Virus record (IMG/VR): IMGVR_UViG_3300005805_000045
Location: 32,001-96,000 of that record
Direction: 5' to 3' (one strand)
Source of the DNA: a virus
DNA: 64,000 nucleotides
The notes beneath the pieces were generated by a model. That model was not told where the DNA came from and made no database searches. It was given only the letters and a program-made list of their open reading frames with translations. Numbering within the stretch: the first letter of the stretch is position 1; each line of letters begins with the position of its first letter. Made by a program: the position numbers and the translations under genes. This document shows, piece after piece, positions 1 to 64,000 of the stretch.

Positions 1-117
1 TATATCTGGCACAACATCATCAAACTGACAATAAAACTCATTTACCAGATTTTGATAGTCTGGAAGATAGTATGTGATGCCAACAAAGATTATTTCTCGT
101 TTTGGTATTATTAGCAT
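1..117 (-). CDS. Usg-like protein, partial (runs off the window start); not in ORF track
   Basis: ATG at 117 translates to MLIIPKREIIFVGITYYLPDYQNLVNEFYCQFDDVVPDI, resembling the alphaproteobacterial Usg family pattern (I-x-Y-x-[ML]-P-D-[HY]...F-x-[WC]-Q-x-x-D-x-x-P); late promoter 4 nt upstream. Confidence 0.6.
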   Translation of the reverse strand, partial: MLIIPKREIIFVGITYYLPDYQNLVNEFYCQFDDVVPDI

Positions 118-121
118 CTAC

Positions 122-128
122 TATTTAT
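122..128 (-). promoter_or_regulatory. T4-type late promoter (ATAAATA)
   Basis: TATTTAT on + strand, 4 nt upstream of the ATG at 117. Confidence 0.55.
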
Positions 129-427
129 GCGTTTTCAAGTATTCTCAAACTAATATTCAAATCGATGTCATTCAGTATATCTATTAGACATACAAGGTTT
201 TTGTTTTGATGTATATGAAGTAAAATTATTTGTTTGTCATTAGGGCTTTTGAGTAGAACTTTCATAATATTGTTTTCAACAGAAACAACAATAGCCTTCA
301 TATTTGCTTGTTTTAAATGTGCTGCTGCTTGTTCTTGCGGAACACATTCAATATCTTTTTTGAGAGACTGAGCAGAGACTGGAAAAGAAAGTAATAATGC
401 ACATACCAAAGAAATGACTTTGAACAT
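125..427 (-). CDS. hypothetical exported protein with N-terminal signal peptide
   Basis: MFKVISLVCALLLSFPVSA^Q: basic, hydrophobic, V-S-A cleavage; AAGGA SD; late promoter upstream. Confidence 0.65.
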   Translation of the reverse strand: MFKVISLVCALLLSFPVSAQSLKKDIECVPQEQAAAHLKQANMKAIVVSVENNIMKVLLKSPNDKQIILLHIHQNKNLVCLIDILNDIDLNISLRILENA

Positions 428-453
428 ATGATGTTCCTTTTATAACTTACGTA

Positions 454-461
454 TATTTATA
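454..461 (-). promoter_or_regulatory. T4-type late promoter TATAAATA
   Basis: Perfect TATTTATA on + strand at the end of the gp23 terminator U-tract. Confidence 0.7.
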
Positions 462-490
462 AAAAGAAAGGGGGGAACAAGTCCCCCCTT
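461..490 (-). terminator. Rho-independent terminator after major capsid gene
   Basis: Stem AAGGGGGGA/TCCCCCCTT (468-490), loop ACAAG, followed on the minus strand by TCTTTTT. Confidence 0.85.
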
Positions 491-521
491 AGGTTTGTAC
501 TAATCTATTTTCTTCTTCTTG

Positions 522-1862
522 TTAGGTCAAATTTCTAACTCTGAAAATTCTGTAGTAGATATTTGCGTTGTTTGCGTTTGCGTTACGTGGAGCAACTGCA
601 CCGTCACCTGCTAGTGTAGCAAATGGGTTAGCAACCATTCCGTAACGTGTCTTGAACCCAATCTTTGGTTGGAAGGTATCTTGGCCGATTGCACGAACCA
701 TTTGGAGAGGAACGTAGGGGCAATAGAAGAGACCTGCGTCATAAGGAGAAGTACCCTTATAGCCGACGGTGCAGAGTTCATCGCCTACAGAAGAACCACC
801 GAAATATGGATCGATGTAAACTTTGATGCGACCATGAAGAACACCAGCGAAGGTGTTACCAGTGTCGTCAACTTGTAGATTGGCTTGGAGAGCTGGAGTA
901 TAGTCGAGAACACTAGCCATAGCTAGGGCAGAAGCAACGTCTGAGGAGACGATGATCATGTTACCCTTGCCGCGGCGTGTAGCACGAGCAATAGCGTTAG
1001 CTTCACGCTCAATCTGGAATACTAGACCCTTGAACTTTTCAACTGACCAACGACCGTTTGAGTCGGTGTCAAGATCGAAGGTACCAGCAGAAGTTACACC
1101 GTACTGGGCGCCGATTGTAGCTGAAGAGTAGATGGTGCGAACGACTTCACGGTTGATTTCAGCAAGAACCTCGGTTGAGAGGATATTTGCTAGTTCAGTC
1201 TCAGCGTCTAGACCATGAACTGCCTTAAGGTCTTGAGCAAGTTCCATGGTGTATTCTGCTTTGAGAGCATGGCTACGAGCGGTAACAGTTACCTTGTCGA
1301 TAGCAAATGCCATTTCAGCAAATTGGTTAGTGGAAACGTCGCCAAGAGCTTCAGCTTGAGCTGTTGTCATACCGCGGCCATAGCCAAACACGTCATCGTC
1401 AGTTAGAGCGAAGACAGGGTTGGTATTGGAAATTGAACCACGAGTATTGCCGTTAGCGCCAAGAGCGTTGGTACCTGAGAAGGCAGTGTTAGCTTCGTTG
1501 AAGAGAGCTTCTGTGCCACCCTGAGTCTTGTACTTTGAACGCATTGCGAAGATAAGACCTGTTGGACCAGTCATTGGCTGAACGCCGCAGATATCATAAG
1601 CAATGAGGTTTGGTAGAGCACGACGAACAAGTGAAATTAGAATTGGATCATATGAACCAATGCTTGTGCCTGCACCGAGACCGCCACCAGAGTTAGTGGG
1701 AGCGACTTCGTTTAGCTGACGTGACTCTTCGGCCATAGCTTTTTCTTGGTTCTCAAGAATGATGGCTGTAACTGCACGACGATAAGGATCTTTAATTTGT
1801 GAAAGACCTTCATGGTCGAGAACAGGTGACCACTTTCTTTCTAGATGTTCAGTAAGATACAT
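522..1862 (-). CDS. gp23: major capsid protein
   Basis: T4 gp23 motifs CGVQPMTGPTGLIFAMRS, LKAEYTMELAQDLKAVHGLDAETEL, FQPKIGFKTRYG; probable gp21 cleavage at QLNE(52). Confidence 0.98.
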   Translation of the reverse strand: MYLTEHLERKWSPVLDHEGLSQIKDPYRRAVTAIILENQEKAMAEESRQLNEVAPTNSGGGLGAGTSIGSYDPILISLVRRALPNLIAYDICGVQPMTGPTGLIFAMRSKYKTQGGTEALFNEANTAFSGTNALGANGNTRGSISNTNPVFALTDDDVFGYGRGMTTAQAEALGDVSTNQFAEMAFAIDKVTVTARSHALKAEYTMELAQDLKAVHGLDAETELANILSTEVLAEINREVVRTIYSSATIGAQYGVTSAGTFDLDTDSNGRWSVEKFKGLVFQIEREANAIARATRRGKGNMIIVSSDVASALAMASVLDYTPALQANLQVDDTGNTFAGVLHGRIKVYIDPYFGGSSVGDELCTVGYKGTSPYDAGLFYCPYVPLQMVRAIGQDTFQPKIGFKTRYGMVANPFATLAGDGAVAPRNANANNANIYYRIFRVRNLT

Positions 1863-1895
1863 TTGTGTATTCTCCTTCTAAGTATCTTTATAGTT

Positions 1896-1903
1896 TATTT
1901 ATA
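1896..1903 (-). promoter_or_regulatory. late promoter of gp23
   Basis: TATTTATA on + strand; AAGGAG SD downstream on the minus strand. Confidence 0.75.
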
Positions 1904-1909
1904 TTATTC

Positions 1910-3610
1910 TTACTTTGGTAATGATTTACCGAGAGCACGGACATATGCATTCATTGGTCCTTGCAATTCTTCTGAGATCATGGATCTCCCATCAGCATCT
2001 TCAACATTATCAAGTGAAGTTTGTGCTGTTACTGTGGATGGGAAATAGCTCTCTTTGAGAGTATGGATCTTGCGAGCATACTCGTCAGTTGAGTTGAAAT
2101 CAATGTTTTCAGCAAGAGCGAATAGCTTGTCTGCTTGAGTGTCAGTTAGACCACCACAAGCACCTCTAAGAATTTCATACTTCTTAGATTCAGCAAGCAT
2201 CTTGTTGAGAGAAACATTGCGTTCGATTTCTTCGTTTAGCTTACCTTCAAGGGCATCGACCTTTTCAGCAAGACCTTCAACGATGGAAACTTTTTCTTCT
2301 GGAACATCGATATAATGTTCAGCGAATAGATTACGAAGACCTGAGATGAAGTCTTCAGTTAGTTCAGAACGAAGGCCAGATTCGATAGCAACTTCATTTT
2401 CTGCGATCCATTGTTCAACGACATAGTTGAGATAGTCATCAACTTGTTCAGTAAGTTGATCCATGATAGCAGAAACTTCTTCCTGAAGTGATTCAGCATA
2501 GGCTTCTTCGATTACAGAAAGTTCTTCTTGAAGTCTGGTATTGACAGCAGATTCGAAGATAGTTTCAGCTTTTACACGGAACTCTTCAGAGAGTTGTTCA
2601 CCGTCTAGAAGAGCATCGACATGTTCTTTTAGTCTATCATGAGCGAGTTGCATTGTTTCAGAATTTTTTCTGTTGTCTTCTTTATCTTCTTCTGAAGGTT
2701 TGAATTTAGATTTTCTTGCAGTTGCAGCGAGACGACGTTCAGCTCTTTGATGAACCATGCCTAGTTTCTTTTGACCTTTTTCTGTATCACCAACTTCATT
2801 GAGTTGTTCTTCTTCAGAAACAATTTCGAAGTTCTCTTCGATAGCTTCAGCAATTTGTTCTTCTGAATAACCTTCTTCAAGCATGGCATCAATGAATGCT
2901 TCTAGTTCTTCGGAAAGTTCGAAGTCTTCTTCAATCCAATTATCGTAAGAGGACTTTCTTTCCTTTGCTTTTTTTAGGGTTGTCTTTGCTTTATCAAAAG
3001 CGTTCATAGCTCTGCCATATCCTTTTGGATCTTCAGTAGCATTCATAGATGCGGCGTCAAGTTTATTTGCTCTTATGCGTTCTGTTGTTTCTTGTCTTTT
3101 TGTGCCATAACGACGAACTTCATCAAGAGCTTCTTCTTTCATCTCTTCTTCGTCTTCATCATCTTCATCATCTTCTTCTTTTTCAGCTTTTTTGGCTTCT
3201 TTGATTTGACGATAGAGTTCTTGAAGTTTCTTTTTCTTATCTTCTTCGTCATCTTCCATTTCTTCAGCCATAGAAGTCTTCTTCATTGGCTCTTGAGGAA
3301 CAGCAGATACGCCTGAACGTGATGAATCTTTCTTTGTTTTACCAGCAGCCCGAGCGCCAAGATTATCAGTGGGTGCACCTGACTCAGGTGTTTGCCCACC
3401 AAGATCATCAGCATCTCCTACTGGAGGCATAGAGCCTGGATTTACAAGACGACCCTCAGCGCCACGTGAATTGGGGCGAAGAGTTGCCATATTTGGTGTC
3501 ATTGACTTAGCGCCACGATCAGGATCTCCAGCGTCCATTGGGCTGACGGAAGGAATCATACCTTCTTTCATCAAGATCGCCTTCGCTGTTTCTGTTAGAG
3601 ACTTACCCAT
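1910..3610 (-). CDS. gp22: prohead core scaffolding protein (unusually long)
   Basis: LSEEFRVKAETIFESAV, VDDYLNYVVEQW, EDFISGLRNLFAEHYIDVP; between gp21 and gp23. Confidence 0.93.
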   Translation of the reverse strand: MGKSLTETAKAILMKEGMIPSVSPMDAGDPDRGAKSMTPNMATLRPNSRGAEGRLVNPGSMPPVGDADDLGGQTPESGAPTDNLGARAAGKTKKDSSRSGVSAVPQEPMKKTSMAEEMEDDEEDKKKKLQELYRQIKEAKKAEKEEDDEDDEDEEEMKEEALDEVRRYGTKRQETTERIRANKLDAASMNATEDPKGYGRAMNAFDKAKTTLKKAKERKSSYDNWIEEDFELSEELEAFIDAMLEEGYSEEQIAEAIEENFEIVSEEEQLNEVGDTEKGQKKLGMVHQRAERRLAATARKSKFKPSEEDKEDNRKNSETMQLAHDRLKEHVDALLDGEQLSEEFRVKAETIFESAVNTRLQEELSVIEEAYAESLQEEVSAIMDQLTEQVDDYLNYVVEQWIAENEVAIESGLRSELTEDFISGLRNLFAEHYIDVPEEKVSIVEGLAEKVDALEGKLNEEIERNVSLNKMLAESKKYEILRGACGGLTDTQADKLFALAENIDFNSTDEYARKIHTLKESYFPSTVTAQTSLDNVEDADGRSMISEELQGPMNAYVRALGKSLPK

Positions 3611-3640
3611 TGTTGAAAAACTCCTTTTATATGGTTATTC

Positions 3641-3647
3641 TATTTAT
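3641..3647 (-). promoter_or_regulatory. late promoter of gp22
   Basis: TATTTAT on + strand in the gp21-gp22 gap. Confidence 0.6.
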
Positions 3648-3653
3648 GTTTCT

Positions 3654-4304
3654 TTAGATTTTGCGAATGTAGTTCTCAAATAGCTTGAGTGCTGTTTCTT
3701 CTATCTCTCTACGGCTTAGAGTTTTGATATGTCTTCTTGTATCTTCTGCTGCTTCTGCCATTTTCCAGTTAGCGCCATCAAAAAACCATTCAACACCTTC
3801 CATGATACCACATACGAAAGCATCAGGTGCAGAAGGATCAGCCACAATGTCAGCAGCCGTAGCTAGTTTGAAATCATCTTGAACTAATTGAAATCCATTT
3901 TGTGGTTTGAGTGAACCAACACCTCTAGTTGAAACACCTAAGTTAGCACCACTATCGAGCAATCCTCTTACTATATTACCCATTGGAGTATCAACAATTT
4001 TTGCTTTACCAATGAAGTTATTGCCATCAGGATACAGTTTAGAGATCATGTGTGATACACGATCAAGGTTGATAGATGGTGTGTCGGGATGACCCAGTTC
4101 ACCATAAGCACGATTCTTGTTTACGTACTCTCTATTGTATCTATCAACTTCTTTGCTTAGAACAGCATATGGATATACTCTTCCATTTCTGTTTTGCCGT
4201 TCCGCTTGCATGAAGATACCTGTAATGAAATGAGATTTTTTCCCATCTTTTGATTCTTCAACAAGATATTTGATTTCTTCTACTTGTTCTTTAATCAACT
4301 TCAT
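3654..4304 (-). CDS. gp21: prohead protease
   Basis: NRNGRVY, GELGHP, LGVSTRGVGSL, DIVADPSAPDAFV. Confidence 0.97.
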   Translation of the reverse strand: MKLIKEQVEEIKYLVEESKDGKKSHFITGIFMQAERQNRNGRVYPYAVLSKEVDRYNREYVNKNRAYGELGHPDTPSINLDRVSHMISKLYPDGNNFIGKAKIVDTPMGNIVRGLLDSGANLGVSTRGVGSLKPQNGFQLVQDDFKLATAADIVADPSAPDAFVCGIMEGVEWFFDGANWKMAEAAEDTRRHIKTLSRREIEETALKLFENYIRKI

Positions 4305-4308
4305 TGGC

Positions 4309-4578
4309 TTAGTATCCTAATCTCTTTCTTTTTTGAAGTGACTTAGCACGCTTTCTGATTGCTTGCTGAAGTTTTGCTCTTCTTTTAATCTTGCCTGTTC
4401 TGGCACCCATCTTACGATTTCGGCGTTCAGTTGGTGACATTCTCTTGAGTTTGCCACCACGAATGGTCATACCAGGCACATTAGAGACTTTCTTACGTCT
4501 CTGCACTTGACCATTTCTGATTCTCAGTTTTACAATCTGGATTCTTGCAGCTTCACCTAGCTGCTCTTCTTGGTTCAT
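4309..4578 (-). CDS. gp68: Arg/Lys-rich prohead core protein (gp68-like, C-terminal part)
   Basis: Very basic (RMSPTERRNRKMGAR...KRRAK), directly upstream of gp21 as in T4 gene order. Confidence 0.6.
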   Translation of the reverse strand: MNQEEQLGEAARIQIVKLRIRNGQVQRRKKVSNVPGMTIRGGKLKRMSPTERRNRKMGARTGKIKRRAKLQQAIRKRAKSLQKRKRLGY

Positions 4579-4823
4579 TTGTGCTTTCTTTCAGCTAGAC
4601 CTCTTTTAGCATAATCAAGTGAACGTGGTATTGAATCAGTTGATGTCATAGAACGTCCAGTCATAGGATTCAATGGATATTGTTCTTTGACAAAATCTCT
4701 AGCAGCCATCATCTTCTTCATTTCGTGAAGTTTGGCTTGTGTAATCTCTGCGATTCTTTCTTTGATAAGACTCTCAGCTAGGGTCAAGTCTTTTTCTATA
4801 ATACTTCCTACGAAATTTTTCAT
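4575..4823 (-). CDS. prohead core-type protein (possible N-terminal half of gp68-like protein)
   Basis: Helical N-terminus like small T4 core proteins; ATGA overlap with next ORF. Confidence 0.5.
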   Translation of the reverse strand: MKNFVGSIIEKDLTLAESLIKERIAEITQAKLHEMKKMMAARDFVKEQYPLNPMTGRSMTSTDSIPRSLDYAKRGLAERKHK

Positions 4824-5341
4824 AGTGCTGCTGGTCCTCTATTGAATGCTACTGGATCTGCTGTTTGTCCTTGATCATAATCTCTGCCATCTTTTCTAAC
4901 TTCAATAAGGAGAGTGAAGACATCATTGGCTTTCATACCATAAGTTGATATGAGAATATCGCCATTTGTGTTTGCTTCAGGATTAGGAAAAGAACCACCA
5001 CCAACACCACCAAGAGGTTCGCCAATAAACTCGAATGAATCGTTGCTTATAACAATGATTTCAGAATTGCTGTCTCCGTGCCACTGCAACTTCATATATC
5101 CAGTTGAATTAGGACCAATTGAAGTTGAACCTTTAATCTTGCTAATTGCTGTTCTGTAATTTGATTTTGGATGTGTATTAGACTGCATGATGTAACCATT
5201 GGCATTTAGTGCATTTGCCAGTGTAGAAACATCAACCAGAGTTGTGTTAGCGAATTGTGTGCCGTCTGAAATACAAATATACTTTAGAAGTGATCTTCTA
5301 TTATTATCAACAATTCTATGTTCTCTTATCAAATTTGCCAT
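4820..5341 (-). CDS. hypothetical head-associated protein
   Basis: 173-aa ORF translationally coupled within the head operon. Confidence 0.6.
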   Translation of the reverse strand: MANLIREHRIVDNNRRSLLKYICISDGTQFANTTLVDVSTLANALNANGYIMQSNTHPKSNYRTAISKIKGSTSIGPNSTGYMKLQWHGDSNSEIIVISNDSFEFIGEPLGGVGGGSFPNPEANTNGDILISTYGMKANDVFTLLIEVRKDGRDYDQGQTADPVAFNRGPAAL

Positions 5342-7251
5342 TAGTGGTGCCTTACTGCAAAGTTAATTACTTTTTTGAGAGATGATACATCTTCATTAAT
5401 CATCTTTTCAACTTTTCTTTTATTCTCTTTATTTAGTGATTCGTGAAGATTCATAATTTTCTTAGCAACTCTGTTGTTTACAGTAATTGAAGTTTCTTCG
5501 AATAGAAGGTCTTCTTGTAAATCTTTGTTTTCAGATAGAATCCGAATCTTGTTGAAGTTTGATTGTTCGTTCAAACCTTTCCATAATGTTTCTTGTTCTT
5601 TTCTTGCTTGACCAGTTGCAACTGTACCATATGACTTGGTAGCATTTTGCATAGGATCTATAGTAGGAATTTTGAGTGAAAACTCATATTTTGGTGGTGG
5701 TTTTCTTGGTAATGGTCCAAGACTAGAATCTTTATCTCCTTCTCTACGACGTGGTCTTCGTGGAGAACGATCTTTTGTTTTTTCTTTAGGTTTAGGATTC
5801 TTTGATATGTCTGGAGTTGTAGCTGGTATAATTGCTGGCGCTGCTGCTGGTGCAGTTGCTGGTGCAGCAGCGGATGCCACTTCTGCGGGTGCTTTTGGTG
5901 TTTCTTTAGGTACTTCTTTCTTGTCTGGTAAATCTCTATCAGGATGCTTACCAGGTGAGAAAGAAGGTATCTCTACAGGTGTATCAAGTGGTTTAGTTTC
6001 AGGTTTTGCTGGAATTGTTGGAGCAGAAGGCAAACCAGATGGCAATTTAGACATCTCTGGTGGTATAGGAATTGTTTTCGCATCTTCACCACTACCAGGA
6101 AGTCTTAGAGCTTTTGATGCACCAGGAACTTTTCTTAGTATTTTTCTTGCAGGCTCTTCAAGATAACTTCCAGCTAAGCCAGCCAAAAAGTCTTTAGGAT
6201 TTACACTTCGTAAACCTTTACCAAAACCTTTAAGTCTTTCGGTTGGCGTTACAGCAACGTTTTTATTAGAGGGGGTTCCAAATTTGTTTTTTTCTTTTTC
6301 ACCAATTCCAAAAGATGGTGTCTTTGGTATTTTTTTTTCTTTTGGAAAATAATCTACTGCGGCTTCTTGTTCTCTCATCAGACTTAGTTTGTTTCTAAAT
6401 CTATTTGATGAAGATTCTCCGAACATACGAGGAATAGGTTCAGGACCTGAAGGTTTTGTTGGTTTTGATGGTTTTGGAGAAATTGGAGGACTCTCAGCTG
6501 GAGGTGCTTTAGCACGCCATGCAGCAAAAGCTAATCCTAATTCTTGACCAGTTCTATATGCATTTGGATTCAATTTTCCAAAAAATCCTTTTACTGGTTC
6601 TTTTGATATAACTTCTTTAGCAACTTCTACTCCCTGTCCTGGCATATCATGTTTTTGCTCAAGACCTTTCATAGTACTCATAACTTGTTTTGGCTTATCT
6701 CCACGTTCCCTCATTCGTCTCACAATATCAGCCATTACTCGGCGTCTTTTTTCGTCAATATCACTTTGTTTAGCATATGCTGCTATATCAGGAGGAAGAT
6801 CAGAATATTTGGCTTCGCTAATTTGAACACCTGCTGTATCACTATTAGGACCAAAAGGTATAGAAATATGCTTGTCTAGAGCTTGTGAATAATACAAAGC
6901 AACTTTTTGGTTGTCAGGATACACTCTAATAGCCTTTCTTTTCAAGATTAGAACGGGAGGTGCTTCTTTGTCTGATGGATATCCTTGTGGCATTCTCTTA
7001 TCAAACGCAGTCAGATGGTCTCTTTTAGCTTCTGTTATCTCATCAACAATAACATTGAGACTTTCAAGAAGAACTTTTCTTTCAGCTTCAGTCATTTCAT
7101 TGATGTTTGTTTTAGTCAATGCTCTCTTTATAAGAGGTAATTTTGATTCGTCAAGCAAACCTGATTCAACAAGTTGCGACAATCCACTTACAATATGATT
7201 TTCATCATTCGCATAATTGATTTGTTCTATAATTTGCTTGACTGTTTTCAT
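5341..7251 (-). CDS. putative internal head protein with long Pro/Lys/Ala-rich insert
   Basis: Ordered-looking N-terminal (ILKRKAIRVYPDNQKVALYYS) and C-terminal (LHESLNKENKRKVEKMINE) blocks; several [ILM]-x-E gp21-type sites. Confidence 0.6.
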   Translation of the reverse strand: MKTVKQIIEQINYANDENHIVSGLSQLVESGLLDESKLPLIKRALTKTNINEMTEAERKVLLESLNVIVDEITEAKRDHLTAFDKRMPQGYPSDKEAPPVLILKRKAIRVYPDNQKVALYYSQALDKHISIPFGPNSDTAGVQISEAKYSDLPPDIAAYAKQSDIDEKRRRVMADIVRRMRERGDKPKQVMSTMKGLEQKHDMPGQGVEVAKEVISKEPVKGFFGKLNPNAYRTGQELGLAFAAWRAKAPPAESPPISPKPSKPTKPSGPEPIPRMFGESSSNRFRNKLSLMREQEAAVDYFPKEKKIPKTPSFGIGEKEKNKFGTPSNKNVAVTPTERLKGFGKGLRSVNPKDFLAGLAGSYLEEPARKILRKVPGASKALRLPGSGEDAKTIPIPPEMSKLPSGLPSAPTIPAKPETKPLDTPVEIPSFSPGKHPDRDLPDKKEVPKETPKAPAEVASAAAPATAPAAAPAIIPATTPDISKNPKPKEKTKDRSPRRPRRREGDKDSSLGPLPRKPPPKYEFSLKIPTIDPMQNATKSYGTVATGQARKEQETLWKGLNEQSNFNKIRILSENKDLQEDLLFEETSITVNNRVAKKIMNLHESLNKENKRKVEKMINEDVSSLKKVINFAVRHH

Positions 7252-7403
7252 TACTTTTTGTTACCAAAAAAATCATTTGCCATATCGACTTTCATTTCTT
7301 CAAGTTTTCCTGCTGCTTTTTGGGCGAGAGCTTTCTTAAAGTTATCTTTCATTTCATCTAGCTTGCTTTCAGCAATATTAAAAATAGCTTGTTTGACAGA
7401 CAT
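7251..7403 (-). CDS. gp67: small prohead core protein (gp67-like); not in ORF track
   Basis: 50 aa MSVKQAIFNIAESKLDEMKDNFKKALAQKAAGKLEEMKVDMANDFFGNKK; AGGAG SD; TAATG coupling to the 636-aa ORF; late promoter upstream. Confidence 0.65.
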   Translation of the reverse strand: MSVKQAIFNIAESKLDEMKDNFKKALAQKAAGKLEEMKVDMANDFFGNKK

Positions 7404-7427
7404 GTATTATTCTCCTGATGAATATAA

Positions 7428-7435
7428 TATTTATA
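7428..7435 (-). promoter_or_regulatory. late promoter
   Basis: Perfect TATTTATA on + strand upstream of the gp67-like ORF. Confidence 0.7.
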
Positions 7436-8293
7436 TTACGTTTTGACTTGACAATCAAAATACAGAACTTCTAGATTCATGCTTCCACTAATAGCATCAC
7501 TACCAACTAGATTAGATGGTCCAGAAACAATTTCTACCTTTGCACCTCTTGGAAGAATGAACTCAAAGTCTTCTGGATTAGAAGAAAAGTCTGCCGCATA
7601 GATACCTTTTGAATTTTTCTTTACAAGTATCTGCATAAGAGCTATTTGATTTCTGCCCGATGCACCAACTTCTTGTTGTGATTGTGCTAGTAGAGAATTG
7701 AGATTTGTTGTCGTATCTCTGTATCCTTTAAATTTGAAAGATACTCCAGGCTGAAAGTCGTTGATATTATAATCAGGACCAATCTTAGTATAAACAATAA
7801 AGTCTAGAGGTGCTCTATTTTTCTTCATAGCTGAGTCAAGTGAAGCGATCATCTCAGGCATAGTATCATCAGGTGATGTTCTTTCAATTTTATTTGCAGG
7901 AACATCTGAAGGTACCGATGCAAGTCTTTTATTGATATCGTAATATCCACCACTTGTGAAAGCATATATAGCATCTAATTCTCTGTCATCGTATTTTTCA
8001 GGAGCATATGCTTGTGTAAGAAATTGATGCATCTGCTCAACTTCAGGAGCAACTGCTGCACTGTATGAACCATAATCATCTGCGCTTTGGGCTTTGAAAG
8101 TGTTAGTTCTTACAGCACGGTTGAATGGTACAAGTCTCTCATTCTGTACGATATGAGTAACTTGATTTGTTTTTGGATCAACATAGCGTCCAAATCCAAC
8201 ATACTTGAGACCAAGAGAAGCTGCTTGCTTTGCTGATGGAGAAGTATCATCTTGCTGAAGGAGTCTATTCAAATCTTCATTGATTCTTGTCAT
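7436..8293 (-). CDS. Alt/VIP2-like ADP-ribosyltransferase-fold protein with degenerate catalytic motifs
   Basis: ELDAIYAFTSGGYYDINKRL, LDSAMKK, FEFILPRGAKVEI typical of VIP2/Alt ART domains. Confidence 0.75.
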   Translation of the reverse strand: MTRINEDLNRLLQQDDTSPSAKQAASLGLKYVGFGRYVDPKTNQVTHIVQNERLVPFNRAVRTNTFKAQSADDYGSYSAAVAPEVEQMHQFLTQAYAPEKYDDRELDAIYAFTSGGYYDINKRLASVPSDVPANKIERTSPDDTMPEMIASLDSAMKKNRAPLDFIVYTKIGPDYNINDFQPGVSFKFKGYRDTTTNLNSLLAQSQQEVGASGRNQIALMQILVKKNSKGIYAADFSSNPEDFEFILPRGAKVEIVSGPSNLVGSDAISGSMNLEVLYFDCQVKT

Positions 8294-9960
8294 TGAACAA
8301 ACTCCACTTCATTAGCCTGCATTTCAAACTTAGATGGTAGCATAGGTGTGCCATCTGGATTCAAAGGATTACCCTGTTCGTCGGTCATAGGTTGCTGCTG
8401 TTGCTGCATCTGTGCTTGTTGTTCAGGTGGTATTGGATTACCATTAGCATCAACAGTACCAGGAGGTGCATTAGCGATTGCTAGTTGCTTCTCTTGTTCC
8501 ATTTGTGCTTGAATTTCTTGTGCTTCATCGTCGTCAATATGAAGAACATTCTTTCTTACCCATTCCATTGAGTAATATCTGCCTACATATGGATCAACAA
8601 GCTGTAGAAGACCAAGTCTGCTTGTGAGTAGTTCACTCTCTTTTAGTTCTGTGAAGTTATTGTCTTTTTGGAAATCGTACCAAATATCTTCTTTGAACTC
8701 TTTCCATTCTTCTTCGGAGCAAATCTTTTTGAGTACAAGCTGAACACGAAGAATATCGTCGAACATAGTAGAAAACTTGTTTCTAAGTCTCTCAACAAAC
8801 TTATTGAATTTTAATTCGTCTCTTGTGATTTCTGTTGTGCGACCAAGAGAGAAACCAGTTTGTTGTTCAAGCCGTGAAACAGGAACACCAAGTGCCTTGA
8901 ATAGTTTTTTCTCAAAGTATTTTACATCTTCCAACTCACCTAGATTTTGACCACCTGGTAGAGTTGTGATTTCTGTTCCTTTGCCACCTTCACGACGGGG
9001 TAGCCAAAAGTCTTCAAGCATTGATAGATGTTTTCTGTCATCTCTAATCTCACCAGTTGTAGAATCATAAACGAGTTTATTGCGATACTTGACCATAATA
9101 TCACGAAGATATTGTTCGGCTTTGATTGTTGGCATGTTACCAACGTCGATATAGAAAATTCTACGTTCAGGTGCTCTTGATAGTCTGTAAATGACTGTAG
9201 CATCTTCAATCATACGAAGCTGATTGAGTGGCTTGATTGCTTTGTGAAGATATGAAAGAACCATTGCTCTTTTGGCATCCATCAAGCCTGAGTTGACGTT
9301 GACGATAGCATCTACAGCAATCTTGGCACCCATGTTGGAATGTGCACCAATAACACCTCTTTCGTTATAGAGGTAATATTCTTTTTGTGTTTTGATAATT
9401 TCCATACCAGTTTTAGGATCACGAGTCTTTTGGATTTCTCGAATCTTTCTGATACGTCTTGGATCAATATATCGTAACTCTTGAATGCCTAGTGCAGGTG
9501 ATGCTTCATCTACAACAAGGTGATAGAAAACTCTTCCGTCAATATACCATCTCCTAAAGATGTCATGACCCATATTCCCAAAGTTCATGAGCTTGAGAAT
9601 GCGATCAAATTCATCTCTGATTTTAGTCTTTACGCTTTCGGAAATTTTTACATCATCTAGATTGATATCAACAGATTTGCCTTTATCATCCATAACGATT
9701 GCTTCATTGACAATTTCGTCAATAGCCGTTTCAAGCTCGGGCTGCATAGACATTTCCCGATATCTTGTGATAAGCTCAATCTCGTTTCTGACAACACCAT
9801 CAAGATCAACATAAGTGCCATAATAAGCACCCGATTGAATAGTAACGGCACCGTCATCGTTTTGAGGAAGAGCAAACGTTTTTTGTGATGGCTCTTGCTG
9901 ATTCTGTTGTTTGTCGTCTTTTTTACGACCAATTTCAAAGCCGAAAAGTGTTACTGCCAC
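8290..9960 (-). CDS. gp20: portal vertex protein
   Basis: FRRWYIDGR, YLHKAIKPLNQLRMIEDA, MLEDFWLPRREGGKGTEITTLPGGQNLG; GTG start. Confidence 0.98.
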   Translation of the reverse strand: MAVTLFGFEIGRKKDDKQQNQQEPSQKTFALPQNDDGAVTIQSGAYYGTYVDLDGVVRNEIELITRYREMSMQPELETAIDEIVNEAIVMDDKGKSVDINLDDVKISESVKTKIRDEFDRILKLMNFGNMGHDIFRRWYIDGRVFYHLVVDEASPALGIQELRYIDPRRIRKIREIQKTRDPKTGMEIIKTQKEYYLYNERGVIGAHSNMGAKIAVDAIVNVNSGLMDAKRAMVLSYLHKAIKPLNQLRMIEDATVIYRLSRAPERRIFYIDVGNMPTIKAEQYLRDIMVKYRNKLVYDSTTGEIRDDRKHLSMLEDFWLPRREGGKGTEITTLPGGQNLGELEDVKYFEKKLFKALGVPVSRLEQQTGFSLGRTTEITRDELKFNKFVERLRNKFSTMFDDILRVQLVLKKICSEEEWKEFKEDIWYDFQKDNNFTELKESELLTSRLGLLQLVDPYVGRYYSMEWVRKNVLHIDDDEAQEIQAQMEQEKQLAIANAPPGTVDANGNPIPPEQQAQMQQQQQPMTDEQGNPLNPDGTPMLPSKFEMQANEVEFVQ

Positions 9961-9981
9961 AGGCTATGTTCCTTTCAAAAT

Positions 9982-10007
9982 GGGGTGAAGAATGAAATCT
10001 TCACCCC
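9982..10007 (-). terminator. probable intrinsic terminator after tail tube gene
   Basis: Stem GGGGTGAAGA/TCTTCACCCC with 6-nt loop, followed by ATTTTG on the minus strand. Confidence 0.65.
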
Positions 10008-10025
10008 TTGAATTATATAGTTATC

Positions 10026-10661
10026 TTAAACCGAGATACCATTGCCTGGTACTAGAGGACTAAATGGTACGTTAGCCGCAACAGCGTCAGTTGTAGGTCC
10101 ATTCAAGCCATCAACGTATTCCCACCACTGATATGCAAATGTTACTGCATATTCTTCAATGGTATCGTTAGCACCCCAATCAAGTTCAATTGGTGAAATA
10201 TCTATTGGAAATAGACCAACAAACTTATATTTTTTGATTACACCGTCTTGACCCAAAGTTCTTGTCTTTGAATACTGTGTGATATAACCATCTTGTTGAT
10301 ATCCGTTATCGCCCTTTTCAAATGCAGGACTACGAAGATTGTTAACATGTGAATTGAGTCCGCTCATCCACTTTTCGAATGCATCACGAATAACGAAATC
10401 TTCATCATTGATTACTGTAACAGTCCATTCAGTGAATTGACGATTACCAGCAAACTTCAATTCACGACCAAAATAGAACTGTGGAATTTGATTCACTGTT
10501 GACCCAGGCAGCTGTGCTGCCCGAGCCATGAATGAAAACTTGTTTTGTGCTGCGTTTCCACCAGTAACACTTGTTGGAAAAGTCAAATCACACTTGAATA
10601 GATTAGGACGTGCACCGTCATAATTCATTTGTGATCTAAATTCTTGTACTCTAAATGCCAT
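10026..10661 (-). CDS. gp19: tail tube protein
   Basis: GARPNLF, AAQLPGS, GRELKFAGNRQF, WTVTVINDEDF, FPIDISPIELDW. Confidence 0.96.
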   Translation of the reverse strand: MAFRVQEFRSQMNYDGARPNLFKCDLTFPTSVTGGNAAQNKFSFMARAAQLPGSTVNQIPQFYFGRELKFAGNRQFTEWTVTVINDEDFVIRDAFEKWMSGLNSHVNNLRSPAFEKGDNGYQQDGYITQYSKTRTLGQDGVIKKYKFVGLFPIDISPIELDWGANDTIEEYAVTFAYQWWEYVDGLNGPTTDAVAANVPFSPLVPGNGISV

Positions 10662-10685
10662 TTTATAATACTCCTTTATTTGTTA

Positions 10686-10692
10686 TATTTAT
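10686..10692 (-). promoter_or_regulatory. late promoter of gp19
   Basis: TATTTAT on + strand; AAGGAG SD follows. Confidence 0.6.
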
Positions 10693-10708
10693 CTATCATT
10701 TACGAATC

Positions 10709-12406
10709 TTAGAATCTTCCAACAACTTCTTCGAATGCTACGCCAGTACGAACAGCAATGAAGTTTAGCTGGATAAAGTTGATAGAGCGTGCTGGCTTGA
10801 TATAAATGTCGCCAATAAACTCGTTTCTATCAATAACTTCGGGAGTATTATTTGTGGTATCGCAAACAACACGGAAGTCGTAAATACCACGACGACCTTG
10901 TACGTCACGAAGGAATGGCTCTACAAGTGCAACGAACTGGGCTCTTGTGAACTCATCGTTGAACTCGAATAGTGAGTAACGAGCAGCACGAGCAATTGCT
11001 TTTTCTAGTACGATGAATAGACGACGAACGTTGATGCGATCAAAAGCTGATGGCTTAGCAAGCATTGTTTTGTCGCCAAATAGAACAACACCTTCACCAG
11101 GGAATGAAACGACTGGATTGATGCCATTCTTATAAAGATCGTCTCTGTCACCCTTTTGAGCATTCCAAGCAAGTTTCACAACATTCTTGATCTGACCACG
11201 GTTGAAGCCAGCGGGTGAATACCAAGGATCACGCTCAAAGTCTGTGCGAACACAGAGACCAGCAATATCACCGTTCATTGGTACCCAACGATATACGTTG
11301 TTATATTTGTCGAATTGATATTTCCAGTTGTTGTCCATTACTGCATATGATGTTGAGTTATAAAGATTTCTCTTAGAAACTATATCATCAACTTCATCTC
11401 CACTGTTATTAACAACGTCTTCAAAATCTGGTGATACGAAAACAACACAATCTTTACGTGATTCAGCGATATTATCAATGATATATTCAGAAACAGTTTG
11501 AGAGTGTGCACCAGTTAGAAGTAGAGACACATCAACTTCTTCAGCATTAGAGAACTTGTCATATCCAAGAATAAGATCAGAATCTGTTGGCAGACCATAA
11601 CGACCATTTGCCAATGATGCCGTATAGTTAGTTGCATCTTGCTTAAATGTTGTATTAGATGCTGCTGAACCCCAGTTCATATTAGCTGCTACTTCATCTG
11701 GATGATTCATAATGTAAATGTAACGTGATCGATCATTGATGACGTTAACATAATAGTTTGATGAACCATCGTCATTTGTAGCATTTTGTGCTTTTGAAAG
11801 ATATGGGAATTTTTCTAGAACTGTATTTGCCACACCAGTAAACTTGCCCATTTCGTCAAGAATGATAAGATGCATTTCGTCATTAGCACCATTTACGTTA
11901 GAAGCAAATACTGATGTACCAGGAGCTCCATTAAACTCATCTTGATATGTCCAATCAGCAAATGCTGCTGCGTTGGCAGATGCCCATAGAGAAACTTTCA
12001 GTGAATTGCCAAGTTCACCAGGATATCTGGCTGCAAACTGACCAACTGTGTTAGCTGCTGAAAGATCAAGATAGTTGTATTCATAGTCATCTCTATTTCT
12101 GATCAGAGGAGCAACAGAACCTGAAGTCGCATTGTTTGATGTGGTATTTGATGCTGCCCGAACGACACGAAGATTCCGAGCATAAGAAAGGAAGTTTGCA
12201 CAAGTGAAGAATGATCTAAATGTATTAGCGTCTGGTTTACCGAAAGTGTTCACAAGCTCAACTTCATTACCAACTGACACAATGGTTTGTACAGGACCCC
12301 ATTGAAATGCGCCAACGAAACCGCCTTCAGTTGTACCGACGGCAGGCACAATTGTCGTCAAATCAATTTCAGTGACGTTTACGCCTGGACTCAAGAAAAA
12401 TGGCAT
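10709..12406 (-). CDS. gp18: contractile tail sheath protein
   Basis: SPGVNVTEIDLT, WYSPAGFNRG, FDRINVRRLF, KPARSINFIQLNF. Confidence 0.98.
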   Translation of the reverse strand: MPFFLSPGVNVTEIDLTTIVPAVGTTEGGFVGAFQWGPVQTIVSVGNEVELVNTFGKPDANTFRSFFTCANFLSYARNLRVVRAASNTTSNNATSGSVAPLIRNRDDYEYNYLDLSAANTVGQFAARYPGELGNSLKVSLWASANAAAFADWTYQDEFNGAPGTSVFASNVNGANDEMHLIILDEMGKFTGVANTVLEKFPYLSKAQNATNDDGSSNYYVNVINDRSRYIYIMNHPDEVAANMNWGSAASNTTFKQDATNYTASLANGRYGLPTDSDLILGYDKFSNAEEVDVSLLLTGAHSQTVSEYIIDNIAESRKDCVVFVSPDFEDVVNNSGDEVDDIVSKRNLYNSTSYAVMDNNWKYQFDKYNNVYRWVPMNGDIAGLCVRTDFERDPWYSPAGFNRGQIKNVVKLAWNAQKGDRDDLYKNGINPVVSFPGEGVVLFGDKTMLAKPSAFDRINVRRLFIVLEKAIARAARYSLFEFNDEFTRAQFVALVEPFLRDVQGRRGIYDFRVVCDTTNNTPEVIDRNEFIGDIYIKPARSINFIQLNFIAVRTGVAFEEVVGRF

Positions 12407-12450
12407 TTTATCTACTCCTCTAAAGAGTTATTGTTGTTGTTATTGTAAAC

Positions 12451-12457
12451 TATTTAG
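12451..12457 (-). promoter_or_regulatory. late promoter variant (CTAAATA) of gp18
   Basis: TATTTAG on + strand in the gp17-gp18 gap. Confidence 0.45.
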
Positions 12458-12475
12458 ATTTTTGATGTTTTTTAC

Positions 12476-14152
12476 TTACAGTTTGAACTTGTTACTCAAA
12501 ATATCAAATTCAGTGTTATCAAATACGAATCTATTACCCTTACTGACAATCCATTTTTCTCTAGCATCTTGCTCTGGATCATCAAATGGATCGTCTATTC
12601 CGTTGTCCATTAGACCAAATGGTACAAGTTCTTGATCCATGATGTTCATTTGCTCTTGCTGTAGAGTAGCACGAATGTCTGAATTGATGTTTTCTTTGAA
12701 ATATCTTTGAGACGTGAGCCATCCAAAGTGTACTAGAGTCATGGCCAGATCGTCATTGCTACCTTCTTCAGCGGCAAATGAAGTCTTACTAGCTGAGAAC
12801 GTCATAAGTTCCTGAATCGTGTCATAGTCATTCACAATCAGTTTATCTGATTCCACAAGTGTTTTGAGATTGGCACAACCAATAGCTTTGGTCTGTTTGT
12901 TAGTTTTGAGACCGTAAGCAATCTTCTTTTTGAAGCCTGGAGTATGCTGCTGGCCCTGCTTACCCTTCATTTCAATCTTGATTAGATTTTCGTAAGCTAG
13001 TTCATGATGGATAATATCTGAGACTTGAAGTCCAATAGAGTTGATTTCTACAAGAATGAATGCTTCATTATAATAATGAGCAAACTTGACAATCTCTGTA
13101 GGTAGAAGCAGTGGTGCAATCTTGTTGTTTCGGTACTTGGCTACCAATCTATAAGGCAGTTCTGATACGTCTATAATAGAAAAAGTCGAGTAATCAAGAC
13201 CCTGACCTTCTGCTACGTCTACAGTCATTGTGTATGTTCGACCCTTTTCAGGCTCTTTGTAGATGTCAAGAAACCCATCTTTGCGAAGTGGATTGTGCCA
13301 GACAAGTGATCGTAGCTTAACAGGATGAATCAGTGTGTTAGCAGACCCAATGAACTCGCATTCGAACTCTTGACGAAACTGATCTGGTGACGTGTTTCGA
13401 ATAGTCGTTTCTTTCCAGGCTTCGTCTCTACCAGGAACCATTGACCAGTGAATCTCGATAGGCACATACAGGCTTTTCTTCTCTTGTGCTTCTGTCCACA
13501 TCTTGTAAAAGAGATTAAGTCCATTGGGTGTCGAGACAATGATAACCTTTGTTGTGTTACCAGACGAAATCGTAGGATATGTTGACATGAAGAATGATTC
13601 AGCAATGTTGTTGGGTACGAACGCAAACTCGTCAAGGAAGATGACGTTGAATGATCGACCACGAACAGAGCTACCTGATGTTGAGTCTGCTACTGCTTTT
13701 GAACCGTTAGCTAGTTCAAGTGAACCTTTGTTCCATTCGACAACACCTTGCTTCAGAAAGAATGGAAGATATTCAAATGCCAACTGAAGGCGGCTCATGA
13801 TTTCACGAGCAGTCGATGACTTGTTAGCTAGAATGGCTACATTGACGTTCTGATTGAATAGAATATAATGTAGAAGATATGCAACCGATGTTGTCGTTTT
13901 ACCGACTTGGCGTGGAAGTTTACAGATCGAGAATCGATTTTCATGAAAAGATTTAAGCATATCACGTTGGAAATCCCACATCTCGAAAGGCATCAAGCCT
14001 CTATCGACGTTGACGATTCGCATATAGGTTGTGGCAAAGTAGACAGGATCTTCCGAGCATTTGATAAACTCCTTAATCTCGTGCTCAGTAAAGTTGTGCT
14101 GATAATCTATTCTAGGTAGATTAGGATTGTTGTGATAACCAAAATTAGCCAT
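12476..14152 (-). CDS. gp17: terminase large subunit
   Basis: Walker A PRQVGKTT, Walker B IFLDEFAF, STPNG, nuclease DVAEG...DYS, DDLAM. Confidence 0.98.
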   Translation of the reverse strand: MANFGYHNNPNLPRIDYQHNFTEHEIKEFIKCSEDPVYFATTYMRIVNVDRGLMPFEMWDFQRDMLKSFHENRFSICKLPRQVGKTTTSVAYLLHYILFNQNVNVAILANKSSTAREIMSRLQLAFEYLPFFLKQGVVEWNKGSLELANGSKAVADSTSGSSVRGRSFNVIFLDEFAFVPNNIAESFFMSTYPTISSGNTTKVIIVSTPNGLNLFYKMWTEAQEKKSLYVPIEIHWSMVPGRDEAWKETTIRNTSPDQFRQEFECEFIGSANTLIHPVKLRSLVWHNPLRKDGFLDIYKEPEKGRTYTMTVDVAEGQGLDYSTFSIIDVSELPYRLVAKYRNNKIAPLLLPTEIVKFAHYYNEAFILVEINSIGLQVSDIIHHELAYENLIKIEMKGKQGQQHTPGFKKKIAYGLKTNKQTKAIGCANLKTLVESDKLIVNDYDTIQELMTFSASKTSFAAEEGSNDDLAMTLVHFGWLTSQRYFKENINSDIRATLQQEQMNIMDQELVPFGLMDNGIDDPFDDPEQDAREKWIVSKGNRFVFDNTEFDILSNKFKL

Positions 14153-14376
14153 TACTTCTTTTCAATTTTCTTCAGCTTCTTATAGTAGTCAGGGTCTTCT
14201 GATAGGTGCGCCAGAGCGATGTGTCTTGCGACTGATAGCTTGGATGTGTGTTCATGCTCGGTTCTGATGCCCTTTTCAAGCTGACGCTCTATATATTTCT
14301 CCGACACATCATGCTTCTTGGCAAGTGCTGAGATGGACAAAACTCTCTTGTTGAGGAACTGCTTGAAGGTCTTCAT
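14152..14376 (-). CDS. conserved phage hypothetical protein (EHEHT...ALxHL.EDPDYY family, DUF5661-like)
   Basis: GIRTEHEHTSKLSVARHIALAHLSEDPDYYKKL; coupled between gp16 and gp17. Confidence 0.65.
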   Translation of the reverse strand: MKTFKQFLNKRVLSISALAKKHDVSEKYIERQLEKGIRTEHEHTSKLSVARHIALAHLSEDPDYYKKLKKIEKK

Positions 14377-14798
14377 TTGCTCTGTTCTTTGATCTGCTTG
14401 AGTAGGTCCGCTGTGGTCCCAACGAAGACTGCCTTTTCCACATTGATGGCACCGTCAGGCTGTGACGGTTTGCCCTTGACTTCCTTGAGTTCCTTGGTCT
14501 TCTTTTGAAGCTCATACAGGTCCTTGGTCACGTCGGCAATGGTCTTCATCATGGTGGCATAGACTTCATAGGCACGAGGTGATTCGGCCTCGGAAGCCAG
14601 TTTCTGCATGTCGTCCATAGCAAGATTGCCTTTGCGAATCAACTCACGAAATGTGTTGCGGCTCAACTGATAATCAGATTCTTGATCAGGCAAATTGATT
14701 TCAACTGGCTTATCTTCAATCTTTGCTGGTGGTAATATCTCAACTTGAGATTCGATACCTAATGCTTTTGCTAATGGATCTTTCATAGTATCACTCAT
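14373..14798 (-). CDS. gp16: terminase small subunit
   Basis: DYQLSR, ESPRAYEVYATMMK, AVFVGTTADLLK. Confidence 0.93.
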   Translation of the reverse strand: MSDTMKDPLAKALGIESQVEILPPAKIEDKPVEINLPDQESDYQLSRNTFRELIRKGNLAMDDMQKLASEAESPRAYEVYATMMKTIADVTKDLYELQKKTKELKEVKGKPSQPDGAINVEKAVFVGTTADLLKQIKEQSK

Positions 14799-15801
14799 TT
14801 ATATTGGGAAACTCTTGAATAGTTGTAGAGTATCCGAAATCATCACCTGGTTCGGCATCGATTGGATCAGGCTCAACAGTAATCTTGACAAGTTTGAGCG
14901 GTGAAGCATCAAACGTTGATATGTTGTAAACAGCATTTGTTGATACTGCTCGAATCGTATTATTGACTTTGAACTGACCTTGAGCACCACCGATTTGAAT
15001 CTTCTTTAGTTCTGGATTCCATTCATTAACAAAACCGTATGCTGTGGCTGTATCGTAGTTATTTCCTTGATAAACAATATCACCGATCTTGAATGTCGAG
15101 TTAGCACCATTGTTGAGATACATCCGAACGATATTACCAGCAACCAGAGATGGATCGTTGAAGATATTGGCAATAGACTTGCGAATGATCTTTGGTGTTG
15201 TGATTGGACCAAAGAAATAACCCTTGACTGTAAATGTAAAGTTCCAGTTTACATACCGAACAGTATCGTAATTGCCCTCATAAGTGACATTCTGTGTGAC
15301 ACTGTTTAGAATGATAGGAATGTCTTTCAAAAATCCTAGTTCAGACACAGGAGTCATAGTAAGTGTAAAGTCAGGATTGAAATATGGCAAAATCTGCTCT
15401 GCTATATGTGTGCCATCGTCAATTGTCTTTGTGTATAGATTAAGTTCAAAGTTTATGTCATATGGCACACCCATGTACTGTGATGAAACTCTGGATGCTG
15501 TATCACCTTTAGCAACACGAAGGAGTGAGTTCTGCTTTCTAGATTGATCATATCCAATGCCAGTGATTTCAAATGACAGTCTTGGTAGAATGTTCTGAAA
15601 CTCACGAAGCAAGTCTGGATCTGATTCAAGACGTGTTACAAAGTGATCTTTGGGTGCATAAACGATAGGAACTTTCCATCTCTTGATTTCATTGTTACTA
15701 TCTTTCTCTGTTCTAATGATTGTGATGTCATTGAACATCGACCCAAAAATAATGACATATTTTCGTAAGAGTCTGTAATAAAAATGTGTATTACCGAGCG
15801 T
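14791..15801 (-). CDS. gp15: tail sheath stabilizer/terminator; homology extends upstream of the ATG at 15738 to an ACG at 15801
   Basis: VPIVYAPK, LPRLSFE, QILPYFNP; upstream in-frame (T)LGNTHFYYRLLRKYVIIFGSMFND matches the usual gp15 N-terminus; AGGAGG 9 nt before ACG. Confidence 0.9.
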   Translation of the reverse strand, partial: TLGNTHFYYRLLRKYVIIFGSMFNDITIIRTEKDSNNEIKRWKVPIVYAPKDHFVTRLESDPDLLREFQNILPRLSFEITGIGYDQSRKQNSLLRVAKGDTASRVSSQYMGVPYDINFELNLYTKTIDDGTHIAEQILPYFNPDFTLTMTPVSELGFLKDIPIILNSVTQNVTYEGNYDTVRYVNWNFTFTVKGYFFGPITTPKIIRKSIANIFNDPSLVAGNIVRMYLNNGANSTFKIGDIVYQGNNYDTATAYGFVNEWNPELKKIQIGGAQGQFKVNNTIRAVSTNAVYNISTFDASPLKLVKITVEPDPIDAEPGDDFGYSTTIQEFPNINE

Positions 15802-16312
15802 TGGAATAACCCTCCTTTCTTTTTTTCCACCAGAGTTTTCTGGCTTCAGACATTTTTTGTTTTTGTTCCATACTTTTCTTTACACCAAGATGAGTTTCTT
15901 TTAGAATATTTCTATGCGCATCAGAAAGTTTTTTTCCTTTATGCTGCAATCCTATTATTTTTTTTCTCTCATCTGTTATAGAGTGTTTTCCTTTATTTGA
16001 TTTAGAAATTTTCTGTTTAGTTTCTTCAGAGTGTTTTCTACCAATCAGTTTTTGTCTTACTTTTTCTATATGCTCTTTTGTATGTTTTCTTCCAGTCTGT
16101 GCTTTTCTTATTGCAACTAATGTTGCTTCAGCATGTGTTATTTGTCCTGATAATGCTTTCCATGCAATTTCATCTTCCCAATGTCCTAAATCTTCCCATA
16201 GTTGTTTATGTAGATTTGCATGTTCTTCCATTGATACTAAAACAATATTTGACTTTTCGTCTGTTCCACCCATATGTTTAGGTATAATATGGTGTTTATG
16301 ATAAATATTCAT
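15791..16312 (-). mobile_element. free-standing HNH homing endonuclease with NUMOD3 repeats (start ATG 16312 preferred over GTG 16369)
   Basis: HKHHIIPKHMGGTDEKSNIV...EEHANLH HNH motif; GRKHSEETKQKIS repeats; GAGGAG SD before ATG 16312. Confidence 0.88.
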
Positions 16313-16369
16313 ATACTGGTGCTCCTCATTAGCATTAGAGTGGATAGAGACTGCAATCTCGTGATCCAC
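16313..16369 (-). promoter_or_regulatory. structured 5' leader (two hairpins) of HNH gene
   Basis: GTGGAT/ATCCAC stem with inner GAGAT/GTCTC stem; second hairpin TGCT/AGCA overlapping the SD. Confidence 0.55.
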
Positions 16370-16375
16370 ATTTTT

Positions 16376-16382
16376 TATTTAT
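16376..16382 (-). promoter_or_regulatory. late promoter of HNH gene
   Basis: TATTTAT on + strand just after the gp14 stop. Confidence 0.6.
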
Positions 16383-16384
16383 TC

Positions 16385-17257
16385 TTATGGTACTCCAAAT
16401 GGATTGCGTTCGGAGAAGTCAATATAACTATTGGCCTCTGATTGTAGAACTCTGTTATCAAAGAGATCATAGTATGGCGACTCACTGAATGTGTTTGTGA
16501 GAACGATTCGCATATTGGTATTTGAATCCATGCCTCTGATATTAGAGTTGTTGGCAAACTCACCTTTGATTGTGTTCAGAGAAATGATCTTGTTGTTTGG
16601 ATCCCAGTTGCTTACTGATGCTGTGGCTGTGGCTGTAGCAAGTGTATTGCCCTGATATACCGTCTCACCAATTCTATAGTTACCAGAACCAGTCATGTTA
16701 TAGTTCAAAGTAAACACAAAATCATCAGAAATCTCGTCAATTTCTTCAACACCTGTGTTCATATCTTCGTTTGAGTATCTGAAGTTCTCGCAACGTATTT
16801 CATAGATGTATGGGAACTTTCTGCCAAGTGTGAAGAATAGCAACTCATCTTCGACGAACTTTATTTCTAGAACCTTATTCATAACAGGAACAAAGAGTAG
16901 ATCACCTTCTCTGGGTCTTCTTGCTATATTTGTTGGTACATACTTATCAAATGTTCTTTTTGCAAGAACAATGTTTGTGTTTTCTCTAATTTCAAGACCA
17001 AACTTTGAAAAGAAGTCACCATCACCTTCGTAGCCATCTACGTTAGCAATATACATTTCCATTTGATAGGCACGTTCGAACTTTGATTGAATATTCTCAC
17101 CAAATATTTGATCAGTTGTATCCCATGCCTCACGAGGAAGATAGTAGATATCATGACCCATGATTTTAATGGACTCGACAAGCACATCTTCATAAAGTCT
17201 TTGTTCGCCTGTGCGATATTTTGGAGAAAAGTTGTTGAAGTAATGGTTTGTGGCTAT
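16385..17257 (-). CDS. gp14: neck protein; homology extends upstream of GTG 17185 to an ATA at 17257
   Basis: ESIKIMGHDIYYLPR, FFSKFGLEI, RPREGDL, FSERNPFG; upstream in-frame (I)ATNHYFNNFSPKYRTGEQRLYED; AGGAG 9 nt before ATA. Confidence 0.92.
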   Translation of the reverse strand: MATNHYFNNFSPKYRTGEQRLYEDVLVESIKIMGHDIYYLPREAWDTTDQIFGENIQSKFERAYQMEMYIANVDGYEGDGDFFSKFGLEIRENTNIVLAKRTFDKYVPTNIARRPREGDLLFVPVMNKVLEIKFVEDELLFFTLGRKFPYIYEIRCENFRYSNEDMNTGVEEIDEISDDFVFTLNYNMTGSGNYRIGETVYQGNTLATATATASVSNWDPNNKIISLNTIKGEFANNSNIRGMDSNTNMRIVLTNTFSESPYYDLFDNRVLQSEANSYIDFSERNPFGVP

Positions 17258-17261
17258 GGCA

Positions 17262-18038
17262 CTAAACTCCTATATTTTTGACTGTGCCCCTAAACCATTC
17301 ATCTCCGGGACATTCTTTACTTCGTTTATTTATCACACCATTGTTCCACCAAAACGATCCCTTTATATACTTTGCATTATTTGGCGGACGTCCTTTCATT
17401 GTAGCACTTGTTTTAGCATTCATTTGCTTTTTCAATTCAGGATCATGCTGTTTGCCATAAAAAGGATTCTTTTCACCACTAAGAGCATCACTAACTTTTT
17501 TTCTATGTTCATCTGATAAAGGACCCAAGATTTTTCCTTTATTGCTTTCAGATATCTTTCTTTTTGTTTCTTCTGTTTTTTTCTTGCCAGTATTAGATAA
17601 CGATCTCTTTGCGATTTGTTCTAGTGTTTGTGGAGATAGTTTTTTGCGTCCCTCTAAATATTTTTTTTGATATTCTGGATCTTGATGAAGTTTCTTAGAT
17701 GCTTCAGATAGTTTTTCACGAACGTTTTTGTTAGATTGATCATCAATGTGCCAATGGCCAAAATGTTTTTTGCTCAAATTATAATATTTAATGCCCAACT
17801 CGTTATCGGCAATTAATTGAAGCCATTTATGCTCTTGTTCCAACAAAACTTCTTTATCAATATTTTTCTGAATAATACGTCGTTTGAAATTTTCTGGTCT
17901 ACGCCTATATGCATCACGCATTCTTCTAGACGAACAGATGTATCCATCATTTATAGTTCCATAGTGACAGCCGAGATAATACATCTTACGCTTGCTGTCA
18001 TACCAAATATAGATAAATCCTGTCTTTTCTTGGCACAT
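17262..18038 (-). mobile_element. free-standing GIY-YIG (Seg-like) homing endonuclease with NUMOD3 repeats
   Basis: GFIYIWYD...MYYLGCH..DGYICSS, YYNL; KKTEETKRKISES, GEKNPFYGKQH. Confidence 0.85.
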
Positions 18039-18069
18039 AATCGGTTCCCATCATAGATATCTTTAGAGC

Positions 18070-18077
18070 TATTTATA
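18070..18077 (-). promoter_or_regulatory. late promoter of GIY-YIG gene
   Basis: Perfect TATTTATA on + strand between gp13 stop and the endonuclease start. Confidence 0.7.
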
Positions 18078-18092
18078 TGCAAAATGCGTCAC

Positions 18093-18836
18093 CTAGCCCA
18101 TAATCATCATTGGGGGTTCTTCATGGGAACTCCGAATCAATTGTTCTAATTCTTGAATCTCTTGAATAGCTTCGTTATAGATTTGCTGTCCGTTCATGGT
18201 AATGCCACCAGGTAGTTGCATTCCACTAAATTTCTTCATGTTATTGCCCCACTGCTTTTTGATATAAGCAGTTGCTAGTTTTTTGAGCAGTCTGTCGTTA
18301 TAGACTTTATTATATGTGTCAGGATCAAGAATGATGAATCCTTCGATAACAACATATTCCAATGCGTCAATCTTTGTGTTCCAGTCCCAATCGATATAGA
18401 GTTTGTTTGAATGTCTATTGAATCTAATTGGAGTCTCGCCGGAGAATAGCATATCCAGTGTTCTGATATGTTGCTGGGTTAGTACATAGTTGACATAAGA
18501 AGTAGAAGTAAAGTCATAAAGCTCATGAAGTCTGAGCTGGTAACGCAGGTCGAACATATTGACTGATGCGTTTGTAGAACCTATCGGAAATATTCGTGTG
18601 ATACCAATAATGTTATCAGGAATTGTGATATACTTGTTTGCTATGTCTTGTTGTGTTATTTGATGGCTGATATACCATCTTTCAACGCCATCAACATGGA
18701 AATCTCTATAATACTGAAAGGCTAGATCAACGGCATCTTCCACTTGCTCATCATCAACGTTTATGTCAAGGACTGGTGCACCTAACTGACGTAGGCACCA
18801 ATCTTTTAGTTGTTCTCTTGTGGCTGGTGATGACAT
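18093..18836 (-). CDS. gp13: neck protein
   Basis: CLRQLGAPVLDINVDDEQVED, KKQWGNNMKKFSGMQLPGGITMNG. Confidence 0.96.
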   Translation of the reverse strand: MSSPATREQLKDWCLRQLGAPVLDINVDDEQVEDAVDLAFQYYRDFHVDGVERWYISHQITQQDIANKYITIPDNIIGITRIFPIGSTNASVNMFDLRYQLRLHELYDFTSTSYVNYVLTQQHIRTLDMLFSGETPIRFNRHSNKLYIDWDWNTKIDALEYVVIEGFIILDPDTYNKVYNDRLLKKLATAYIKKQWGNNMKKFSGMQLPGGITMNGQQIYNEAIQEIQELEQLIRSSHEEPPMMIMG

Positions 18837-18860
18837 TTATTATCCTATTTTTTGCTCGTT

Positions 18861-20039
18861 TTATTTATTATTTATGTTGTTTCGCAACTCATCTATTTTT
18901 TGTTTCCACTTATCTGACATTTTTACGAGTTCCTCATCTAAATCCAGTGGATCGTTTTCAAGTGACAGAATATTAAACAAGTGATTCAATTTCAATGTCT
19001 TATATTGAATGGAATCCTTAGTAATGAACCCATACTCTTTTTCAAAATTGTAAATAAATTCAATGCGTTCGTCCAATGGTGCTGCAAATGGTGACGTATA
19101 CTTTGGTCCGATTATTGGTAGTATGTTGTAATTAGTGACACCCTCGCAAAATCGACCGTTTATCTCTTCGACTTTCTTGATATCTTCGATTAGATTTTTA
19201 TACGACCATCTATTTAAGGTATTTGTGTACCCAAGTTCTACCTTGTTCTTACGACCCTTCATGAATTTTTCCAAGTTTTGAATAGTCTTGTCCCAGTTTC
19301 CTCCACGAGTCCAATTGTACATTTTCCCGGACGAATCCAGACTTATCCTTAATGAAAGATTCTTTAGGTTGTGAAGTATGGTTAACATCTCATCAGAAAG
19401 CTCTTGGAAGTTGCTTAAAAACTCGACATTGACATCAAGCTCTTGTTCTACAATGTGAAGAAGCATTCTCTTTACTTCATTTTGTATTAGAGGCTCGCCT
19501 CCCTTAATTTGAAGTATCTTGAGCTGGGGAAGAAGATCAAAAATCTTCTTCATGTTTTGTTCAGTCGTCCAATGCTTATATTTGACTGGTTTACGGTTGA
19601 ATTTGGTCTTGGCGTTCTGTTTGTCGAACATGAACCATTTTGAACTACATTCACTCTTACACATCAGACATTGTTGATTGCAAAGATTGTTAAAGCAAAC
19701 GTCGAGGTGTTCGATCTTACAGTCGTCTATTTTGAAGTTAGTCGAGATGCCATTCTTTCCGTACTTTCTAGGTAACATATTACGAAGAGAGTTCACAGAT
19801 GAGTTCTCTCTTCTTGTACAGGCAATACAAACCTCGTTCTCTTCGACCTTCATATTCCTGTACTTGATGAAATAATCAGTGTTAAAAAAATCCTGTAGAT
19901 TTTCTATATCATCAATGTGTGGTGGAGTAAGCCCCAGAACTTGTTCCTTGGATATACCACACAGATGTATATAACCCTCGGGCGTGATATGAATACCAGA
20001 CCACATATGCAAACATAAATGTTTCAAATTTTCATTCAT
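18861..20039 (-). CDS. radical SAM enzyme with N-terminal Twitch/SPASM-like Cys cluster
   Basis: CNQQCLMC, GGEPL; N-terminal CLHMW...LCG...CIAC; start 20039 gives TGATG coupling. Confidence 0.88.
   Translation of the reverse strand: MNENLKHLCLHMWSGIHITPEGYIHLCGISKEQVLGLTPPHIDDIENLQDFFNTDYFIKYRNMKVEENEVCIACTRRENSSVNSLRNMLPRKYGKNGISTNFKIDDCKIEHLDVCFNNLCNQQCLMCKSECSSKWFMFDKQNAKTKFNRKPVKYKHWTTEQNMKKIFDLLPQLKILQIKGGEPLIQNEVKRMLLHIVEQELDVNVEFLSNFQELSDEMLTILHNLKNLSLRISLDSSGKMYNWTRGGNWDKTIQNLEKFMKGRKNKVELGYTNTLNRWSYKNLIEDIKKVEEINGRFCEGVTNYNILPIIGPKYTSPFAAPLDERIEFIYNFEKEYGFITKDSIQYKTLKLNHLFNILSLENDPLDLDEELVKMSDKWKQKIDELRNNINNK
18862..18875 (-). promoter_or_regulatory. tandem late promoter motifs upstream of gp13
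   Basis: TATTTAT twice (18862-18868, 18869-18875) on + strand. Confidence 0.5.
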
Positions 20040-20524
20040 CACAGGGATAGCCTCATATAGCAATTATTATGCGTCGTTTTATTCTTGTCTGGGAGAACAT
20101 CATTGAATTGTTCTGTAACTTGTTCGAACCCACACTTGGAATGTACACGCATTGAATTTGGTCCAGCCATAACCCACATGAAACTCTCTGGTCTGGTTTG
20201 ACGGCATTCGTCTATGACGTGTCTTAGCAATTTCTCTGATATTTTCTGACCACGGAATTTTTTATAAACGAATATACCACGAGAACGAATGGTGTTGTCT
20301 ATAAGATGATAAGAGATGCACCCTGCTGGTTCGTTCTTGTGATAGTAAACATAGAACTTGGGTTTTGACAACGACAGGTCATAGACGTTCATATCGTTGC
20401 CGCCAAAATACTCCTTACCATCATAGAATTTCATGGAGCTAACAAGCTTTACGTCATAGTCTCCCCACATCTCAGGATCAGACCACAAAGATTTTACTTC
20501 AGCGAAGGTCGCTTCAAGTATCAT
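20039..20524 (-). CDS. GNAT-family acetyltransferase
   Basis: RSRGIFVYKKFRGQKISEKLL (motif A), HSKCGF; ATGA coupling at 20521-20524. Confidence 0.8.
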   Translation of the reverse strand: MILEATFAEVKSLWSDPEMWGDYDVKLVSSMKFYDGKEYFGGNDMNVYDLSLSKPKFYVYYHKNEPAGCISYHLIDNTIRSRGIFVYKKFRGQKISEKLLRHVIDECRQTRPESFMWVMAGPNSMRVHSKCGFEQVTEQFNDVLPDKNKTTHNNCYMRLSL

Positions 20525-21576
20525 ATATTGTCCCAAATAGTTTCTATACACTTGTAAATATCTTTAACTTCTGTGTAGTGATTTAGGGGCAATGAAAGAA
20601 TTGTGTCACAAACAATCTGACTGTTCTGTAGAGTATCTTTTCTATGGGGCAGAGATTTATACATAGGATTTTCTGATATTGGATTTTTATAGTGAACAGT
20701 AGCACCTAATAATTTTTGTATTTTGTCTCTGGTTTGTCTATCCTGAAATCTAACCACATACTTGTGGTAGTTATGATCGACATGTTCAATGTTCTGAATT
20801 GAAATAGGAAAATCTTTGAATGCGTTGTTATAAATTTCTGCGTTTCTTTGACGAATGTATTGCCATTTTTTCATGCTCTTCAATCTATGATCTATAACAC
20901 GAGCGTTCAGTAGAAGCATCTTAGAGTTATAGCCTAAAATTTCTCCATTTCCGTGCACTCGTAATTTTTTGACGGTATTATATAGTGATTCGTCATCGGT
21001 TAGAAAAGCGCCACCCCCAGAAATACCCGCCACGTTTTTATTGGCGTTAAAACTCAAAGCACTGGCAATTCCCAGTGTGCCCGCTTTGATACTTTGGTAA
21101 CTAACCCCTATGGCCTGACAAGCATCTTCAACAAAGTGAATCTTCTTCTCCTTACAGAAAGCTATGATCTGTCTTGTATCGGACATACTACCAAAGAGAT
21201 GGGGATATACGATTGCTTTGGTTTTGTCTGAATACATTCTTTTAATACTATCAAAATTCATATGATATGTTTCAAGATCAATGTCGCAAAAGACAGGAGT
21301 AGCGCCCACCATAGAAACACATGATGCCGTAGAAAGCCAAGAGAAATTTGGAACTAAAACTTCATCTCCTGCCTTGATTCCTAATGCAAGCATAGAAAAG
21401 AATAGCGCATCTGTTCCACTTGCTACAGAAATTGCATACTTCCTTCCCGTTATTCCACATAATGATTTTTCAAGAAAGCTAATATCAGTTTCTTGTTTTT
21501 CTGACAGAGTAGATTCAAATAGTTCAAAGTACTCTCTCTTGTTTTCAATAAATTCTCTTTCCCATCCAGTTTTCAT
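20521..21576 (-). CDS. DegT/DnrJ/EryC1/StrS PLP-dependent sugar aminotransferase
   Basis: VASGTDAL, GDEVLVP, GATPVFCDID, VEDACQA, SFNANKN (catalytic Lys), LSLP. Confidence 0.93.
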   Translation of the reverse strand: MKTGWEREFIENKREYFELFESTLSEKQETDISFLEKSLCGITGRKYAISVASGTDALFFSMLALGIKAGDEVLVPNFSWLSTASCVSMVGATPVFCDIDLETYHMNFDSIKRMYSDKTKAIVYPHLFGSMSDTRQIIAFCKEKKIHFVEDACQAIGVSYQSIKAGTLGIASALSFNANKNVAGISGGGAFLTDDESLYNTVKKLRVHGNGEILGYNSKMLLLNARVIDHRLKSMKKWQYIRQRNAEIYNNAFKDFPISIQNIEHVDHNYHKYVVRFQDRQTRDKIQKLLGATVHYKNPISENPMYKSLPHRKDTLQNSQIVCDTILSLPLNHYTEVKDIYKCIETIWDNI

Positions 21577-22667
21577 TATACGTATTCCCAAATTGAATTA
21601 TATTCTATATCTTTGAATAAGATTCTTTTAAAATGTTCATCTTTCTTTTCATTAGGATCTACTTTGACTTCCTTTGTAACTCCACCAGCAAGTCTAAAAT
21701 GAATATCAAACAAGTATGCTTTATTCGGGCTGTAGGGAACAAATGTTATATTCAATACGCTTAGTTTCATGTTCGATGCTTCAATTATTTTATACATTAA
21801 CGACATAAATGTTTCAAAATTTGAATTACCCAAAACCTCTCTGGCACGAATGTAATTATCTTCACGTTTATCTATTACGTATTGTTTGGAATATATGTAA
21901 GCTGGAAAGAAAATTCCAACATCTTTTGGGAGCAATGTTTTTAGAACTACTATAAAATGGATTTTATTGTTGGCTACAATTAAACTTATACTATAACATT
22001 CTCGACTAGAAACACACTCTTGAATAATGTGTCTTCCTCGTATGCCAGCAAGACTTTTCCCAAATTTCATTTCCTTTCCATTTTTCTGAATATTCAAAAA
22101 TTCATCCAAAGCATCATATTTTTGAATAACATCAATAAGATGTGCGGAATTTTTATATTTCAGATAGTCAAACTCAGAATATTTTTCTTCAGTCATATGC
22201 AATCGTGTAGATCCGTCAGCACCATTTGTGGGTTTTACAAATATTTCACTATCAAACTCTCTTATAATTTCTTCAACAGAAGTAGGAACAATTGTATGAG
22301 GATGAGGGATATTGTGTTTTCGACAGAAGTAAAAGAATTTTTCCTTATCCATTAAATCGTTTATTTTACAATTCATTTTTGGAATCATTTTTACATTACT
22401 ATCTAGAGTATCTAGCATAGGATATAAATTGTCGCATTGAGACAACACATAGTCAATTTCATACCGATTAACTAATTTATGAATTGCTTCTTTATAATCT
22501 CTTATAGTTGGCTTGCTATATTCTATGTGTCGAAGCGATTTATGAGACTCTCTTGGAAAATCCATCAAGTTATATACAGTGTGTCCGTATCGCTCTGCTT
22601 CTGCCACAGTTAAATTCATGAGATGTGAATTTTTACTTAAATTCACAAACAACAATTTTTTACCCAT
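21576..22667 (-). CDS. ATP-grasp fold ligase
   Basis: MDKEKFFYFCRKHNIPHP, IFVKPTNG, IIQECV, FDIHFRLAGG. Confidence 0.72.
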   Translation of the reverse strand: MGKKLLFVNLSKNSHLMNLTVAEAERYGHTVYNLMDFPRESHKSLRHIEYSKPTIRDYKEAIHKLVNRYEIDYVLSQCDNLYPMLDTLDSNVKMIPKMNCKINDLMDKEKFFYFCRKHNIPHPHTIVPTSVEEIIREFDSEIFVKPTNGADGSTRLHMTEEKYSEFDYLKYKNSAHLIDVIQKYDALDEFLNIQKNGKEMKFGKSLAGIRGRHIIQECVSSRECYSISLIVANNKIHFIVVLKTLLPKDVGIFFPAYIYSKQYVIDKREDNYIRAREVLGNSNFETFMSLMYKIIEASNMKLSVLNITFVPYSPNKAYLFDIHFRLAGGVTKEVKVDPNEKKDEHFKRILFKDIEYNSIWEYV

Positions 22668-22678
22668 AATAATTTCCT

Positions 22679-23872
22679 TTATTGTATAATATACTTAGAG
22701 ATTAACTCATTAAATTTTGATTCATCCTTGGCTTTCACCACACAAATCCCACAATCACAATGACTGTTTGGGCAGAGCATGGTAGGAGGCTTTCCTTCTG
22801 TTCTGACTTTTTCTTCCAACCACAACAAATATTCATCTGAAGTAGAAAGGTTACATATTGGACCTCTGTTTTTGGTAAAACTTTTGACGTGTTTTAACAT
22901 GGGTCCAATTTTAACTTCTGGGGTATCTTCGGTTTTTGCCATACATGTTTGATGATGATAAACAACATCCTTGTCTTCTTCGATATGTAAGAAGAACCAA
23001 TTGACCATACAATTCCAGCCTTCAAAGTTAGACTGTTCTATAAACATCGTGTCAGTCTGTTTACCTGTCGCACCAACGGTCATGCATCTTCCACCACAAC
23101 ACATACGCCCCATCTTACGAGCTAATCCATCGTCAGATACGGCTTTGATCTCTGAACCACCAACCTTTTTATTTTTGTCCGACCAGTGATTGCGAAGATA
23201 TTCCTGTTGTTCTTTGGTGTAGACGTGAGATGTGCGTCTCATTTGTCCGTCAACATCCTCAAACCATTCAGTTCTAAATTTGCCGTCGTCGCCTATGATT
23301 CTTGGGATGTAGTTTATTCCATTTGGTTTTAAGAAATTTTCGATTAGGTCCACACATTCATCCCAGTAATCCATGTGCATCATAACATTAACCTTGAGTT
23401 TATTTTGGTTTTTGATGTTCTGATGTGTCCAAAGTAGGTTGTGACGAATGAGTTCCTTTTGTTTGGGCGTTCCTTCACAGTGATAAGACACTGTGATTGA
23501 ATCTAAGTGCTTCAGTAACTCTTTACCCTTACGTTCATTCCAAGTACCATTAGTGGTTAGATTCAACTTCATATAAGGATACGTTTCACGCATGTAAGGC
23601 AGAAGTTGATAGAAGGCTGGATTGACTGCTGGTTCTCCTCCCGTGAACGAGATGACAATACGCCAATCTTTTTGATGAAACATGGAATATATAGCATAGT
23701 AATCGTCAATAAACTTGGCTGTCTGTTTATATTTCTCAAAGGAATTCATAGGGGCTGTTGTTGAATGCATCCATCCTGTGCAATATGAACAATCAAAGTT
23801 ACAACGTCTGCCCAAATCCCACACAACCATTTTGGTTGGTAGTTTTTCGTCACTGTAGATGTAATCTATCAT
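22679..23872 (-). CDS. radical SAM enzyme with C-terminal Cys-rich domain
   Basis: WDLGRRCNFDCSYC, FTGGEP, TTNG; C-terminal CCGGRC and CPNSHCDCG. Confidence 0.92.
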   Translation of the reverse strand: MIDYIYSDEKLPTKMVVWDLGRRCNFDCSYCTGWMHSTTAPMNSFEKYKQTAKFIDDYYAIYSMFHQKDWRIVISFTGGEPAVNPAFYQLLPYMRETYPYMKLNLTTNGTWNERKGKELLKHLDSITVSYHCEGTPKQKELIRHNLLWTHQNIKNQNKLKVNVMMHMDYWDECVDLIENFLKPNGINYIPRIIGDDGKFRTEWFEDVDGQMRRTSHVYTKEQQEYLRNHWSDKNKKVGGSEIKAVSDDGLARKMGRMCCGGRCMTVGATGKQTDTMFIEQSNFEGWNCMVNWFFLHIEEDKDVVYHHQTCMAKTEDTPEVKIGPMLKHVKSFTKNRGPICNLSTSDEYLLWLEEKVRTEGKPPTMLCPNSHCDCGICVVKAKDESKFNELISKYIIQ

Positions 23873-24885
23873 TTTATATGATTGCCTTTTGGTAAATTAG
23901 TTGTGATACTGATATTATTAGCTATTTCAACTTCAAAAAAATAATCTTTATTCAAGGGTTTCAGTTTATCTTCTTTTGAAAATCTATCAGATGGTTTAAG
24001 ATAAAATTTCACACCCCAATCTTTTGCTAGTTGTCTTGCTTCAGTTATTTGATGCTCGTTAAATCGCATTGGTATAAATTGCCAAAAACATTCTATGCCA
24101 TTCTTTGCTGCTGTCTTCATATTATTAGTGATTTCGTTCCAATCTTGGTTTATTCTATGTATTTTGGAAGTGTCTTCTAAACCATCTATTCCCCAAAAAA
24201 CAATTACATGTATGCCAGATTGTCGCAATTCTTTCCATAAGTTTTGAGTCTTATTCCACCATTTTTCAGTTTTACCAGTTGCTGCTATACTTACACGATA
24301 GTGTTTCACTGTATGTTGATTTAGTAATATTAACATCTCATGATAATGTTTATAAAAAATAGGATCACTAAGAGAACCACAGTCTACAATACTATCCCAA
24401 AATTTATATTGAAATACGTCTTTTAATACATCCAAAGAAATATCAATATTATTTAAACGATTTTGATTTACTCTGGCACAATAACCACATTTTAACGAAC
24501 ATCTATTAGATGTTTCTATCTGAATGGTATTGAAATCTTTTGTATGAAATTTTTTATCTTCGTATACAAAATTTGGATCATACTTTATCATAGGAGAAGT
24601 TCTAGGTGATTGTTTAGAACCACAAAATTTCCAACATTTTTTTAATTTAGTAGTATGTAGATTGTCGATTAAATTATTCCACTCGACACTCTCTACTATT
24701 TCAGCATATCTCTTGTTATATAATGAAAAATTATTATTGATAAATGGATTGTCATCATAAGTTTCATCTGTTAATTGAATTTTATTCATCAAAGAAGTAT
24801 AATTTAACTGACAACAAGGAAACAAAAACCCTTCATTAGATATAAATGGTGACATTGTTCCACTGTAGCATTTTGGATATATCAT
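23869..24885 (-). CDS. radical SAM enzyme with N-terminal SPASM-like segment
   Basis: ETSNRCSLKCGYC, WGIDGLEDT, WQFIPMRFNEHQI; N-terminal FPCC...CWKFC. Confidence 0.85.
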   Translation of the reverse strand: MIYPKCYSGTMSPFISNEGFLFPCCQLNYTSLMNKIQLTDETYDDNPFINNNFSLYNKRYAEIVESVEWNNLIDNLHTTKLKKCWKFCGSKQSPRTSPMIKYDPNFVYEDKKFHTKDFNTIQIETSNRCSLKCGYCARVNQNRLNNIDISLDVLKDVFQYKFWDSIVDCGSLSDPIFYKHYHEMLILLNQHTVKHYRVSIAATGKTEKWWNKTQNLWKELRQSGIHVIVFWGIDGLEDTSKIHRINQDWNEITNNMKTAAKNGIECFWQFIPMRFNEHQITEARQLAKDWGVKFYLKPSDRFSKEDKLKPLNKDYFFEVEIANNISITTNLPKGNHIK

Positions 24886-25550
24886 AATTTCCCTATAACC
24901 ATAAACCTTTTATAGTTTGTGGATTTGATTGTTGTGTCTTGCCATTCAACAATATCCCTCTCACCAGAGTACAAAACTTTGTTGATTTGATGAACGTTGA
25001 TTAGATGTTCTATACTATCTACACAATTAATATGTTCAGGTATATGTCTCATATTATTGGATTGAATGACGACGACTGGATCTTCATTATAGAAAAGATT
25101 TAAATATACGTTTTTACCTTTCATTTCACAAAAAGTTTCTTTCATGTGTTCTGATGAGCAATTTATAACCAAATCTGGTTCATGTCTTTTGGGACTTCTA
25201 TCCCAATAATCTTCATTTAATATCCATACATCGTTTTTGTTTTTATTGTATATTTCTCTATATTGAATAGCCACCCTACAGGCATTTTTATCAATATCAT
25301 ACATGAATATTTTTTTAATGTTGAAAGTTTCGTACAACATACCAATCAATGGCCACCCAAACCATCCACCAACAATTTCTACATTCAATGGAGCTTCGCT
25401 ATCTATGATTTCTTTTAGTTCTGAGATCATCCAAATTTTAGAGGATATTTGGTTTGGAGATATGCTATCGTAAAAATTTACTCCTGGCAAAGTTTTACTA
25501 ATCCACTCGTTCACTTTAGAATATTTTGAAATATCTATGTAATCAATCAT
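24882..25550 (-). CDS. class I SAM-dependent methyltransferase-like protein
   Basis: VEIVGGWFG (motif I), YDID, DLVINCSSEHM, QSNN. Confidence 0.7.
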   Translation of the reverse strand: MIDYIDISKYSKVNEWISKTLPGVNFYDSISPNQISSKIWMISELKEIIDSEAPLNVEIVGGWFGWPLIGMLYETFNIKKIFMYDIDKNACRVAIQYREIYNKNKNDVWILNEDYWDRSPKRHEPDLVINCSSEHMKETFCEMKGKNVYLNLFYNEDPVVVIQSNNMRHIPEHINCVDSIEHLINVHQINKVLYSGERDIVEWQDTTIKSTNYKRFMVIGKL

Positions 25551-26283
25551 CGTAGCTTTCCCATAATTCTGTAGCCCAATTGGGGGTATTGTCTAATTCA
25601 AAATAACGTCTTCCTTGTTTAATCAAATGAGATGTGTTGAAAAGGCAACAAGATGCATTTGAATTGTACTTGTATTGATTTGGACCCTGTTCATTGTAAT
25701 TATAGAAGTGTATATTTCCATCTTTCCAAAAATCTATTTTATTACCTTTAAGATGATGTTCGTAGAACAGATATTTATCGCAAGATTGATATTCTTTATC
25801 CAACATCTCTCTGTTTTCTATATAATACTCCCACAGAAATTTTGCTGCATTTCCTGACCATCGGACAAAAGACGAGTTTACAAAACATGCCGTTTTTTGA
25901 GGAACCAAAATTTTCCAATGCCATTCTGGAGTCCAATGTGTCCATATAAAAGTAGGTTTACTGATTTGTCTTGTACACAAATCTGTTATATCGTTATGTA
26001 TAAGTATATCAAGATCAAGAATTAGGTTGTTTTCATTATTAATTTTGTGCATCAATTCAATTTTTTCAAGTGTAAATAAAGGAGTATGCTCAAAGACATT
26101 GTAATCTATTATCTTTACGTCTTCATAAATATTGCAATAATCGTCTGTTATACAATGAAAAATAAAATCTGTTTGGCAATATTTTTTAAGAGAGTTGAAT
26201 AGTCGATTAACGTATTCAGATCCGTATTTTTGTCCCCATTTAAAGGTATAAATGTTCAATGTACCATGATTTAGTTTTGACAT
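25543..26283 (-). CDS. GT-A glycosyltransferase (KWG-x-KY family)
   Basis: FKWGQKYGSEYVNRL, CITDD, LDLD (DxD), NSSFVRW. Confidence 0.8.
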   Translation of the reverse strand: MSKLNHGTLNIYTFKWGQKYGSEYVNRLFNSLKKYCQTDFIFHCITDDYCNIYEDVKIIDYNVFEHTPLFTLEKIELMHKINNENNLILDLDILIHNDITDLCTRQISKPTFIWTHWTPEWHWKILVPQKTACFVNSSFVRWSGNAAKFLWEYYIENREMLDKEYQSCDKYLFYEHHLKGNKIDFWKDGNIHFYNYNEQGPNQYKYNSNASCCLFNTSHLIKQGRRYFELDNTPNWATELWESYDD

Positions 26284-27155
26284 TTTGTGATCCTATAACG
26301 AAAGATAATGAATACGATATACCATTTGTCTTAGCAGAGAATCCAACAGCATTAAAATGGCTAAAAATTCTATATGAAGATATTTATATCAATAGGTGTA
26401 CTTGGAATAACAATAGATATGTTGGATTTGATATAAATCCACTATCCAAGAAAAAAATGGCAGAAGAATTAAATTATTTAATTTCTATTTGTGAGAAAGA
26501 AAGGCCTGGGCATTTTAGATTCACTGCGCATGAAAACATGTCTCAAGATGATTTTAATAAAATGCACATATGGTTTGAGATATACAGAGGTGAAATTAAC
26601 AATCCACATGATTTCTTTTCACGAGGAACAAAACAATTCAAATATGCAATTGAAAGATTTAATCAAGTAATACACATGTGGGAAAAAATAGAAAAATACC
26701 AACAGAATAAAGAACTTTGTTTTATAACATATGATATATTTGATGGAAAAAATGAAGACTTACAAGATGAAGATTTCTTAAATTTCAAATTTAAAAGATA
26801 TGACAACACAATATACTTGTCATATAATATGAGAGGAAAAAATTTACTGGATGTATGGATTGATGAAGACATACATATTGGCGATAATAACATTAGACCC
26901 TATAGATATCTAAGTTCAAATTTTGTTTTACGTTCTAAAGGCTGGTCGAAAAAAGAAACTGTTGAAAAACAAAAAGACTTTACTGAGTGGTTTGAAAGAA
27001 ACTCAAATTATCTAAATTCATTAGGATTTTACAAAGATGAGCCAAAATGCACCATAGGTTGGTTACCTTTGGCTCATTCTACAATAAAAGAAAACATAAA
27101 ATTTATAATAGAACCTAGACAATTTTTGAAACAAATAAAAATTTTTGAGGACTGA
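26259..27155 (+). CDS. hypothetical protein, possible metal-binding enzyme
   Basis: 298-aa ORF; paired helical motifs NKMHIWFE and NQVIHMWE. Confidence 0.55.
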   Translation: MYHDLVLTFCDPITKDNEYDIPFVLAENPTALKWLKILYEDIYINRCTWNNNRYVGFDINPLSKKKMAEELNYLISICEKERPGHFRFTAHENMSQDDFNKMHIWFEIYRGEINNPHDFFSRGTKQFKYAIERFNQVIHMWEKIEKYQQNKELCFITYDIFDGKNEDLQDEDFLNFKFKRYDNTIYLSYNMRGKNLLDVWIDEDIHIGDNNIRPYRYLSSNFVLRSKGWSKKETVEKQKDFTEWFERNSNYLNSLGFYKDEPKCTIGWLPLAHSTIKENIKFIIEPRQFLKQIKIFED

Positions 27156-27854
27156 ATGATCATCGTAAATCAATATGGAAAAGTAGAGTTTGATTTGGAC
27201 TTCAATGAATATAAAAAAATAGGAATTGGATTTTCAGGTGGTTGTGATTCCACTTTATTATTTTATTTATTGCTAAAATTGTTTGAAGAATCTAAACCAA
27301 ATGCTAAAATAATACCAATAACCGGAATAACAATTAATAAAGGTAAATGGAAACTACTTAGATCACAGCAAATTTTGGATGAACTTCTAATTCAATTTCC
27401 TAGTTGTGAAAAATACGTAGAAGACAGACAAATAAACTTCAATTGGTCACAAGAAGAATATTCAGAGTTTACTGAAAAGTTATTTGACGAAAATATAGTA
27501 GATATTCGCATATTTGGATTGACTAAAAATCCTCCATATGATGTTATGAAAGAACACAATTTGTTGTTCGAAAGAGAAAAATCAAGAGACAATATTGATA
27601 ATATTCTATTGAAATCAGGTTCAAGAAAAAAAGGAGGCCCAACTTATGATCCACTTCGTAATATTGATAAAAGGTGGATAGCACAATGCTACAAAGATTT
27701 TAAATTGATGGATAATATATATCCCCTCACATCTTCATGTGAGAGGCTGCGTGAAACCTATGATATGATCGATAATGAAGATCCCTGTAAACACTGTTGG
27801 TGGTGTAAAGAAAAGAAAATGGCCTTTGGAACATACGATGGAGGAATATCTTGA
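27156..27854 (+). CDS. PP-loop (QueC-like) adenine nucleotide alpha-hydrolase
   Basis: IGFSGGCDS PP-loop; TSSCE...PCKHCWWCKEK metal-binding cluster. Confidence 0.82.
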   Translation: MIIVNQYGKVEFDLDFNEYKKIGIGFSGGCDSTLLFYLLLKLFEESKPNAKIIPITGITINKGKWKLLRSQQILDELLIQFPSCEKYVEDRQINFNWSQEEYSEFTEKLFDENIVDIRIFGLTKNPPYDVMKEHNLLFEREKSRDNIDNILLKSGSRKKGGPTYDPLRNIDKRWIAQCYKDFKLMDNIYPLTSSCERLRETYDMIDNEDPCKHCWWCKEKKMAFGTYDGGIS

Positions 27855-28564
27855 TAACTGTGACATGTGTAAAATGGGGCAACAAGTACTCGGCAGAATA
27901 CGTTAATCGTCTTGAAGTGATGGTGCGTAAATATCTGAATGCGGAACATCGATTTGTCTGTCTAACTGAAGACCCAACTGACGTAAAATGTGAAACGATT
28001 GCTCTACCAAAAGACAATGATCTGGAGGGTTGGTGGAACAAGATGTATTTGTTCTCTTCTGACTATCTCAAGGACACATGCCTGTATTTTGATCTTGATA
28101 CCGTCATTCAGCAGCCAATTGATTGCCTCCTGGACTATCAGGACAAACTCACTGGCGTATACACGTATTGGAACGACTTCTACACTGACGGAGACTATCC
28201 CTTTGCCATGCTCAAATATAAGACTCCATTTAATTCGTCAGTGATGGTATGGAAAGCTGAAGAATATTATTGGGTCTATGACAAGTTCAACGATGACAGA
28301 GACTGGCATGTCATTAAGTATTATGGTGACGACAAGTTTCTGGGCAATGAGATTGCTGATAAACGAACCTTTCCCAAGGGCTGGATTTACTCCAGACTAT
28401 ACGGAAGATACGAGCACGATTTCCCTACCGAAATACTTCAAATTTACTCAGGGTACGAAGAAGGTCTGTTTCACTATCCTGATCACAAAATCTGTCTATT
28501 CAACGGTCCTACTGTCGATCTTCACTATAAGGGGTTTGAGCACTATTGGAACACTGCTTCGTAA
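27851..28564 (+). CDS. GT-A glycosyltransferase (KWG-x-KY family)
   Basis: CVKWGNKYSAEYVNRL, GWWNKMYLF, YFDLD, FNSSVMVW; TTG start with GGAGG. Confidence 0.85.
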   Translation: MITVTCVKWGNKYSAEYVNRLEVMVRKYLNAEHRFVCLTEDPTDVKCETIALPKDNDLEGWWNKMYLFSSDYLKDTCLYFDLDTVIQQPIDCLLDYQDKLTGVYTYWNDFYTDGDYPFAMLKYKTPFNSSVMVWKAEEYYWVYDKFNDDRDWHVIKYYGDDKFLGNEIADKRTFPKGWIYSRLYGRYEHDFPTEILQIYSGYEEGLFHYPDHKICLFNGPTVDLHYKGFEHYWNTAS

Positions 28565-29139
28565 TCGGAATGTTGGACAACGATATTTCTTGCAAGTATC
28601 TTGAACTAACACTTCCTGAAATAGAAAGAGTCACTTGTATCAAACCAACAATTTGGAATGCTGTTACTCCCCAAACTCTGCCTTCTGGACCTTTACAATT
28701 TCTAAAAACTAAACCAACAATAGGTACACATAGATCACGCAATCTTACAGACACAGAGAAGTCTGTTTGGTATTCACATTTCACTTTATGGAATCATGTG
28801 TCTATGAACTGTGCTTCTGCTTGGATATTTGAACATGATATCGATCTTTCACGTATCATTGTTTTTCCTGAATATACAAGTGACATAGTTACAATCAAAG
28901 AAACAGGAAGTGTTGACTGCTATTATTTAACAAAAAGGGGAGCAACATCATTGTGTCATTTAGCTGTTAGTTCTCCTATAACATTTCAAGTGGACGGGTT
29001 TCTTAGCTCGTTAATAACAACTAGAACCACAATTAAAAACATGCACTTTTGTCCAAAATTACCAATTGAGCAGTTAACAATGTTTGGCACTACTATAGAT
29101 CATCAACCATCATCTGCCACATATCACGATCAGGAATGA
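28546..29139 (+). CDS. GT25-like glycosyltransferase
   Basis: WNAVTP, TEKSVWYSHFTLW, IFEHD, YYLTKRGA, VDGFL. Confidence 0.68.
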   Translation: MEHCFVIGMLDNDISCKYLELTLPEIERVTCIKPTIWNAVTPQTLPSGPLQFLKTKPTIGTHRSRNLTDTEKSVWYSHFTLWNHVSMNCASAWIFEHDIDLSRIIVFPEYTSDIVTIKETGSVDCYYLTKRGATSLCHLAVSSPITFQVDGFLSSLITTRTTIKNMHFCPKLPIEQLTMFGTTIDHQPSSATYHDQE

Positions 29140-29701
29140 CATAACCAAAGGTCAGTCGTTCGCTATGTGATCTCGCACAATGCCAAACAATCTTATCTGG
29201 CTCTTCTTTCTTACCAAAATAACCAACCTTAGCTTGCCACCCAGGAACATCATACTGTGTAACGATTTTCTGAGCCACTGGATCTTTGTATCTAAAGTAT
29301 CCCTTGCCTTCCTTATTATATGACAGAAGAATATTGTAGCCAGGACAGTTCCAGTTGGTGTGCCATCCCATGTAGCCGCCTTCGGGATAGTACATCTTGA
29401 CAGCGCAGAACTTGGCACCAAAGAACGCATTCAGATCACTGTCAAACTTTACAATCTTTTCTCTGAAAGATTCTGGTGTACTTTCTACCATTGTCAAGTC
29501 TTGACCATATGTGCTTTCAGGGAAACCGATATGTTTTTCTTTATCGATTGTGTTGAGATAGTTTTCTGATGTATAATAATCGTTAGTGTCTGGATCACCT
29601 TTTAGTTTGATCAATTTTCGATCAATCGAAAAGAACCATTCGGCAAAAGGATTGATGATCTCTAGGAGAGAAGGATTAAGTTGACGATCAATTAGTTGCA
29701 T
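29093..29701 (-). CDS. 2OG-Fe(II) dioxygenase-like (DSBH) protein
   Basis: YYPEGGYMGWHTN, VWHCA, RLTFGY; start at ATG 29701 directly after upstream stop. Confidence 0.7.
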   Translation of the reverse strand: MQLIDRQLNPSLLEIINPFAEWFFSIDRKLIKLKGDPDTNDYYTSENYLNTIDKEKHIGFPESTYGQDLTMVESTPESFREKIVKFDSDLNAFFGAKFCAVKMYYPEGGYMGWHTNWNCPGYNILLSYNKEGKGYFRYKDPVAQKIVTQYDVPGWQAKVGYFGKKEEPDKIVWHCARSHSERLTFGYVIPDRDMWQMMVDDL

Positions 29702-29703
29702 GG

Positions 29704-30375
29704 TTATCTCACTGTATGATGATAAATGATGACAGGCTTTGACACCTCTGTCTTTATATAGCCGTTGACAAAGTTCCAACGAGCATCTTCATCAAAATAC
29801 TTTCGTCGTATGACATAATCTGTTTTGTTTTGTAGCCACCAATATGCCCATTGATCCCATTGTCTAAGTTCTTCTGGATAGAGATTATTGTCCCATTGCC
29901 ATTCTCCTGACTCTTGCTTCTGATAAAGATTCCACCATTGTCTCATAAATTCTAGAGTACGATCATTGGACCGATACATGAAAAAACCACAATGATCAAT
30001 CAATTCTCCACCAGGAAATTTGGTAATCTTGGCGTTGTACGGTCTGATTTTGGTAATGAGAAGATCAGTTTCATCATCAATTTGATCAAAAATTGTTTTG
30101 ATGTCCTCGTGCATAATTTCCATGTCTGCATCAAGATACACTGTCAGATCATAGGGTGTCTGGCTGAGTGCCCAGAGTTTGGCTCTCTTGTTTCGTGGTG
30201 CACCACCTACGACGGTATCAAACGTGTGATATAGATGATCTTTTACCCAAGCGGTCTCCGTGAACAACGTGACATTGGCTTCAGGCCAATAATCTTTGAG
30301 AGTTTCGCAGCAATATTTGGCAGACAGCAAAAACTTCTCATTGAGAGAAGCGACAATAACGAATCCTTTTTTCAC
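29704..30375 (-). CDS. GT-A glycosyltransferase (GT8-like)
   Basis: AKLWALSQTPYDLTVYLDAD, WDQW, RWNF, IIYHH. Confidence 0.75.
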   Translation of the reverse strand: MKKGFVIVASLNEKFLLSAKYCCETLKDYWPEANVTLFTETAWVKDHLYHTFDTVVGGAPRNKRAKLWALSQTPYDLTVYLDADMEIMHEDIKTIFDQIDDETDLLITKIRPYNAKITKFPGGELIDHCGFFMYRSNDRTLEFMRQWWNLYQKQESGEWQWDNNLYPEELRQWDQWAYWWLQNKTDYVIRRKYFDEDARWNFVNGYIKTEVSKPVIIYHHTVR

Positions 30376-30830
30376 TCTGTTTGCTCTGCTTTTGCCTTCT
30401 TGGTTTTCTTGGGAGTTTGAAGTGATTCTGTTACCAATAACAAAGAGGTGTAAGCTGTCACTTCCATAATCGTTTTGGCTCGTCTGATCTTTGATTTAAG
30501 CTCAGTGTTCTTTGAGTTTTTGATTTCTTCGATTGAGAATGCCTCAAGCTTGGCATTAAAGATTGCTTCATTCTTCATCGTCTCTTGACGTTCTTTGTGT
30601 TTTTGTTCTTCAAACTTCTTTTGTTCACGCATACCTTGCAAAAAGTCTTCGGTGTTTTTATCAAGGACTTCACGACTGAAAAGTTCCATAATCTCTTTCC
30701 AGTCAGGATTGCCTTCTTCGGTATCCTGAACAACAGCATTTAGTATCTTGCCGTCTTCATATCTGAATGTACACCAGACTTTAGTTTTAGAATCGTTTGC
30801 CCATCTAGCGTTCGCAATTTCTCGTTTCAT
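30372..30830 (-). CDS. hypothetical coiled-coil protein (possible chaperone of repeat protein)
   Basis: Coupled between repeat protein and GT; FNAKLEAFSIEEIKNS..KSKIRRAK. Confidence 0.6.
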   Translation of the reverse strand: MKREIANARWANDSKTKVWCTFRYEDGKILNAVVQDTEEGNPDWKEIMELFSREVLDKNTEDFLQGMREQKKFEEQKHKERQETMKNEAIFNAKLEAFSIEEIKNSKNTELKSKIRRAKTIMEVTAYTSLLLVTESLQTPKKTKKAKAEQTE

Positions 30831-30831
30831 T

Positions 30832-32124
30832 TTAAGCTGTCCTTATCCATAAACTAACTGTTGACACTGTGTCTTTTGTTGCAAGAACTGTTTGACCTGT
30901 ATAACTACCTGTATAGGTTCCTGAGTATGTAATACCAGCATATGTACCTGAGAAATTTTGAGAATATGTTCCAGAATAGTATCCAGTATAATAACCAGTA
31001 TAGGTTCCAGAATAATATCCATTCAAGAAACCAGCAAAAAATCTTGCATATGCTCCTGTGTAATTTCCTGCATAGGTTCCTGCATATGCACCAGTGAAGT
31101 TCTGAGAATATGTGCCTGTATAATTGAGACCCACATAATTTCCAGAATATGATGGACCAGAATATGCACCAGTGAAAAATCCTGTGTAGAATCCAGTATA
31201 ATTGCCAACATAATATCCATTCAAGAAACCAGCAAAGAATCTTGCATATCCACCAGCATAAACTCCAGAAAATGCTCGTGAATATGATCCTGAATATGAT
31301 GCTGCATAAAAACCAGTATAGGCAGGTACATAAGCACCAGTGTAGTTTCCAGAGTATGATTGATTACCCAGTGAATGTCGTGTATCAGAGAAAGCTTGTC
31401 CTGCTAGTACCCACGTTCCGCCTGTTCCTGGAGCAGCAGTTTGCAGTGCATATTTGCCGATGCCAGTTGTTCTGATATATTTTCTTAGCAGCGGTGCCAT
31501 ATTCTTGATCTGAGTATCAGACATTTCAATCAAACCTGATTTATCTGTCTTATACGTTAATGACCGAATTGTTGTAGGTGTTGTTGTGTTTGCTGTTTTT
31601 TGCCACAAATATGTATTGGAACTTCCAACGAATCCGATGTTAGCTTTGTCTGTAATTGTTGCTCTTGAAATCCATGTACCATCAGAGGGGGATGTGGGTT
31701 GCAGCTTATACATCCCAATACCACCGTTGACTAGAGTATTGGCTGTTACTGATATGATATAATTTTCTAGGTCAGTGTTTGCTTGAGGATTGAGACCCGT
31801 GCTAGAATCGTATTGCATAGGTCTGGAATTTGCATTTACATCTTCAGAATATGTTTGTAAGTTTTGAAAGAACTCGTAGGTTTCAGAGACGACTTCAGTT
31901 CCAACAGGATGAGCACCAACAGCATGATTTCTGTATGTATCGGTAAATGTACCAATCAGAGTCATACCAGAATTAGAACCAGGATTCACATAAAGCATAC
32001 CAGTCAATTCATCTACGACAAACTGCTCTAAGATTCTATGTGAGATATACGCAATCTCAGTGTTCGATATTTCTTTCAGAGAAACAGGAGTTGTTAAACT
32101 GTCAGCCTTGAGCGGTCTTGCCAT
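30832..32124 (-). CDS. putative virion fibre protein with C-terminal [YF]-x-G-x tetrapeptide repeat
   Basis: About 155 aa such as YSGNYTGAY...YTGFYTGFFTGAYSG...YSGTYTGSYTG; N-terminal part has two related domains. Confidence 0.7.
   Translation of the reverse strand: MARPLKADSLTTPVSLKEISNTEIAYISHRILEQFVVDELTGMLYVNPGSNSGMTLIGTFTDTYRNHAVGAHPVGTEVVSETYEFFQNLQTYSEDVNANSRPMQYDSSTGLNPQANTDLENYIISVTANTLVNGGIGMYKLQPTSPSDGTWISRATITDKANIGFVGSSNTYLWQKTANTTTPTTIRSLTYKTDKSGLIEMSDTQIKNMAPLLRKYIRTTGIGKYALQTAAPGTGGTWVLAGQAFSDTRHSLGNQSYSGNYTGAYVPAYTGFYAASYSGSYSRAFSGVYAGGYARFFAGFLNGYYVGNYTGFYTGFFTGAYSGPSYSGNYVGLNYTGTYSQNFTGAYAGTYAGNYTGAYARFFAGFLNGYYSGTYTGYYTGYYSGTYSQNFSGTYAGITYSGTYTGSYTGQTVLATKDTVSTVSLWIRTA
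31012..31249. repeat. 40-bp near-exact direct repeat (31012-31051, 31210-31249) in the Y-x-G region
   Basis: ataatatccattcaagaaaccagcaaa[a/g]aatcttgcatat encodes YARFFAGFLNGYY twice, 198 nt apart. Confidence 0.85.
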
Positions 32125-32140
32125 ATTCTAAAACCAATCT

Positions 32141-32593
32141 TTATGGATAAATCTGATTATTATTTACATCGAAAATTTTCAGCATGGGAAACCAATAGTT
32201 TCTCGTTCCATTTGTCATAAGGACTTGATTTGCTGATCCTGTTGTTCCATTATTTGCATGAGTCTGAATTGAATTTACGTTGATGTTTCCTGTAAATTTC
32301 AGGTTTCCGTTGAACGTAATATCAGTGGTATTTGCTAGTGCTGCATTAGCCTTAGCAAAAGCCGCAGTGGTGTTGGCGTCAACAAGATATGTGTAATAGT
32401 TGGCTGAATTGGCTTTAGCAAAGGAAGCACTTGTGTTGGCATCAACAAGATAGGTGTAGTAATTAGCCGAGTTTGCTTTACCAAATGCGTTTGCTGTCAA
32501 TCCATCATTTTGATCTAGAGAAACGATAACCTGATTGGTTCTTGTTCTCCAAGTATCAAATGTATCTGTAAGTGCTACGTTTGCTAATGGCAT
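32141..32593 (-). CDS. short fibre/collar-type structural protein
   Basis: LTDTFDTWRTRTN N-terminus; ANSANYYTYLVDANT repeats; GSANQVLMTNG. Confidence 0.65.
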   Translation of the reverse strand: MPLANVALTDTFDTWRTRTNQVIVSLDQNDGLTANAFGKANSANYYTYLVDANTSASFAKANSANYYTYLVDANTTAAFAKANAALANTTDITFNGNLKFTGNINVNSIQTHANNGTTGSANQVLMTNGTRNYWFPMLKIFDVNNNQIYP

Positions 32594-32623
32594 TTTTGAG
32601 TAAATCCTTTACGTGCTTTTTTG

Positions 32624-32630
32624 TATTTAT
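32624..32630 (-). promoter_or_regulatory. late promoter for 150-aa fibre, repeat protein and first modification genes
   Basis: TATTTAT on + strand, AAAGGA SD downstream. Confidence 0.55.
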
Positions 32631-32698
32631 CTAACATAAATTAAAACATTATCAGAGAGTCTATGCACGGTTGTTTCTGATGATGTTAGTCTATACAT
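32627..32698 (-). pseudogene. truncated copy of the fibre-chaperone gene at 34168-34602
   Basis: [23 protein letters not shown] versus [22 protein letters not shown]; similarity stops after about 17 codons. Confidence 0.8.
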
Positions 32699-32712
32699 TG
32701 TTGTTCCCTTTT

Positions 32713-34158
32713 TTAGAGTTCTGCTGATGCTGTGTAATGAATATACCATTTGTCGTTGTAGTTAAATTGATCACTATAAGCAACAGCCTTTGTTTGTCCT
32801 ATATTAGTTCCACCCACCGCTCTATTTAATGTGCTTGTATAAAAAGACCCGACAGTACCGTCCGTTGAATATGTCGTTAGTGTTGGAACTGCCCTCATTG
32901 TTACAGGATAAATGAAATTTACGCCTGCCCAGGAAACACCAGATGTTGCATACCAAGATGAGCCAGAATATGAACCATTATATGTTGATGTTCCAGGATT
33001 TGTAGATGTGTCGTAACTTTTGTTATAATACCTCTGACACAATGCTAACTCAGTTCCAAGAGGTCGCACTTCAAATGGTGTGGCCGACGGTCCTGCTTCT
33101 AATTGAACTTGAGCAATATCAAATGTTCCTGATCTTTGACCTAGTGAATTGGTACGAGAGTTGAAGTTGGAACCAGCATCCAACCAAAAATTGACACCCA
33201 AATAGTTAGCATTAGCAGAATCTACAGTTTTACCAGACACACTTGGCAAAGTAATAGTTGTATTAAATTTTTGCCATGATGATGTCAAAGAATATGTGGT
33301 AACATTTATACCATTAGCTTCTGCTGATCCATTGGTGCCGAAGTTTTGAACAAACTCAACAGCAACATTCTTTGATGAATCAGCTTTGGCATAGAAACTT
33401 AGTGTAGCGACCTGACCAGCCAATGTTTTGACCGACTCAACTCTTTGTCCAATATAGATTCCGTTTGCAGTACCAGTAGAACTGATTGTGTTTGCTCTGT
33501 AGAAGTAGTCTGGTTCAAAAGGAACATCAGTTTGACCATGAGTGAATGTTTGTCGTGAAATGTTTAAGGTTGGTGATCCTGTCTTGACGTTGATCCAACG
33601 ATCTGCAACATATTGACCAGACACGACGTTAGTATTGCTCGTTTGCCGTTGCCAAAAATCAAATTCACCGTTGATGATCTTGTTTCTGAAAGACTGGACA
33701 GGACTTATATTTGATCCTGCAATCGTGACACTGTTGTTGGTTATAACAACACTTCCAGTACCAACTCTCAAATTTCCAGTAACAGCCAAATCAGATGAAA
33801 CGTTGATATTACCAGACACGACCAAATTGCTGTTGACATTGATTGCATTTGCAAATGTACCTCCACGAGATGCAGACACGGTATCAGAGACAGAGAACAC
33901 TCCATACACAATGATCTCAATCAGATCATCTGCTTGTGCGCCTGATGCAAGCACGACAGATGTGAGTGATGTGGCTGTATAATCTTCGATCTTTTGTAGT
34001 AATACACCATTCAGGTACACGTCCACATATTCACTGTCTGTATATTTGAGAATTAATCCATAGATATCAGTGCCAGAGAACGTCGTCTGTCCTGCTGTTG
34101 CAGTGTAATGGTATCTTTGTCTAACCGATTGCTGTGGACTATTTCCAATGTATGGCAT
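32713..34158 (-). CDS. tail fibre/receptor-binding protein with carbohydrate-binding-like domain
   Basis: MPYIGNSP, ATAGQTTF, VDVYLNGVLL; FRNKIINGEFDFWQR...QVQLEAGPSATPFE..ELALCQRYY. Confidence 0.8.
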   Translation of the reverse strand: MPYIGNSPQQSVRQRYHYTATAGQTTFSGTDIYGLILKYTDSEYVDVYLNGVLLQKIEDYTATSLTSVVLASGAQADDLIEIIVYGVFSVSDTVSASRGGTFANAINVNSNLVVSGNINVSSDLAVTGNLRVGTGSVVITNNSVTIAGSNISPVQSFRNKIINGEFDFWQRQTSNTNVVSGQYVADRWINVKTGSPTLNISRQTFTHGQTDVPFEPDYFYRANTISSTGTANGIYIGQRVESVKTLAGQVATLSFYAKADSSKNVAVEFVQNFGTNGSAEANGINVTTYSLTSSWQKFNTTITLPSVSGKTVDSANANYLGVNFWLDAGSNFNSRTNSLGQRSGTFDIAQVQLEAGPSATPFEVRPLGTELALCQRYYNKSYDTSTNPGTSTYNGSYSGSSWYATSGVSWAGVNFIYPVTMRAVPTLTTYSTDGTVGSFYTSTLNRAVGGTNIGQTKAVAYSDQFNYNDKWYIHYTASAEL

Positions 34159-34167
34159 AATCTTCCT

Positions 34168-34602
34168 TTATCGTGTTGATGCGACTCTGAAAAAGTCATC
34201 AATGTCTTCCTCAGATGCACCTGAAGCAGTCATAATAAAAATCAATAATGGATTAGTACGCATATATGTATCTGCTGCAAAGTCTGTTTCTGCTTTGATT
34301 CTATCTTCTTCAGTCATTTGAGAAAAGATTTGAGATACTATACCAGGAACATCTCCATACTTTGTCATATTTAGAGCTTCTTGAGCAGTGATAAGAGTTC
34401 TTTCACGAAGCTCAATTGCACATTGACGACGAGTGATTGACTGTGGAACTGGTGGTGGAGGTGGCACATAGGGTTCTGGTTCATTACCCTCGGCTAACCA
34501 TGCAAGGTATTCTTGATAGTCACGATTGCCACCATCAAAAGGAATAAAAGCATTATCAGAGAGTCTGTGCACTGTGTTAGGTGATGATGTTAGTTTATAC
34601 AT
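34168..34602 (-). CDS. tail fibre assembly chaperone-like protein
   Basis: [23 protein letters not shown]; VPQSITRRQ...IDDFFRVAS. Confidence 0.7.
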
Positions 34603-34614
34603 TGTTTATTCTCT

Positions 34615-34642
34615 ACGAAGTTGAACGAAGTTATACGAAGTT
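34615..34642. repeat. three tandem ACGAAGTT repeats with 10-bp period
   Basis: ACGAAGTT at 34615, 34625, 34635, just upstream of the chaperone start. Confidence 0.85.
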
Positions 34643-34804
34643 GTTTTTAGAGTTCTGCTGATGCTGTATAATGACCATAAACATAATTTCCTGATCATTA
34701 CCAACTGGGTAGTCAAGAGTATAGCTTGTTCCACCATTACCTGTTATGGTTTGTTTGCGAATGACTTTATAGTTTGCTGCTGGTATAGAACCAAGATATG
34801 CCAT
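34631..34804 (-). pseudogene. internally deleted tail fibre gene
   Basis: MAYLGSIPAANYKVIRKQTITGNGGTSYTLDYPVGNDQEI joined out of frame to YVYGHYTASAEL* (stop 34647-34649), the same C-terminus as the 481-aa fibre. Confidence 0.8.
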
Positions 34805-34819
34805 TGTTCTATGAAATCC

Positions 34820-35059
34820 TTACATGTTATTCAAAATGGTCTTGAGGGTTGTTACATTTGTGGCAGCATCAATTTGTGTCTGAATCGCATCATATTTATT
34901 TCTTATCTGCTGTCTTTCTGCCTCTGCTTCTTGTGCAGATTTACCGGGAATTTGTTTAGCAATGATGTCATCTAATGGAGCAAATTCTTCTGCTCTTTTG
35001 GCTCGGCGGTTTTCGTGAGCAATAACTTTGGCTTTGGTTAGATTGATCTTGATGCCCAT
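34820..35059 (-). CDS. fibre assembly chaperone-like protein (C-part)
   Basis: INLTKAKVIAHENRRAKRAEEFAPLD...AEAERQQIR. Confidence 0.6.
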   Translation of the reverse strand: MGIKINLTKAKVIAHENRRAKRAEEFAPLDDIIAKQIPGKSAQEAEAERQQIRNKYDAIQTQIDAATNVTTLKTILNNM

Positions 35060-35247
35060 TACTCGTACTCCCAGGCATTTCTAAATGTACGATCTGATGG
35101 AACTTCAGACACATCAATGATCTGAAATGGTTTACCAGCAGGGACATCTTTAGCTGCAATCTCTTCAATCGTCATAGCACATTCTGGTGCAGGAACTATC
35201 ACTGCAACACCACCATCATCTGTAGGATATATAATTCTTTGGTTCAT
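35059..35247 (-). CDS. fibre assembly chaperone-like protein (N-part)
   Basis: IIYPTDDGGVAVIVP...IAAKDVPAG...PSDRTFRNAW. Confidence 0.6.
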   Translation of the reverse strand: MNQRIIYPTDDGGVAVIVPAPECAMTIEEIAAKDVPAGKPFQIIDVSEVPSDRTFRNAWEYE

Positions 35248-35257
35248 TGTTTCTCCT

Positions 35258-35731
35258 TTAGCGGAAAAAGGCTACATTAAAGTAAGTCGAATCTGCATAT
35301 GCAAAAGTATCATCTCGTGCAAAACTAAGAATCCTAATTGATCCGGTTGATGGCGCAGCGTTGTTTTGTGTGGCTGCAATTTGAACACCTGTGCACACTG
35401 TTGAATAATTAGCATCCGGCATCGCATTAGTAAAGTTGACCGTATAGTCCCCAGTACCGTTGTCCGTGATGCTAGACACATTACCACTACCTCTGATGGC
35501 AATTGTGCCAGTTCCATTGAAGTTCACCCAAGCACGGACACCATACATCGTTGCTGCTGAACCGTATCCTGAGTTAGCTTTCAGATTACCAGTGATTGCT
35601 GTGTTTCCGGCAACATGCAGTTGTTCAGTAGGGCTACTTGTCCCAATCCCAATTCGATTATTGGAACTATCAACATAAAGAGTGTTATCACTGTCTGCAA
35701 CTTTACTTAATCCAAAAGCTTTACTGACCAT
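35258..35731 (-). CDS. short tail fibre tip protein
   Basis: RIGIGTSSP shaft motif; RAWVNFNGTGTIAIRGSGNVSSITDNGTGDYTVNF. Confidence 0.7.
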   Translation of the reverse strand: MVSKAFGLSKVADSDNTLYVDSSNNRIGIGTSSPTEQLHVAGNTAITGNLKANSGYGSAATMYGVRAWVNFNGTGTIAIRGSGNVSSITDNGTGDYTVNFTNAMPDANYSTVCTGVQIAATQNNAAPSTGSIRILSFARDDTFAYADSTYFNVAFFR

Positions 35732-36063
35732 TATGTGATCTCCAGAATGCTCATAATGACATCAGCAGAATTGGCTGTGTCGGATTTGACGAGAATGCGA
35801 TCACTTGTCTCCAGCACAACTTTTTGATCACCACCCACAATGACAAGAGTACTACCTGATGGAACTGGCGCATCTTTAATCAAGTGTGTGTTGCTTGATC
35901 CTGTGTCTAATGTGGCATCAACAAAAATCTGTCCAGTGGTTTTATTTGCGACTGATAGACCAATTACCGTCACTTGCGTTGCTGCACCTACAGTATAAGA
36001 ACCCACCGAAGCAAAGGTATTGCTCACATTTGTTGACAATTTTCGTTTAAAAGTATTTGGCAT
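35731..36063 (-). CDS. virion structural protein
   Basis: MPNTFKRK...VIGLSVAN...KVVLET...DVIMSILEIT beta-sandwich type. Confidence 0.6.
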   Translation of the reverse strand: MPNTFKRKLSTNVSNTFASVGSYTVGAATQVTVIGLSVANKTTGQIFVDATLDTGSSNTHLIKDAPVPSGSTLVIVGGDQKVVLETSDRILVKSDTANSADVIMSILEIT

Positions 36064-36069
36064 TTTCCC

Positions 36070-36639
36070 TTATCCTAGTGCTATAGCAAGAGCCACTGCT
36101 GCTGCTAATGCTGAATTTGCTGCATCATATGCAAAAACTGCAATTGTATTTACTGTATTAGCCCTATCAAAAGCTGCAATTGCTATTGTATTTGCGATAG
36201 CTGCTGCATAAGAGTTGGCACCTGAGCCCACCTCTGTATTAGCACCTGCAATAGTAGCAGCAGCAAAAGCATTAGCTCCAATGCCCGTGTTATACGCTAA
36301 GAGATTAGCTGAGTTTGCTTTATCAAATGCTGGTCCAACATCAACAGAACTGTTGATTGTAATCTTGTCATTAATAGCATCACCAACGATAGTGATTCCT
36401 GATCCTGCTTCAATAGTTAAAACATCGCTAGCGGAATCTGCAACAACAAGTGTACCATTTGCATTGACTGTACCAAAAGCATTACCGCCAGTGGTATTGA
36501 AAGGAAGAATAGTTCCGTTAGCGTGTTTATAGAATAGCTTGCCGTCAGAAAAATTGATAGCCAACTCGCCGTTTGCAAGCGTTGTTGGTTGTGCAGAAGG
36601 GGTTGATGATTTTTTTAGTGCAATTACTGTGTTAGCCAT
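36070..36639 (-). CDS. fibre protein with Mtd-N-like attachment domain
   Basis: IALKKSS...LANGELAINFSDGKLFYK; Ala/Asn coiled coil; AVALAIALG end. Confidence 0.65.
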   Translation of the reverse strand: MANTVIALKKSSTPSAQPTTLANGELAINFSDGKLFYKHANGTILPFNTTGGNAFGTVNANGTLVVADSASDVLTIEAGSGITIVGDAINDKITINSSVDVGPAFDKANSANLLAYNTGIGANAFAAATIAGANTEVGSGANSYAAAIANTIAIAAFDRANTVNTIAVFAYDAANSALAAAVALAIALG

Positions 36640-37106
36640 TAAAAGTCATTTACCGTTTCTGTTTCAGGCAAAGAGACTTCTGTTGACTCTTCCTCTGCCT
36701 GCACTTTTGAAATTTCTTTTTTCTTCCTATTTATGACAGGCTTTGAAGTTAGTTCAATTAATTTACTTTGTAAGGAAGCAATTTCTTCATTTTTACTCTT
36801 CAATTCAAGTTTCATTTGTCCCATTTGTGACATCAAAGTATCCATGTGCGCAAGTTTATTTTGCATTGCTTTTATGGAATCAACATGAGATTTTGCAGTA
36901 TCAAGTTCAGTTTGTCGTTCATTATTAACTTGAACTAAAGATTCAATTTCAGATGACAATTTTAGAATCATTTCATCTTTTTCTTTAAGCATATCTGTGG
37001 CAACCTTTGCTTGTGCTAGTGCCTGAATATACTTAATATTCAGTTCGTTAATTGTGGTTACACAGACATCGATGTATGCATTAACATATTTGTTTACATC
37101 ACTCAT
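36639..37106 (-). CDS. coiled-coil hypothetical protein
   Basis: Heptad-rich 155-aa ORF in the fibre operon. Confidence 0.6.
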   Translation of the reverse strand: MSDVNKYVNAYIDVCVTTINELNIKYIQALAQAKVATDMLKEKDEMILKLSSEIESLVQVNNERQTELDTAKSHVDSIKAMQNKLAHMDTLMSQMGQMKLELKSKNEEIASLQSKLIELTSKPVINRKKKEISKVQAEEESTEVSLPETETVNDF

Positions 37107-37126
37107 ATCATTATCCTTATATTAGT

Positions 37127-38587
37127 TTAGAACGTACCACCATCCAACATTGCAAATTGAGGAACACCAGAAGCATCTGCTTGTAGAACTTGTCCTTCTG
37201 TGCCTGCCGAGGTAACTTTCAGAGCACCTGTTGTATTGCCATATAGAATGCCATTTTGAGTAACAGAAGTTCTACCAGTACCACCATAAGCGACAGATAT
37301 AACATCAGCATTCCAAGTACCAGAGATAATTGTTCCAAGACCTGTAATACCTGAATAGTCACCCGTTAGTCTTGCTGAAGGAACTGTACCAACAGTCAAG
37401 AATGATGCATTACCTGCATTTACGTTAGCTGTATTTGCTTTATCATATGCAAGAGATGCTATGATATTTGCTGTATTTGCTTTATTAAATGCTGATGTAG
37501 TATTAGCGTCTACTAGATATGCATAGTAATTTGCAGAGTTTGCTTTATTGTAAGAATTTGTTGCAATATCTGTTGCAGTATTAGCTTGTGTAAATGCTGA
37601 TGTAGTATTAGCGTCTACTAGATATGCATAGTAATTTGCAGAGTTTGCTTTATTGTAAGAATTTGTAATCCAAACAATCGCATTGGTACCACCGAGATTT
37701 AGATTGCTTGTACGAATGTCAGCATTTAGAACGGAAAGCGAGAAACCATTTGCATAAGGATCAATGTGATTATTAAAAGGTTCTTCATCATATCCTTGGA
37801 ATAGATAATATTCTTTTGTAACATGCTCTCTATAAAGACCAGTATGTACGTTTGAACCTGTTGCATTGACATAATTTGCTATGAAACCAATATCAACAAT
37901 ATCTGAAGTGTAGTTATTACCTGCAAGATAAAGAAGAGGATCAGAAATAACAAGAGTTGAAACGTTAGCAAAAATAGTATTACCAGTGAGCGTTAATTCG
38001 CCTGTAATAGAAAGATCACCAGTAATAGTACCACCAGTTAGTGGCAACTTTGTGTTTGAGTTTGCATAAGCAGCTATTGCAATATCTGTTGCAGTATTAG
38101 CTTGTGTATAAGCAGAGACAGCACGAACGTTAACAGTATTGGCAAAATTGAATGCAGCAACAGCATGATCATTAACAGTGTTTGAAAAATTAAATGCAGC
38201 TATTGCATTTGCATCAATTAGTGAAGCATAATAGTTTGCCGAATTGGCTTTGTTAAATGCATCAATAGCAATTGTTCTGGCTGTATTAGCTTGTGTAAAT
38301 GCCGCTGTAGCGTTAGCATCAACTAGGTATGCATAATAGTTGGCTGAATTTGCTTTATCAAAAGCCGCTGTTAGAATCGCAGAATTTGCATTTGCATTGT
38401 TATAAACGGATGCAAGAACATCAATGTAATATTTACCACCAATCTCTATGACATCATCACCAGCAGCATTACCTATAAATGCTTTTCCAGAGACGTATGA
38501 ATATGCTGGTTCAGCTGGTGAGAGTGATCCAGGTGCTGGTGCTGTTGTAGAACTTGATCGCTTAATCTGGATAATAGTATTAGACAT
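37127..38587 (-). CDS. fibre protein with Mtd-N-like domain and Ala/Asn coiled-coil repeats
   Basis: IQIKRSS...EPAYSY..GKAFIG; KANSANYYAYLVDAN repeats; GGTITGDL; YGGTG; LDGGTF end. Confidence 0.72.
   Translation of the reverse strand: MSNTIIQIKRSSSTTAPAPGSLSPAEPAYSYVSGKAFIGNAAGDDVIEIGGKYYIDVLASVYNNANANSAILTAAFDKANSANYYAYLVDANATAAFTQANTARTIAIDAFNKANSANYYASLIDANAIAAFNFSNTVNDHAVAAFNFANTVNVRAVSAYTQANTATDIAIAAYANSNTKLPLTGGTITGDLSITGELTLTGNTIFANVSTLVISDPLLYLAGNNYTSDIVDIGFIANYVNATGSNVHTGLYREHVTKEYYLFQGYDEEPFNNHIDPYANGFSLSVLNADIRTSNLNLGGTNAIVWITNSYNKANSANYYAYLVDANTTSAFTQANTATDIATNSYNKANSANYYAYLVDANTTSAFNKANTANIIASLAYDKANTANVNAGNASFLTVGTVPSARLTGDYSGITGLGTIISGTWNADVISVAYGGTGRTSVTQNGILYGNTTGALKVTSAGTEGQVLQADASGVPQFAMLDGGTF
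37486..37666. repeat. 76-bp exact direct repeat (37486-37561, 37591-37666)
   Basis: Two identical copies 105 nt apart encoding TNSYNKANSANYYAYLVDANTTSAF. Confidence 0.8.
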
Positions 38588-38588
38588 T

Positions 38589-38825
38589 TTAGAACGTTCC
38601 TCCGTTTACAACAGGCAGTACCTTTATAACGTATTTTCCACTGTCTGCATCATAAACGAGTGTTTCATTATTATCAGAATCACTGGCATCTACATCCAAA
38701 AGAGATGAAAGATAGTTTACTTGAACTGTTGGAGCAATTCCCACTGTTCTTACTTCTGTCCTCTTTGACTCAGAAATAGCTATTCTATTTTTTCCAGTTG
38801 AATTTATTATTGCTTTGATTGCCAT
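38589..38825 (-). CDS. small structural protein
   Basis: LSSLLDVD...LVYD..SGKY; NGGTF end like the neighbouring fibre. Confidence 0.6.
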   Translation of the reverse strand: MAIKAIINSTGKNRIAISESKRTEVRTVGIAPTVQVNYLSSLLDVDASDSDNNETLVYDADSGKYVIKVLPVVNGGTF

Positions 38826-38830
38826 TTATT

Positions 38831-39169
38831 TTACTTTGTTACTTGTGGTAGTATATTTATTATTCCTTCTAATACTCTTGAGACAACATTTGCTTGATCG
38901 ACAGTCTTAACATCAAAAAGATAGCGACCTGGCTTGATATTAGCTGTCTGTCCAGAAGTCATAGATAGTGTGATTTCACCATTTGATGCATTTGTTATCG
39001 TACAAGTTATGTTTGCTGCGGCATTCACTGAATAATATGATCTTCTCAATTGACTGGTCACTATATAATTGGATGCATTGATGGCTGCATTACTCAAATC
39101 ATCAGTCAAGTTGATGATGTTATTGAATGTTGTTCCTTGGTCTATGAAAAGTTCTACGAATGCTGCCAT
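38831..39169 (-). CDS. virion structural protein (Ig-like/BppU-like)
   Basis: IDQGTTF...SQLRRSYYS...GRYLFDV...RVLEGII. Confidence 0.65.
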   Translation of the reverse strand: MAAFVELFIDQGTTFNNIINLTDDLSNAAINASNYIVTSQLRRSYYSVNAAANITCTITNASNGEITLSMTSGQTANIKPGRYLFDVKTVDQANVVSRVLEGIINILPQVTK

Positions 39170-39367
39170 TTACTTGATTAGTCCCTTGAGTAATTGCTTG
39201 ATTTCTTGCATGTCTTGTCGTAAGTTTGCAACTTCATTTTCAATATTGTCTACTTTCTTCTCACGCATTTTTTTTCTTTTATATGCCTGAAGGGTATTTG
39301 CATCTTTATTGATGAATACGCCTTCAGATACTTTAAAGATTCCTGGAATTTGTGTCTTCTCAGCCAT
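39170..39367 (-). CDS. small coiled-coil hypothetical protein
   Basis: VDNIENEVANLRQDMQEIKQLL; follows the VrlC-like gene. Confidence 0.6.
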   Translation of the reverse strand: MAEKTQIPGIFKVSEGVFINKDANTLQAYKRKKMREKKVDNIENEVANLRQDMQEIKQLLKGLIK

Positions 39368-39376
39368 TGTTTTTCC

Positions 39377-42300
39377 TTATATTTGCAAAGCAATAACTCT
39401 GAGATCAGCAACTTTAGGAATAATCGCACTATTTGTTCCTAGTAGTCCAACTTTAATTTGGAAAGACTTGAACCCAGTGAAAGTAATCCCTTGACTATTT
39501 ATGTATTGGAACTCTCCACCAGCATAATTGACTTCATTAGCAGTGTACGCAGGAGCAGAAAGATAAGATGCTGGTACACTAAATGTGAACTCTTTGAAGT
39601 CACTCTTATTGCTTAGAGAAGAATATAGTCCGTCTCCACCAAAACTCTTTTCAAGTTCAATCCAAGGTCTTGTCTGCAATGTGTCAGTGTCGCTTCCATT
39701 TAGCACCTTCAACCAAATTCTTATGTCTGTGCTTGGTGGACGATAACCAGTAATGTATACTTTCAAATCTTCTGCAACACCAGCAGGGCCATCGTCCAAA
39801 GTAACGACCTTAGAGATGTATTTGTTAAATAGTTTACCACCTGTTGGGTTAGTCTCATCTGTAGCATCATTGTTAATTAGATTATCGACAATGATGGATT
39901 GTGTTTTTTTCAAATCAAATACAGGAGACAGATAATTCGAAGATGTTTTCATGGTCACACGTACTTTGCTTGATCTATCAGAAGATAGATAGGCAATTTC
40001 ATTTGATCTTGAATACATTGCCATTTCTTTTTCAAATTCAAAATTTTCAGAAGGATTAAATGGTCTATATGCATAAGTTACAAGTTCAGGACCATATGTA
40101 TTTGAATATGATGCAAGCTCAAATGATTGTGATGCTTTATTGAAATCAATTATAGCAGGTTCGAAATCAAGAAGTGTATATCTCTGATTTCTGATTGATT
40201 CAATTGATGCAGAACCTTCATCTGAAATATCATAAACAACATCATTAGCGGTGAAGTTGCCACTTGAATTTGTAAGAATCATATATGTGGCATTCGCAGC
40301 TTCTTTATAATATTCTAGATTTCCTCTGCCGTTATTAGCAGTAGCAATAGTTGCTGTTCCTTTAACAGCAGCATTTCCACCATATCTCACTGTTGCTGTT
40401 TCACCAGCAGAATAACGAATATTTGACATTGTATATGTACCAGAATTTATGCTAATAACTCTGGAATTTATTTCTGAATTTGATCCTACAATGAAATCAT
40501 CTAAAGCTATGGTAGTACCAGAATAGCCTGAAAGAGTAATTCTTTCGCCTGTTATAATGGGATCACCAAATCCTTCAATACTTCCAACAATATCTTTCAA
40601 GTAGATTTTTTCTTTTGGTTTATTTCCAATTTCAAAACTACCAGACGACACGAAACTAGCACGATACCATTTGCATGTTAGATCGACTTGATCTAATGGT
40701 ACCCAGATCGCATCATTGTTTGTTGTATATGTTGTGCCCGTATCAAGTCTTCCTGTTATAGCTTCACCAGTGTTTCTATCTGGCTGACCTATTTGACTAA
40801 TCCAGAAATAATAATTTGGATTAGTTGCTTCAGGATGAATTACGAATGCATATGAACGATCTGAATACAAGAAAACAGGAGCATCAAACGTAACTTTTAG
40901 TCCATTTGTTCTTCCATCAGATGAAATTGGAACATCTGCATTTTTGAATCTCTTGTATGATAACGGTACCTGATTAAGAGTAATTCCTTGACCAGCGTCC
41001 ATTTCACGAATTTCAAACCAAACTCCTAGAGTTGGATGTTTTTCTGCACAAAAGACTTCAACAGAAGTTATGAATATGCCTTCTTCTCCATCAGGAGCTT
41101 TGATTGGCAGAGCATATGCAAGGCATGAGCTTGATTCTGTAGGCAATGGTGGAAATGTAGCAAATGTTGAGCTGTTTCTTGTTTCCGCTGTAGGGAATTG
41201 TCTAACCTCAGTTTGTCTTGTAGACAAAATTGTGTCTTGTTTTGTTTGTCTGAGTCCTTCAGCAAAAAACGTTTTCTTAGCAAATGTTGTTTCTACTGTT
41301 TCTGAATTAGTAGGACTATCAGTTACTTTAACTAATTTACTTCCAGTTTGGAATTTTAGATTATCAGTGTTTGGAAGATATAGTCTGAACCAGCATACAC
41401 CAGACTCATTAGCATACAATGCATCGCCCTGATCGTACGTCCAACTTGTAACAGTATCTGGAGACAAATACTCTGCTTCAGTTGTAGGTCTTGTATAATC
41501 TGTCATATTAATGCCGTCAAAATACACATAGAACCTTGCATATGGTTTCAGACCAGTCACATTACATTTCAATGTTTGAGCACGAATATAGGGAATGAGT
41601 TCAACGTTAACAACTCTAGTTCCAAATGATGCTGTATCTGCATCGTTAAAGTTGTAAAGTTCTGATCCTGTTCGATCTGATCTATACAATGTTTCAACTG
41701 TTGAACCATTTTGCTGAGTTCTAAGTGATTGTGCTACTTGATCAGCAGTTGCTTTATTTGAATATGTGCCAACTAATTGTCTACTGGTACCTGTTCCTCT
41801 GTAAACTTTATAACCTGTAACAATTGTTTGCCAAGCATTCCATATGGTTGTTATGTAAGATCCTTGTGTAGCATCTTCCATACCATCAATATTAGCATCG
41901 TTCAATGTGATTGTATTTGGAGGAAGAGTAACTGTATCGATCCAAACATCTTCGATAGGAAGAATATCTAGAACACCAATAAATCTATATGTCGATTTTT
42001 CAGTGTTTAGTGTTCCTGTTGCACTTTGAACGTTAGCATACACAACTTCAGAATAATCAAGTGTGATAATATCGACAGCATTGTTTTGTCCACGTCTAAC
42101 ATTTGATCCACTGAGATAATCATAATCAATAGACTGCATAGAATATACTGGTCTAATTGATTTCTCTTTTGGATCAATAACGATACGATAATCAGGATCA
42201 TAAGTTGCACCAAGAGCATGATCGTCAAAAGTATCTACGAATATGCCGTTTTTAAATCTATCATTACCATTTTCGTCTAGAATCAAAAGATCGAGTGCAT

Positions 42301-45300
42301 TCTTTTCAAGAAGATTCAATGATACATAATATTCTAGATTTGAAATTCTTTCTTTCATAATCTCGATATCACGCATTGTCTGGCGATATGGTGCAACTTT
42401 TACAACAGAAGTCGCTATATCTTGTCTTGATATGATTTTGGCAAAATATGGTGAAATAGAAGGATAAGGTGCAACTGTAATGATTGCTAGTTCCATTTCA
42501 TTTGGAGAAATTTCTGGAACAAATGGTTTAGCACCAGGAACGCCTCTTTTAATCGAAAATATTTTGTCCTTGTTTACATGAACAACATCTTTTCTTCCCA
42601 AATAGTATGAATAATCAAATTCTATTTCAGATGATGGTGTTACTAGAGCAATTCCTGTTGAGTAGTTAAATGTATTAGAAATACCAGGATTCTCAGTAGC
42701 ACTTGCAACAGTTGTGGTATCTGTTGCTGTTATGCTTTTCACTGGTCTAAAGTCAAGATGATTGCGCAAATCATAGCTCTTAGCAGAACTTTTTGATTTA
42801 TAAATTGGAACTTCAGCAATTGATATTCTGGTATTTGTTGCTGCCAAATAGCTGTATGGATTTTCATCATACTTGTCATATGAATCAATAGAGAAATATC
42901 CTTTACCTGTAGAATAGTCTGGATAGAAATAATCCAATTCTACAAGAATACGGTCGGTAGAACTTAGTGATGTGATTGGTGTTATTGAACCAATTTCATA
43001 ATGTGTATCTCTTTGACCATTGTCTACATTAAATTGATTTGTTACAACTGTTCCTTCAGTATTAGAAGTGAACGACGAAGAACTCTTTTTGCGAATTTCT
43101 CTAACTTTATAGATGTCAGAAAAACCTAGATTAAATGGACCAGATGTTCCTGAAGTAGCACAGTTAATTTGCACAAATCGATTAGGTCTCAGAATTTTAT
43201 TAGCCTGAAGAGCAACGGGCCTCTTTACTTTAACAGAAACAGTGGCGTCAACACCAGTTAATGTTGCTTCATTCAGGTTGAATTGCAATTGTGTGCCTGA
43301 AACAGATACACTTCTTTCTGTTCCTGTATCAAATCCTAATGTTGTTAAGTCGATATAATCTCCAATTTCATAAGACTTGAATACAGCATTTCCTGTCAAT
43401 TGTTGGAAAGGATTTTGATTTATAGTTAGATGTGTTGCATTTGCTTTTGAGACGATTGTGTAAACATTGGATAGTCCAGAGAATCTTAGCTTATCACCGA
43501 GATTCAATTTATTGAAGTTTGTTCCAACTATAGTGTTACCGCCTACGTTTGTCGCAGTGATTCCTGTTGTTACGTTTTTCTGAGTTGCTACAGACAAGAA
43601 AATTTCTTTTTTGGCATCACCAGAAAGTGTACCTGTATATGCCAAAACATCACTTCCAGAAGGCTCTATGTAAAATTGTCCAGATGTAATAGTTACAGGT
43701 AATGTCGTTGTGTATTCATAAGATGTGGCACATGTATCTGTGGAATCTTTGATTTTTCTAGTATAGTTCGATCCTGTGTAATACAAAAGTGGCGAATTAA
43801 AAGGTTCATAAAGAGTAGTTATGCCTGTTGCAGGATCAGGTATTACGTCAGCAAAAAAGTCAGGCGTTGATGCATTGTTAACATACAATCCTTTGACAGA
43901 AGAGAAGTTATTACTTCCTAGCATTCGAATATCCATAAGATAGATATCTGCTCTGCCTGTAGCTGTTCCTAAAAATCCTCCATCACTATCATATTCAATT
44001 GAAGCAACTTTTGCTGATCCTATAACATTTCCAGTTGGTGTTGCTGAAATGGATGAGAATATTGAATTTGAAAGTCTATCTTGTTCTTTATCATAGAGAT
44101 TGATTGTTACGCCAGTATCTAGAGGAAGATTGCCAGTTATTTCTTCAACTGTAATATAAGAACCTAAAAATGCCGATGCAGTCTGATTTATTACGTTTGC
44201 ATATGTGAATGCTTTTTCAGTTTCAAGTGGAGTTACACCCACTGTTTCTACTTCATACCCTTTAACATAAGCAACGCCGGCGCCAACTCTAACAGATAAT
44301 AGAGAAGAGTTACCACTTTGTGCTTGAGTATAAACACCGCCATTTGTTCCACTATCTAAGTGTTCTCGAACATCAACGTTTAGTCCTGCTGTATAATAGT
44401 CACCTGACTCGTCAAATGTTCTTTTTGCCCACTCTTCTTTGATGATAGAATATTGTGTTCTCTTTGCTATTGTGCGAACGATTCCGTCTTTAATCGTAAA
44501 TAGAGTTACGAACTCTGGAACATCATCAGGATCATCATAGCTTCGTACTTGTAGTTCAGCAAAAAGCTGAAGTCGATCAGCACCTGGTGCTGAATAGTTA
44601 GATGATTCCAAAGCTGGGTCCAAAAGACTATTGTCTCTCGTATAATTTTTTATAGCTTCAGTAATTTGAAATCCAACTTTACATGTTGGTGTATCGTCAT
44701 ATCTTCCAAGAACAACTTCTTGAGTTGGGAAATATACGAAAAATCCTTTGGAGAAGACAACGCCTTTTGTTATGCGGAATGCTGAGCCATATCCTGTTGC
44801 ATCACTAGCAATAATTCTAAGATTGCCCACATTGGAAACAAGTGTTTCGCCGTCAATGAATTTTGAATAATTTGCAGGAGCTGGTGAGCTTGAAGTATAG
44901 TCAACATATATTGTTTTGGTATTTTCAGATGCTTCTGAGCCATCAAGAACGATGTTAACAATTGCTGTGACGTTAGATGTGGCACCTCTAACTTCAACGT
45001 CTTTGAAGTCTAGAATGTTAATGGCATTATTGTTTGTATCAACATCTTTAACTTTTACATAGTTTAGTGGACCATATGTGGATGAGTTTGTGTTTGCCCA
45101 AAATGGTTGAAATTCACCAGGAATAACAATTGATCCCTCTTCAAATATATGCCTGCCGTGACGCTCAATTTGCTTCTGCAAAATTGTTTGCATCTGAGTG
45201 AGTTCTCTGGACTGCACAGCATATCCAGGTTTAAAAAGGATTCTGTAATATCCATTTTCTTCATTGTAGTCGTCATAATATGGTGTCACACTTAAATCTG

Positions 45301-45337
45301 TTGATAGCCTTGAATTTGCTGTATTAGCATCTGCCAT
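39377..45337 (-). CDS. large baseplate/straight-fibre protein (VrlC/DUF4815-like)
   Basis: PYYDDY..YRILFKPGYAVQSRELTQMQ, APGADRL, RTFDESGDY, AYVKGYE, RFKNGIFVDTF, DLRVIAL. Confidence 0.85.
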   Translation of the reverse strand: MADANTANSRLSTDLSVTPYYDDYNEENGYYRILFKPGYAVQSRELTQMQTILQKQIERHGRHIFEEGSIVIPGEFQPFWANTNSSTYGPLNYVKVKDVDTNNNAINILDFKDVEVRGATSNVTAIVNIVLDGSEASENTKTIYVDYTSSSPAPANYSKFIDGETLVSNVGNLRIIASDATGYGSAFRITKGVVFSKGFFVYFPTQEVVLGRYDDTPTCKVGFQITEAIKNYTRDNSLLDPALESSNYSAPGADRLQLFAELQVRSYDDPDDVPEFVTLFTIKDGIVRTIAKRTQYSIIKEEWAKRTFDESGDYYTAGLNVDVREHLDSGTNGGVYTQAQSGNSSLLSVRVGAGVAYVKGYEVETVGVTPLETEKAFTYANVINQTASAFLGSYITVEEITGNLPLDTGVTINLYDKEQDRLSNSIFSSISATPTGNVIGSAKVASIEYDSDGGFLGTATGRADIYLMDIRMLGSNNFSSVKGLYVNNASTPDFFADVIPDPATGITTLYEPFNSPLLYYTGSNYTRKIKDSTDTCATSYEYTTTLPVTITSGQFYIEPSGSDVLAYTGTLSGDAKKEIFLSVATQKNVTTGITATNVGGNTIVGTNFNKLNLGDKLRFSGLSNVYTIVSKANATHLTINQNPFQQLTGNAVFKSYEIGDYIDLTTLGFDTGTERSVSVSGTQLQFNLNEATLTGVDATVSVKVKRPVALQANKILRPNRFVQINCATSGTSGPFNLGFSDIYKVREIRKKSSSSFTSNTEGTVVTNQFNVDNGQRDTHYEIGSITPITSLSSTDRILVELDYFYPDYSTGKGYFSIDSYDKYDENPYSYLAATNTRISIAEVPIYKSKSSAKSYDLRNHLDFRPVKSITATDTTTVASATENPGISNTFNYSTGIALVTPSSEIEFDYSYYLGRKDVVHVNKDKIFSIKRGVPGAKPFVPEISPNEMELAIITVAPYPSISPYFAKIISRQDIATSVVKVAPYRQTMRDIEIMKERISNLEYYVSLNLLEKNALDLLILDENGNDRFKNGIFVDTFDDHALGATYDPDYRIVIDPKEKSIRPVYSMQSIDYDYLSGSNVRRGQNNAVDIITLDYSEVVYANVQSATGTLNTEKSTYRFIGVLDILPIEDVWIDTVTLPPNTITLNDANIDGMEDATQGSYITTIWNAWQTIVTGYKVYRGTGTSRQLVGTYSNKATADQVAQSLRTQQNGSTVETLYRSDRTGSELYNFNDADTASFGTRVVNVELIPYIRAQTLKCNVTGLKPYARFYVYFDGINMTDYTRPTTEAEYLSPDTVTSWTYDQGDALYANESGVCWFRLYLPNTDNLKFQTGSKLVKVTDSPTNSETVETTFAKKTFFAEGLRQTKQDTILSTRQTEVRQFPTAETRNSSTFATFPPLPTESSSCLAYALPIKAPDGEEGIFITSVEVFCAEKHPTLGVWFEIREMDAGQGITLNQVPLSYKRFKNADVPISSDGRTNGLKVTFDAPVFLYSDRSYAFVIHPEATNPNYYFWISQIGQPDRNTGEAITGRLDTGTTYTTNNDAIWVPLDQVDLTCKWYRASFVSSGSFEIGNKPKEKIYLKDIVGSIEGFGDPIITGERITLSGYSGTTIALDDFIVGSNSEINSRVISINSGTYTMSNIRYSAGETATVRYGGNAAVKGTATIATANNGRGNLEYYKEAANATYMILTNSSGNFTANDVVYDISDEGSASIESIRNQRYTLLDFEPAIIDFNKASQSFELASYSNTYGPELVTYAYRPFNPSENFEFEKEMAMYSRSNEIAYLSSDRSSKVRVTMKTSSNYLSPVFDLKKTQSIIVDNLINNDATDETNPTGGKLFNKYISKVVTLDDGPAGVAEDLKVYITGYRPPSTDIRIWLKVLNGSDTDTLQTRPWIELEKSFGGDGLYSSLSNKSDFKEFTFSVPASYLSAPAYTANEVNYAGGEFQYINSQGITFTGFKSFQIKVGLLGTNSAIIPKVADLRVIALQI

Positions 45338-45349
45338 TTCTTTTTTCCT

Positions 45350-46678
45350 TTAGAATTTCACAACAATTTTGAAGTCTTCTATTTGATCTGATGATCTTGT
45401 AACTGGTTTGATATTATCAACATACAAAATTCTACCACTATATCTTTTTAAATCACCTTGTTCAGCACTACTAATAGCACGAACAGTAAAACTAGATGTT
45501 CCAATAAGTGATTGTGCAGCGGTAGGTGTTCCTACTGTATTTATAAGAAGAAGTTTACTTGTTGCAGAATTCCAAGATAGAACTTTTCCCTTGAATGTTG
45601 ATGCGGCTAAACTTGTGCCCTGATAAACAAACTCGTCTTGTGTATAGTTACCCGAACCAGCAGCAGTAATTGTATATGCCTGACTAAATGCAGCGTTTGT
45701 CGCAACGTTTGACGATCCTTTAATATATGGATCTTTCAGCAAAGCAATCTGTCTAAAATCATTAGTTGCTTGAAGTACACCTTCTTCAGAATATCTGAGT
45801 TTAACATCAATCATGACATTTTTACCACCAAGCTCATACAATGGATCATATCCGTGACCACCAATAGGACTGATGATTGGGCGAAGAGTTGCTCCTGTGC
45901 CTATTCCAGCATCTGTTACTGTTGCTGTTGCGTATGAATAGCCTGTTCCAGGATTAGTAACAATGATGCTTGAAAGTGTATTAGTAACAGTATTCAATGA
46001 AGGTATTGCTGTGGCAGATTGACCATCACCTGTGATTGTGATTGTTATGTTCGATGTGTTTGTATAATTTTGACCACCACTTGTAACAAAGATTGTTTCT
46101 ATACTACCTTCTGTTGCTGAGCTTTGCACTTGCCATTGCAAAGAGCCATCATTCAGAGATAGTGTTTTAACAGGTATATAATTGTCTGTTGTGAACCTAA
46201 TCTTTTCGGCATCGTTGAGGGTATACATATACTTCCAAACATATCCATCAGAAGTAGATGTAGTTGCTTCTGTGTTAAATGACGTTGGTTCAACAGTTGA
46301 TATAGAACCATTGTTATTTGAAATACATTTGTAAACTGAATAATCACTATTAACAACGTAAAACTTAGTATTACCATCAAATAGATTAGGATTCATATGA
46401 TCGTAAGCAGTATAGTTTGTATTGGCTGTCCAATTAAATCTTGGAATGACGTGCATAAGATCACCACCAAGAATTTTCTTACCACCAATCATATTTGACC
46501 AAACTTCATACACAGTTGCCATAGATGCATTTGAAACATTAGGAGATGATTCATTTGGCCAAGCATCGACTTTGCCAAACGTCAAGAAAATCTTTGTATT
46601 TGGATTTGGCTCAGAAACAGACTCTCTAAGCTGTTCGGCATTGTTAATTCTCAAGTCTACAAAAGTAGAAGATGTCAT
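45350..46678 (-). CDS. gp8: baseplate wedge subunit
   Basis: VIPRFNW, VYKCISNN, DGYVWKYMY, NDFRQIAL, QIEDFKIVVKF. Confidence 0.9.
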   Translation of the reverse strand: MTSSTFVDLRINNAEQLRESVSEPNPNTKIFLTFGKVDAWPNESSPNVSNASMATVYEVWSNMIGGKKILGGDLMHVIPRFNWTANTNYTAYDHMNPNLFDGNTKFYVVNSDYSVYKCISNNNGSISTVEPTSFNTEATTSTSDGYVWKYMYTLNDAEKIRFTTDNYIPVKTLSLNDGSLQWQVQSSATEGSIETIFVTSGGQNYTNTSNITITITGDGQSATAIPSLNTVTNTLSSIIVTNPGTGYSYATATVTDAGIGTGATLRPIISPIGGHGYDPLYELGGKNVMIDVKLRYSEEGVLQATNDFRQIALLKDPYIKGSSNVATNAAFSQAYTITAAGSGNYTQDEFVYQGTSLAASTFKGKVLSWNSATSKLLLINTVGTPTAAQSLIGTSSFTVRAISSAEQGDLKRYSGRILYVDNIKPVTRSSDQIEDFKIVVKF

Positions 46679-46703
46679 TTTTCTTCCTTAAATTATTTTT
46701 TTA

Positions 46704-46710
46704 TATTTAT
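46704..46710 (-). promoter_or_regulatory. late promoter of gp8
   Basis: TATTTAT on + strand overlapping the gp7 stop. Confidence 0.5.
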
Positions 46711-49067
46711 GAACGAATTTTCGTGACATACACGTTACCAGATGTATTGCCTGCATATGAAAGAGTTGCCACAAATGTTGCTGGTATTGAATTAGAACCG
46801 TTTGCAGTTACAGTAGGAACAGATGTATATCCTATGCCTGGTTCAGTGATATTGACAGATACTATTGAACCAGTTGCATTGACTGTGAACGATGCGTTTG
46901 CACCTTTGCCGTCTCCAGTAATAATTAAATAGCTATTTGCATTATACAATCTGCCAGCATTATTAATCGATATGCTCAAAACATTACTTTTTTGAACAAC
47001 GTAGAAATAATCACTAAAAGACTCTGTGATCATGTAGATGCTATTCTTAACGTTGGCATAATTACCACTTGTAAATTCAAGAAACACGTTGGCATTTACT
47101 GATAGTCCATGAGAATCGTATGATACGTTAATTGTGTTTCCTGTTTTTTCATACTCTCTTTCTGCAATAATGTAACTTGACGCATTAACATAACCAGCTT
47201 TATTAACGTTATAGATTGTGTTTGCATCTTCATTAGCAGAAACTTCGCTGGCTGTATTTTCATTAATATATTCATGCTCACCGAAAATTTTCAGTCCAGC
47301 TGGATGATTGATGTCTTTTACGGCTGTTCTATAATCAGCAATCGATTTGGTCGATTTCACAACATAAGAGAAGATTTGATAATAGTCTCTATCTTGAAGA
47401 AAATTATACGAGCTTAGATGTCCATCATCATTCAGATATCTACCTGGATATGAATATGCACCCTGAACGATGAATGGAGTGGCTTGTGCTCTTCCATCAC
47501 CACTACCAGTAAGATCAATTGTTGTATCAGGTGAATAACCACTGCCTCTATTTGAAATAGAAATTGATTGAATCGAACCAATAGATGATGTTAGTGACGT
47601 GAGATTTGCACCTGAACCTAGTATTGCTTTGACAACAATATTAGCACCATTACCTGTCGCAGAAATTACATTTGCTCTGGGTAAGAAGTTTTCATCAAAT
47701 CCTGATCCACCGACAAAGTGTCCATGAATTTGTTGGAATCTAACTTGACTGATTGCATTCGCATTTTGATTATCTACATTTGTGACATTTGCTACAGCAC
47801 CTGTGCCGTAACCACCAGTTACGTTGATAAACTCAATCACATCACCAATTTGATAATTCTGTCCGCCATTAGCAATTTCCATGGCACCAAGAATGCCCAA
47901 TCCAAATATGACTGTATTGGGCAGAATACTGATTGATGGTTTTGTTGTATAATTTGTTCCCGAATTGAGAATCAAAACTGATCTGGCAGGGCCTGTGTTG
48001 GCATAAACCCAATATGACATGCCGTTTGCAATCCATGAATTTACATTTGCTGAATTGAGATTGCTGTATACAGTATTATTGATTGGTGTATTAGCTTCAA
48101 GTGAGATTGTGCTTGCAACAATGTTATATGAATTAGGATGTACTGAACCATCAGCAACGACCGAAGTTACGTTAGCATTTGCACCAGCACCGCCACCGCC
48201 AGAAATCAATAAGAAATTTCCGTTTTGGAATCCAGCACCACCATATAGAACAGTGATGTCAGCAACGTTACCCGTTGAAACCGATGTTACAGTAGCACAA
48301 GCTCCTGTACCTGTATTACTAACAAATATAACTGGATCACCAACTGTGTAGTTTGATCCTGCATTTGTAATAGATACAGAACTAATAACGCCACCAAATA
48401 CATTTGATGTTAGTGGAAATGATCCTGAACTGTCTGAATAAAGGGCAAAAACAGTTTCGCCATCAGCAAATTCACCCTTTATGTTTGACAGAATGAGTTC
48501 ATCAATCTGTTGACCTTGTTCAAAATATCTGTCAACACGTTCGACAATGGCTGATGCTAGTGATGTATTACCGACTATCTGAGTTGATATAAATTTCTCA
48601 AGAGCAAAAATTGACGTGTTTGATGTTGAATTAAATTTGGTATCTGTAACACGCAATGATTTTTGAACAAACCATTTGCCATCAGATGCTCTGAGAATGT
48701 CTTTTTTAGGATAATAGAAATCAATTTCTTCGTTATACAAGATTCGAAAAAGAAATCTGGTAGCTTTTTCTGTACCTTTAGCTCTATAGAAATCTTTGAT
48801 ATTCTTGATAAGAATGTCTTTATCAGCCAGAGCAAAGTCTGGCAGAAAGTTCATAAAGATCGAATATAGCTTATTGGCATAATCATCTGGTGCCAAATCC
48901 ACATCAAAATGTGTTTGAATATTTTTGATTGTATTGACAGCTTTATCTTCTTGTTCTAGATACTCATAATATTTTTCAAGAAATGTTACGAATCCTTGAT
49001 GATCATTTCTGACAAAAAAAGGAACTTGAGAGTTTATGAGATGGCTGATTTTATTGTTTGATATCAT
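46707..49067 (-). CDS. gp7: baseplate wedge initiator (gp7-like)
   Basis: FLEKYYEYLE, IKDFYRAKGT, LQDRDYYQIFSYVVKS, HPAGLKIFGE; ATG 49067 preferred over TTG 49079. Confidence 0.78.
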   Translation of the reverse strand: MISNNKISHLINSQVPFFVRNDHQGFVTFLEKYYEYLEQEDKAVNTIKNIQTHFDVDLAPDDYANKLYSIFMNFLPDFALADKDILIKNIKDFYRAKGTEKATRFLFRILYNEEIDFYYPKKDILRASDGKWFVQKSLRVTDTKFNSTSNTSIFALEKFISTQIVGNTSLASAIVERVDRYFEQGQQIDELILSNIKGEFADGETVFALYSDSSGSFPLTSNVFGGVISSVSITNAGSNYTVGDPVIFVSNTGTGACATVTSVSTGNVADITVLYGGAGFQNGNFLLISGGGGAGANANVTSVVADGSVHPNSYNIVASTISLEANTPINNTVYSNLNSANVNSWIANGMSYWVYANTGPARSVLILNSGTNYTTKPSISILPNTVIFGLGILGAMEIANGGQNYQIGDVIEFINVTGGYGTGAVANVTNVDNQNANAISQVRFQQIHGHFVGGSGFDENFLPRANVISATGNGANIVVKAILGSGANLTSLTSSIGSIQSISISNRGSGYSPDTTIDLTGSGDGRAQATPFIVQGAYSYPGRYLNDDGHLSSYNFLQDRDYYQIFSYVVKSTKSIADYRTAVKDINHPAGLKIFGEHEYINENTASEVSANEDANTIYNVNKAGYVNASSYIIAEREYEKTGNTINVSYDSHGLSVNANVFLEFTSGNYANVKNSIYMITESFSDYFYVVQKSNVLSISINNAGRLYNANSYLIITGDGKGANASFTVNATGSIVSVNITEPGIGYTSVPTVTANGSNSIPATFVATLSYAGNTSGNVYVTKIRS

Positions 49068-49068
49068 C

Positions 49069-51144
49069 TTATTCCGCAATCATCGTGATCTGTTTGCTTT
49101 TTGAATCGCCCTCATCTATAACCAATATTCTATTTCTTAAAGGTCTAATAATATCATCATCTGCTTGTATATTGAATGTGACAATATCATCATCATAAAA
49201 ATCATTTTCCAGAACAGAAAGCACTTTAATTGTATTTAATGTAATTGTGCCATTCTCGTAGTCAATTGTGCCAGCGTCATTGTTTATGATAAACTTTTCA
49301 CCGTTTGATTTGTAATAAAATGTTCTGAGTTTACCAATCTTTGATTGCAGAATGACAACAGCAGATCCACCATAACCTTCTCCACCAGATAGATTAGCTA
49401 GTGCATTTGAATAGTCACTACCAGAATTTGTTATTTCAAATGCGTATAGTTTACCGCCAGCAATTCTTGCTCTAGCTGTAGCACCTTTGCCATCACCCGT
49501 AATTGTCACAGTTGGAGCACTTGTATATCCAGCACCAGGATCTAGAATGTCAATTCTTTCAATACCCGTTTGTGCTTCTGGAACTTCTTCAATGAATACA
49601 TTTCTTGAGACTCCAGAAGCATCAAGAATTTCTATTTCTGGATAAGTCGAAAGTTTGTTTTCATGTGGCAACTGCTTTATTGGCATCTTATATTGAATAT
49701 TGTACGTTTTTTTCACATCAAACGTTAATGGTACTCTTTTTTGAACGTAAATATCAATGTCGCTACCTGTTATTGAAGGGTCGCAGTTTTCAATATATGA
49801 TTGGAGTTTTGATTTTCTAAACGTTGAAGTAAAGTCAGAAAGTTCCTGATCATTATAATCTGAAATAGCAGCTTTTACTAATTGCATCAATTCGCCAGCA
49901 CTTTTTGATGTTGCTTTTGAATCATATGTTACGCTACCCTGTACAATAACATAAACGTAATCAGGATCAATAATTTCTGGTGTAACTGTTAATATGTTCC
50001 TGCTTTGAATCAATTCTTCTTTGATTTGTTCTTTTTCAAAGTTGGTTAGCTGATAGTTGCCTTTTGTTTTGATAGAAATATAAACTTTTCCATAAACGAC
50101 AGGATCATTATCTTCTCCACCCCAAACAGAAACAGAATCAATATAGTTGTAGTCTTTTAGAAGAAGTGTTTCGTAATCGTTTTTAGTTACTGCTCTGTTT
50201 TGTGTTGTGTAGAAATATGGTGCACGGAATCGAACTTGCTCGATTGTTTCTTTGTCTGAACCACCATATGAAGAAACAGCAGATGAAACAGTAACATTAT
50301 CTTTATACTCACCACCAATTTGATCTGTAAATGTGAATCCTGTGATGTTATTTGATTGTGCACCAACGTTGTCTAGATACGTACAAATAACGATATTTCC
50401 ATCTTTTGGTTTTTTACCTAAAATATCGTCACCAAAATAGAATGTATAATTTAGTTTTTCGTTTTCTTCAATAAAGTATACCATAGAATTTGATGTAAGT
50501 TCAGTAATGTCTTCAGCTAATGTATATACTTTTGTATCTGTGTTTGATGATGATTCTTGAATAGAAACTGTAATAGATGTTGTGTCTACGTTAGCTGATG
50601 GAATCTCAAATCGTCTCTTTTCGTTTGTAGAATCTACAAGATATTGAAGCGTGATAACTTCACCTTGTTTGATGAAAACGTTTGAAAAAGCAAAAGAGCC
50701 GTTTGTTTTTAGTGCTGTATTTGAATTGAGTGTTACGAAAGGATAGTTTATTCCGTCTTTGTCATATCCAAGAAGTCTGGTATATTTTTCAAGTGTGACT
50801 GATGTTGCTGCGTTATCTTCTGTATTAGATGGTGTAACAAAAATATCGACTTTAGACAATGCACCTTGCTTGCTGCTAGGAACATAGTTCATCAACTTAG
50901 CATGAGAAAGAACAGATGCTCTGATTTGCGCAGTATCAAGGAACATCTCATTACCAACCATATTGAGATAGTATCCCATATAGTGAGTGTTATATGCTAG
51001 AATGTCCAGCAGAACAGCCATACCAGAACCTTCAAAGTCAAAGTCTTGAAACTCTGACTGACTTCTCAAAAACGTTTTTAGATTTTCTCTAATCGAAAGA
51101 AAATCAAGTTCTGTTACTCTTAGTGCTGATTTTTCTACGGCCAT
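49069..51144 (-). CDS. gp6: baseplate wedge subunit
   Basis: ELDFLSIRENLK, DFEGSG, LAYNTHY, QNRAVTKNDY, WGGEDNDP..YGKV. Confidence 0.95.
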   Translation of the reverse strand: MAVEKSALRVTELDFLSIRENLKTFLRSQSEFQDFDFEGSGMAVLLDILAYNTHYMGYYLNMVGNEMFLDTAQIRASVLSHAKLMNYVPSSKQGALSKVDIFVTPSNTEDNAATSVTLEKYTRLLGYDKDGINYPFVTLNSNTALKTNGSFAFSNVFIKQGEVITLQYLVDSTNEKRRFEIPSANVDTTSITVSIQESSSNTDTKVYTLAEDITELTSNSMVYFIEENEKLNYTFYFGDDILGKKPKDGNIVICTYLDNVGAQSNNITGFTFTDQIGGEYKDNVTVSSAVSSYGGSDKETIEQVRFRAPYFYTTQNRAVTKNDYETLLLKDYNYIDSVSVWGGEDNDPVVYGKVYISIKTKGNYQLTNFEKEQIKEELIQSRNILTVTPEIIDPDYVYVIVQGSVTYDSKATSKSAGELMQLVKAAISDYNDQELSDFTSTFRKSKLQSYIENCDPSITGSDIDIYVQKRVPLTFDVKKTYNIQYKMPIKQLPHENKLSTYPEIEILDASGVSRNVFIEEVPEAQTGIERIDILDPGAGYTSAPTVTITGDGKGATARARIAGGKLYAFEITNSGSDYSNALANLSGGEGYGGSAVVILQSKIGKLRTFYYKSNGEKFIINNDAGTIDYENGTITLNTIKVLSVLENDFYDDDIVTFNIQADDDIIRPLRNRILVIDEGDSKSKQITMIAE

Positions 51145-51145
51145 A

Positions 51146-51571
51146 TTATCTCAGTCTTTCTAAAAATAAGTTAATTACTGTTGATTGTCCAGTATTTATA
51201 GGTGCAAACGAAATTCTTGCATTATAACCATTATTGTCGGGATCGGCAGTGACTGTTACGCCGTCATCATTGTAATCATCAACAAGAATTACTCTGGGTT
51301 CAAAATTTCTTATGACTTCAATTATTGCATTTTTGAGAAATATCGCTGTAAACTCATTCATGTTGTCAAAGAGAATCTTTTGAGCACTCGACCCAATGCC
51401 AGGTCTGAACTTTCTATCATAGTAATTTGTTAAGACGAGATTTCGTACAGATCGTTTGATAGCATCCACACCTGTTTTCTTGACAACATCTTTGGTTGTG
51501 GGATGTGCCATGAAATCCAGATCGAGATCGGAGTAGTCAAATTTTCTTGTTATTCTGCTGTTTTGTGCCAT
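51146..51571 (-). CDS. gp25: baseplate wedge subunit
   Basis: YSDLDLDF..HP, AIKRSVRNLVLT, NFEPRV, LERLR. Confidence 0.93.
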   Translation of the reverse strand: MAQNSRITRKFDYSDLDLDFMAHPTTKDVVKKTGVDAIKRSVRNLVLTNYYDRKFRPGIGSSAQKILFDNMNEFTAIFLKNAIIEVIRNFEPRVILVDDYNDDGVTVTADPDNNGYNARISFAPINTGQSTVINLFLERLR

Positions 51572-51575
51572 GTCT

Positions 51576-51582
51576 TATTTAT
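51576..51582 (-). promoter_or_regulatory. late promoter of gp25
   Basis: TATTTAT on + strand, 4 nt from the ATG. Confidence 0.55.
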
Positions 51583-51584
51583 CT

Positions 51585-52367
51585 TTAATTCCAATCAGCA
51601 AAAACGGGCGCAGATGCACCTACAGTTACGTCTGTTAATGAATCGGCGTCAGCATCTTTTGCCATGCCAGAGTTGAAATAAATTTTATTTCCTATAATAG
51701 CTATATCAGCACCAGCTGTAGTTTTGATGCCAAATTCACTCGCTTTCATAAGTGTTTCTGTGCCTGATCTGGTTGCGACTTGTTGTTTAGCTACGATTCC
51801 AGCTGAACCACTTTTAGCGGTCAATTGTGCTGTTGTCTTACCAGTCAGTGTTAATTGTCCATCGGTTGCTTCAATTTGCTGTGATTTATCTGCTTTTATT
51901 GCTATATTCTGTGCATTCTTAGTAATATCACCAGTAGAAACTGTATTATGATTACCTATTACACCAACATTCATATTTTTACCTACAGTTGTATTATGAT
52001 TACCTACTACTGTTGAATCATAGTCTCGTTCAAATCTATCAGTTACACCACCTGTTACTCGTGTGTCTTTTGTGCCGGTTACTTCCATTCTATTTTCACC
52101 AAAGACAATATTGTATTGCCCATTGTGTGTTGTTATTTGTAGTCCACCATCAGCTAGAAATTGAATACTTGTTCCACCTCTATGCTGAAGAGTGATTGTT
52201 TCAGCCCCTTTAGTATCGTCTAAAATGAAGCTATGGCCCGATTGTGTATTCCACATAGTTTGATGTGGATATTTACCACCTGCTTTTCTGCCATCTTCTC
52301 TGCTCTGATATTGAGTGGGTGAATCTGGTCCTGCAGGATTTTTATTACTTACATCAGAACTTGCCAT
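51585..52367 (-). CDS. gp5: baseplate spike, gp5 C-terminal beta-helix part
   Basis: YPHQTMWNTQSGHSFILDDTKGAETITLQHRGGT; VVGNHNTTVGKNMNVGVIGN repeats. Confidence 0.8.
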   Translation of the reverse strand: MASSDVSNKNPAGPDSPTQYQSREDGRKAGGKYPHQTMWNTQSGHSFILDDTKGAETITLQHRGGTSIQFLADGGLQITTHNGQYNIVFGENRMEVTGTKDTRVTGGVTDRFERDYDSTVVGNHNTTVGKNMNVGVIGNHNTVSTGDITKNAQNIAIKADKSQQIEATDGQLTLTGKTTAQLTAKSGSAGIVAKQQVATRSGTETLMKASEFGIKTTAGADIAIIGNKIYFNSGMAKDADADSLTDVTVGASAPVFADWN

Positions 52368-52382
52368 GATATGTTTCTCCTA

Positions 52383-53645
52383 TTATTTTAGACTACCAAA
52401 AATTTTTCCGATGAATGCACCGCCACCCTGATGAGTAAATTTATTTACAAGATTACCTATCTGTGCTGGATTTACATGATTTGTTGCTGCTATCATTTGT
52501 TTGAATTTACCTGCTAGAGGTCCTGGAAGTCTATCTATAATTTGCATAATGTCTGCTCCACCTGAACCAAAAGCAGCAAGAACAGGATTTGCACCAGGTG
52601 TGCCGCCAGCAGAAGAAAGCAAAGATGAAAATGCTTGTATAGCATCTTGAATACCTTTGCTTTGTGCAATTGAGACGTTACCGTTTGCGTCTAGAACTTG
52701 AGTAATTTCGCCATAAGCACTTTGATATTTGATTTCTGTGCCTTTTAATTTGTCTAAACCAAACAGAGATACGTCTGTTTGTAGTTTAAACATGACATCC
52801 ATCAAGTCTGATAAGTTTGTTGCTTGTGCCATAAGTGCTATAGCATTTTCCATAAAGACTTCTTCATTGACACGAGCAGTTGTGATGTATGTGCCACCCT
52901 CACTATATTCAATATCTGGTACAAGAAATGAGATACTTTCAAATGCTGCCAAAAGTTCTAGTGGCATTTTCTCAGTGATCTTTTTCTTATTTTTCTTACT
53001 TAGATTCTTGAACATTTTGCCCAATGACATATTTATTCCAGGAAGCATAGAGAGCATAGATGGTGAAAGTATACCAGCTGCTGCTTGTTTTGCTGTTGGT
53101 ATAGGTCCAATTCCAGGCAATAAGTGACCAGCAAGCTGAAACAGTTCTGATTGACTAGGAAGTCCTTGTCTCAGAGAATGTGAATATCCTGCAACTTGTT
53201 TCTCTTTTGGTATTTTTACTCTAGCACCTCTTCTATTTGTTTCTTGAATATCAGGTTTAGGCATCATGCTGAGAATACGTCTGAATGCTTCCATCAAAAA
53301 TGGATTTGCCATAAACAAATTGATGTTGCCTGGTTGTGAAATTGTAGGATTCACGACATCGTTTGCTGTTCCTAGAACGACACAATCATTTCTTCCAGTT
53401 GTCGTAAAACAGTATACTAATGAACCAGGATCAAATGGTCTAGCAAATTCGTTTTGGTTCTTTCTGATTTGTGTGCTCAAAGCAATATCATCAGGAGTAA
53501 CACCTGTCCAAGAGTGTTCTGTTGGTGACCAAATTTGAATATTTCCAGTCTTTAGTGGATCTTGTTTTTGATCGTCAACACCTCCTTGACCATAAACAAT
53601 GCCAATTTGAATGCCGCCGTCACCAGGAAAATTCTTAGGATACAT
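52383..53645 (-). CDS. gp5 N-terminal OB-fold-like protein with unknown helical C-terminal domain
   Basis: IGIV...QDPLKTGNIQI...PGSLVYCF...VVLG resembles the gp5/VgrG OB domain; ATG 53645 follows gp27 stop. Confidence 0.55.
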   Translation of the reverse strand: MYPKNFPGDGGIQIGIVYGQGGVDDQKQDPLKTGNIQIWSPTEHSWTGVTPDDIALSTQIRKNQNEFARPFDPGSLVYCFTTTGRNDCVVLGTANDVVNPTISQPGNINLFMANPFLMEAFRRILSMMPKPDIQETNRRGARVKIPKEKQVAGYSHSLRQGLPSQSELFQLAGHLLPGIGPIPTAKQAAAGILSPSMLSMLPGINMSLGKMFKNLSKKNKKKITEKMPLELLAAFESISFLVPDIEYSEGGTYITTARVNEEVFMENAIALMAQATNLSDLMDVMFKLQTDVSLFGLDKLKGTEIKYQSAYGEITQVLDANGNVSIAQSKGIQDAIQAFSSLLSSAGGTPGANPVLAAFGSGGADIMQIIDRLPGPLAGKFKQMIAATNHVNPAQIGNLVNKFTHQGGGAFIGKIFGSLK

Positions 53646-53646
53646 G

Positions 53647-54873
53647 TTATACTTCTCCTCGCCCAACTGTTGTTGATACACAATCTATTGTTGTCGTTGC
53701 ATAACCACCACGTTTGATGTTATGCTTCATATGTAGAATCAAATAGGTACCCGTTCCATAATTCATTGCTCTTCCAGAAGGATCACTTAAATTTGGAAGT
53801 TCGAGTGCAATGACTTTACCTGCATGAAGAGCAGGATTCCAAGGAACAGTCATTCTTAGAGCAATCTTATCTTGTTCAAGCAACGACATTCTTGCTTGTC
53901 TTTTTTGCTGTGATACTTGTAATGAATCGGGGCACGTGCCTTGTTGAGCTGCTGATGATGAATTTGATAGTCCCATCTTTATAACAGAACTTCCTATTCC
54001 GCAACCTAAAGTTTGATTTCCAAAAAGACTGAATTGCTTAAATACAGGATTAAATACAGCCATAGAATTATTATCTCCGCCATTCAAACCTATACCATTT
54101 AGAGCATCAGATAGTAAATCAAAATCACAAGGAAATGATAGTGAAAGGGCAGAAAGTGGATTATAATTGCCTGATCTTATGCCTGTATCTTCATACATGA
54201 ATGGTTTAGATAAAACTGGTTGTTGTCTACTCATTCTATAGAGTGATCTAAAATGATGAGTAGATATATTTTCAAATGTCATAAAATGAAGAAATGAAGG
54301 ATCCATATTTCCTGTATACGCCACAGATGCTTGTTGAGATACCACTTGAAACGGATGTATATTTGGAGCAATGTATGGTCTTGCTGGACTAGACGGTTCA
54401 GTCCTTAGTCTTTGTACTCCTGCACATTGACGTAGAACATCTTCAACAACTTGTGTTGGAGTAGCACATTTCCATGATTTACTCACAAGAGTTTCAGCAT
54501 CAAATATCATAGTTGGATCACACAATCTTAGTAGATATTCTTGATTTCGTATGCCGTTGAAAAATTTTCTATTTTCAAGTCTATAAAGTGTCTGTTCAGT
54601 ATACAAAGTTGGAGACATATCAAAGAATTTTTCCAACTGTGGTTTTGTGATTCTTATGTTAACTTTTGCTCCTTTAAAATACTCATGATATTTTACTGGC
54701 ATACGTTGTGCATAATCATGTATTCTTATAGTTGTTTGTAGACCTGGTGTCAACAAACTTTCACCCATAATAATTTCCATTTCAGTAAAATCTTCCAGCA
54801 ACGAAGCTGGAATATTGCCTTCATATTCAATTTGAAAGTCTGCAAGAAAACTTTCTGGTCCTTCAAAATCCAT
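53647..54873 (-). CDS. gp27: baseplate hub protein (gp27-like)
   Basis: ESLLTP, FMTFEN..HHFRSL, VPWNPALHAGKVI, GTYLILHMKH; between gp53 and gp5. Confidence 0.65.
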   Translation of the reverse strand: MDFEGPESFLADFQIEYEGNIPASLLEDFTEMEIIMGESLLTPGLQTTIRIHDYAQRMPVKYHEYFKGAKVNIRITKPQLEKFFDMSPTLYTEQTLYRLENRKFFNGIRNQEYLLRLCDPTMIFDAETLVSKSWKCATPTQVVEDVLRQCAGVQRLRTEPSSPARPYIAPNIHPFQVVSQQASVAYTGNMDPSFLHFMTFENISTHHFRSLYRMSRQQPVLSKPFMYEDTGIRSGNYNPLSALSLSFPCDFDLLSDALNGIGLNGGDNNSMAVFNPVFKQFSLFGNQTLGCGIGSSVIKMGLSNSSSAAQQGTCPDSLQVSQQKRQARMSLLEQDKIALRMTVPWNPALHAGKVIALELPNLSDPSGRAMNYGTGTYLILHMKHNIKRGGYATTTIDCVSTTVGRGEV

Positions 54874-55565
54874 TATACTAGCCTTCTAATGAAAGGAGTT
54901 CTTCTGTTAATTTGTACGAGATTATCAAATTCACGAACAATCTGAGGATAGTATTCTGGTTTAATAATCTTGATCGATCTTTTCTTTTCATTCAAATCTA
55001 CTTCATAATCATAGTTTGTGATTCTTCTTGTGAACTCAGTTTCTTTAACTGTTCTACCGTTTGCAAAATTTACAGGTTCATATTCTTGAGTTTTTGGTAA
55101 GTTATCGTATGTATCATAAGGAACAGTCATATTATTCACAGTTAATTGATCTTCATTTATCCAAAATACATCCTCAGTAACAATTCCACTTAACTGTTCT
55201 TCTCTAATCACAACCTTTTCATAGTGATGATACGTTGTTTGAGCGGTTTCAATTGATCCATATTTTCCTATGATGTAATTATTGAAATCTTTATAGTTCA
55301 ATGGCCAGTCGTATTGTGGATCTACAATGTCGTTTGCTAGTAATATTATCCAATGCGCTTCAGGATTATTGTATACTTTATCTGCCAAAATTTCTGGCGT
55401 CTGATCATCTTCGACATCATAAACATAATATGCATTTATGTTTGCAAGAACAGATCGAATTACTTGAATCCGAAAAAATATATTTGTGACAGATTGAAGT
55501 GATGTAAGCTGTTTTCCTGCAATATCATAGCTTATTTGTGGAAATTTATTGAAAAACTGAGTCAT
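54873..55565 (-). CDS. gp53: baseplate wedge subunit
   Basis: FFNKFP, TPEILADKVY..HWIILLANDI..WPL, TNYDYE..NEKKRSI. Confidence 0.92.
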   Translation of the reverse strand: MTQFFNKFPQISYDIAGKQLTSLQSVTNIFFRIQVIRSVLANINAYYVYDVEDDQTPEILADKVYNNPEAHWIILLANDIVDPQYDWPLNYKDFNNYIIGKYGSIETAQTTYHHYEKVVIREEQLSGIVTEDVFWINEDQLTVNNMTVPYDTYDNLPKTQEYEPVNFANGRTVKETEFTRRITNYDYEVDLNEKKRSIKIIKPEYYPQIVREFDNLVQINRRTPFIRRLV

Positions 55566-56540
55566 TTAGAATCCCTGAAGTATTCGTTTTTTATGAATTG
55601 GTTCTACTTCTCTTAATCCCATGCTAAGTCTAACAGCAACTGGATGATCGTTTTCAAATGCTGAGAAATTACCTGATATAGGTGTATAGTCTACTTCTAT
55701 TCTGTCCATCACACAAGTGTTTATTCGAATCAATTCTTTGTTCTCTTTGCCTTTTGAAAAAAATGTAATATCAAAATCAGCTGGATTGATAAATGTGAAC
55801 GATGCTGTTGTTGGATTGAGTTCAGGAGCAGCATGAAATCTTAGAGTTTTTACGATATTCTTTATTGTTTTAGATTCGCCTTCATTTCTTGGAATCATTA
55901 TGAGTTCAAATGCAAACTGTCTTAGAGCGACAGAGGTAAAAAGAATTTCTACAGCAGGATTGATCGGATTTCCTGTAAGAGCAGCTATATTACTAACTCC
56001 TGTACTACCTACAACTTCTCCAATGGCATCTATAGCTCTAGCGCCTGCCGATACACCATTTTGCATCGATTGAAACATATTTCTAAATCCAGAAGTTTGT
56101 GCTGCTAATGCAACACCTAATCTTCCACCTAATGCTGTTAGAGATATTTCCTCATAAACATTATTTGTGTTGAAAATCAGTGGTGTTGGCATGTATAATG
56201 CTATTGATTGTGCTATTCTTTTTGTGCTTCTTGCACCAAATATACCTCTAGCATTTCCTGTAATACCACGCTCAAGAAAACCATCACTTTGACGCAATCT
56301 TTCAACTTTTGATATATCGTTTGTTGATGTGGAATATCTTTGTCCTAATGACATTGAACCAAATTCACCGACATTTAAAAGTTTTTCGGAAACATTTATG
56401 TTTATCATCATATAGTGACTCAGATGTGATTGTCCCAAATCAGAGGGAAACACTAGAGACCTAAAGTCATAATTGCTTGTCAAAAATGATGAGTTATTCG
56501 ATGATGTTACGTCTAGCCATTCTGTAGGTACACCTGGCAT
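55566..56540 (-). CDS. gp48: baseplate tail tube cap
   Basis: IALYMP, INPAVEILF...LRQFAFE..IPRNEGE, CVMDRIEVDYTP. Confidence 0.85.
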   Translation of the reverse strand: MPGVPTEWLDVTSSNNSSFLTSNYDFRSLVFPSDLGQSHLSHYMMININVSEKLLNVGEFGSMSLGQRYSTSTNDISKVERLRQSDGFLERGITGNARGIFGARSTKRIAQSIALYMPTPLIFNTNNVYEEISLTALGGRLGVALAAQTSGFRNMFQSMQNGVSAGARAIDAIGEVVGSTGVSNIAALTGNPINPAVEILFTSVALRQFAFELIMIPRNEGESKTIKNIVKTLRFHAAPELNPTTASFTFINPADFDITFFSKGKENKELIRINTCVMDRIEVDYTPISGNFSAFENDHPVAVRLSMGLREVEPIHKKRILQGF

Positions 56541-56565
56541 GTCTTATCCTTTTAAGAGTTCTATA

Positions 56566-56587
56566 TATTTATACATCAAAATAAATA
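56566..56587. promoter_or_regulatory. back-to-back divergent late promoters (gp48 leftward, gp4 rightward)
   Basis: TATTTATA at 56566-56573 and ATAAATA at 56581-56587. Confidence 0.7.
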
Positions 56588-56592
56588 GTAGC

Positions 56593-57039
56593 ATGAACAC
56601 AAAGACGTACAAAGGAAAATTTACGCCCAAGAATCCCAAGAAGTATAAGGGTGATCCAACCAATATCATCTTTAGGTCTTTATGGGAACGAAAGGTCATG
56701 AAATGGCTCGATGAGAATACTAATGTCATTGAGTGGCAGAGCGAAGAAATTGCTATTCCATACATATCACCCGTAGATAACAGATATCATAGATACTTCC
56801 CAGACTTTCTTGTCAAAGTCAAAACACCAGATGGCAATACAAAGACCATGATGCTTGAAGTAAAGCCCTCAGCACAAACCAAAGAACCCAAAGTTTCCAA
56901 GAAAAAGACACAGAAATACATCACCGAAGTTATGACTTGGGGCGTCAATCAAGCCAAGTGGAAGTATGCTAAAGAATACTGTGCTGATCGCAACTGGGAA
57001 TTTAAACTCATAACTGAAGCCGAACTTGGCATAAAATAG
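56593..57039 (+). CDS. gp4: head completion nuclease (TnsA-like)
   Basis: YKGKFTPKNPKKYKGDP, RSLWE, WQSEE, RYFPDF, EVKP, NQAKW; ATG 56593. Confidence 0.93.
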   Translation: MNTKTYKGKFTPKNPKKYKGDPTNIIFRSLWERKVMKWLDENTNVIEWQSEEIAIPYISPVDNRYHRYFPDFLVKVKTPDGNTKTMMLEVKPSAQTKEPKVSKKKTQKYITEVMTWGVNQAKWKYAKEYCADRNWEFKLITEAELGIK

Positions 57040-57046
57040 ATAAATA
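57040..57046 (+). promoter_or_regulatory. late promoter of gp2
   Basis: ATAAATA 5 nt before the ATG. Confidence 0.55.
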
Positions 57047-57051
57047 CAGAT

Positions 57052-57555
57052 ATGGCAAATCAACAACAAAAACAAAAAGAAGCTGTCGATTGGTGGCTCA
57101 ATAAAGCTAGAGGCGCTGCTGGCTATAGACGCAATCTGCTGTCTAATGCCGATCGGTCCAGAGGAACCACTGTCATAGGCAAGATGTTCTTCTTTGAATA
57201 TGATCCTAAGCACAAAGCTAAACTTCCAATCTATGACAGATTTCCACTCGTATTTCCCATTCAAAGATACCCAGATGGTTTCTTGGGTCTCAATCTACAT
57301 TATCTTGATGGTAAACTAAGAACAACGATCTTAGATGAACTCAAAGAATATACCACCAATAGTAAAATGAATGAGACGACGAAGTTAAGGCTTTCATACG
57401 ATCTTCTTTCACGCACAACACTTCTTTCTTCAGTAGCACCTTGCATCAAACGATATCTCACTGGTCATGTAAGAAGCCATTTCATCGAGATAACAGCAAA
57501 TGAATGGGACAAGGTCGCACAATTACCAGTTCAAGTATTCGTAACAAGGACATAA
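57052..57555 (+). CDS. gp2: DNA end protector protein
   Basis: GKMFFFEYDPKHK..LP.YDRFPL, GFLGLNLHYL, CIKRYL. Confidence 0.93.
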   Translation: MANQQQKQKEAVDWWLNKARGAAGYRRNLLSNADRSRGTTVIGKMFFFEYDPKHKAKLPIYDRFPLVFPIQRYPDGFLGLNLHYLDGKLRTTILDELKEYTTNSKMNETTKLRLSYDLLSRTTLLSSVAPCIKRYLTGHVRSHFIEITANEWDKVAQLPVQVFVTRT

Positions 57556-57560
57556 AATAG

Positions 57561-58283
57561 ATGGCATCCTACAATATAACAAATCCTGCATCAGCTATGG
57601 ACATGAATAGTGCTTACCGTATAATGGAAAATTATAACGGCCTGGCTAAGTCATGTCGGTTTTTTGTAAGAATAAATCAAATTGACAAAATTCCATCTAG
57701 AGCAAAAAACGCTGCTCGTGATTTAGAATATCTTTGTGAAACTACTGATTTGCCAGGACGAGGGTTTGTCAGTGCTGACATCCGTTATTATGGTCCAAAT
57801 TTCAAGATGCCCGTTCAGACACAATATGAAGACATAAATTTCACTTTTCTATGCAGGAATAAATCCTTTGAGAGAGAATTTTTTGATGACTGGATGGATT
57901 ATATGAATCCAAATAATTCTTTTGATTTCAAATACCGTGATCAGTATGCAGTGAGTATAGACATTTTTCAAATATCAGAATATCCTGATAGCAATGGATC
58001 AATAGAAGCAGGCATACCAGGTCAAGTTCGTGATATTGGTAAAGCCGAATATAGATTGACGTTGCACAATGCATATCCCATTTTGCTAAACGCACAACCA
58101 TTGAACTGGTCTGACTTCAATTATCTTAGACTTGTTGTTTCATTTACATATACACACTGGGGAAGAGATCAAGATAAAACAAGAACAGGATTTAATCTGT
58201 TGACTGGAATTGAAAACGTGCAGTATGATGAGTCTGTAGCCAATCGGTTACCTTTATCATCTCCAGGCACAATTTCAAGATAA
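57561..58283 (+). CDS. gp54: baseplate tail tube initiator (gp19-fold)
   Basis: LCETTDLPGR, FFDDWMDY, L.NAYP, VSFTYTHW. Confidence 0.75.
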   Translation: MASYNITNPASAMDMNSAYRIMENYNGLAKSCRFFVRINQIDKIPSRAKNAARDLEYLCETTDLPGRGFVSADIRYYGPNFKMPVQTQYEDINFTFLCRNKSFEREFFDDWMDYMNPNNSFDFKYRDQYAVSIDIFQISEYPDSNGSIEAGIPGQVRDIGKAEYRLTLHNAYPILLNAQPLNWSDFNYLRLVVSFTYTHWGRDQDKTRTGFNLLTGIENVQYDESVANRLPLSSPGTISR

Positions 58284-58307
58284 TGATATAATGAGGAGTT
58301 TTTAATA

Positions 58308-59030
58308 ATGCTACCAAAAATTGACTTACCTACATATGACCTAACTTTGCCATCCACAGGCAAAAAGATAAAAGTAAGACCGTTTCTAGTAAAAGAAGAA
58401 AAGCTCTTGCTTATGGCTCTAGAATCTGATGATGATCTGGAAATAGTGAACACAACAAAACAAATCATCAATAACTGTATTGTTTCAGAAAAGATAGACG
58501 TAAACGCACTTCCGTTCTTTGATGTTGATTATCTATTCATTGCCCTCAGAGCAAAATCTATTGGTGAAAAAGTAGACATCAAATACACATGCAAAAACGT
58601 CGTGAATGGAGAAACATGTGGTGCTTCATTCAACGCCGAAATAGATGTGTCAAACGTCAAAGTCATCAAAGATGAATCTATTGCAAACGTTATTGATTTG
58701 AAGAACAATATCAAAGTCAAGATGAAATATCCTTCATATACAACTATGAAGTTGATCATGGACAATGAAAACATTCTGGATAAGAAAATCAAGCTGATTG
58801 CCAACTCAATTGAATACATTCAGAACAAAGAGAGTATTATAACAACCAAAGATGTTACCAAAGAAGAACTCGAACAGTTTGTTGGTGATCTTATTCAGGA
58901 ACAGTATAAAAAACTCGAACACTTTATAGATAATCTGCCTTCATTTGTCGTTCAAAGCACTGCAACATGCAACAAATGTAACTTCGTTCATAATCTAGAG
59001 TATTCGGACTTCACAAGTTTTTTCGTCTAA
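58308..59030 (+). CDS. gp26: baseplate hub assembly protein
   Basis: LPKIDLPTY.L.LPS, RPFLVKEEKLLL, FDVDYLF..LRAKSIGE, C..C, SFF end. Confidence 0.92.
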   Translation: MLPKIDLPTYDLTLPSTGKKIKVRPFLVKEEKLLLMALESDDDLEIVNTTKQIINNCIVSEKIDVNALPFFDVDYLFIALRAKSIGEKVDIKYTCKNVVNGETCGASFNAEIDVSNVKVIKDESIANVIDLKNNIKVKMKYPSYTTMKLIMDNENILDKKIKLIANSIEYIQNKESIITTKDVTKEELEQFVGDLIQEQYKKLEHFIDNLPSFVVQSTATCNKCNFVHNLEYSDFTSFFV

Positions 59031-59236
59031 TGCTTGGTTACGATACATTGATGAATCATTTTCAGACAAACTTTTCCCTGATGCAGCACCACAAATATAG
59101 TCTTTCAGATATAGAATCAATGATGCCTTGGGAAAAATTCATCTATGTAGATATGTTAAAACAGTATATCAAACACCTCGAAGATATGCAACGTGATCAA
59201 GCAGCACAACAAAGAGCACAGAGAACGAGAAGATAA
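59030..59236 (+). CDS. gp51: baseplate hub assembly catalyst
   Basis: TNFSLMQHHKYSLSDIESMMPWE. Confidence 0.9.
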   Translation: MLGYDTLMNHFQTNFSLMQHHKYSLSDIESMMPWEKFIYVDMLKQYIKHLEDMQRDQAAQQRAQRTRR

Positions 59237-61875
59237 TGGTAAATAGAATATCGACAAGAATGGATCAAATGCCAAGACGGGATTTGACCGCTGCACTAAC
59301 GATAGATCCTAGAAGAAATAGACAATTGCCTATTCAAGCTATGCCTGTACTTAGAGGTAGAGATATATCTGAATTAGAGGCGATATCTGCTGCCGAATAT
59401 GCTGCTAAGTTTCCTTCTCATGGAAGAAGATTGGCTTCGTTATCTACAGGTGGTATTGCTCGTGACTTTGCTTCATCTGGTGGAACACCATCAAGTGCAG
59501 CGCCAGAAGTGAGTCCAGAATCTGGCGCTGCACCAGCTCCTTCTGGTCGTACACCTTCTGGATCTTCCGCTGCACCAGCTGGTCCTTCAGGAAGAAAAAA
59601 AGAAGGAGAACCTCAAGTTCCTGCATGGCAACAGGGTTTAGATAAGATAGCTGGTGCACCCAAAACTGGTCCAAGAACTGGTCCTATCGATAGAAGCAAA
59701 TTTAAAAGTGAACTTGATGATCCAGCAGTAAGACGCTTATTTGGAGATATGATACAAGCAGAAGTTGGACATCAGGGAAGAGAAGCACAAATTAGACTTG
59801 CTGAAACAGTATTCAATCGTGCAATGTATGAAGGCAAAACACTAAAACAAATTTTGTCAGACGAAAAATATTATCAACCATATCGTAATGGTAGATTTGC
59901 TGCTGCTCAAAAAGAAATAAACGAAGAGAAAAGAAATCATCTAAATGGTATAATTGATCACACTTATGCTGGTTCAGATGAAACAGATGGTGCTGCTCAC
60001 AATTTTGCTGGACACATACCTGATGATTTGATTGTTGGAAAATATGGCGGCATTCCTGGATCAATCAAAAAAGTTGGTAATGAAAAATACTACAGAAAGA
60101 AATATAAGAATGAGATTGAGGGTTATAAAAACTTACCAAGAGTAGAAGAAAAATCAACAGAACAAAGAGAGCTTCCTTCAATACCAGAAGGATATGAGAA
60201 ATTACCAAAAGCAGTACGTGATAAAATTGAGAAATATGATCCGGAACAGCGATCTAGATTGTTTGATCATTTCAATAAAAATCCAGAAGCAATTGATCAA
60301 TTAACAAAACAATACGAATCAAAACAAGGAATAGTATCACCAGAAAAAAATGCAGCAGAAGTAGTAGATAAAGCACTAACAACTGAAACTGGACTAGCTA
60401 CTCCATCAAAAAACTTTAGATTTCAAGATGGTTGGATAACTTCACAATCTGATAGAAATTGGAATCAATGTGTTGCCCTTTCTCGTGCGTTCAATCCAGA
60501 TGTAGGACGAGCATCACAATGGAAAGTTGATCCAAAAGCACAAATAGTGCCTGGAAGTATGGTAGCATCTACAAAATATGGCACTGGAAGTACGCCTGGT
60601 GGTACACCTGGTGCTGGCTATCACACAGGAATTGCATTGACTGCTCCTGATAAAAATGGTAACTTTCTTATTTTAGATCAAGGTTCTGGTATGCGTGCTG
60701 TTGTCAGACAAAGTAATATCAATGGCAGAGTATTTGGTGGACAAGCTGGTGTAGTGCAAGGAACTCAACCATCTATGGCAGCATTAGAAACTGCTCTCAA
60801 AATGACTAAAAATGAAAATCACATTGAAAGAATTAAACAATCTATTGATCAATTAAAAAAACAAACAGATGTTAATAAAGAACCAATGACAGAAGATCAG
60901 CGTCGTGCAGCAGGTGCAACAAAAGAAGAAAAAGAAGAAGTAAATAAACAATCTTCAATAGAAAAACCATTAGTAACAACAGTTTCACCACCTGAACAGC
61001 CTACAGATCAGAGACAAGCTCAAAGTCGTGGTTCAGCAGAACTTGCTCTTCCGCCCGTGTCTCAAACACTGCCTGTTCCAAAATCAGAATCAACATCACC
61101 AGTTTTACCACCAGTTGTGACAACAGTTTCACCTTCATCATCGGCATTCACTGCTCCAACAACACCTGCTGAACCTCAAGCACAACCAGCTGTTCCTCAA
61201 GAGCCAAAAGCACCCACTGCTCCAACAACACCGGCGACACCTGCTGAACCACAAGCACAACCAGCTGTTCTTCAAGAGCCACCAAAGTTAATTGAACCTG
61301 TTACAGAAGTAAGAGGAATGCCAGCTCCAGCAGCAACAGCAGAGCCTGCGCCTCAACCTGCACCGCCTTCACCTCAACCAGAAGCAGCACCTTCGTCAGA
61401 AAAACAAGATTATCAAGAATATCAATATGGTGGTGAAAAGAGAGTACCAGATAAGGACAATCTGAGAGTTATCAACGAAGATACAGGCAAAACTCTGTTC
61501 AAGATGAATCCATCAGAAGGGATTCATATAAATCAGGTTGGAAATGTTGAAGTAACACCTCAACAGCGAATATATCCCGGTGATATTCAAAAGCAACAAA
61601 AAGTACGACAAAACAAAGAGATGCAAGAATCTCAAGAAACTCAAAGAGAACTGAGTACACCATCAGCACAACCATCTCCACAAGCATATACAAATGCTTC
61701 AAATCCAGGTCTCGAACATATGAGAGCAGCAGAAATGGACATGTCTAATATTCTTGGCTCAGTTTCGTTCAGACGATCTGTAGGAAGAAGCAGATTTGTC
61801 AGCGTTGGTAATTCTATTCTTGGTGGCCATTTTGACTACGGTGCAGCTAACATGAGCAGAAGGTCCACTTCATAA
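59236..61875 (+). CDS. tail-associated (gp29-position) protein with SleB-like hydrolase and Cys/His amidase-like domains
   Basis: AEVGHQG.EAQ..LAETVFNR (Hydrolase_2-like); QCVAL...HTGIAL...LILDQ (BPSL0067/Tae-like); Pro-rich linkers. Confidence 0.65.
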   Translation: MVNRISTRMDQMPRRDLTAALTIDPRRNRQLPIQAMPVLRGRDISELEAISAAEYAAKFPSHGRRLASLSTGGIARDFASSGGTPSSAAPEVSPESGAAPAPSGRTPSGSSAAPAGPSGRKKEGEPQVPAWQQGLDKIAGAPKTGPRTGPIDRSKFKSELDDPAVRRLFGDMIQAEVGHQGREAQIRLAETVFNRAMYEGKTLKQILSDEKYYQPYRNGRFAAAQKEINEEKRNHLNGIIDHTYAGSDETDGAAHNFAGHIPDDLIVGKYGGIPGSIKKVGNEKYYRKKYKNEIEGYKNLPRVEEKSTEQRELPSIPEGYEKLPKAVRDKIEKYDPEQRSRLFDHFNKNPEAIDQLTKQYESKQGIVSPEKNAAEVVDKALTTETGLATPSKNFRFQDGWITSQSDRNWNQCVALSRAFNPDVGRASQWKVDPKAQIVPGSMVASTKYGTGSTPGGTPGAGYHTGIALTAPDKNGNFLILDQGSGMRAVVRQSNINGRVFGGQAGVVQGTQPSMAALETALKMTKNENHIERIKQSIDQLKKQTDVNKEPMTEDQRRAAGATKEEKEEVNKQSSIEKPLVTTVSPPEQPTDQRQAQSRGSAELALPPVSQTLPVPKSESTSPVLPPVVTTVSPSSSAFTAPTTPAEPQAQPAVPQEPKAPTAPTTPATPAEPQAQPAVLQEPPKLIEPVTEVRGMPAPAATAEPAPQPAPPSPQPEAAPSSEKQDYQEYQYGGEKRVPDKDNLRVINEDTGKTLFKMNPSEGIHINQVGNVEVTPQQRIYPGDIQKQQKVRQNKEMQESQETQRELSTPSAQPSPQAYTNASNPGLEHMRAAEMDMSNILGSVSFRRSVGRSRFVSVGNSILGGHFDYGAANMSRRSTS
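61150..61281. repeat. tandem duplication in Pro-rich linker
   Basis: TAPTTPAEPQAQPAVPQEP / TAPTTPATPAEPQAQPAVLQEP, near-identical at DNA level. Confidence 0.7.
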
Positions 61876-61876
61876 T

Positions 61877-64000
61877 ATGGAAGACAGATCAAAGAAGAGA
61901 ATAACAACAAAAGACTTGACAGTTGATACAGTCTATAAAAGAAGACTGCCCTTATCTGGTGCCGAAAGAATTGAGAGAGAAGAATCGTTTCTTGAGAGTT
62001 TGTCACCAGCTGCTTATTCTGCAATGTTTCCTCAAAATAAAGCTCCATCTCAAGGAAGCGGCTCAAGTCCTGGTTCGGGAAATAGATCGCCCATGTCTGG
62101 TGCACCTGGACCTAGTGGTGGATCACAAAGACAGCCAACACCACCAGCATCATCAGAAACACCTGCTCCTTCAATACCACGTCAAGCACGGAAAGTTGAA
62201 TCAGCAGATATACCAGAGGGCACTCAAGCACCAGGTGAGGGTGTTGGAGTTATACCAAGTTTAATTCCTGAAGGTGGCAAATCAGATGATGTTGCGAGAG
62301 AAGCAGAGGGATTTACTCCTGAACCAGCAAAGGTACCAGACGTTACAGCAGAACCTCAGTCAAAAGCAAAATCTTCTAGAACACGTGGTTTTTCTCTGAC
62401 ACCAACAGAAGGCGTTCAAGATTCAAATCTTGCACCTCAAGTTGATCTATACGATAAAGAAACAATTTTTGGTTCTACTCCTACTATAGAATCACAACAA
62501 CAAACAGCAGTACCATCAGCAACAGATCAGCCGGCAACACCACAATCTGCACCACCTCCAATGCCTGATGATCCAGAAAAGTCAAAAGATGAGAGAGAGT
62601 TTCAAGCAAACGATACAGTCTTAGATCAGAAATCTGGCATATCATTTATGGATCAAAGAAATAAAGTTGGTGCTGATCTCAGAGGTGTTGACCCAAGATT
62701 AAAACATATGACAGCCGAAGGTATTCGTGTGTTTGAAAACATGCATCAGGGCAGATATAAAGTTGAAATTCTTGGTCCATCGGGCGGAATGAGAAGTGCA
62801 ACAACGTCATATCATGGTTCTGGTGGAGCACTCGATCTAGTCATAGTTGATACTAGAACAGGCAGAAGACTAACAAATTTTCCTGGATATGACAAACGTT
62901 ATGGATATCAAGGAAGTGCTGGTGAAAATGCACACATATATCAAGACTTGATGAACAGAGCCAAAATTGCTGCTCATAAATTTTATCCTGATGTTTCAGG
63001 TAGTGTGAGATGGGGTGGTTATGGTAAGTGGCAAGGCAATGAATTTGATACAATGCATATTGACCTTGATCCTCAAGGTAGAGGCATGGGTGGTGGCACG
63101 TTCGAAAAAGGATTCAGCCGTGAGTTTATGGAAAAGTATGGTGTAAGATCCAATCAGCCAATCACAGATATTGAAGATGCTGTGAAACAGCAATATGCAC
63201 CAGGTGGACCAAAACGACAAGATGCTCCTACTGCTCCAGCTGCAGGACCATCAGACAAAGAAAAATTGTATGATCTGTATAGAAAAGAGACAGGACGTAA
63301 TCCTTACAATACAGGACTAATGAGAAATACAGTAGAGACAGATGACTTCAAAAAATGGAGCGAGAATAAATCTGTTACTGCTGTTCCACAAAGTGAAAAA
63401 AGTGAAACTGGATTCAAATCATTTGCCACATTCGATGATAAAGAATTAGAAAGAAAATACTCAAAAGATGCAGAACAGCGAGAATCATATCCTAATCCAC
63501 CATCAATGGTTGTGCTGCATGACGTTTCAGCACCTAAAGGAGGAAAGCCAACAGTAGGAGCAGCAAAGGGTGCTTATCATATGGCTTTTGATGAGAATGG
63601 CTTTTATCTAAACTCTCGTTTGGATAAACAAGCACCACATGCCGCTGATTTCAATGAATTGTCTTTGGGTCTAGCACACGTAGGAATGGAAGGTGATAAG
63701 TTGTCACCAAAAGCAATCAAGCATGGTGCACACGCTTTGGCATATATGATGAAGTTTCATCCACAAATTACCTTAGACAGTCTCAGAACACACGCTGAAC
63801 TAAATGCTGATCCAAGAAAAGGCATTGTGGGAACTAGAATGGGTGGTAAAAATCCTAAAGAAGGATCATGGAGAGAAAGTGTACTAGATTATCTACAAAA
63901 GAATCCACATATCATGAAGATGAGCTTAGAAGAACTTGAGGGTAGACAAAAAAAGATGGAGTATGGTGGTGAGCTTCGTTTGCCCAATCAATTCTCTATG
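61877..64000 (+). CDS. paralogous tail-associated protein with M15-like peptidase and Amidase_2-like domains, partial (runs off the window end); not in ORF track
   Basis: Frame from ATG 61877 open at every point checked; LRGVDPRL...SYHGSGGALDL...RWGG...MHID (M15-like); VVLHD...AYH...APHA..FNELSLGL...RTHAEL (Amidase_2-like). Confidence 0.75.
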   Translation, partial: MEDRSKKRITTKDLTVDTVYKRRLPLSGAERIEREESFLESLSPAAYSAMFPQNKAPSQGSGSSPGSGNRSPMSGAPGPSGGSQRQPTPPASSETPAPSIPRQARKVESADIPEGTQAPGEGVGVIPSLIPEGGKSDDVAREAEGFTPEPAKVPDVTAEPQSKAKSSRTRGFSLTPTEGVQDSNLAPQVDLYDKETIFGSTPTIESQQQTAVPSATDQPATPQSAPPPMPDDPEKSKDEREFQANDTVLDQKSGISFMDQRNKVGADLRGVDPRLKHMTAEGIRVFENMHQGRYKVEILGPSGGMRSATTSYHGSGGALDLVIVDTRTGRRLTNFPGYDKRYGYQGSAGENAHIYQDLMNRAKIAAHKFYPDVSGSVRWGGYGKWQGNEFDTMHIDLDPQGRGMGGGTFEKGFSREFMEKYGVRSNQPITDIEDAVKQQYAPGGPKRQDAPTAPAAGPSDKEKLYDLYRKETGRNPYNTGLMRNTVETDDFKKWSENKSVTAVPQSEKSETGFKSFATFDDKELERKYSKDAEQRESYPNPPSMVVLHDVSAPKGGKPTVGAAKGAYHMAFDENGFYLNSRLDKQAPHAADFNELSLGLAHVGMEGDKLSPKAIKHGAHALAYMMKFHPQITLDSLRTHAELNADPRKGIVGTRMGGKNPKEGSWRESVLDYLQKNPHIMKMSLEELEGRQKKMEYGGELRLPNQFSM

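Follow-up and report, generated by a model that had tools for sequence, protein, structure and literature searches.

Organization of the gp13-gp17 region

The window, which is the whole 64,000-nucleotide stretch of DNA analysed here, covers positions 32001-96000 of an IMG/VR virus record that is complete at 163,885 bp and has terminal repeats; it derives from an aquatic T4-like phage with a GC content of 39.5%. According to the ORF list and Pfam, its - strand carries a T4-type module with the gene order 13-14-15-16-17, as in T4, to which two homing endonuclease genes are added. The features of this region are as follows.

18093-18836, - strand: gp13-like gene of the T4-type module
17262-18038, - strand: GIY-YIG-type (NUMOD3) homing endonuclease gene between gp13 and gp14 (ORF list, Pfam)
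16385-17257, - strand: gp14 neck protein CDS with a PF11649 match; ATA at the aligned start, 17257-17255
16309-16371, - strand: 20-codon upstream ORF in the HNH leader, read from the sequence
15803-16370, - strand: 568-nt insert that is not in the closest relative, L002 (blastn, window versus L002)
15791-16312, - strand: HNH-NUMOD3 free-standing homing endonuclease gene, 173 codons from ATG 16312
15811-15816, - strand: AGGAGG Shine-Dalgarno (SD) site, read from the sequence, within K-E-G codons of the HNH gene
14791-15801, - strand: gp15 tail sheath stabiliser/tail terminator CDS, 336 codons from ACG; stop codon 14793-14791
15799-15801, - strand: proposed gp15 initiation codon ACG, aligned with the ATG of relatives
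15736-15738, - strand: first in-frame ATG of gp15, codon 22, the start chosen by automatic gene calling
14373-14798, - strand: gp16 of the T4-type module
Between gp16 and the large terminase, - strand: DUF5661 ORF, listed within the T4-type module
12476-14152, - strand: large terminase, identity read from the ORF

The sequence TATAAATA is found at 18077-18070, ahead of the GIY-YIG-type gene, and the late-promoter-like sequence AATAAATA at 16383-16376. The gene between gp14 and gp15 is identified as an HNH homing endonuclease gene from its sequence, and its cleavage and homing activities are putative. Its product matches NUMOD3 (E=1.3e-7; 31.8 bits against a cut-off of 20.4) and scores 18.9 bits with the HNH profile, under the 21.4-bit cut-off, with a readable HHIIPKHMGG...N...H motif; the homolog from relative L226, which is 56% identical to it, passes the HNH cut-off with 25.2 bits. 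In the leader of the gene, which is common to the window and the endonuclease gene of L119, the TGA stop of the upstream ORF overlaps the HNH start codon (ATGA).

L002 is collinear with the window at 82-85% DNA identity and lacks both endonuclease genes. Comparison by blastn shows that the HNH insert (window 16370-15803) is replaced by 15 nt in L002 and that homology restarts at 15802, one nucleotide before the ACG, where the L002 codon is ATG; the SD site is thus contributed by the insert, at whose edge the T/C difference is located. The same slot is empty in L002 and about 85 other junctions, occupied in L226 and L112, and decayed in L227. Since endonuclease-bearing group I introns occur in T4-like phages (PMC2988022), and an ATG lies at 16371-16369, just past the gp14 stop, one could imagine a self-splicing intron around the HNH gene, or a frameshift linking HNH and gp15, either of which would give gp15 a canonical Met from upstream. 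However, all but 58 nt of the insert belong to the ORF, which extends beyond the putative 3' splice point, and the 24-45-nt spacers before gp15 in relatives L108, L123 and L217 are too short for an intron. A search with Rfam over 15500-16600 returned no intron or other RNA family at E<=1, and no plausible +1 signal could be read in the HNH-gp15 overlap. This explanation is therefore considered extremely improbable.

The proposed gp15 start site and the codons before Met22

Rereading of the - strand gives AGGAGG (15816-15811), the 9-nt spacer GTTATTCCA (15810-15802), ACG (15801-15799) and then CTC GGT AAT ACA CAT TTT TAT, the in-frame translation being ...KKERRVIP-T-LGNTHFYYRLLRKYVIIFGS-M(15738)FNDITIIR. 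The HNH ORF ends in AAC GCT CGG TAA (stop 15793-15791) and overlaps gp15 by 11 nt, so that its stop lies 6 nt past the ACG codon. The initial annotation had placed an ACG start of gp15 inside the 3' end of the HNH gene, 9 nt behind AGGAGG, and all these sequence details proved correct; the presence of ACG at this site is confirmed. Its remark that a change from ATG to ACG is silent in the overlapping HNH frame also held up, C15800 being the third base of an Asn codon (AAC/AAT). Ahead of the ACG the gp15 frame stays open over 26 codons, and after it over 21 codons up to the first ATG at 15738; between the upstream TAA and ATG 15738 the frame contains no ATG, GTG or TTG.

The predicted duplex between the gp15 SD and the anti-SD amounts to -12.1 kcal/mol, compared with -9.5 kcal/mol for the best of 118 other well-delimited starts in the genome, and no stable RNA structure masking or exposing this SD was found (fold not significant, z = -0.93). 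Among 199 long ORFs, gp15 and gp14 are the only two that combine a near-cognate codon, a strong SD at the right spacing and a long coding-like leader, which indicates that the pattern is more than chance. A genome-wide habit of near-cognate initiation was considered and rejected, as gp14 and gp15 alone qualify. A common cassette-borne 3' end in the four endonuclease genes of the genome was likewise rejected, because their junctions are dissimilar; the other two co-oriented endonuclease genes overlap the GTG starts of a dNMP-kinase-like and a uvsW-like gene.

The protein read from the ACG matches Pfam PF16724 with E=1.7e-67, its residues 6-218 falling on profile positions 1-211, and T4 gp15 (PDB 4HUH/3J2M) with E about 1e-26 (8.5e-27 for 4HUH) in an alignment that starts at T4 residue 4, the codons upstream of Met22 aligning to T4 residues 4-19. 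It is a clear homologue of T4 gp15 (PF16724; PDB 4HUH, 4HUD, 3J2M) in the same gene context, and differs from it by about 70 extra C-terminal residues and by the proposed non-AUG start. As a separate observation, these C-terminal residues resemble the C-terminus of gp14 from the same phage.

Automatic gene calling chooses Met 15738, the first canonical start, and on that reading gp15 would be 21 residues shorter and the upstream codons an untranslated relic. The conservation of these codons speaks against it. In 107 full-length homologues, the positions matching gp15 residues 7, 8, 13-16 and 20 are 97-100% conserved (F7 99%, Y8 100%, R13/K14 99%, Y15 98% and G20 100%), while the position of Met22 is Met in just 62%. 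Relative to L002, codons 2-22 carry five synonymous differences and one non-synonymous difference in an intact frame. The sequence read upstream of ATG 15738 contains no SD, and a start there would drop the most conserved positions of the family together with part of the domain aligned to Pfam and the PDB entries. In the other near-cognate alleles examined, moreover, the first canonical codon falls at varying positions (12, 19 and 21). The earlier claim that the 21 upstream codons match the canonical gp15 N-terminus is thereby upheld; they are conserved, unlike a start at Met 15738. To the extent that sequence can tell, the stretch before Met22 belongs to the gp15 protein, and a start at Met 15738 is decidedly unlikely. 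Gene callers cut 20-30 codons off these gp15 and gp14 genes, and the 315-aa and 319-aa database entries (P0121, P0124 and P0033) miss the conserved N-terminus.

The exact HNH-gp15 junction of the window is read as DNA in a single assembly only. The identical 315-aa gp15 call is present on three contigs from two sources (JGI and ENA), and JGI, Logan and ENA all have a 96.8% identical gp15 variant that is likewise called at 315 aa. The longest contig carrying this variant measures 64,218 bp and has ENA as one of its sources; an HNH variant has a longest contig of equal length, and the two variants probably lie on the same contig. Short gene calls were dismissed as proof of a missing ATG, since JGI shortened the L002 gp15 despite its ATG, and the multi-assembly 315-aa calls are only suggestive as support for ACG. 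No GenBank phage matched the locus by megablast, a scan of metagenome contigs with gp15 gave distant relatives only, and the HNH-gp15 junction had 0 matches, both as an exact DNA pattern and as a back-translated pattern, in IMG/VR, from which nearly identical records may have been withheld.

Start codons at the gp14-gp15 junction of relatives

The gp14-gp15 junctions were gathered from IMG/VR and the N-termini aligned, which yielded 94 distinct junctions. The codon at the aligned gp15 start is ATG in 83 of them, GTG in three, TTG in one, ACG in five and ATT in two. The usual arrangement is gp14-TAATG-gp15 with the SD absent, an overlap that suggests translational coupling. ACG occupies the same codon in four other lineages (L226, L227, L288 and L108/109), lineage independence being judged by sequence divergence, and the gp15 proteins of the ACG lineages are 56-73% identical to each other. 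L226 carries an intact HNH gene in the same slot, followed by AAAGGAGAGTTAAAGCC-ACG. L227 retains a 75-residue, internally deleted remnant of the same HNH, followed by AGGAGGGTTAGTACC-ACG, and its junction AGGAGGGTTA...CC-ACG is nearly identical to that of the window. In L288 an intact GIY-YIG-type (NUMOD3) gene is followed by AGGAGTCTGTGTC-ACG, and the same AGGAGTCTGTGTC-ACG recurs in L108 and L109, from two different samples, behind a 44-nt spacer; the 5' half of this spacer corresponds to the leader of an HNH gene present in the same slot of L112, and the spacer may be an endonuclease remnant. P0066, which reads ...RRVSV-T-LSNAYFYF, may be a further ACG allele. The two ATT alleles, L123 and L217, have AGGAG 9 and 8 nt upstream and spacers of 24 and 45 nt, and they retain a relic TAATG at the gp14 stop, with no endonuclease trace. 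In all, the other six near-cognate gp15 alleles have an SD 8-10 nt upstream.

These alleles bear on whether C15800 could be an assembly or sequencing error, or a non-viable variant of a phage that really uses ATG. A single base is concerned, the assembly is metagenomic, and P0123, a 95.5% identical relative of 336 aa, has a Met start. Against this, ACG also stands behind the homologous junctions of L226 and L227 as well as in L108/109 and L288, the 315-aa call recurs as described above, and a general excess of broken starts is not seen in the genome. Recurrence in diverged lineages makes a single-base error unlikely, and we regard this explanation as highly improbable. Nor is the C held by HNH coding, because the base is silent in the window and the L226 HNH stop precedes the ACG. 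The ACG codon would either have been kept over a long divergence or have moved with the endonuclease genes.

The spacing of the SD bears likewise on a second near-cognate codon, the in-frame ATT at 15807-15805, two codons upstream of the ACG, from which gp15 would gain a two-residue N-terminal extension. This ATT lies downstream of the same AGGAGG, but only 3 nt from it. Such a distance is below the usual working range. AUU is the better-documented near-cognate start in bacteria, with 1-2% of AUG activity in E. coli reporters compared with about 0.1-1% for ACG, which directs Met at the N-terminus (bioRxiv 10.1101/063800). In L108, L226, L227 and L288, however, the near-cognate codon 8-10 nt past the SD is the aligned ACG itself, and the proteins of relatives start at the aligned ACG position. 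Initiation at the ATT therefore appears quite unlikely.

The neighboring gp14 gene has ATA at its aligned start, with AGGAG 9 nt upstream, in both the window and L002. Because L002 has the same ATA and 20-nt leader without the GIY-YIG gene, the weak gp14 start is independent of the present occurrence of that endonuclease. Other relatives have ATT or ATC at the gp14 start behind endonuclease genes or short spacers. It had been argued that two ATG losses in adjacent essential genes, each behind an endonuclease of a different family, were hard to explain as random error; the recurrence of ACG in four other lineages favors this argument, and the gp14 ATA in the GIY-YIG-free L002 qualifies the link with the endonucleases.

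Counted over the 94 junctions, which were dereplicated by junction sequence and not by phylogeny, near-cognate starts are found in 3/6 cases with an intact endonuclease gene directly upstream versus 4/88 without one (Fisher p=0.005), and in 5/8 cases with an intact gene or recognisable remnant versus 2/86 without (Fisher p=2e-5). The SD duplexes of the seven near-cognate starts all range from -6.8 to -12.2 kcal/mol, compared with a median of -3.3 kcal/mol for the remaining junctions (Mann-Whitney p=6e-5). Where an intact endonuclease gene precedes gp15, in six relatives, the start is ACG in three, ATG in two (L112, with an HNH 40% identical to that of the window, and L261, with a GIY-YIG-type gene, both in the same slot) and TTG in one (L155), so that insertion does not force ACG. 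The link is a statistical enrichment and not an obligatory one: the anticipated relation between gp15 start and endonuclease presence stood as an enrichment and failed as a rule, given ATG or TTG with the gene and ATT without a trace of it. In a survey of 80 more distant HNH-NUMOD3 loci, the downstream genes mostly begin with ATG, so that within this sample the effect seems limited to gp13-gp15 in this phage clade; the survey added one further case, L069/070, with an ATT start of gp14 behind an HNH gene.

Proposed initiation at ACG and comparison with known systems

Comparison with the relatives supports the interpretation of ACG as the start of gp15. We propose that gp15 is probably translated from ACG 15801-15799 and that the weak codon is offset by the consensus SD encoded in the HNH gene. 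In the presumed ancestral state, the gp15 ATG would overlap the gp14 stop with no SD, and gp15 would be made by coupling. Insertion of the endonuclease gene would have broken this coupling and at the same time supplied a strong, independent ribosome-binding site, after which several lineages would have come to carry a near-cognate start codon. The initiator tRNA is envisaged to start at ACG with low efficiency, presumably giving an N-terminal Met, while the SD 9 nt upstream, in the last HNH codons, would compensate for the weak codon; ribosomes that terminate at the HNH stop might add to this by reinitiation. A phage-encoded initiator tRNA was sought and rejected: the genome has a single tRNA(CAT), which is not initiator-like, since its positions 1 and 72 are paired and its anticodon stem lacks three consecutive G-C pairs.

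ACG is one transition from ATG and has nevertheless been kept while the HNH proteins diverged to 56% identity, so that it appears to be maintained rather than accidental. The T4 virion contains six copies of gp15, and a low yield would therefore be acceptable; most likely, ACG serves to limit the output of this low-copy virion protein in the presence of a very strong SD. Other candidate reasons are an endonuclease immunity or co-conversion mark, and neutral decay followed by entrenchment. In the immunity scenario, which addresses the origin of the ACG and does not conflict with initiation there, the endonuclease would recognise the gp14-stop/gp15-start region including the ATG, the T-to-C change would block self-cleavage and spread by co-conversion, and the strong SD would be a compensation. 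The changed base falls 2 nt within the boundary of the insert, orthologous HNH genes are accompanied by ACG in phages whose gp15 proteins are only about 60% identical, and the empty-site junction (NPFG...TAATG) is highly conserved in DNA. On the other hand, insertion itself already splits the junction, endonuclease genes occupy the same slot next to an ATG in L112 and L261, the absence of similarity past the start codon gives no indication of a co-conversion tract, and the ATT alleles of L123 and L217 have no endonuclease trace. An immunity origin of the ACG is accordingly rated as rather unlikely.

Initiation at ACG also invites a broader proposal, advanced tentatively as a possibility, in which cassettes carrying a homing endonuclease gene (HEG) entrench themselves through translation. 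With the SD in the last codons of the HEG, a change of ATG to ACG or AUH would make the essential gene dependent on the 3' end of the cassette. The change itself might stem from drift, from selection against over-expression, or from immunity that spreads with homing. Were this true, only deletions sparing the cassette 3' end would survive, which would fit the internal HNH deletion in L227, the spacer of 44 nt in L108/109 and the gp14 leader of 20 nt in L002, and weak starts of virion genes would be both scars and anchors of endonuclease invasion.

Both elements of the gp15 arrangement are of known kinds, namely near-cognate initiation and expression signals embedded in an HEG. To our knowledge, very few natural bacterial or phage genes have been shown to start at codons other than AUG, GUG or UUG; if translated as proposed, gp15 would be a clear natural example, an essential virion gene in which ACG, one of the weakest such codons in E. 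coli reporters, persists in diverged lineages. The AUU starts of infC and pcnB are the only experimentally confirmed near-cognate starts in E. coli, and they resemble the proposed gp15 start in that the first codon of a functional gene differs from AUG by one base and is read at low efficiency by the initiator tRNA (bioRxiv 10.1101/063800). The gp15 codon differs in being ACG, a weaker class in E. coli reporters, and in belonging to a phage virion gene; moreover, it is paired with a consensus SD within another gene, and there is no hint of an autoregulation like that of IF3.

In T4, promoters of essential genes are embedded in seg and mob genes, as with segG and gene 32, an arrangement argued to favor endonuclease retention (PMC2988022). 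The gp15 site is alike in that the expression signal of an essential downstream gene lies within the coding region of a free-standing homing endonuclease, and it differs in that the signal is translational (the SD); a weakened host start codon is not described for the T4 genes (PMC2988022). The proposed mechanism would thus extend HEG retention through embedded host signals from transcription to translation. A translational element that keeps a neighboring gene expressed is also carried by the HNH cassette of T4 mobA/gene 60 (bioRxiv 10.1101/2022.08.31.505936), where it is a 50-nt ribosomal bypass in a split gene, in contrast to the SD and near-cognate start of an intact gp15. Finally, the gp14-TAATG-gp15 arrangement of most relatives corresponds to the TAATG coupling of T4 nrdA/mobE and the clamp-loader genes (PMC2988022). 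In the window, where the HNH stop closely follows the ACG, reinitiation after HNH termination may contribute to gp15 synthesis in a comparable manner, although restart would take place here at a non-AUG codon behind a strong SD.

Start codon of gp14 and relic starts before gp15

Window 17255-17271, minus strand: aligned start and leader of gp14 (counterpart L002:730-752)
L123:2915-2946, L217:2890-2943 and L002:1623-1657: relic TAATG and tiny ORF

The codon at the aligned start of gp14 is ATA, with AGGAG 9 nt upstream. The 19-nt gp14 leader and the ATA are identical in the closest relative, L002, though the GIY-YIG endonuclease gene that lies between gp13 and gp14 in the window is absent there. 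Near-cognate gp14 starts also occur in other related loci, namely ATT in L116 and ATC in both L119 and L121; in L069/070 the start is ATT, and an HNH gene lies upstream whose end is the same GGAGTTTA. At the next junction, the gp14 stop keeps a relic TAATG in L002 and in the two relatives with ATT at the aligned gp15 start (L123 and L217), and a tiny ORF then lies ahead of the new start of gp15; it consists of ATG-TAA in L123 and is 6 codons long in L217 and 9 in L002. These tiny ORFs are possibly relay reinitiation paths or scars of endonuclease loss.

HNH leader and late-promoter motifs

Window 16309-16383, minus strand: leader of the HNH gene
Window 18070-18077, minus strand: TATAAATA match directly 5' of the GIY-YIG gene

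The late-promoter-like AATAAATA stands in the HNH leader immediately 3' of the gp14 stop. The leader also carries GAGGAG 9 nt upstream of the HNH ATG and an upstream ORF of 20 codons, whose TGA overlaps that ATG as ATGA; at the sequence level this leader is common to the L119 endonuclease gene that precedes gp14. Exact matches to the T4 late-promoter consensus, TATAAATA, were counted across the window: all 8 are on the minus strand, and their total is not significantly over chance (8 observed versus 4.3 expected).

Other endonuclease genes and a phage tRNA

Genome 14221-14985 and 27711-28262, minus strand: two more NUMOD3 endonuclease genes, outside the window
Genome 148676-148751: tRNA with anticodon CAT

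Both additional NUMOD3 genes overlap the GTG start of the next gene downstream, which is dNMP-kinase-like in one case (8-nt overlap; GGAG, 7 nt, GTG) and uvsW-like in the other (GTGA overlap; no clear SD). The gp16/DUF5661 junction is a third variable slot, holding a 236-aa ORF in L002 (L002:3077-3787, beginning MKTFKQY) that is absent from the window, and a GIY-YIG-like gene in L108. The tRNA does not have the features of an initiator and could be either an elongator tRNA-Met or tRNA-Ile(CAU).

C-terminal domain common to gp14 and gp15

Window 14791-15100, minus strand: C-terminal domain of gp15
Window 16385-16700, minus strand: similar domain of gp14

Because these domains (G-x-TVYQG...W[DN]P...) are alike, tblastn merged gp14 and gp15 of relatives into a single match. 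T4 gp15, in contrast, is without the C-terminal extension present in gp15 of this phage.

Follow-up and report, generated by a model that had tools for sequence, protein, structure and literature searches.

A putative ATA start codon of the neck protein gene gp14 behind a homing endonuclease in a T4-like phage

In a freshwater T4-like phage, the neck protein gene gp14 carries ATA at the position homologous to the ATG of its relatives, directly behind a free-standing homing endonuclease. Across related loci the loss of ATG is linked to the insert, is compensated by the Shine-Dalgarno (SD) sequence, and persists after the endonuclease has been lost. We consider it reasonably probable (about 0.6) that gp14 is translated by near-cognate initiation with SD compensation, that ATA forms part of the boundary of a mobile cassette, and that target-site immunity is the likely cause of the change. 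Coordinates refer to the window, the whole 64,000-nucleotide stretch of DNA that was analysed, and the features located below are encoded on its minus strand.

First codons of gp14 and gp15

The gp14 coding sequence (16385..17257, 290 codons plus TAA) encodes a neck protein, head closure Hc2. Profile searches matched it to Pfam PF11649 (T4_neck-protein, E = 4.5e-32) and to PHROG 460/679 ('head closure Hc2', E = 5e-71), and it matched the solved T4 gp14 in the PDB with an E value of 1.7e-24, aligned from residue 14 on. The gene order gp13-gp14-gp15 is kept in 80 related loci found with tblastn; in the window, the gp13 neck protein gene was placed at 18093..18836 using the list of open reading frames (ORFs), the tblastn search, and a comparison of the flanks. 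In the gp14 frame the minus strand reads TAG GAG TTT AGT GCC ATA GCC ACA AAC CAT TAC TTC AAC AAC, with the TAG (17272-17270) closing the frame five codons 5' of ATA (17257-17255). The codons from ATA onward read (I)ATNHYFNN, the conserved gp14 N-terminus, usually MATNxYFN in relatives, and initiation at ATA would give the N-terminal peptide (M)ATNHYFNNFSPK. The SD sequence AGGAG (17271-17267) falls within the final codons of the endonuclease gene and is separated from ATA by a 9-nt spacer, TTTAGTGCC. The first ATG, GTG, or TTG in the frame is the GTG at codon 25 (17185-17183), 24 codons after ATA. An initial annotation, made from the letters alone, had described the SD, its spacing, the in-frame TAG, and the long run of codons without a canonical start in these terms, and direct reading of 17271-17255 and its flanks agrees with it throughout. 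The features expected of a gene with a near-cognate start are thus found at gp14, namely conserved coding sequence 5' of the canonical starts, an in-frame stop, and an SD at working distance. Sequencing error, which that annotation had wished to exclude, finds no support, as contigs assembled in three studies (runs X1, X5, X10) show 0 differences over 17216-17295, ATA included, and the homologous ATA is present in five independent IMG/VR contigs. A megablast search of the region against GenBank phages gave no match, and the phage is known from metagenomes only; no RNA run was listed as containing the locus.

The pattern is repeated, as had also been claimed, at the tail sheath stabiliser gene gp15 (14791..15801), where the SD GGAGG (15815-15811) stands 9 nt before an ACG (15801-15799) that is ATG in relatives. 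The gene opens ACG CTC GGT AAT ACA CAT TTT, as against ATG CTA GGA AAT... in relatives, and its first canonical start, ATG 15738, is without an SD. Upstream lies a second free-standing homing endonuclease (15791..16312) with an HNH-like motif, HKHHIIPKHMGG, and NUMOD3; it begins with an ATG at 16312 preceded by GAGGAG, and its last codons overlap codons 1-3 of gp15. IMG/VR contains no close relative of this endonuclease over its full length, the best match being 57% identical over the nuclease half, and the evidence at gp15 therefore comes from two lineages, that of the window and that of L010; the latter has kept the ACG, SD, and spacer though the endonuclease ORF is lost.

The duplex energy of the gp14 SD is -6.8 kcal/mol, within the top 14% of the genome's 178 ATG genes. 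That of the gp15 SD is -12.1 kcal/mol, above all 178 ATG genes tested, and the weakest codon, ACG, is thereby paired with the strongest SD in the genome. When the genome was scanned for near-cognate codons with a strong SD and at least 12 open codons ahead of the first canonical start, gp14 and gp15 were the sole convincing cases. An overlapping ATT match two codons 5' of the gp15 ACG was discounted for its spacer of just 3 nt, and two more matches look spurious. The local RNA fold around the gp14 start showed nothing unusual (z = -1.2).

The endonuclease cassette and the starts of relatives

The gene directly before gp14 (18038-17262) encodes a free-standing protein of 258 amino acids with a GIY-YIG-like N-terminus, NUMOD3 repeats, and a C-terminal DNA-binding part. 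Its naming as a homing endonuclease in the initial annotation was confirmed by profile matches to NUMOD3 (E = 2.9e-15) and to PHROG 314 ('homing endonuclease', E = 6e-19). Against the Pfam GIY-YIG profile it scores 13.6 bits, below the cut-off of 22.6, and spans profile positions 2-71 of 78; the GIY-YIG-like motifs GFIYIWYD..MYYLG are recognisable by eye in the N-terminus, and a homologue in phiM12, 35% identical, is annotated as GIY-YIG_SegABCDEFG. A PDB sequence search with the protein gave no match, and a search with it as a single protein returned 3 loci only. At its 3' end the gene reads ...ATA GGA GTT TAG. The cassette also contains a T4-type late-promoter box, TATAAATA (18077-18070), which lies after the gp13 stop and ahead of the endonuclease ATG and may act as a late promoter; all 8 matches to this box in the window lie on the coding (minus) strand.

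The endonuclease is intergenic and is missing in L003, whose gp14 is 95% identical, and in an allele that coexists with the resident one in run X5. The run X5 alleles differ by an 851-nt insert and a 19-nt block, the joint of the endonuclease-free allele falling at 17245/18097 with 19 letters replaced. Codons 1-4 of gp14 (ATA GCC ACA AAC, 17246..17257) mark where the polymorphic cassette ends on its right-hand side. Compared with ATG GCA ACG AAT in L003, the third position is changed in all four codons, a clustering of 4 changes in 12 nt that is only modestly unusual (p = 0.013), another gp14 region being as dense. On the other side, gp13 ends GGC TAG here versus GGA TAA in the nearest endonuclease-free relative, and the substitutions are concentrated within ~12 nt either side of the insertion point. 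The junction GGAG-N3-TAGTGYC-ATH, or TAGGAGTTTA.., is common to gp14 backbones of just 40-90% identity and also to endonucleases with unrelated bodies. The best reading of this pattern is that ATG-to-ATA is part of the 3' boundary of the mobile cassette, and not a private mutation.

Start codons and inserts were then compared among relatives, and the suggestion that non-ATG starts track with the endonuclease held. Insert-free gp13-gp14 junctions have ATG in 31/31 distinct cases. Where an endonuclease or a remnant is present, the start is defective (ATA, ATT, ATC, or an ATG with a +1 frameshift after it) in 10 of the 16 junctions, versus 0/31 naive ones (Fisher p = 1.5e-6). Defective starts appear at no fewer than six separate places on the gp14 tree, next to naive ATG sisters, and different disruptions of ATG recur in at least five cassette types; the +1 frameshift alleles are those of L008 and L017-20. 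In the sister pair L011/L014, G-to-A is the sole difference within the first 18 nt. The median SD energy is -6.8 kcal/mol in defective-start alleles, versus -4.1 in naive ATG alleles and -4.4 in ATG alleles with an insert (p = 1e-4). In L002 the endonuclease ORF is lost and the SD, spacer, and ATA are still there, and the deletion remnants L002 and L008 at gp14 and L010 at gp15 all keep exactly the SD-bearing 3' end. Since in L012 a related and apparently intact endonuclease stands next to an ATG start, and HNH-type inserts at the gp13-gp14 junction likewise keep ATG, the start change is not needed for coexistence with every endonuclease. Start loss is also not universal, as the codon after homologous endonucleases in cultured Sinorhizobium phages is ATG (phiM7) or TTG (phiM12). 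The uvsW gene, behind a third endonuclease, is uninformative, because its GTG start is equally usual in endonuclease-free relatives.

Proposed explanation and its alternatives

From these comparisons we infer that initiation takes place at AUA in gp14 and at ACG in gp15. The AUA at 17257-17255 would be read by the host fMet-tRNA as ordinary near-cognate initiation, helped by the strong and well-placed SD in the 3' end of the endonuclease gene, in which case gp14 would begin (M)ATNHYFNN like its relatives. The cassette would consist, in order, of the gp13 stop as TAG, the late-promoter box, the endonuclease ORF, the SD with its spacer, and ATA, and this boundary would be copied into recipient genomes along with the endonuclease. 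Selection of ATG-to-ATA as target-site immunity is the probable cause: the target of the enzyme would include the ATG region that is invariant in alleles without an endonuclease, and the altered start together with the neighbouring silent changes would render the resident allele uncuttable. The strong SD would buy back expression of gp14, a protein needed in few copies per virion, and the same logic may apply to gp15, with its ACG behind the HNH endonuclease. Immunity is compatible with the clustered substitutions, with the L011/L014 pair, and with non-ATG starts in remnants that lack the endonuclease, although co-conversion from a diverged donor could have brought the silent changes along as passengers.

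Published measurements bear on the efficiency of such starts. In vivo, initiation at AUA, AUC, and AUU amounts to 1-2% of that at AUG, and mass spectrometry shows an N-terminal Met where translation starts at ACG (bioRxiv 10.1101/063800). In extracts, AUA reached 0.56-0.95 of AUG when placed in an optimised initiation region (PMC5499595), and ACG starts work very poorly in E. coli and T7 (bioRxiv 10.1101/063800; PMC5499595). Natural near-cognate starts include the AUU codons of infC and pcnB, and an AUG-to-AUA mutant of T4 rIIB is known (PMC5499595).

It is unlikely, in our view, that the change spread by hitch-hiking, with a mildly harmful start mutation beside the cut site carried along by co-conversion with the endonuclease and the gene held hostage to the cassette SD, so that clean loss of the cassette would be lethal. 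That ATA and the cassette junction move together among diverged backbones, and that exactly the SD-bearing 3' end is kept in all remnants (L002, L008, and L010 at gp15), would fit this account, but differing ATG disruptions in at least five cassette types against 0/31 naive junctions point to directional selection and not to chance linkage. A phage could also escape by one A-to-G reversion if the ATG allele were left uncut; this account must therefore suppose that it is cut, and with that proviso the immunity explanation returns.

Dosage tuning, in which a weak start is selected to lower gp14 output and so offset the late promoter and SD that come with the insert, seems somewhat less likely again. 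The TATAAATA box does lie inside the cassette, all of the variants (ATA, ATT, ATC, TTG, and the +1 frameshift) reduce initiation or yield, and neck proteins are required in few copies. Against this, a weaker SD would suffice to lower output, yet the defective starts have the strongest SDs and the ATG alleles with inserts carry ordinary weak ones; the silent changes in the last codon and stop of gp13 and in gp14 codons 2-4 are also left unexplained. The initial annotation had offered a weak start offsetting the extra late promoter as one of two explanations, and it is disfavoured here because selection for lower output would be expected to produce weak SDs, not strong ones.

It is very improbable that gp14 is a shortened protein begun at a canonical codon further in (GTG 17185, or ATG at codon 33) and that ATNHYF... 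is a decaying relic. GTG 17185 is the sole ATG, GTG, or TTG in the gp14 frame that could serve this reading, but it has no SD (-0.9 kcal/mol) and is not conserved, codon 25 being GTA or GTC in L003 and L002. In L021, an ATC allele, 60 codons pass without a canonical in-frame start, and in L002 the first comes at codon 33. Between the window and L002, both without ATG, codons 2-25 show a pS of 0.40 and a pN of 0.03, which indicates purifying selection, and other ATG-less pairs give a pS of 0.6-1.0 versus a pN of 0.2-0.35 over the same codons. The block that a start at codon 25 would skip is conserved and aligns with structured T4 gp14. These results favour ATA over GTG 17185, as the annotation had expected.

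Recoding or artefact is largely refuted already and can be given next to no weight: the SD-like AGGAG directly before the endonuclease stop might suggest a +1 frameshift fusion, and an ATG at 17302, in frame 10 codons 5' of the TAG, might suggest read-through, but GUU-to-UUU is a poor slip, L002 has TGA TAG in frame without an upstream ATG and gp15 is without any upstream start, so that neither fusion nor read-through is general, a tRNA scan found no suppressor or initiator-like tRNA, and base-calling error is opposed by identical contigs from three studies. The tRNAs found were Glu, Arg, Asn, Asp, and one CAT tRNA, which was rejected as an initiator for its G1-C72 pair and missing GGG/CCC stem and is elongator- or Ile2-like. 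A group I intron-encoded endonuclease was likewise rejected, as there is no intron core and only 54 nt precede the ORF and 4 nt follow it; an Rfam E-value scan of 14500-19000 gave no intron or other RNA match.

Known systems and implications

The closest precedent is the bypass cassette of T4 mobA and gene 60 (Bonocora et al. 2011, as related in bioRxiv 10.1101/2022.08.31.505936 and PMC5009743), an endonuclease immunity by recoding in which the recoded site protects from MobA cleavage. A free-standing endonuclease there too moves with an altered piece of the adjoining essential gene, the alteration demands non-standard translation, diverged backbones carry the cassette, and the endonuclease is often lost with the recoded site remaining. 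The gp14 cassette shares the adjacent recoded site, its co-inheritance across backbones, and its retention after endonuclease loss. It differs in that a 50-nt bypass is replaced by near-cognate initiation (ATA, ATT, ATC, ACG), some relatives have a +1 shift, and the host gene is unsplit; protection from cleavage was demonstrated for MobA and is a proposal for the gp14 cassette.

The seg and mob endonucleases of T4 (Edgell, Gibb and Belfort 2010, PMC2988022) are similar in being intergenic between conserved essential genes, in having a GIY-YIG or HNH nuclease, NUMOD3-type modules, and their own late promoter, and in their presence/absence polymorphism among close relatives and co-conversion of flanks. 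They are unlike the present case, in which degradation of the downstream start is systematic; that review reports nothing on downstream start-codon loss, its 2 mentions of start or initiation codons being unrelated, and a literature search found no report of such loss downstream of homing endonucleases. The infC, pcnB, and rIIB cases (PMC5499595) resemble gp14 and gp15 in the single-base AUG variant, the initiator tRNA, and the context-dependent output. Those cases are autoregulation or laboratory mutants, whereas the gp14 and gp15 codons are tied to a mobile element, take several forms, and occur in virion structural genes.

More tentatively, and with somewhat less than even confidence, cassettes in these T4-like phages may routinely protect themselves by rewriting invariant essential-gene DNA in ways tolerable only with non-standard translation, which would make start-codon sacrifice a general, as yet undescribed strategy of immunity and addiction among selfish endonucleases. 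The forms counted under this broader reading are ATA, ATT, ATC, and ACG rescued by a cassette SD, and single-base +1 frameshifts, found in gp14 of L008 and L017-20 and in DNA polymerase motif B in the window's genome; the sequences at these sites are TAC TTT C AAT AA for the L008 and L017 alleles and CTT TAA C for the polymerase gene, gp43.

Essential virion genes can be without a canonical start, and gene callers would truncate or miss them; calling from canonical starts would cost gp14 24 residues and gp15 21. The gene that hosts the endonuclease appears to be put at a translational disadvantage, either imposed or selected for by the endonuclease, and the one classic case, that of T4 gene 60 and mobA, would thereby be widened to include initiation codons and probably +1 frameshifts. 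The gp14 and gp15 junctions, a few dozen bases each, offer a simple test system for SD rescue of near-cognate starts, and they also bear on the use of invariant start codons as recognition handles by endonucleases.

The gp14 start and its genomic setting

The genome containing the window is complete (163,885 bp) and belongs to a T4-like phage from lake water; no close cultured relative was found, and the phage's gp14 is at most 38% identical to that of any GenBank phage. On the minus strand, gp13 (18836–18093) is followed by a 54-nt spacer containing the box TATAAATA (18077–18070), an ORF for a 258-aa endonuclease (18038–17262), gp14 (17257–16385), a 173-aa HNH-type endonuclease (16312–15791), and gp15 (15801–14791). 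The 258-aa ORF significantly matched NUMOD3 and the PHROG "homing endonuclease", and a sub-threshold match covered nearly the full GIY-YIG profile. Exact T4-type late-promoter boxes (TATAAATA) are present in the window at 454, 1896, 7428, 18070, 26381, 45538, 51193, and 56566, all eight on the minus (coding) strand, and the leader of the HNH endonuclease (16313–16385, minus) contains a late box close to consensus (AATAAATA) and what may be a hairpin over its GAGGAG Shine-Dalgarno sequence (SD).

As reported in the initial annotation, the gp14 frame on the minus strand reads TAG GAG TTT AGT GCC ATA GCC ACA AAC CAT TAC TTC, with 9 nt between AGGAG and ATA and no ATG, GTG, or TTG until a GTG at codon 25. 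Sequencing error at the ATA was excluded, as Logan contigs from three separate studies (2016 lake, possibly the source of the window; 2024 drinking water; 2022 freshwater) cover the site and its surroundings with no differences, none carrying ATG, and the homologous ATA is present in IMG/VR contigs from other samples. The claim that the same pattern occurs at gp15 was also borne out: ACG CTC GGT lies 9 nt past GGAGG (15799–15815, minus, within the last HNH endonuclease codons) where relatives have ATG CTA/TTA, in most cases with the ATG sharing bases with the gp14 stop (TAATG). This ACG is likewise covered by contigs from two of the three studies.

Association of non-ATG starts with a mobile endonuclease

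A gp14 search of IMG/VR resulted in 80 related loci. All 31 distinct sequences with direct gp13–gp14 junctions (naive, or endonuclease-free) read ATG GCN ACN, with the ATG usually 3–8 nt past the gp13 stop and a weak SD. At junctions with an endonuclease or a remnant of the insert, gp14 starts with ATA (window, L002, L010, L011, L028), ATT (L016, L051, L232/L233), ATC (L021), TTG (L266), an ATG with one base inserted seven codons later (TAC TTT C AAT AA; L008, L017–L020), or an ordinary ATG (L012, plus the HNH-type inserts L030, L034–36, L042, L075, and L077). Near-cognate or frameshifted starts were found at 10 of 16 insert or remnant junctions versus none of the 31 naive ones (Fisher p=1.5e-6), and on the gp14 tree these defective starts occupy six or more separate positions, always beside naive ATG sisters (e.g., L011 next to L014, and L008 next to L004, L005, and L007). 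Non-ATG starts therefore track with the endonuclease, which answers the test that the initial annotation had called for, and the link between the endonuclease and the lost gp14 ATG is strongly supported. In the HNH-type inserts L030 and L034 (~2995–3010), ATA occupies the ancestral start and is followed by an ATG codon (ATA ATG ACA AAT; M-TNHYF, one residue shorter), which may represent a repaired start; their sister L051 has an ATT start and a 44-nt gap without an endonuclease.

Several comparisons show that the ATA belongs to the mobile element. The junction GGAG-NNN-TAGTGYC-ATH-GC (TAGGAGTTTA in L232) is common to gp14 backbones just 40–90% identical and to endonucleases with differing bodies: that of the window, a canonical GIY-YIG enzyme with the window's C-terminal DNA-binding part (L021), another GIY-YIG enzyme (L232), and that of L010. 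The latter (L010:2333–3004, gp13/gp14 junction) is Seg-like and unrelated in body but shares the last ~25-nt junction of the window enzyme, which suggests that endonucleases were exchanged at this site. Because the window gp14 resembles that of the naive L003 (95% identity) more closely than that of L002 (90%), which has ATA, the cassette moved between backbones. A contig from sequencing run X5 joins 18097 to 17245 within an unbroken common flank of 708 nt, with 19 letters of the naive junction in place of the 851-nt insert (between slashes in ...GG/A TAA GAT ATG GCA ACG AAT/CAT...). The X5 alleles thus differ by the insert, the gp13 end (last wobble base; stop TAA versus TAG), and the third positions of gp14 codons 1–4, all four of which are changed; comparison with L003 gave the same pattern. 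L011 and L014 differ in their first 18 nt solely by a start-codon G-to-A. The SD, spacer, and non-ATG start are kept after endonuclease loss at gp14 of L002 and gp15 of L010 (GGAG..CCA ACG, as in the window), and L008, a remnant of the frameshift type, likewise keeps its SD, spacer, and defective start. Between the window and L002, gp15 differs at three of the first nine bases and at none of the next 12.

Elsewhere in the genome, a P-loop kinase-like gene whose start is overlapped by a paralogous GIY-type endonuclease (minus; whole genome G000:C1:14221–14905; L082:1722–2405 and 1111–1728) starts with GTG CTG where the endonuclease-free, 98% identical L085 has ATG ATA. At uvsW, which follows a fourth endonuclease, the start is GTG, but naive relatives have GTG there too.

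Site of translation initiation

Initiation at the gp14 ATA is very likely, judging from the coding sequences and the failure of other starts to account for them. Read-through or fusion to the endonuclease cannot be extended to L002 or gp15; no spliced intron was found around the gp14 start, and no suppressor or initiator-like phage tRNA was found. ARAGORN did report a permuted tmRNA-like gene with tag ANDNAPFEMALAA, plus a CAT-anticodon tRNA resembling the elongator Met or Ile2 type (tmRNA-like and tRNA entries at G000:C1:98757–99169 and 148676–148751). A start at GTG 17185, which would have overturned the initial annotation, is contradicted by the lack of an SD (−0.9 kcal/mol), by GTA or GTC at this codon in the closest relatives, and by the segment that it would skip, which in alleles lacking ATG is strongly constrained by purifying selection (window versus L002, pS 0.40, pN 0.03) and within which the alignment to the solved T4 gp14 begins (query residue 14). 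The first canonical in-frame start of L002 (ATA) is codon 33, and L021 (ATC) has none within 60 codons. With these alternatives unsupported, initiation at the near-cognate codon remains. Published activities make it feasible: AUA, AUC, and AUU gave 1–2% of AUG in E. coli reporters, where GFP initiated at ACG has an N-terminal Met (bioRxiv 10.1101/063800), AUA in an optimised initiation region reached 0.56–0.95 of AUG in extracts, and a T4 rIIB AUG-to-AUA mutant kept ~15% activity (PMC5499595).

The SD of the gp14 ATA ranks among the strongest 14% in the genome, and that of the gp15 ACG, a much weaker start codon, is stronger than in all 178 ATG genes tested. Among the relatives, SDs are stronger at defective starts than at ATG starts, whether or not the ATG junction carries an insert. 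These values fit a strong SD compensating for a weak start codon. In a genome-wide scan for near-cognate starts with strong SDs, gp14 and gp15 were the only convincing cases; an ATT match overlapping the gp15 ACG was discounted (spacer of only 3 nt), and two other matches look spurious.

The frameshifted gp14 alleles (L008, L017–L020; 2985–3030) comprise two diverged lineages on five metagenome contigs, with the endonuclease or its 127-nt remnant adjoining. The SD before their ATG is very strong (−12 to −13 kcal/mol), and the insertion after codon 7 puts the remainder of gp14 in +1 relative to MATxHYF, the zero frame stopping two codons past the insertion. A Ser codon switch from TCC to AGT suggests that the short frame is translated, and UUU-C is a candidate +1 frameshift site. 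Outside the window, a Vsr/DUF559-like endonuclease ORF interrupts the DNA polymerase gene (G000:C1:155380–156555); the downstream part of the gene reads ...LAKKVSL, then CTT TAA C, with motif B continuing as NSAYGALGN in +1, and AAGGTG with a 3-nt spacer precedes the CTT, as in prfB.

Possible causes of ATG loss

Target-site immunity, one of two causes put forward in the initial annotation, is plausible but unproven. It fits the alteration of a triplet that naive alleles can never vary, the changes at nearby silent positions, and the persistence of presumably resistant alleles that lack the endonuclease. However, the cluster of four changes in 12 nt relative to L003 is only modestly unusual (p=0.013), the silent changes may have been carried along by co-conversion, and L012 and the HNH-type inserts retain ATG, so that not every resident endonuclease calls for a changed start. 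Drive-assisted hitch-hiking, or a "hostage" reading, is possible and compatible with immunity. The other proposed cause, a weak start selected to offset the extra late promoter of the insertion, accounts for the variety of weakened starts but leaves their pairing with the strongest SDs unexplained.

Literature searches did not find start-codon loss downstream of homing endonucleases, nor does a review of T4 mobile elements mention it in the gene downstream of an endonuclease. We place the probability of the combined explanation (near-cognate initiation, the endonuclease link, and immunity) at roughly 0.6. Among known systems, the T4 mobA/gene 60 cassette comes closest: its endonuclease and a 50-nt bypass element are co-mobile, with the latter giving protection from MobA. 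The present case would be similar, with near-cognate initiation here versus bypass in T4.

Follow-up and report, generated by a model that had tools for sequence, protein, structure and literature searches.

Pelagimyophages and cyanomyophages carry a published type of island, the "host recognition cluster" (HRC), which has been interpreted as modifying the host O-chain (PMC7029224). According to Zaragoza-Solas et al., the HRC lies between VrlC and the neck genes and contains glycosyltransferases, LPS-type genes and radical SAM cassettes (PMC7029224). The island analysed here belongs to a complete 164-kb genome of a marine T4-like phage; it sits among tail and baseplate genes and is flanked by tail-fibre genes on one side and by the neck gene gp13 on the other. 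All coordinates refer to the window, that is, the whole 64-kb stretch of DNA that was analysed. Between 18861 and 32124 we found a repeat protein gene and 15 close-packed genes, the majority with enzyme signatures (Table 1). An earlier note, made from the sequence without database searches, had described a gene cluster embedded in the structural module, and this was confirmed by open reading frame, family and neighbourhood evidence.

Results

Four genes (26259-29139) are on the plus strand, so the island comprises three transcription units and not a single operon behind the repeat protein. The unit with the repeat protein begins with P0002, a 150-aa fibre-like protein encoded downstream of a tail-fibre gene, for which family searches gave no match. 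The overlaps noticed between enzyme genes are present as ATGA, TAATG, TGATG or GTGA junctions. Furthermore, the 5' end of the gene for the 298-aa protein overlaps the divergent gene of KWG glycosyltransferase 1 by 25 nt, and the 3' ends of the GT25-like and p202 genes overlap convergently by 47 nt. For several listed TTG or GTG starts internal ATGs are the probable ones, and the DegT, GNAT and rSAM1 genes probably begin later too. p202 was listed as a 228-aa frame (p228) starting from TTG at 29779; because of the homologue in locus L005 the start was revised to 29701, giving a probable 202 aa. Judging from the shared order and the identity kept in the related loci L161-L163, the island genes are real; amino-acid identity of the shared cassette genes, which stand in the same order, is 59-85% in L162/L163 and 40-69% in L161. 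In none of the island proteins does a hydrophobic 19-residue window exceed 1.6. Membrane segments are likewise absent from the soluble glycosyltransferases of O-antigen pathways.

Table 1. Features of the island and its fibre-side flank (window coordinates).
Feature	Position	Strand	Remarks
Radical SAM 1 (rSAM1)	18861..20063	-	N-terminal-twitch; probable ATG 20039; adjoins gp13
GNAT acetyltransferase	20039..20551	-	probable ATG 20524
DegT/PseC/LegC-like sugar aminotransferase	20521..21591	-	PF01041, 2.7e-76; probable ATG 21576
ATP-grasp-like ligase	21576..22667	-	PF02655, 2.9e-4, under cut-off
Radical SAM 2 (rSAM2)	22679..23872	-	PF04055, 7.5e-11
Radical SAM 3 (rSAM3)	23869..24885	-	PF04055, 3.9e-7
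Class-I SAM methyltransferase-fold protein	24882..25550	-	spermidine-synthase-like
KWG-type GT-A glycosyltransferase 1	25543..26283	-	phrog_1962, 1.1e-5
298-aa protein of unknown type	26259..27155	+	first gene of plus arm
Perfect TATAAATA late-promoter motif	26381..26388	-	98 nt upstream of 8-gene minus arm (KWG glycosyltransferase 1 to rSAM1)
PP-loop ATPase	27156..27854	+	SGGCDS motif; HMM matches weak
KWG-type GT-A glycosyltransferase 2	27851..28564	+	phrog_1962, 1.5e-14
GT25-like glycosyltransferase	28546..29139	+	PF01755, 30.9 bits (cut-off 24); last gene of plus arm
p202, 2OG/Fe(II)-oxygenase fold, prolyl-hydroxylase-like type	29093..29701	-	invariant H114-x-N116...H174...R182
GT-A glycosyltransferase, GT8/GT77-like	29704..30375	-	invariant D82-x-D84, H128, H219
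p152	30372..30830	-	small N-terminal domain and Lys/Glu-rich helical tail
Repeat protein P0001, 430 aa	30832..32124	-	proposed glycosylation substrate
Fibre-like protein P0002, 150 aa	32141..32593	-	short tandem 'ANSANYYTYLVDANT' repeats
Late-promoter-like GATAAATA	32624..32631	-	30 nt upstream of ATG at 32593
Tail-fibre gene	32713-34158		phrog_4492, 2.9e-73

Family or motif support was found for the enzyme frames called as three radical SAM proteins, GNAT, DegT, ATP-grasp (weak), GT25-like, PP-loop and two KWG glycosyltransferases. rSAM1 gave SPASM and Radical_SAM matches and reached 164 bits against NF033640 (cut-off 170), while rSAM2 is 85% identical to its counterparts in L162/L163 and 69% to that in L161. 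The DegT protein shares 56% identity with Pelagibacter phage Mosig, and its PseC/LegC/ArnB/DesI-type matches were all under the equivalog cut-offs. The ATP-grasp-like ligase, kept in L161-L163, is a weak assignment (NCBIfam carbamoyl-phosphate-synthase-like, 1e-7). The order rSAM2, ATP-grasp, DegT, GNAT, rSAM1, gp13 is conserved in L161-L163, and the PP-loop protein, possibly an amidotransferase-type sugar tailoring enzyme, has homologues in L161/L163. A lineage-specific cassette, probably for tailoring an amino sugar (nucleotide sugar), is made up of the PP-loop, radical SAM, DegT, GNAT and ATP-grasp genes. The Atlas neighbours of the KWG-type glycosyltransferases were GT8 and PF03407 clusters. 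The frame called a methyltransferase had no Pfam match, but its family profile (A5) fits class-I methyltransferase and spermidine-synthase folds (PDB spermidine synthases, 6e-5; methyltransferase 7wm5, 5.5e-4); its motif I is VEIVGGWFG. Family and PDB searches with the 298-aa protein found no match, and its homologues are solely metagenomic and unnamed, that in L163 being 72% identical.

The repeat protein is rich in Thr, Tyr and Gly. It has two tandem domains of ~110 aa with the motif GIGxYxLxxxAPxGGTW...YLWQKTA, and an array of 29 [YF]-[TSA]-G-x tetrads (period 4) is inserted ahead of the final strand in domain 2 (...TVSTVSLWIRTA). Position 2 was Thr or Ser in 63% of 3433 tetrads. AF2 predicted residues 1-260 and 410-430 with pLDDT > 90 and the repeat with 30-48. 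Homologues occur at 64 loci in IMG/VR, and the family ranges from about 260 to > 3800 aa in length. Many phage tails have Thr/Ser/Tyr/Gly-rich beta fibres that are not glycosylated.

Three genes follow the repeat protein directly. For p152, PDB and Pfam searches gave no match. The next gene, called GT8-like, encodes a GT-A protein with an invariant DxD; its similarity to GT8/GT77 is just weak (best PDB profile E 0.05; PF01501 matched by 4/35 members). The third, p202, had been called a 2OG oxygenase, and AF2 (pLDDT 95) together with structure comparison confirmed the fold: the model reached Z 10.1-8.9 in VIA to PiuC, PHDs, OGFOD1, P. putida P4H and PBCV-1 vCPH, and 1.5e-4 in Foldseek. However, the family has an invariant HxN where canonical 2OG oxygenases have the catalytic HxD. 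The proposed hydroxylation is therefore uncertain, and the protein may be inactive or have another role.

These genes are strictly linked across phages. In IMG/VR, 58 loci extend 1.5 kb or more past the repeat protein; the GT-A and oxygenase-fold genes followed it in 58/58, the median offsets being 558 and 1238 bp, and p152 stood directly after it in 54. With at least 3 kb downstream (n=51), KWG glycosyltransferases were found in 47 loci (1-4 copies each) and the methyltransferase-fold gene in 41; rSAM3 was found in 10, PP-loop in 6, DegT and GNAT in 2 each, and ATP-grasp in none of the 51. From the enzyme side, the oxygenase-fold protein is encoded in at least 580 IMG/VR stretches. Of the best 80 of these, 55 had at least 4 kb upstream, and GT-A, p152 and the repeat protein preceded it in order in about 53 of the 55, the genes of the others being neighbours as well but with an inversion. 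In all, the core linkage was seen in about 110 independently sampled loci, which are related ocean phage contigs. The unit persists through rearrangement: here fibre genes lie between it and VrlC, and elsewhere KWG genes are lost or the p228 gene is inverted with the core genes still adjacent (L145-L147). Identity between the proteins has fallen to 29-54%. Part of the conserved synteny could stem from shared ancestry in a single group of phages.

In GenBank phages (50,697 records), Phage C48C1 was the sole match for the repeat protein and likewise for the GT-A; the only full match to the oxygenase-fold protein was also in C48C1, with a partial one (39% coverage) in jumbo phage LR756511. All these genes lie side by side in C48C1. 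The earlier note had suggested checking in related phages whether the enzymes occur together with the repeat protein. Such co-occurrence was strong for the GT-A, oxygenase-fold, p152, KWG and methyltransferase-fold genes, but radical SAM, DegT, GNAT, ATP-grasp and PP-loop proved not to be conserved companions. The co-occurrence of this subset speaks for a functional connection with the repeat protein and is in keeping with a glycosylated structural protein. The strictly linked core (repeat protein, p152, GT-A and prolyl-hydroxylase-like protein) appears to be new.

Late-promoter motifs precede both minus-strand arms. The late promoter noticed at 32624 is indeed late-promoter-like, but it reads GATAAATA, 7/8 bases of the T4 late consensus, and not TATAAATA. 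The 64-kb window holds 8 perfect TATAAATA matches, every one on the minus strand; by comparison with the list of open reading frames, most are 25-200 nt upstream of a minus-strand start, and for the match at 454 no gene was identified downstream. Among relatives, a perfect TATAAATA stands upstream of 31/32 distinct p112 homologues, and of 32 distinct short intergenic regions only 12 had a perfect minus-strand match anywhere in the part scanned. The KWG/methyltransferase arm, which most relatives carry antisense to their structural genes, may or may not be expressed late there. Late expression of the island is what these promoter motifs suggest.

Discussion

On the basis of gene linkage, we consider the chance about even that the island encodes enzymes dedicated to glycosylating a fibre-like virion protein. 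The published reading is host-surface remodelling: auxiliary metabolic genes, merely housed in a plastic host-recognition island beside fibre genes, would change an envelope glycan of the infected host (O-chain, capsule or another), for instance so that superinfection is blocked. The position between VrlC and the neck genes agrees with this (PMC7029224), DegT, GNAT, PP-loop, GT25 and 4,6-dehydratase are classic O-antigen or capsule enzymes, the accessory cassette differs by lineage like flexible glycotype islands, and GC falls to 0.28-0.31 in part of the island vs 0.37-0.40 in the flanks. Nevertheless, we regard it as rather unlikely. It gives no account of the GT-A, oxygenase-fold and p152 genes beside the repeat protein in so many loci, nor of GenBank phage matches confined to C48C1 (full-length matches in the case of the oxygenase-fold protein). 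Furthermore, the island genes include no flippase, polymerase, ligase, initiating (phosphoglycosyl) transferase or membrane protein, and expression from late promoters would be late for altering a cell near lysis.

The enzymes could instead act on other virion parts, such as the neighbouring fibres p112, p486 and fib481 or the baseplate, or the repeat protein could be a lectin-like, glycan-binding fibre. Structural genes do stand on both sides of the enzyme genes, and the folded domains of the repeat protein weakly match beta-prism/MABP structures, a lectin-type arrangement. However, that match (Z 6.4) is within the tool's stated noise range, and the adjoining fibre genes swap between phages while the repeat protein stays, which makes this quite improbable. 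Still more doubtful is a RiPP-like maturation, with radical SAM, ATP-grasp and oxygenase proteins cross-linking or modifying the Tyr-rich repeat as a ribosomal peptide. All three radical SAM proteins have twitch/SPASM signatures with weak peptide-maturase similarity, and aromatic residues are abundant in the array at a fixed period. But most repeat-protein loci lack radical SAM genes, and ATP-grasp is absent from all 51; these genes travel with DegT and GNAT beside gp13, a sugar-tailoring context, and the Tyr content of the repeat-protein family goes down to 2%. Hypermodification of phage DNA bases by the glycosyltransferases, aminotransferase, PP-loop and radical SAM enzymes is hardly credible: thymidine and 7-deazaguanine pathways use similar enzyme classes and the PP-loop protein has weak QueC-like matches, but neither a thymidylate-synthase/dCMP-hydroxymethylase family gene nor a TGT/DpdA gene is present in the complete genome, and the island lies within the late structural module, distant from replication genes.

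For glycosylation of the repeat protein, we infer a substrate, chemistry, timing and virion location from the gene content, folds, order, linkage and promoter motifs found here. The island would be two joined modules in the hypervariable HRC of this marine T4-like phage. Module A, the core conserved across a large uncultured phage group, would comprise the fibre-like repeat protein and its own modification genes. The acceptor would be the [Y/F]-[T/S/A]-G-x array, a long excursion from a two-domain beta-rich protein, and the co-transcribed GT8-like GT-A would put the first sugar on Thr/Ser or Tyr hydroxyls. The prolyl-hydroxylase-fold partner might hydroxylate the protein or, given its HxN site, be a non-canonical or substrate-binding subunit, and p152 might be a chaperone or adaptor. 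Extension of the glycan would fall to the KWG and GT25 glycosyltransferases, and the methyltransferase-fold enzyme would cap it. Module B, lineage-specific and adjoining gp13, would consist of rSAM2, ATP-grasp, DegT, GNAT and rSAM1; beside these would stand rSAM3 and the PP-loop ATPase. This module may convert 4-keto-6-deoxy sugars into an unusual N-acylated amino-deoxy sugar nucleotide for the glycosyltransferases of module A; two 4,6-dehydratase-like genes, which sit at the genome ends, would provide the input. The earlier proposal that the pathway hydroxylates, glycosylates, acylates and possibly cross-links a virion fibre is kept for glycosylation, which fits the linkage, and left without support for cross-linking. 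The core linkage suggests that the phage sugar-coats a fibre protein of its own, and not the host surface as usually assumed.

Organization of the island

The virus record from which the window (bases 32001-96000) was taken is a complete genome of 163,885 bp with direct terminal repeats. A T4-type structural module (major capsid protein, scaffold, protease, portal, sheath, large terminase, gp15, gp14 and gp13) is located on the minus strand of the window. The capsid protein is 67% identical to that of Pelagibacter phage Mosig, 65% to that of Methylophilales phage Melnitz and 62-64% to those of cyanomyophages, identities that place the source phage as a marine Kyanoviridae-like myophage without a close cultured relative. 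When the GenBank phages were searched with the island by megablast, nothing matched.

The earlier note had listed 14 enzyme-like or unknown ORFs in the island. The genes proved to be real and their junctions are of the ATGA, TAATG, TGATG or GTGA type, but positions 26259-29139 are encoded on the plus strand and the island therefore consists of three transcription units: a minus-strand unit from the 150-aa ORF fib150 to the oxygenase-fold gene (p202, which is p228 with a revised start), a plus arm converging on it, and a minus arm from the glycosyltransferase gene KWG GT1 to the radical SAM gene rSAM1, diverging from the plus arm. Several of the listed ORF starts were probably over-extended. 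The 5' parts of the divergent KWG GT1 and unk298 genes share 25 nt (26259-26283), so the promoter of each arm must be inside the first gene of the other. The GC content of positions 24000-28000, which cover rSAM3, the methyltransferase-fold gene, KWG GT1, unk298 and the PP-loop gene, was 0.28-0.31 compared with 0.36-0.40 in the flanks and in the four core genes, and that of the ATP-grasp gene was likewise low (0.30). The AT-rich sub-block suggests a recent acquisition from a lower-GC phage pool.

Elsewhere in the structural module, homing endonuclease genes (HNH-type and NUMOD3-containing) stand between gp15 and gp14 and between gp14 and gp13, and a NUMOD3 gene occupies the same place in the related loci L162 and L163. 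A 285-aa protein gene between the portal gene and a 636-aa ORF gave a weak match to Alt-like ADP-ribosyltransferases (phrog_802, 1.1e-7).

Features of the island and its surroundings (window coordinates)
Feature	Position	Strand	Remark
285-aa protein	7436-8293		weak Alt-like match
Homing endonuclease gene	15791-16369		between gp15 and gp14
Homing endonuclease gene	17262-18038		between gp14 and gp13
gp13	18093-18836	-	neck gene, one flank of the island
ATP-grasp	21576-22667	-	minus arm
Methyltransferase-fold protein	24882-25550	-	minus arm
KWG GT1	25543-26283	-	minus arm
Motif CATAAATA	26124-26131	+	inside KWG GT1 gene
unk298	26259-27155	+	plus arm
Perfect late-promoter motif TATAAATA	26381	-	98 nt before the minus arm that begins with KWG GT1
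PP-loop protein	27156-27854	+	plus arm
KWG GT2	27851-28564	+	plus arm
GT25-like	28546-29139	+	plus arm
Oxygenase-fold protein	29093-29701	-	core
GT-A	29704-30375	-	core
p152	30372-30830	-	core
Repeat protein	30832-32124	-	core, 430 aa
fib150	32141-32593	-	150-aa ORF
Late-promoter-like motif GATAAATA	32624		
Tail fibre	32713-34158	-	beyond the island
VrlC-like 1986-aa protein	39377-45337	-	baseplate wedge genes also on this side

A four-gene core conserved across phages

When IMG/VR was searched with the 430-aa repeat protein, 64 loci were obtained, onto which all window proteins were mapped. Homologues of the GT-A glycosyltransferase and of the oxygenase-fold protein followed directly after the repeat protein in all 58 loci with at least 1.5 kb downstream, with p152 between the repeat protein and GT-A in 54 of them. 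Single-protein scans of IMG/VR with rSAM1 and the oxygenase-fold protein gave none or just two relatives, and an alignment-based scan was needed. The reverse search, with a profile of the oxygenase-fold family, matched at least 580 stretches; among the best 80 of these, 55 offered 4 kb or more of upstream sequence, and in 53 of them the repeat protein, p152 and GT-A precede the oxygenase-fold gene in that order. The order of the four-gene core is kept in about 110 loci while the accessory cassette varies. The unit also survives rearrangement: in loci L145-L147 the oxygenase-fold gene is inverted and the core genes are still adjacent, and in the window fibre genes stand between the core and the VrlC-like gene. 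Identity to the window proteins was 29-54% for the repeat protein and 31-74% for the oxygenase-fold protein.

KWG glycosyltransferases (1-4 copies) were present in 47 of 51 repeat-protein loci and the methyltransferase-fold gene in 41, and the other enzymes were rare (rSAM3 10, PP-loop 6, DegT 2, GNAT 2, rSAM1 1, rSAM2 1, ATP-grasp 0). Co-occurrence with the repeat protein, which the earlier note had proposed as a check, is strong for the core subset but does not extend to the radical SAM, DegT, GNAT, ATP-grasp and PP-loop genes. Among 50,697 GenBank phage records, the repeat protein and GT-A each matched Phage C48C1 only, which carries the repeat protein in a form of 3347 aa, with the same three genes after it. 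The oxygenase-fold protein had its only full match there too; a partial match (39% coverage) in jumbo phage LR756511 stands alone. The GenBank record of C48C1 names no host, and nothing relevant was found in the literature on this phage. Mosig, HTVC008M and cultured cyanophages lack the core. The KWG glycosyltransferases are less specific, since they also occur in Mosig and in Xanthomonas/Stenotrophomonas jumbo phages.

Seven GTDB contigs (L151-L157) are T4-like phage contigs with the module, binned as Balneola, Bifidobacterium breve, Bdellovibrionales, Sphingobacteriales, Microbacteriaceae and Porticoccaceae. These assignments are probably mis-binning, so the names provide no host evidence. 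Matches of the oxygenase-fold protein in bacterial genome contigs, considered as bacterial homologues, were mostly such mis-binned phage contigs and were rejected. One clear chromosomal homologue was seen in Halieaceae (L158:7872-8567), where it is stand-alone with uninformative neighbours (LysR, GST, peptidase). In another T4-like contig, an oxygenase-fold paralogue lies directly after gp23 (L157:7752-8399).

The class of island is already known. In pelagimyophages and cyanomyophages, the host recognition cluster (HRC) was described as tail fibres, GT8 glycosyltransferases, LPS-type genes and radical SAM cassettes, and its genes were read as host O-chain modification against co-infection (Zaragoza-Solas, Rodriguez-Valera and Lopez-Perez, 2020; PMC7029224). 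Later papers repeat a host-envelope reading. Our island has the same mixture of genes and the same position, flanked by the VrlC-like baseplate gene on one side and by neck genes gp13/gp14 on the other, and Mosig carries an island of this kind of about 18 kb, whose DegT is 56% identical to that of the window. However, the HRC was described as non-syntenic (PMC7029224), whereas the core reported here is strictly syntenic, which points to a protein substrate. It is this strictly linked core that appears to be new.

Properties of the core proteins

The repeat protein comprises two tandem domains of about 110 residues with the common motif GIGxYxLxxxAPxGGTW...YLWQKTA. A tetrad array is placed in domain 2 just before the last strand, which is the conserved C-terminus (...TVSTVKLWxRTA). 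In the AlphaFold model, residues 1-260 and 410-430 had pLDDT above 90 and the array 30-48. The array has a strict period of four, [Y/F]-x-G-x, with 29 tetrads in the window protein, and proline accounts for 2 of 157 residues of this repeat. Across the family, Thr occupies tetrad position 2 in 43% of cases, Ser in 20% and Ala in 17%, and the overall composition is Tyr 2-19%, Thr 12-18%, Ser 5-17%, Pro 1-5% and 0-2 Cys residues. Expansion of the array takes the length from about 260 to more than 3800 residues (L041, L067, L046, L018 and C48C1, that is L002/L150), and the giant forms rank among the largest genes of their phages. A beta-prism/MABP fold was considered and rejected, as the matches (Z up to 6.4) were too weak to name a fold. 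The model had no match in BFVD, and a search of the Atlas returned only unnamed viral clusters. From the position of its gene, we infer that the repeat protein is structural.

The oxygenase-fold protein was predicted as a double-stranded beta-helix (AF2 pLDDT 95). It was identified by fold search alone, since its sequence profile found no relative in the PDB. Every structural match with Z of at least 8 is a 2OG oxygenase, and protein prolyl hydroxylases lead: PiuC (9qn0; Z 10.1, rmsd 3.6, 150 residues aligned), Trichoplax PHD (6f0w; 9.9), Dictyostelium PHD (6t8m; 9.5), OGFOD1 (9.2), P. putida P4H (8.9) and the PBCV-1 collagen P4H vCPH (5c5t; 8.9). In 34 family sequences H114-x-N116...H174 is invariant and Asp/Glu never occurs at position 116, unlike the HxD/E...H triad; the equivalence of these residues to the iron-triad positions was taken from strand positions in the predicted model rather than from superposition. 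R182, eight residues after H174, is also invariant and has the position of the basic residue that binds the 2OG C5-carboxylate. Because the family has HxN...H and not HxD...H, catalysis by this protein is uncertain.

In GT-A, D82-x-D84, H128 and H219 are invariant in 35 sequences, which matches the DxD and distal His of the GT8 type. The window protein did not match PF01501, though 4 of the 35 relatives did (best 3.4e-6) and 7 of 35 matched PF03407; the best solved-structure match of the family profile was glycogenin, a weak one (E 0.05). No relatives of known function were detected for p152, and PDB sequence searches with p152, KWG GT2, unk298 and the PP-loop protein gave nothing usable.

Accessory cassette and other sugar genes

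The enzyme inventory of the island held up well. HMM searches supported the three radical SAM proteins (one of the N-terminal-twitch type, 164 bits against a cut-off of 170), GNAT, DegT and the GT25-like protein, and gave weaker support to ATP-grasp and to the PP-loop ATPase, in which an SGGCDS motif is present. DegT (2.7e-76) is nearest to the PseC, LegC, ArnB and DesI types and below every equivalog cut-off. Both KWG proteins match the phrog_1962 glycosyltransferase, and in the Atlas they lie next to GT8/PF03407 clusters. The family profile of the 222-aa protein indicated a class-I methyltransferase fold against the PDB (spermidine synthases 6e-5, methyltransferase 5.5e-4).

The block rSAM2, ATP-grasp, DegT, GNAT, rSAM1 and gp13 recurs at 59-85% identity in L162 and L163 and at 42-69% in L161. 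As it recurs up to gp13 in all three, the accessory cassette is a separate module anchored at gp13, with a predicted nucleotide-sugar tailoring character. The island of L161 (GCA_041156885.1, 169,697 bp) also encodes a sulfotransferase, an APS kinase, a carbamoyltransferase, a PhyH oxygenase and two PP-loop paralogues, a hint that the glycan there may be sulfated or carbamoylated. In our phage, a second sugar/modification island spans the genome ends outside the window (G000:C1:159852-163586 and 464-4261; L003, L004), with two GDP-mannose-4,6-dehydratase-like SDRs, two methyltransferases and a P4H-type 2OG-Fe(II) oxygenase (PF13640). These dehydratase-like enzymes could supply a keto-sugar for DegT. 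A sugar-1-phosphate nucleotidyltransferase was not found.

Promoters and target of the pathway

Position 32624 does bear the late-promoter motif reported there earlier, but it reads GATAAATA and is not perfect. Perfect matches in the window were all on the minus strand (8/8), and late-promoter motifs precede both minus arms of the island. T4-type late promoters are clearly in use in relatives, where perfect TATAAATA was found upstream of 31 of 32 distinct homologues of p112, a neighbouring fibre. The KWG/methyltransferase arm runs antisense to the structural genes in most relatives, and no clear minus-strand late promoter for it was seen in the short intergenic regions. Scans for sigma-70 promoters and terminators remained at background level.

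A pathway modifying a virion protein had been proposed for the whole island. Linkage supports it in part, for a core subset of the genes. Glycosyltransferase genes adjoin the repeat-protein gene in 58/58 loci viewed from the repeat-protein side and in about 53/55 viewed from the enzyme side (best 80 of at least 580). Because of this core linkage and the late-promoter motifs before both minus arms, a protein target is favoured, and we give dedicated glycosylation of the repeat protein about an even chance. A dedicated GT8-like enzyme would attach O-linked glycans to Thr/Ser or Tyr of the [Y/F]-[T/S]-G-x array, which spans about 60 to more than 3500 residues, and would act together with a prolyl-hydroxylase-fold partner of the non-canonical HxN kind and a small chaperone; the glycan would then be diversified by lineage-specific glycosyltransferases and sugar-tailoring cassettes. 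Taken jointly with these steps, a mucin- or extensin-like glycoprotein fibre in a large, essentially uncultured ocean T4-like group, with the 'LPS genes' of the HRC being largely virion-glycan genes, is put forward tentatively, as a possible rather than a probable account.

That the glycosyltransferases modify the O-chain or envelope of the host, as published, seems unlikely to us. A self-contained envelope pathway is opposed by the hydropathy of the island proteins, none of which exceeds 1.58 in any 19-residue window or has a predicted transmembrane segment, and the island contains no flippase (Wzx), polymerase (Wzy), ABC exporter or initiating phosphoglycosyl transferase, although host enzymes could supply the missing membrane steps. 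Three further readings share the probability that remains. The modified protein could be another virion target. RiPP-like radical SAM/SPASM maturation would have a maturase consistently with its precursor, yet rSAM3, rSAM1 and rSAM2 accompany the repeat protein in 10, 1 and 1 of 51 loci, and the usual companions of the radical SAM genes are instead DegT and GNAT beside gp13. Hypermodification of DNA (hmC/hmU-based or 7-deazaguanine) is opposed by the complete 163,885-bp genome, which has no match to PF00303 (thymidylate-synthase/hydroxymethylase family) or PF01702 (TGT/DpdA).

Comparison with known glycosylation systems

Several known systems resemble the one proposed here. In mycobacteriophages, virion proteins were shown to be glycosylated by phage enzymes whose glycosyltransferase genes lie next to structural genes (Freeman et al., 2023, Cell Host Microbe, PMC10527164, as cited in PMC12801897), whereas here the evidence is gene adjacency. 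Our proposed substrate differs in being a separate repeat protein of the myovirus baseplate/fibre region, and an oxygenase-fold partner, a methyltransferase-fold enzyme and a sugar-tailoring cassette go along with it. The mycobacteriophage substrates are reportedly siphovirus capsid and tail-tube subunits, and the enzyme families are said to differ from those found here.

A PHD/P4H-fold protein, a GT-A enzyme (GT77/GT8-like) and a repetitive hydroxyl-rich protein likewise come together in Dictyostelium Skp1 (prolyl hydroxylase PhyA, then glycosyltransferases), plant extensins and PBCV-1 vCPH, and the Dictyostelium (Z 9.5) and PBCV-1 (Z 8.9) enzymes are among the best structural matches of the oxygenase-fold protein. 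However, unlike these hydroxyproline-linked systems, the window repeat is nearly proline-free and the motif is HxN, not HxD; the resemblance may indicate a possible mode of working, not family membership. Glycogenin, a self-glucosylating GT8 tyrosine O-glycosyltransferase, has the DxD and distal His common to GT-A, and our proposed substrate is Tyr-rich, but the match had an E of only 0.05 and the window GT-A is below the PF01501 threshold. Since the Tyr content of the repeat family varies so widely (2-19%), Tyr-O-glycosylation is only a lead. Mimivirus and the chloroviruses, giant viruses of eukaryotes, have glycan clusters in which a virus-encoded DegT-type aminotransferase, an N-acetyltransferase, a dehydratase and glycosyltransferases provide the fibril or capsid glycans of their own surface proteins. 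A bacterial host and three radical SAM proteins are involved here, and the likeness is one of gene content.

Significance

For about 20 years, to our knowledge, the glycosyltransferase and 'LPS' genes of marine T4-like phages have been taken to modify the host surface without this being put to a test. The strict linkage of the core offers a concrete and testable alternative. If glycosylation of the repeat protein is true, phage virion glycosylation, so far shown in mycobacteriophages, would extend to abundant ocean myoviruses, a new acceptor motif and a non-canonical hydroxylase-fold partner would be defined, and the counting of auxiliary metabolic genes in viral metagenomes would change. If it fails, the published host-glycotype reading would gain strength. 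A glycan coat on the baseplate fibres could affect host range, protease resistance, or losses to grazing and adsorption.
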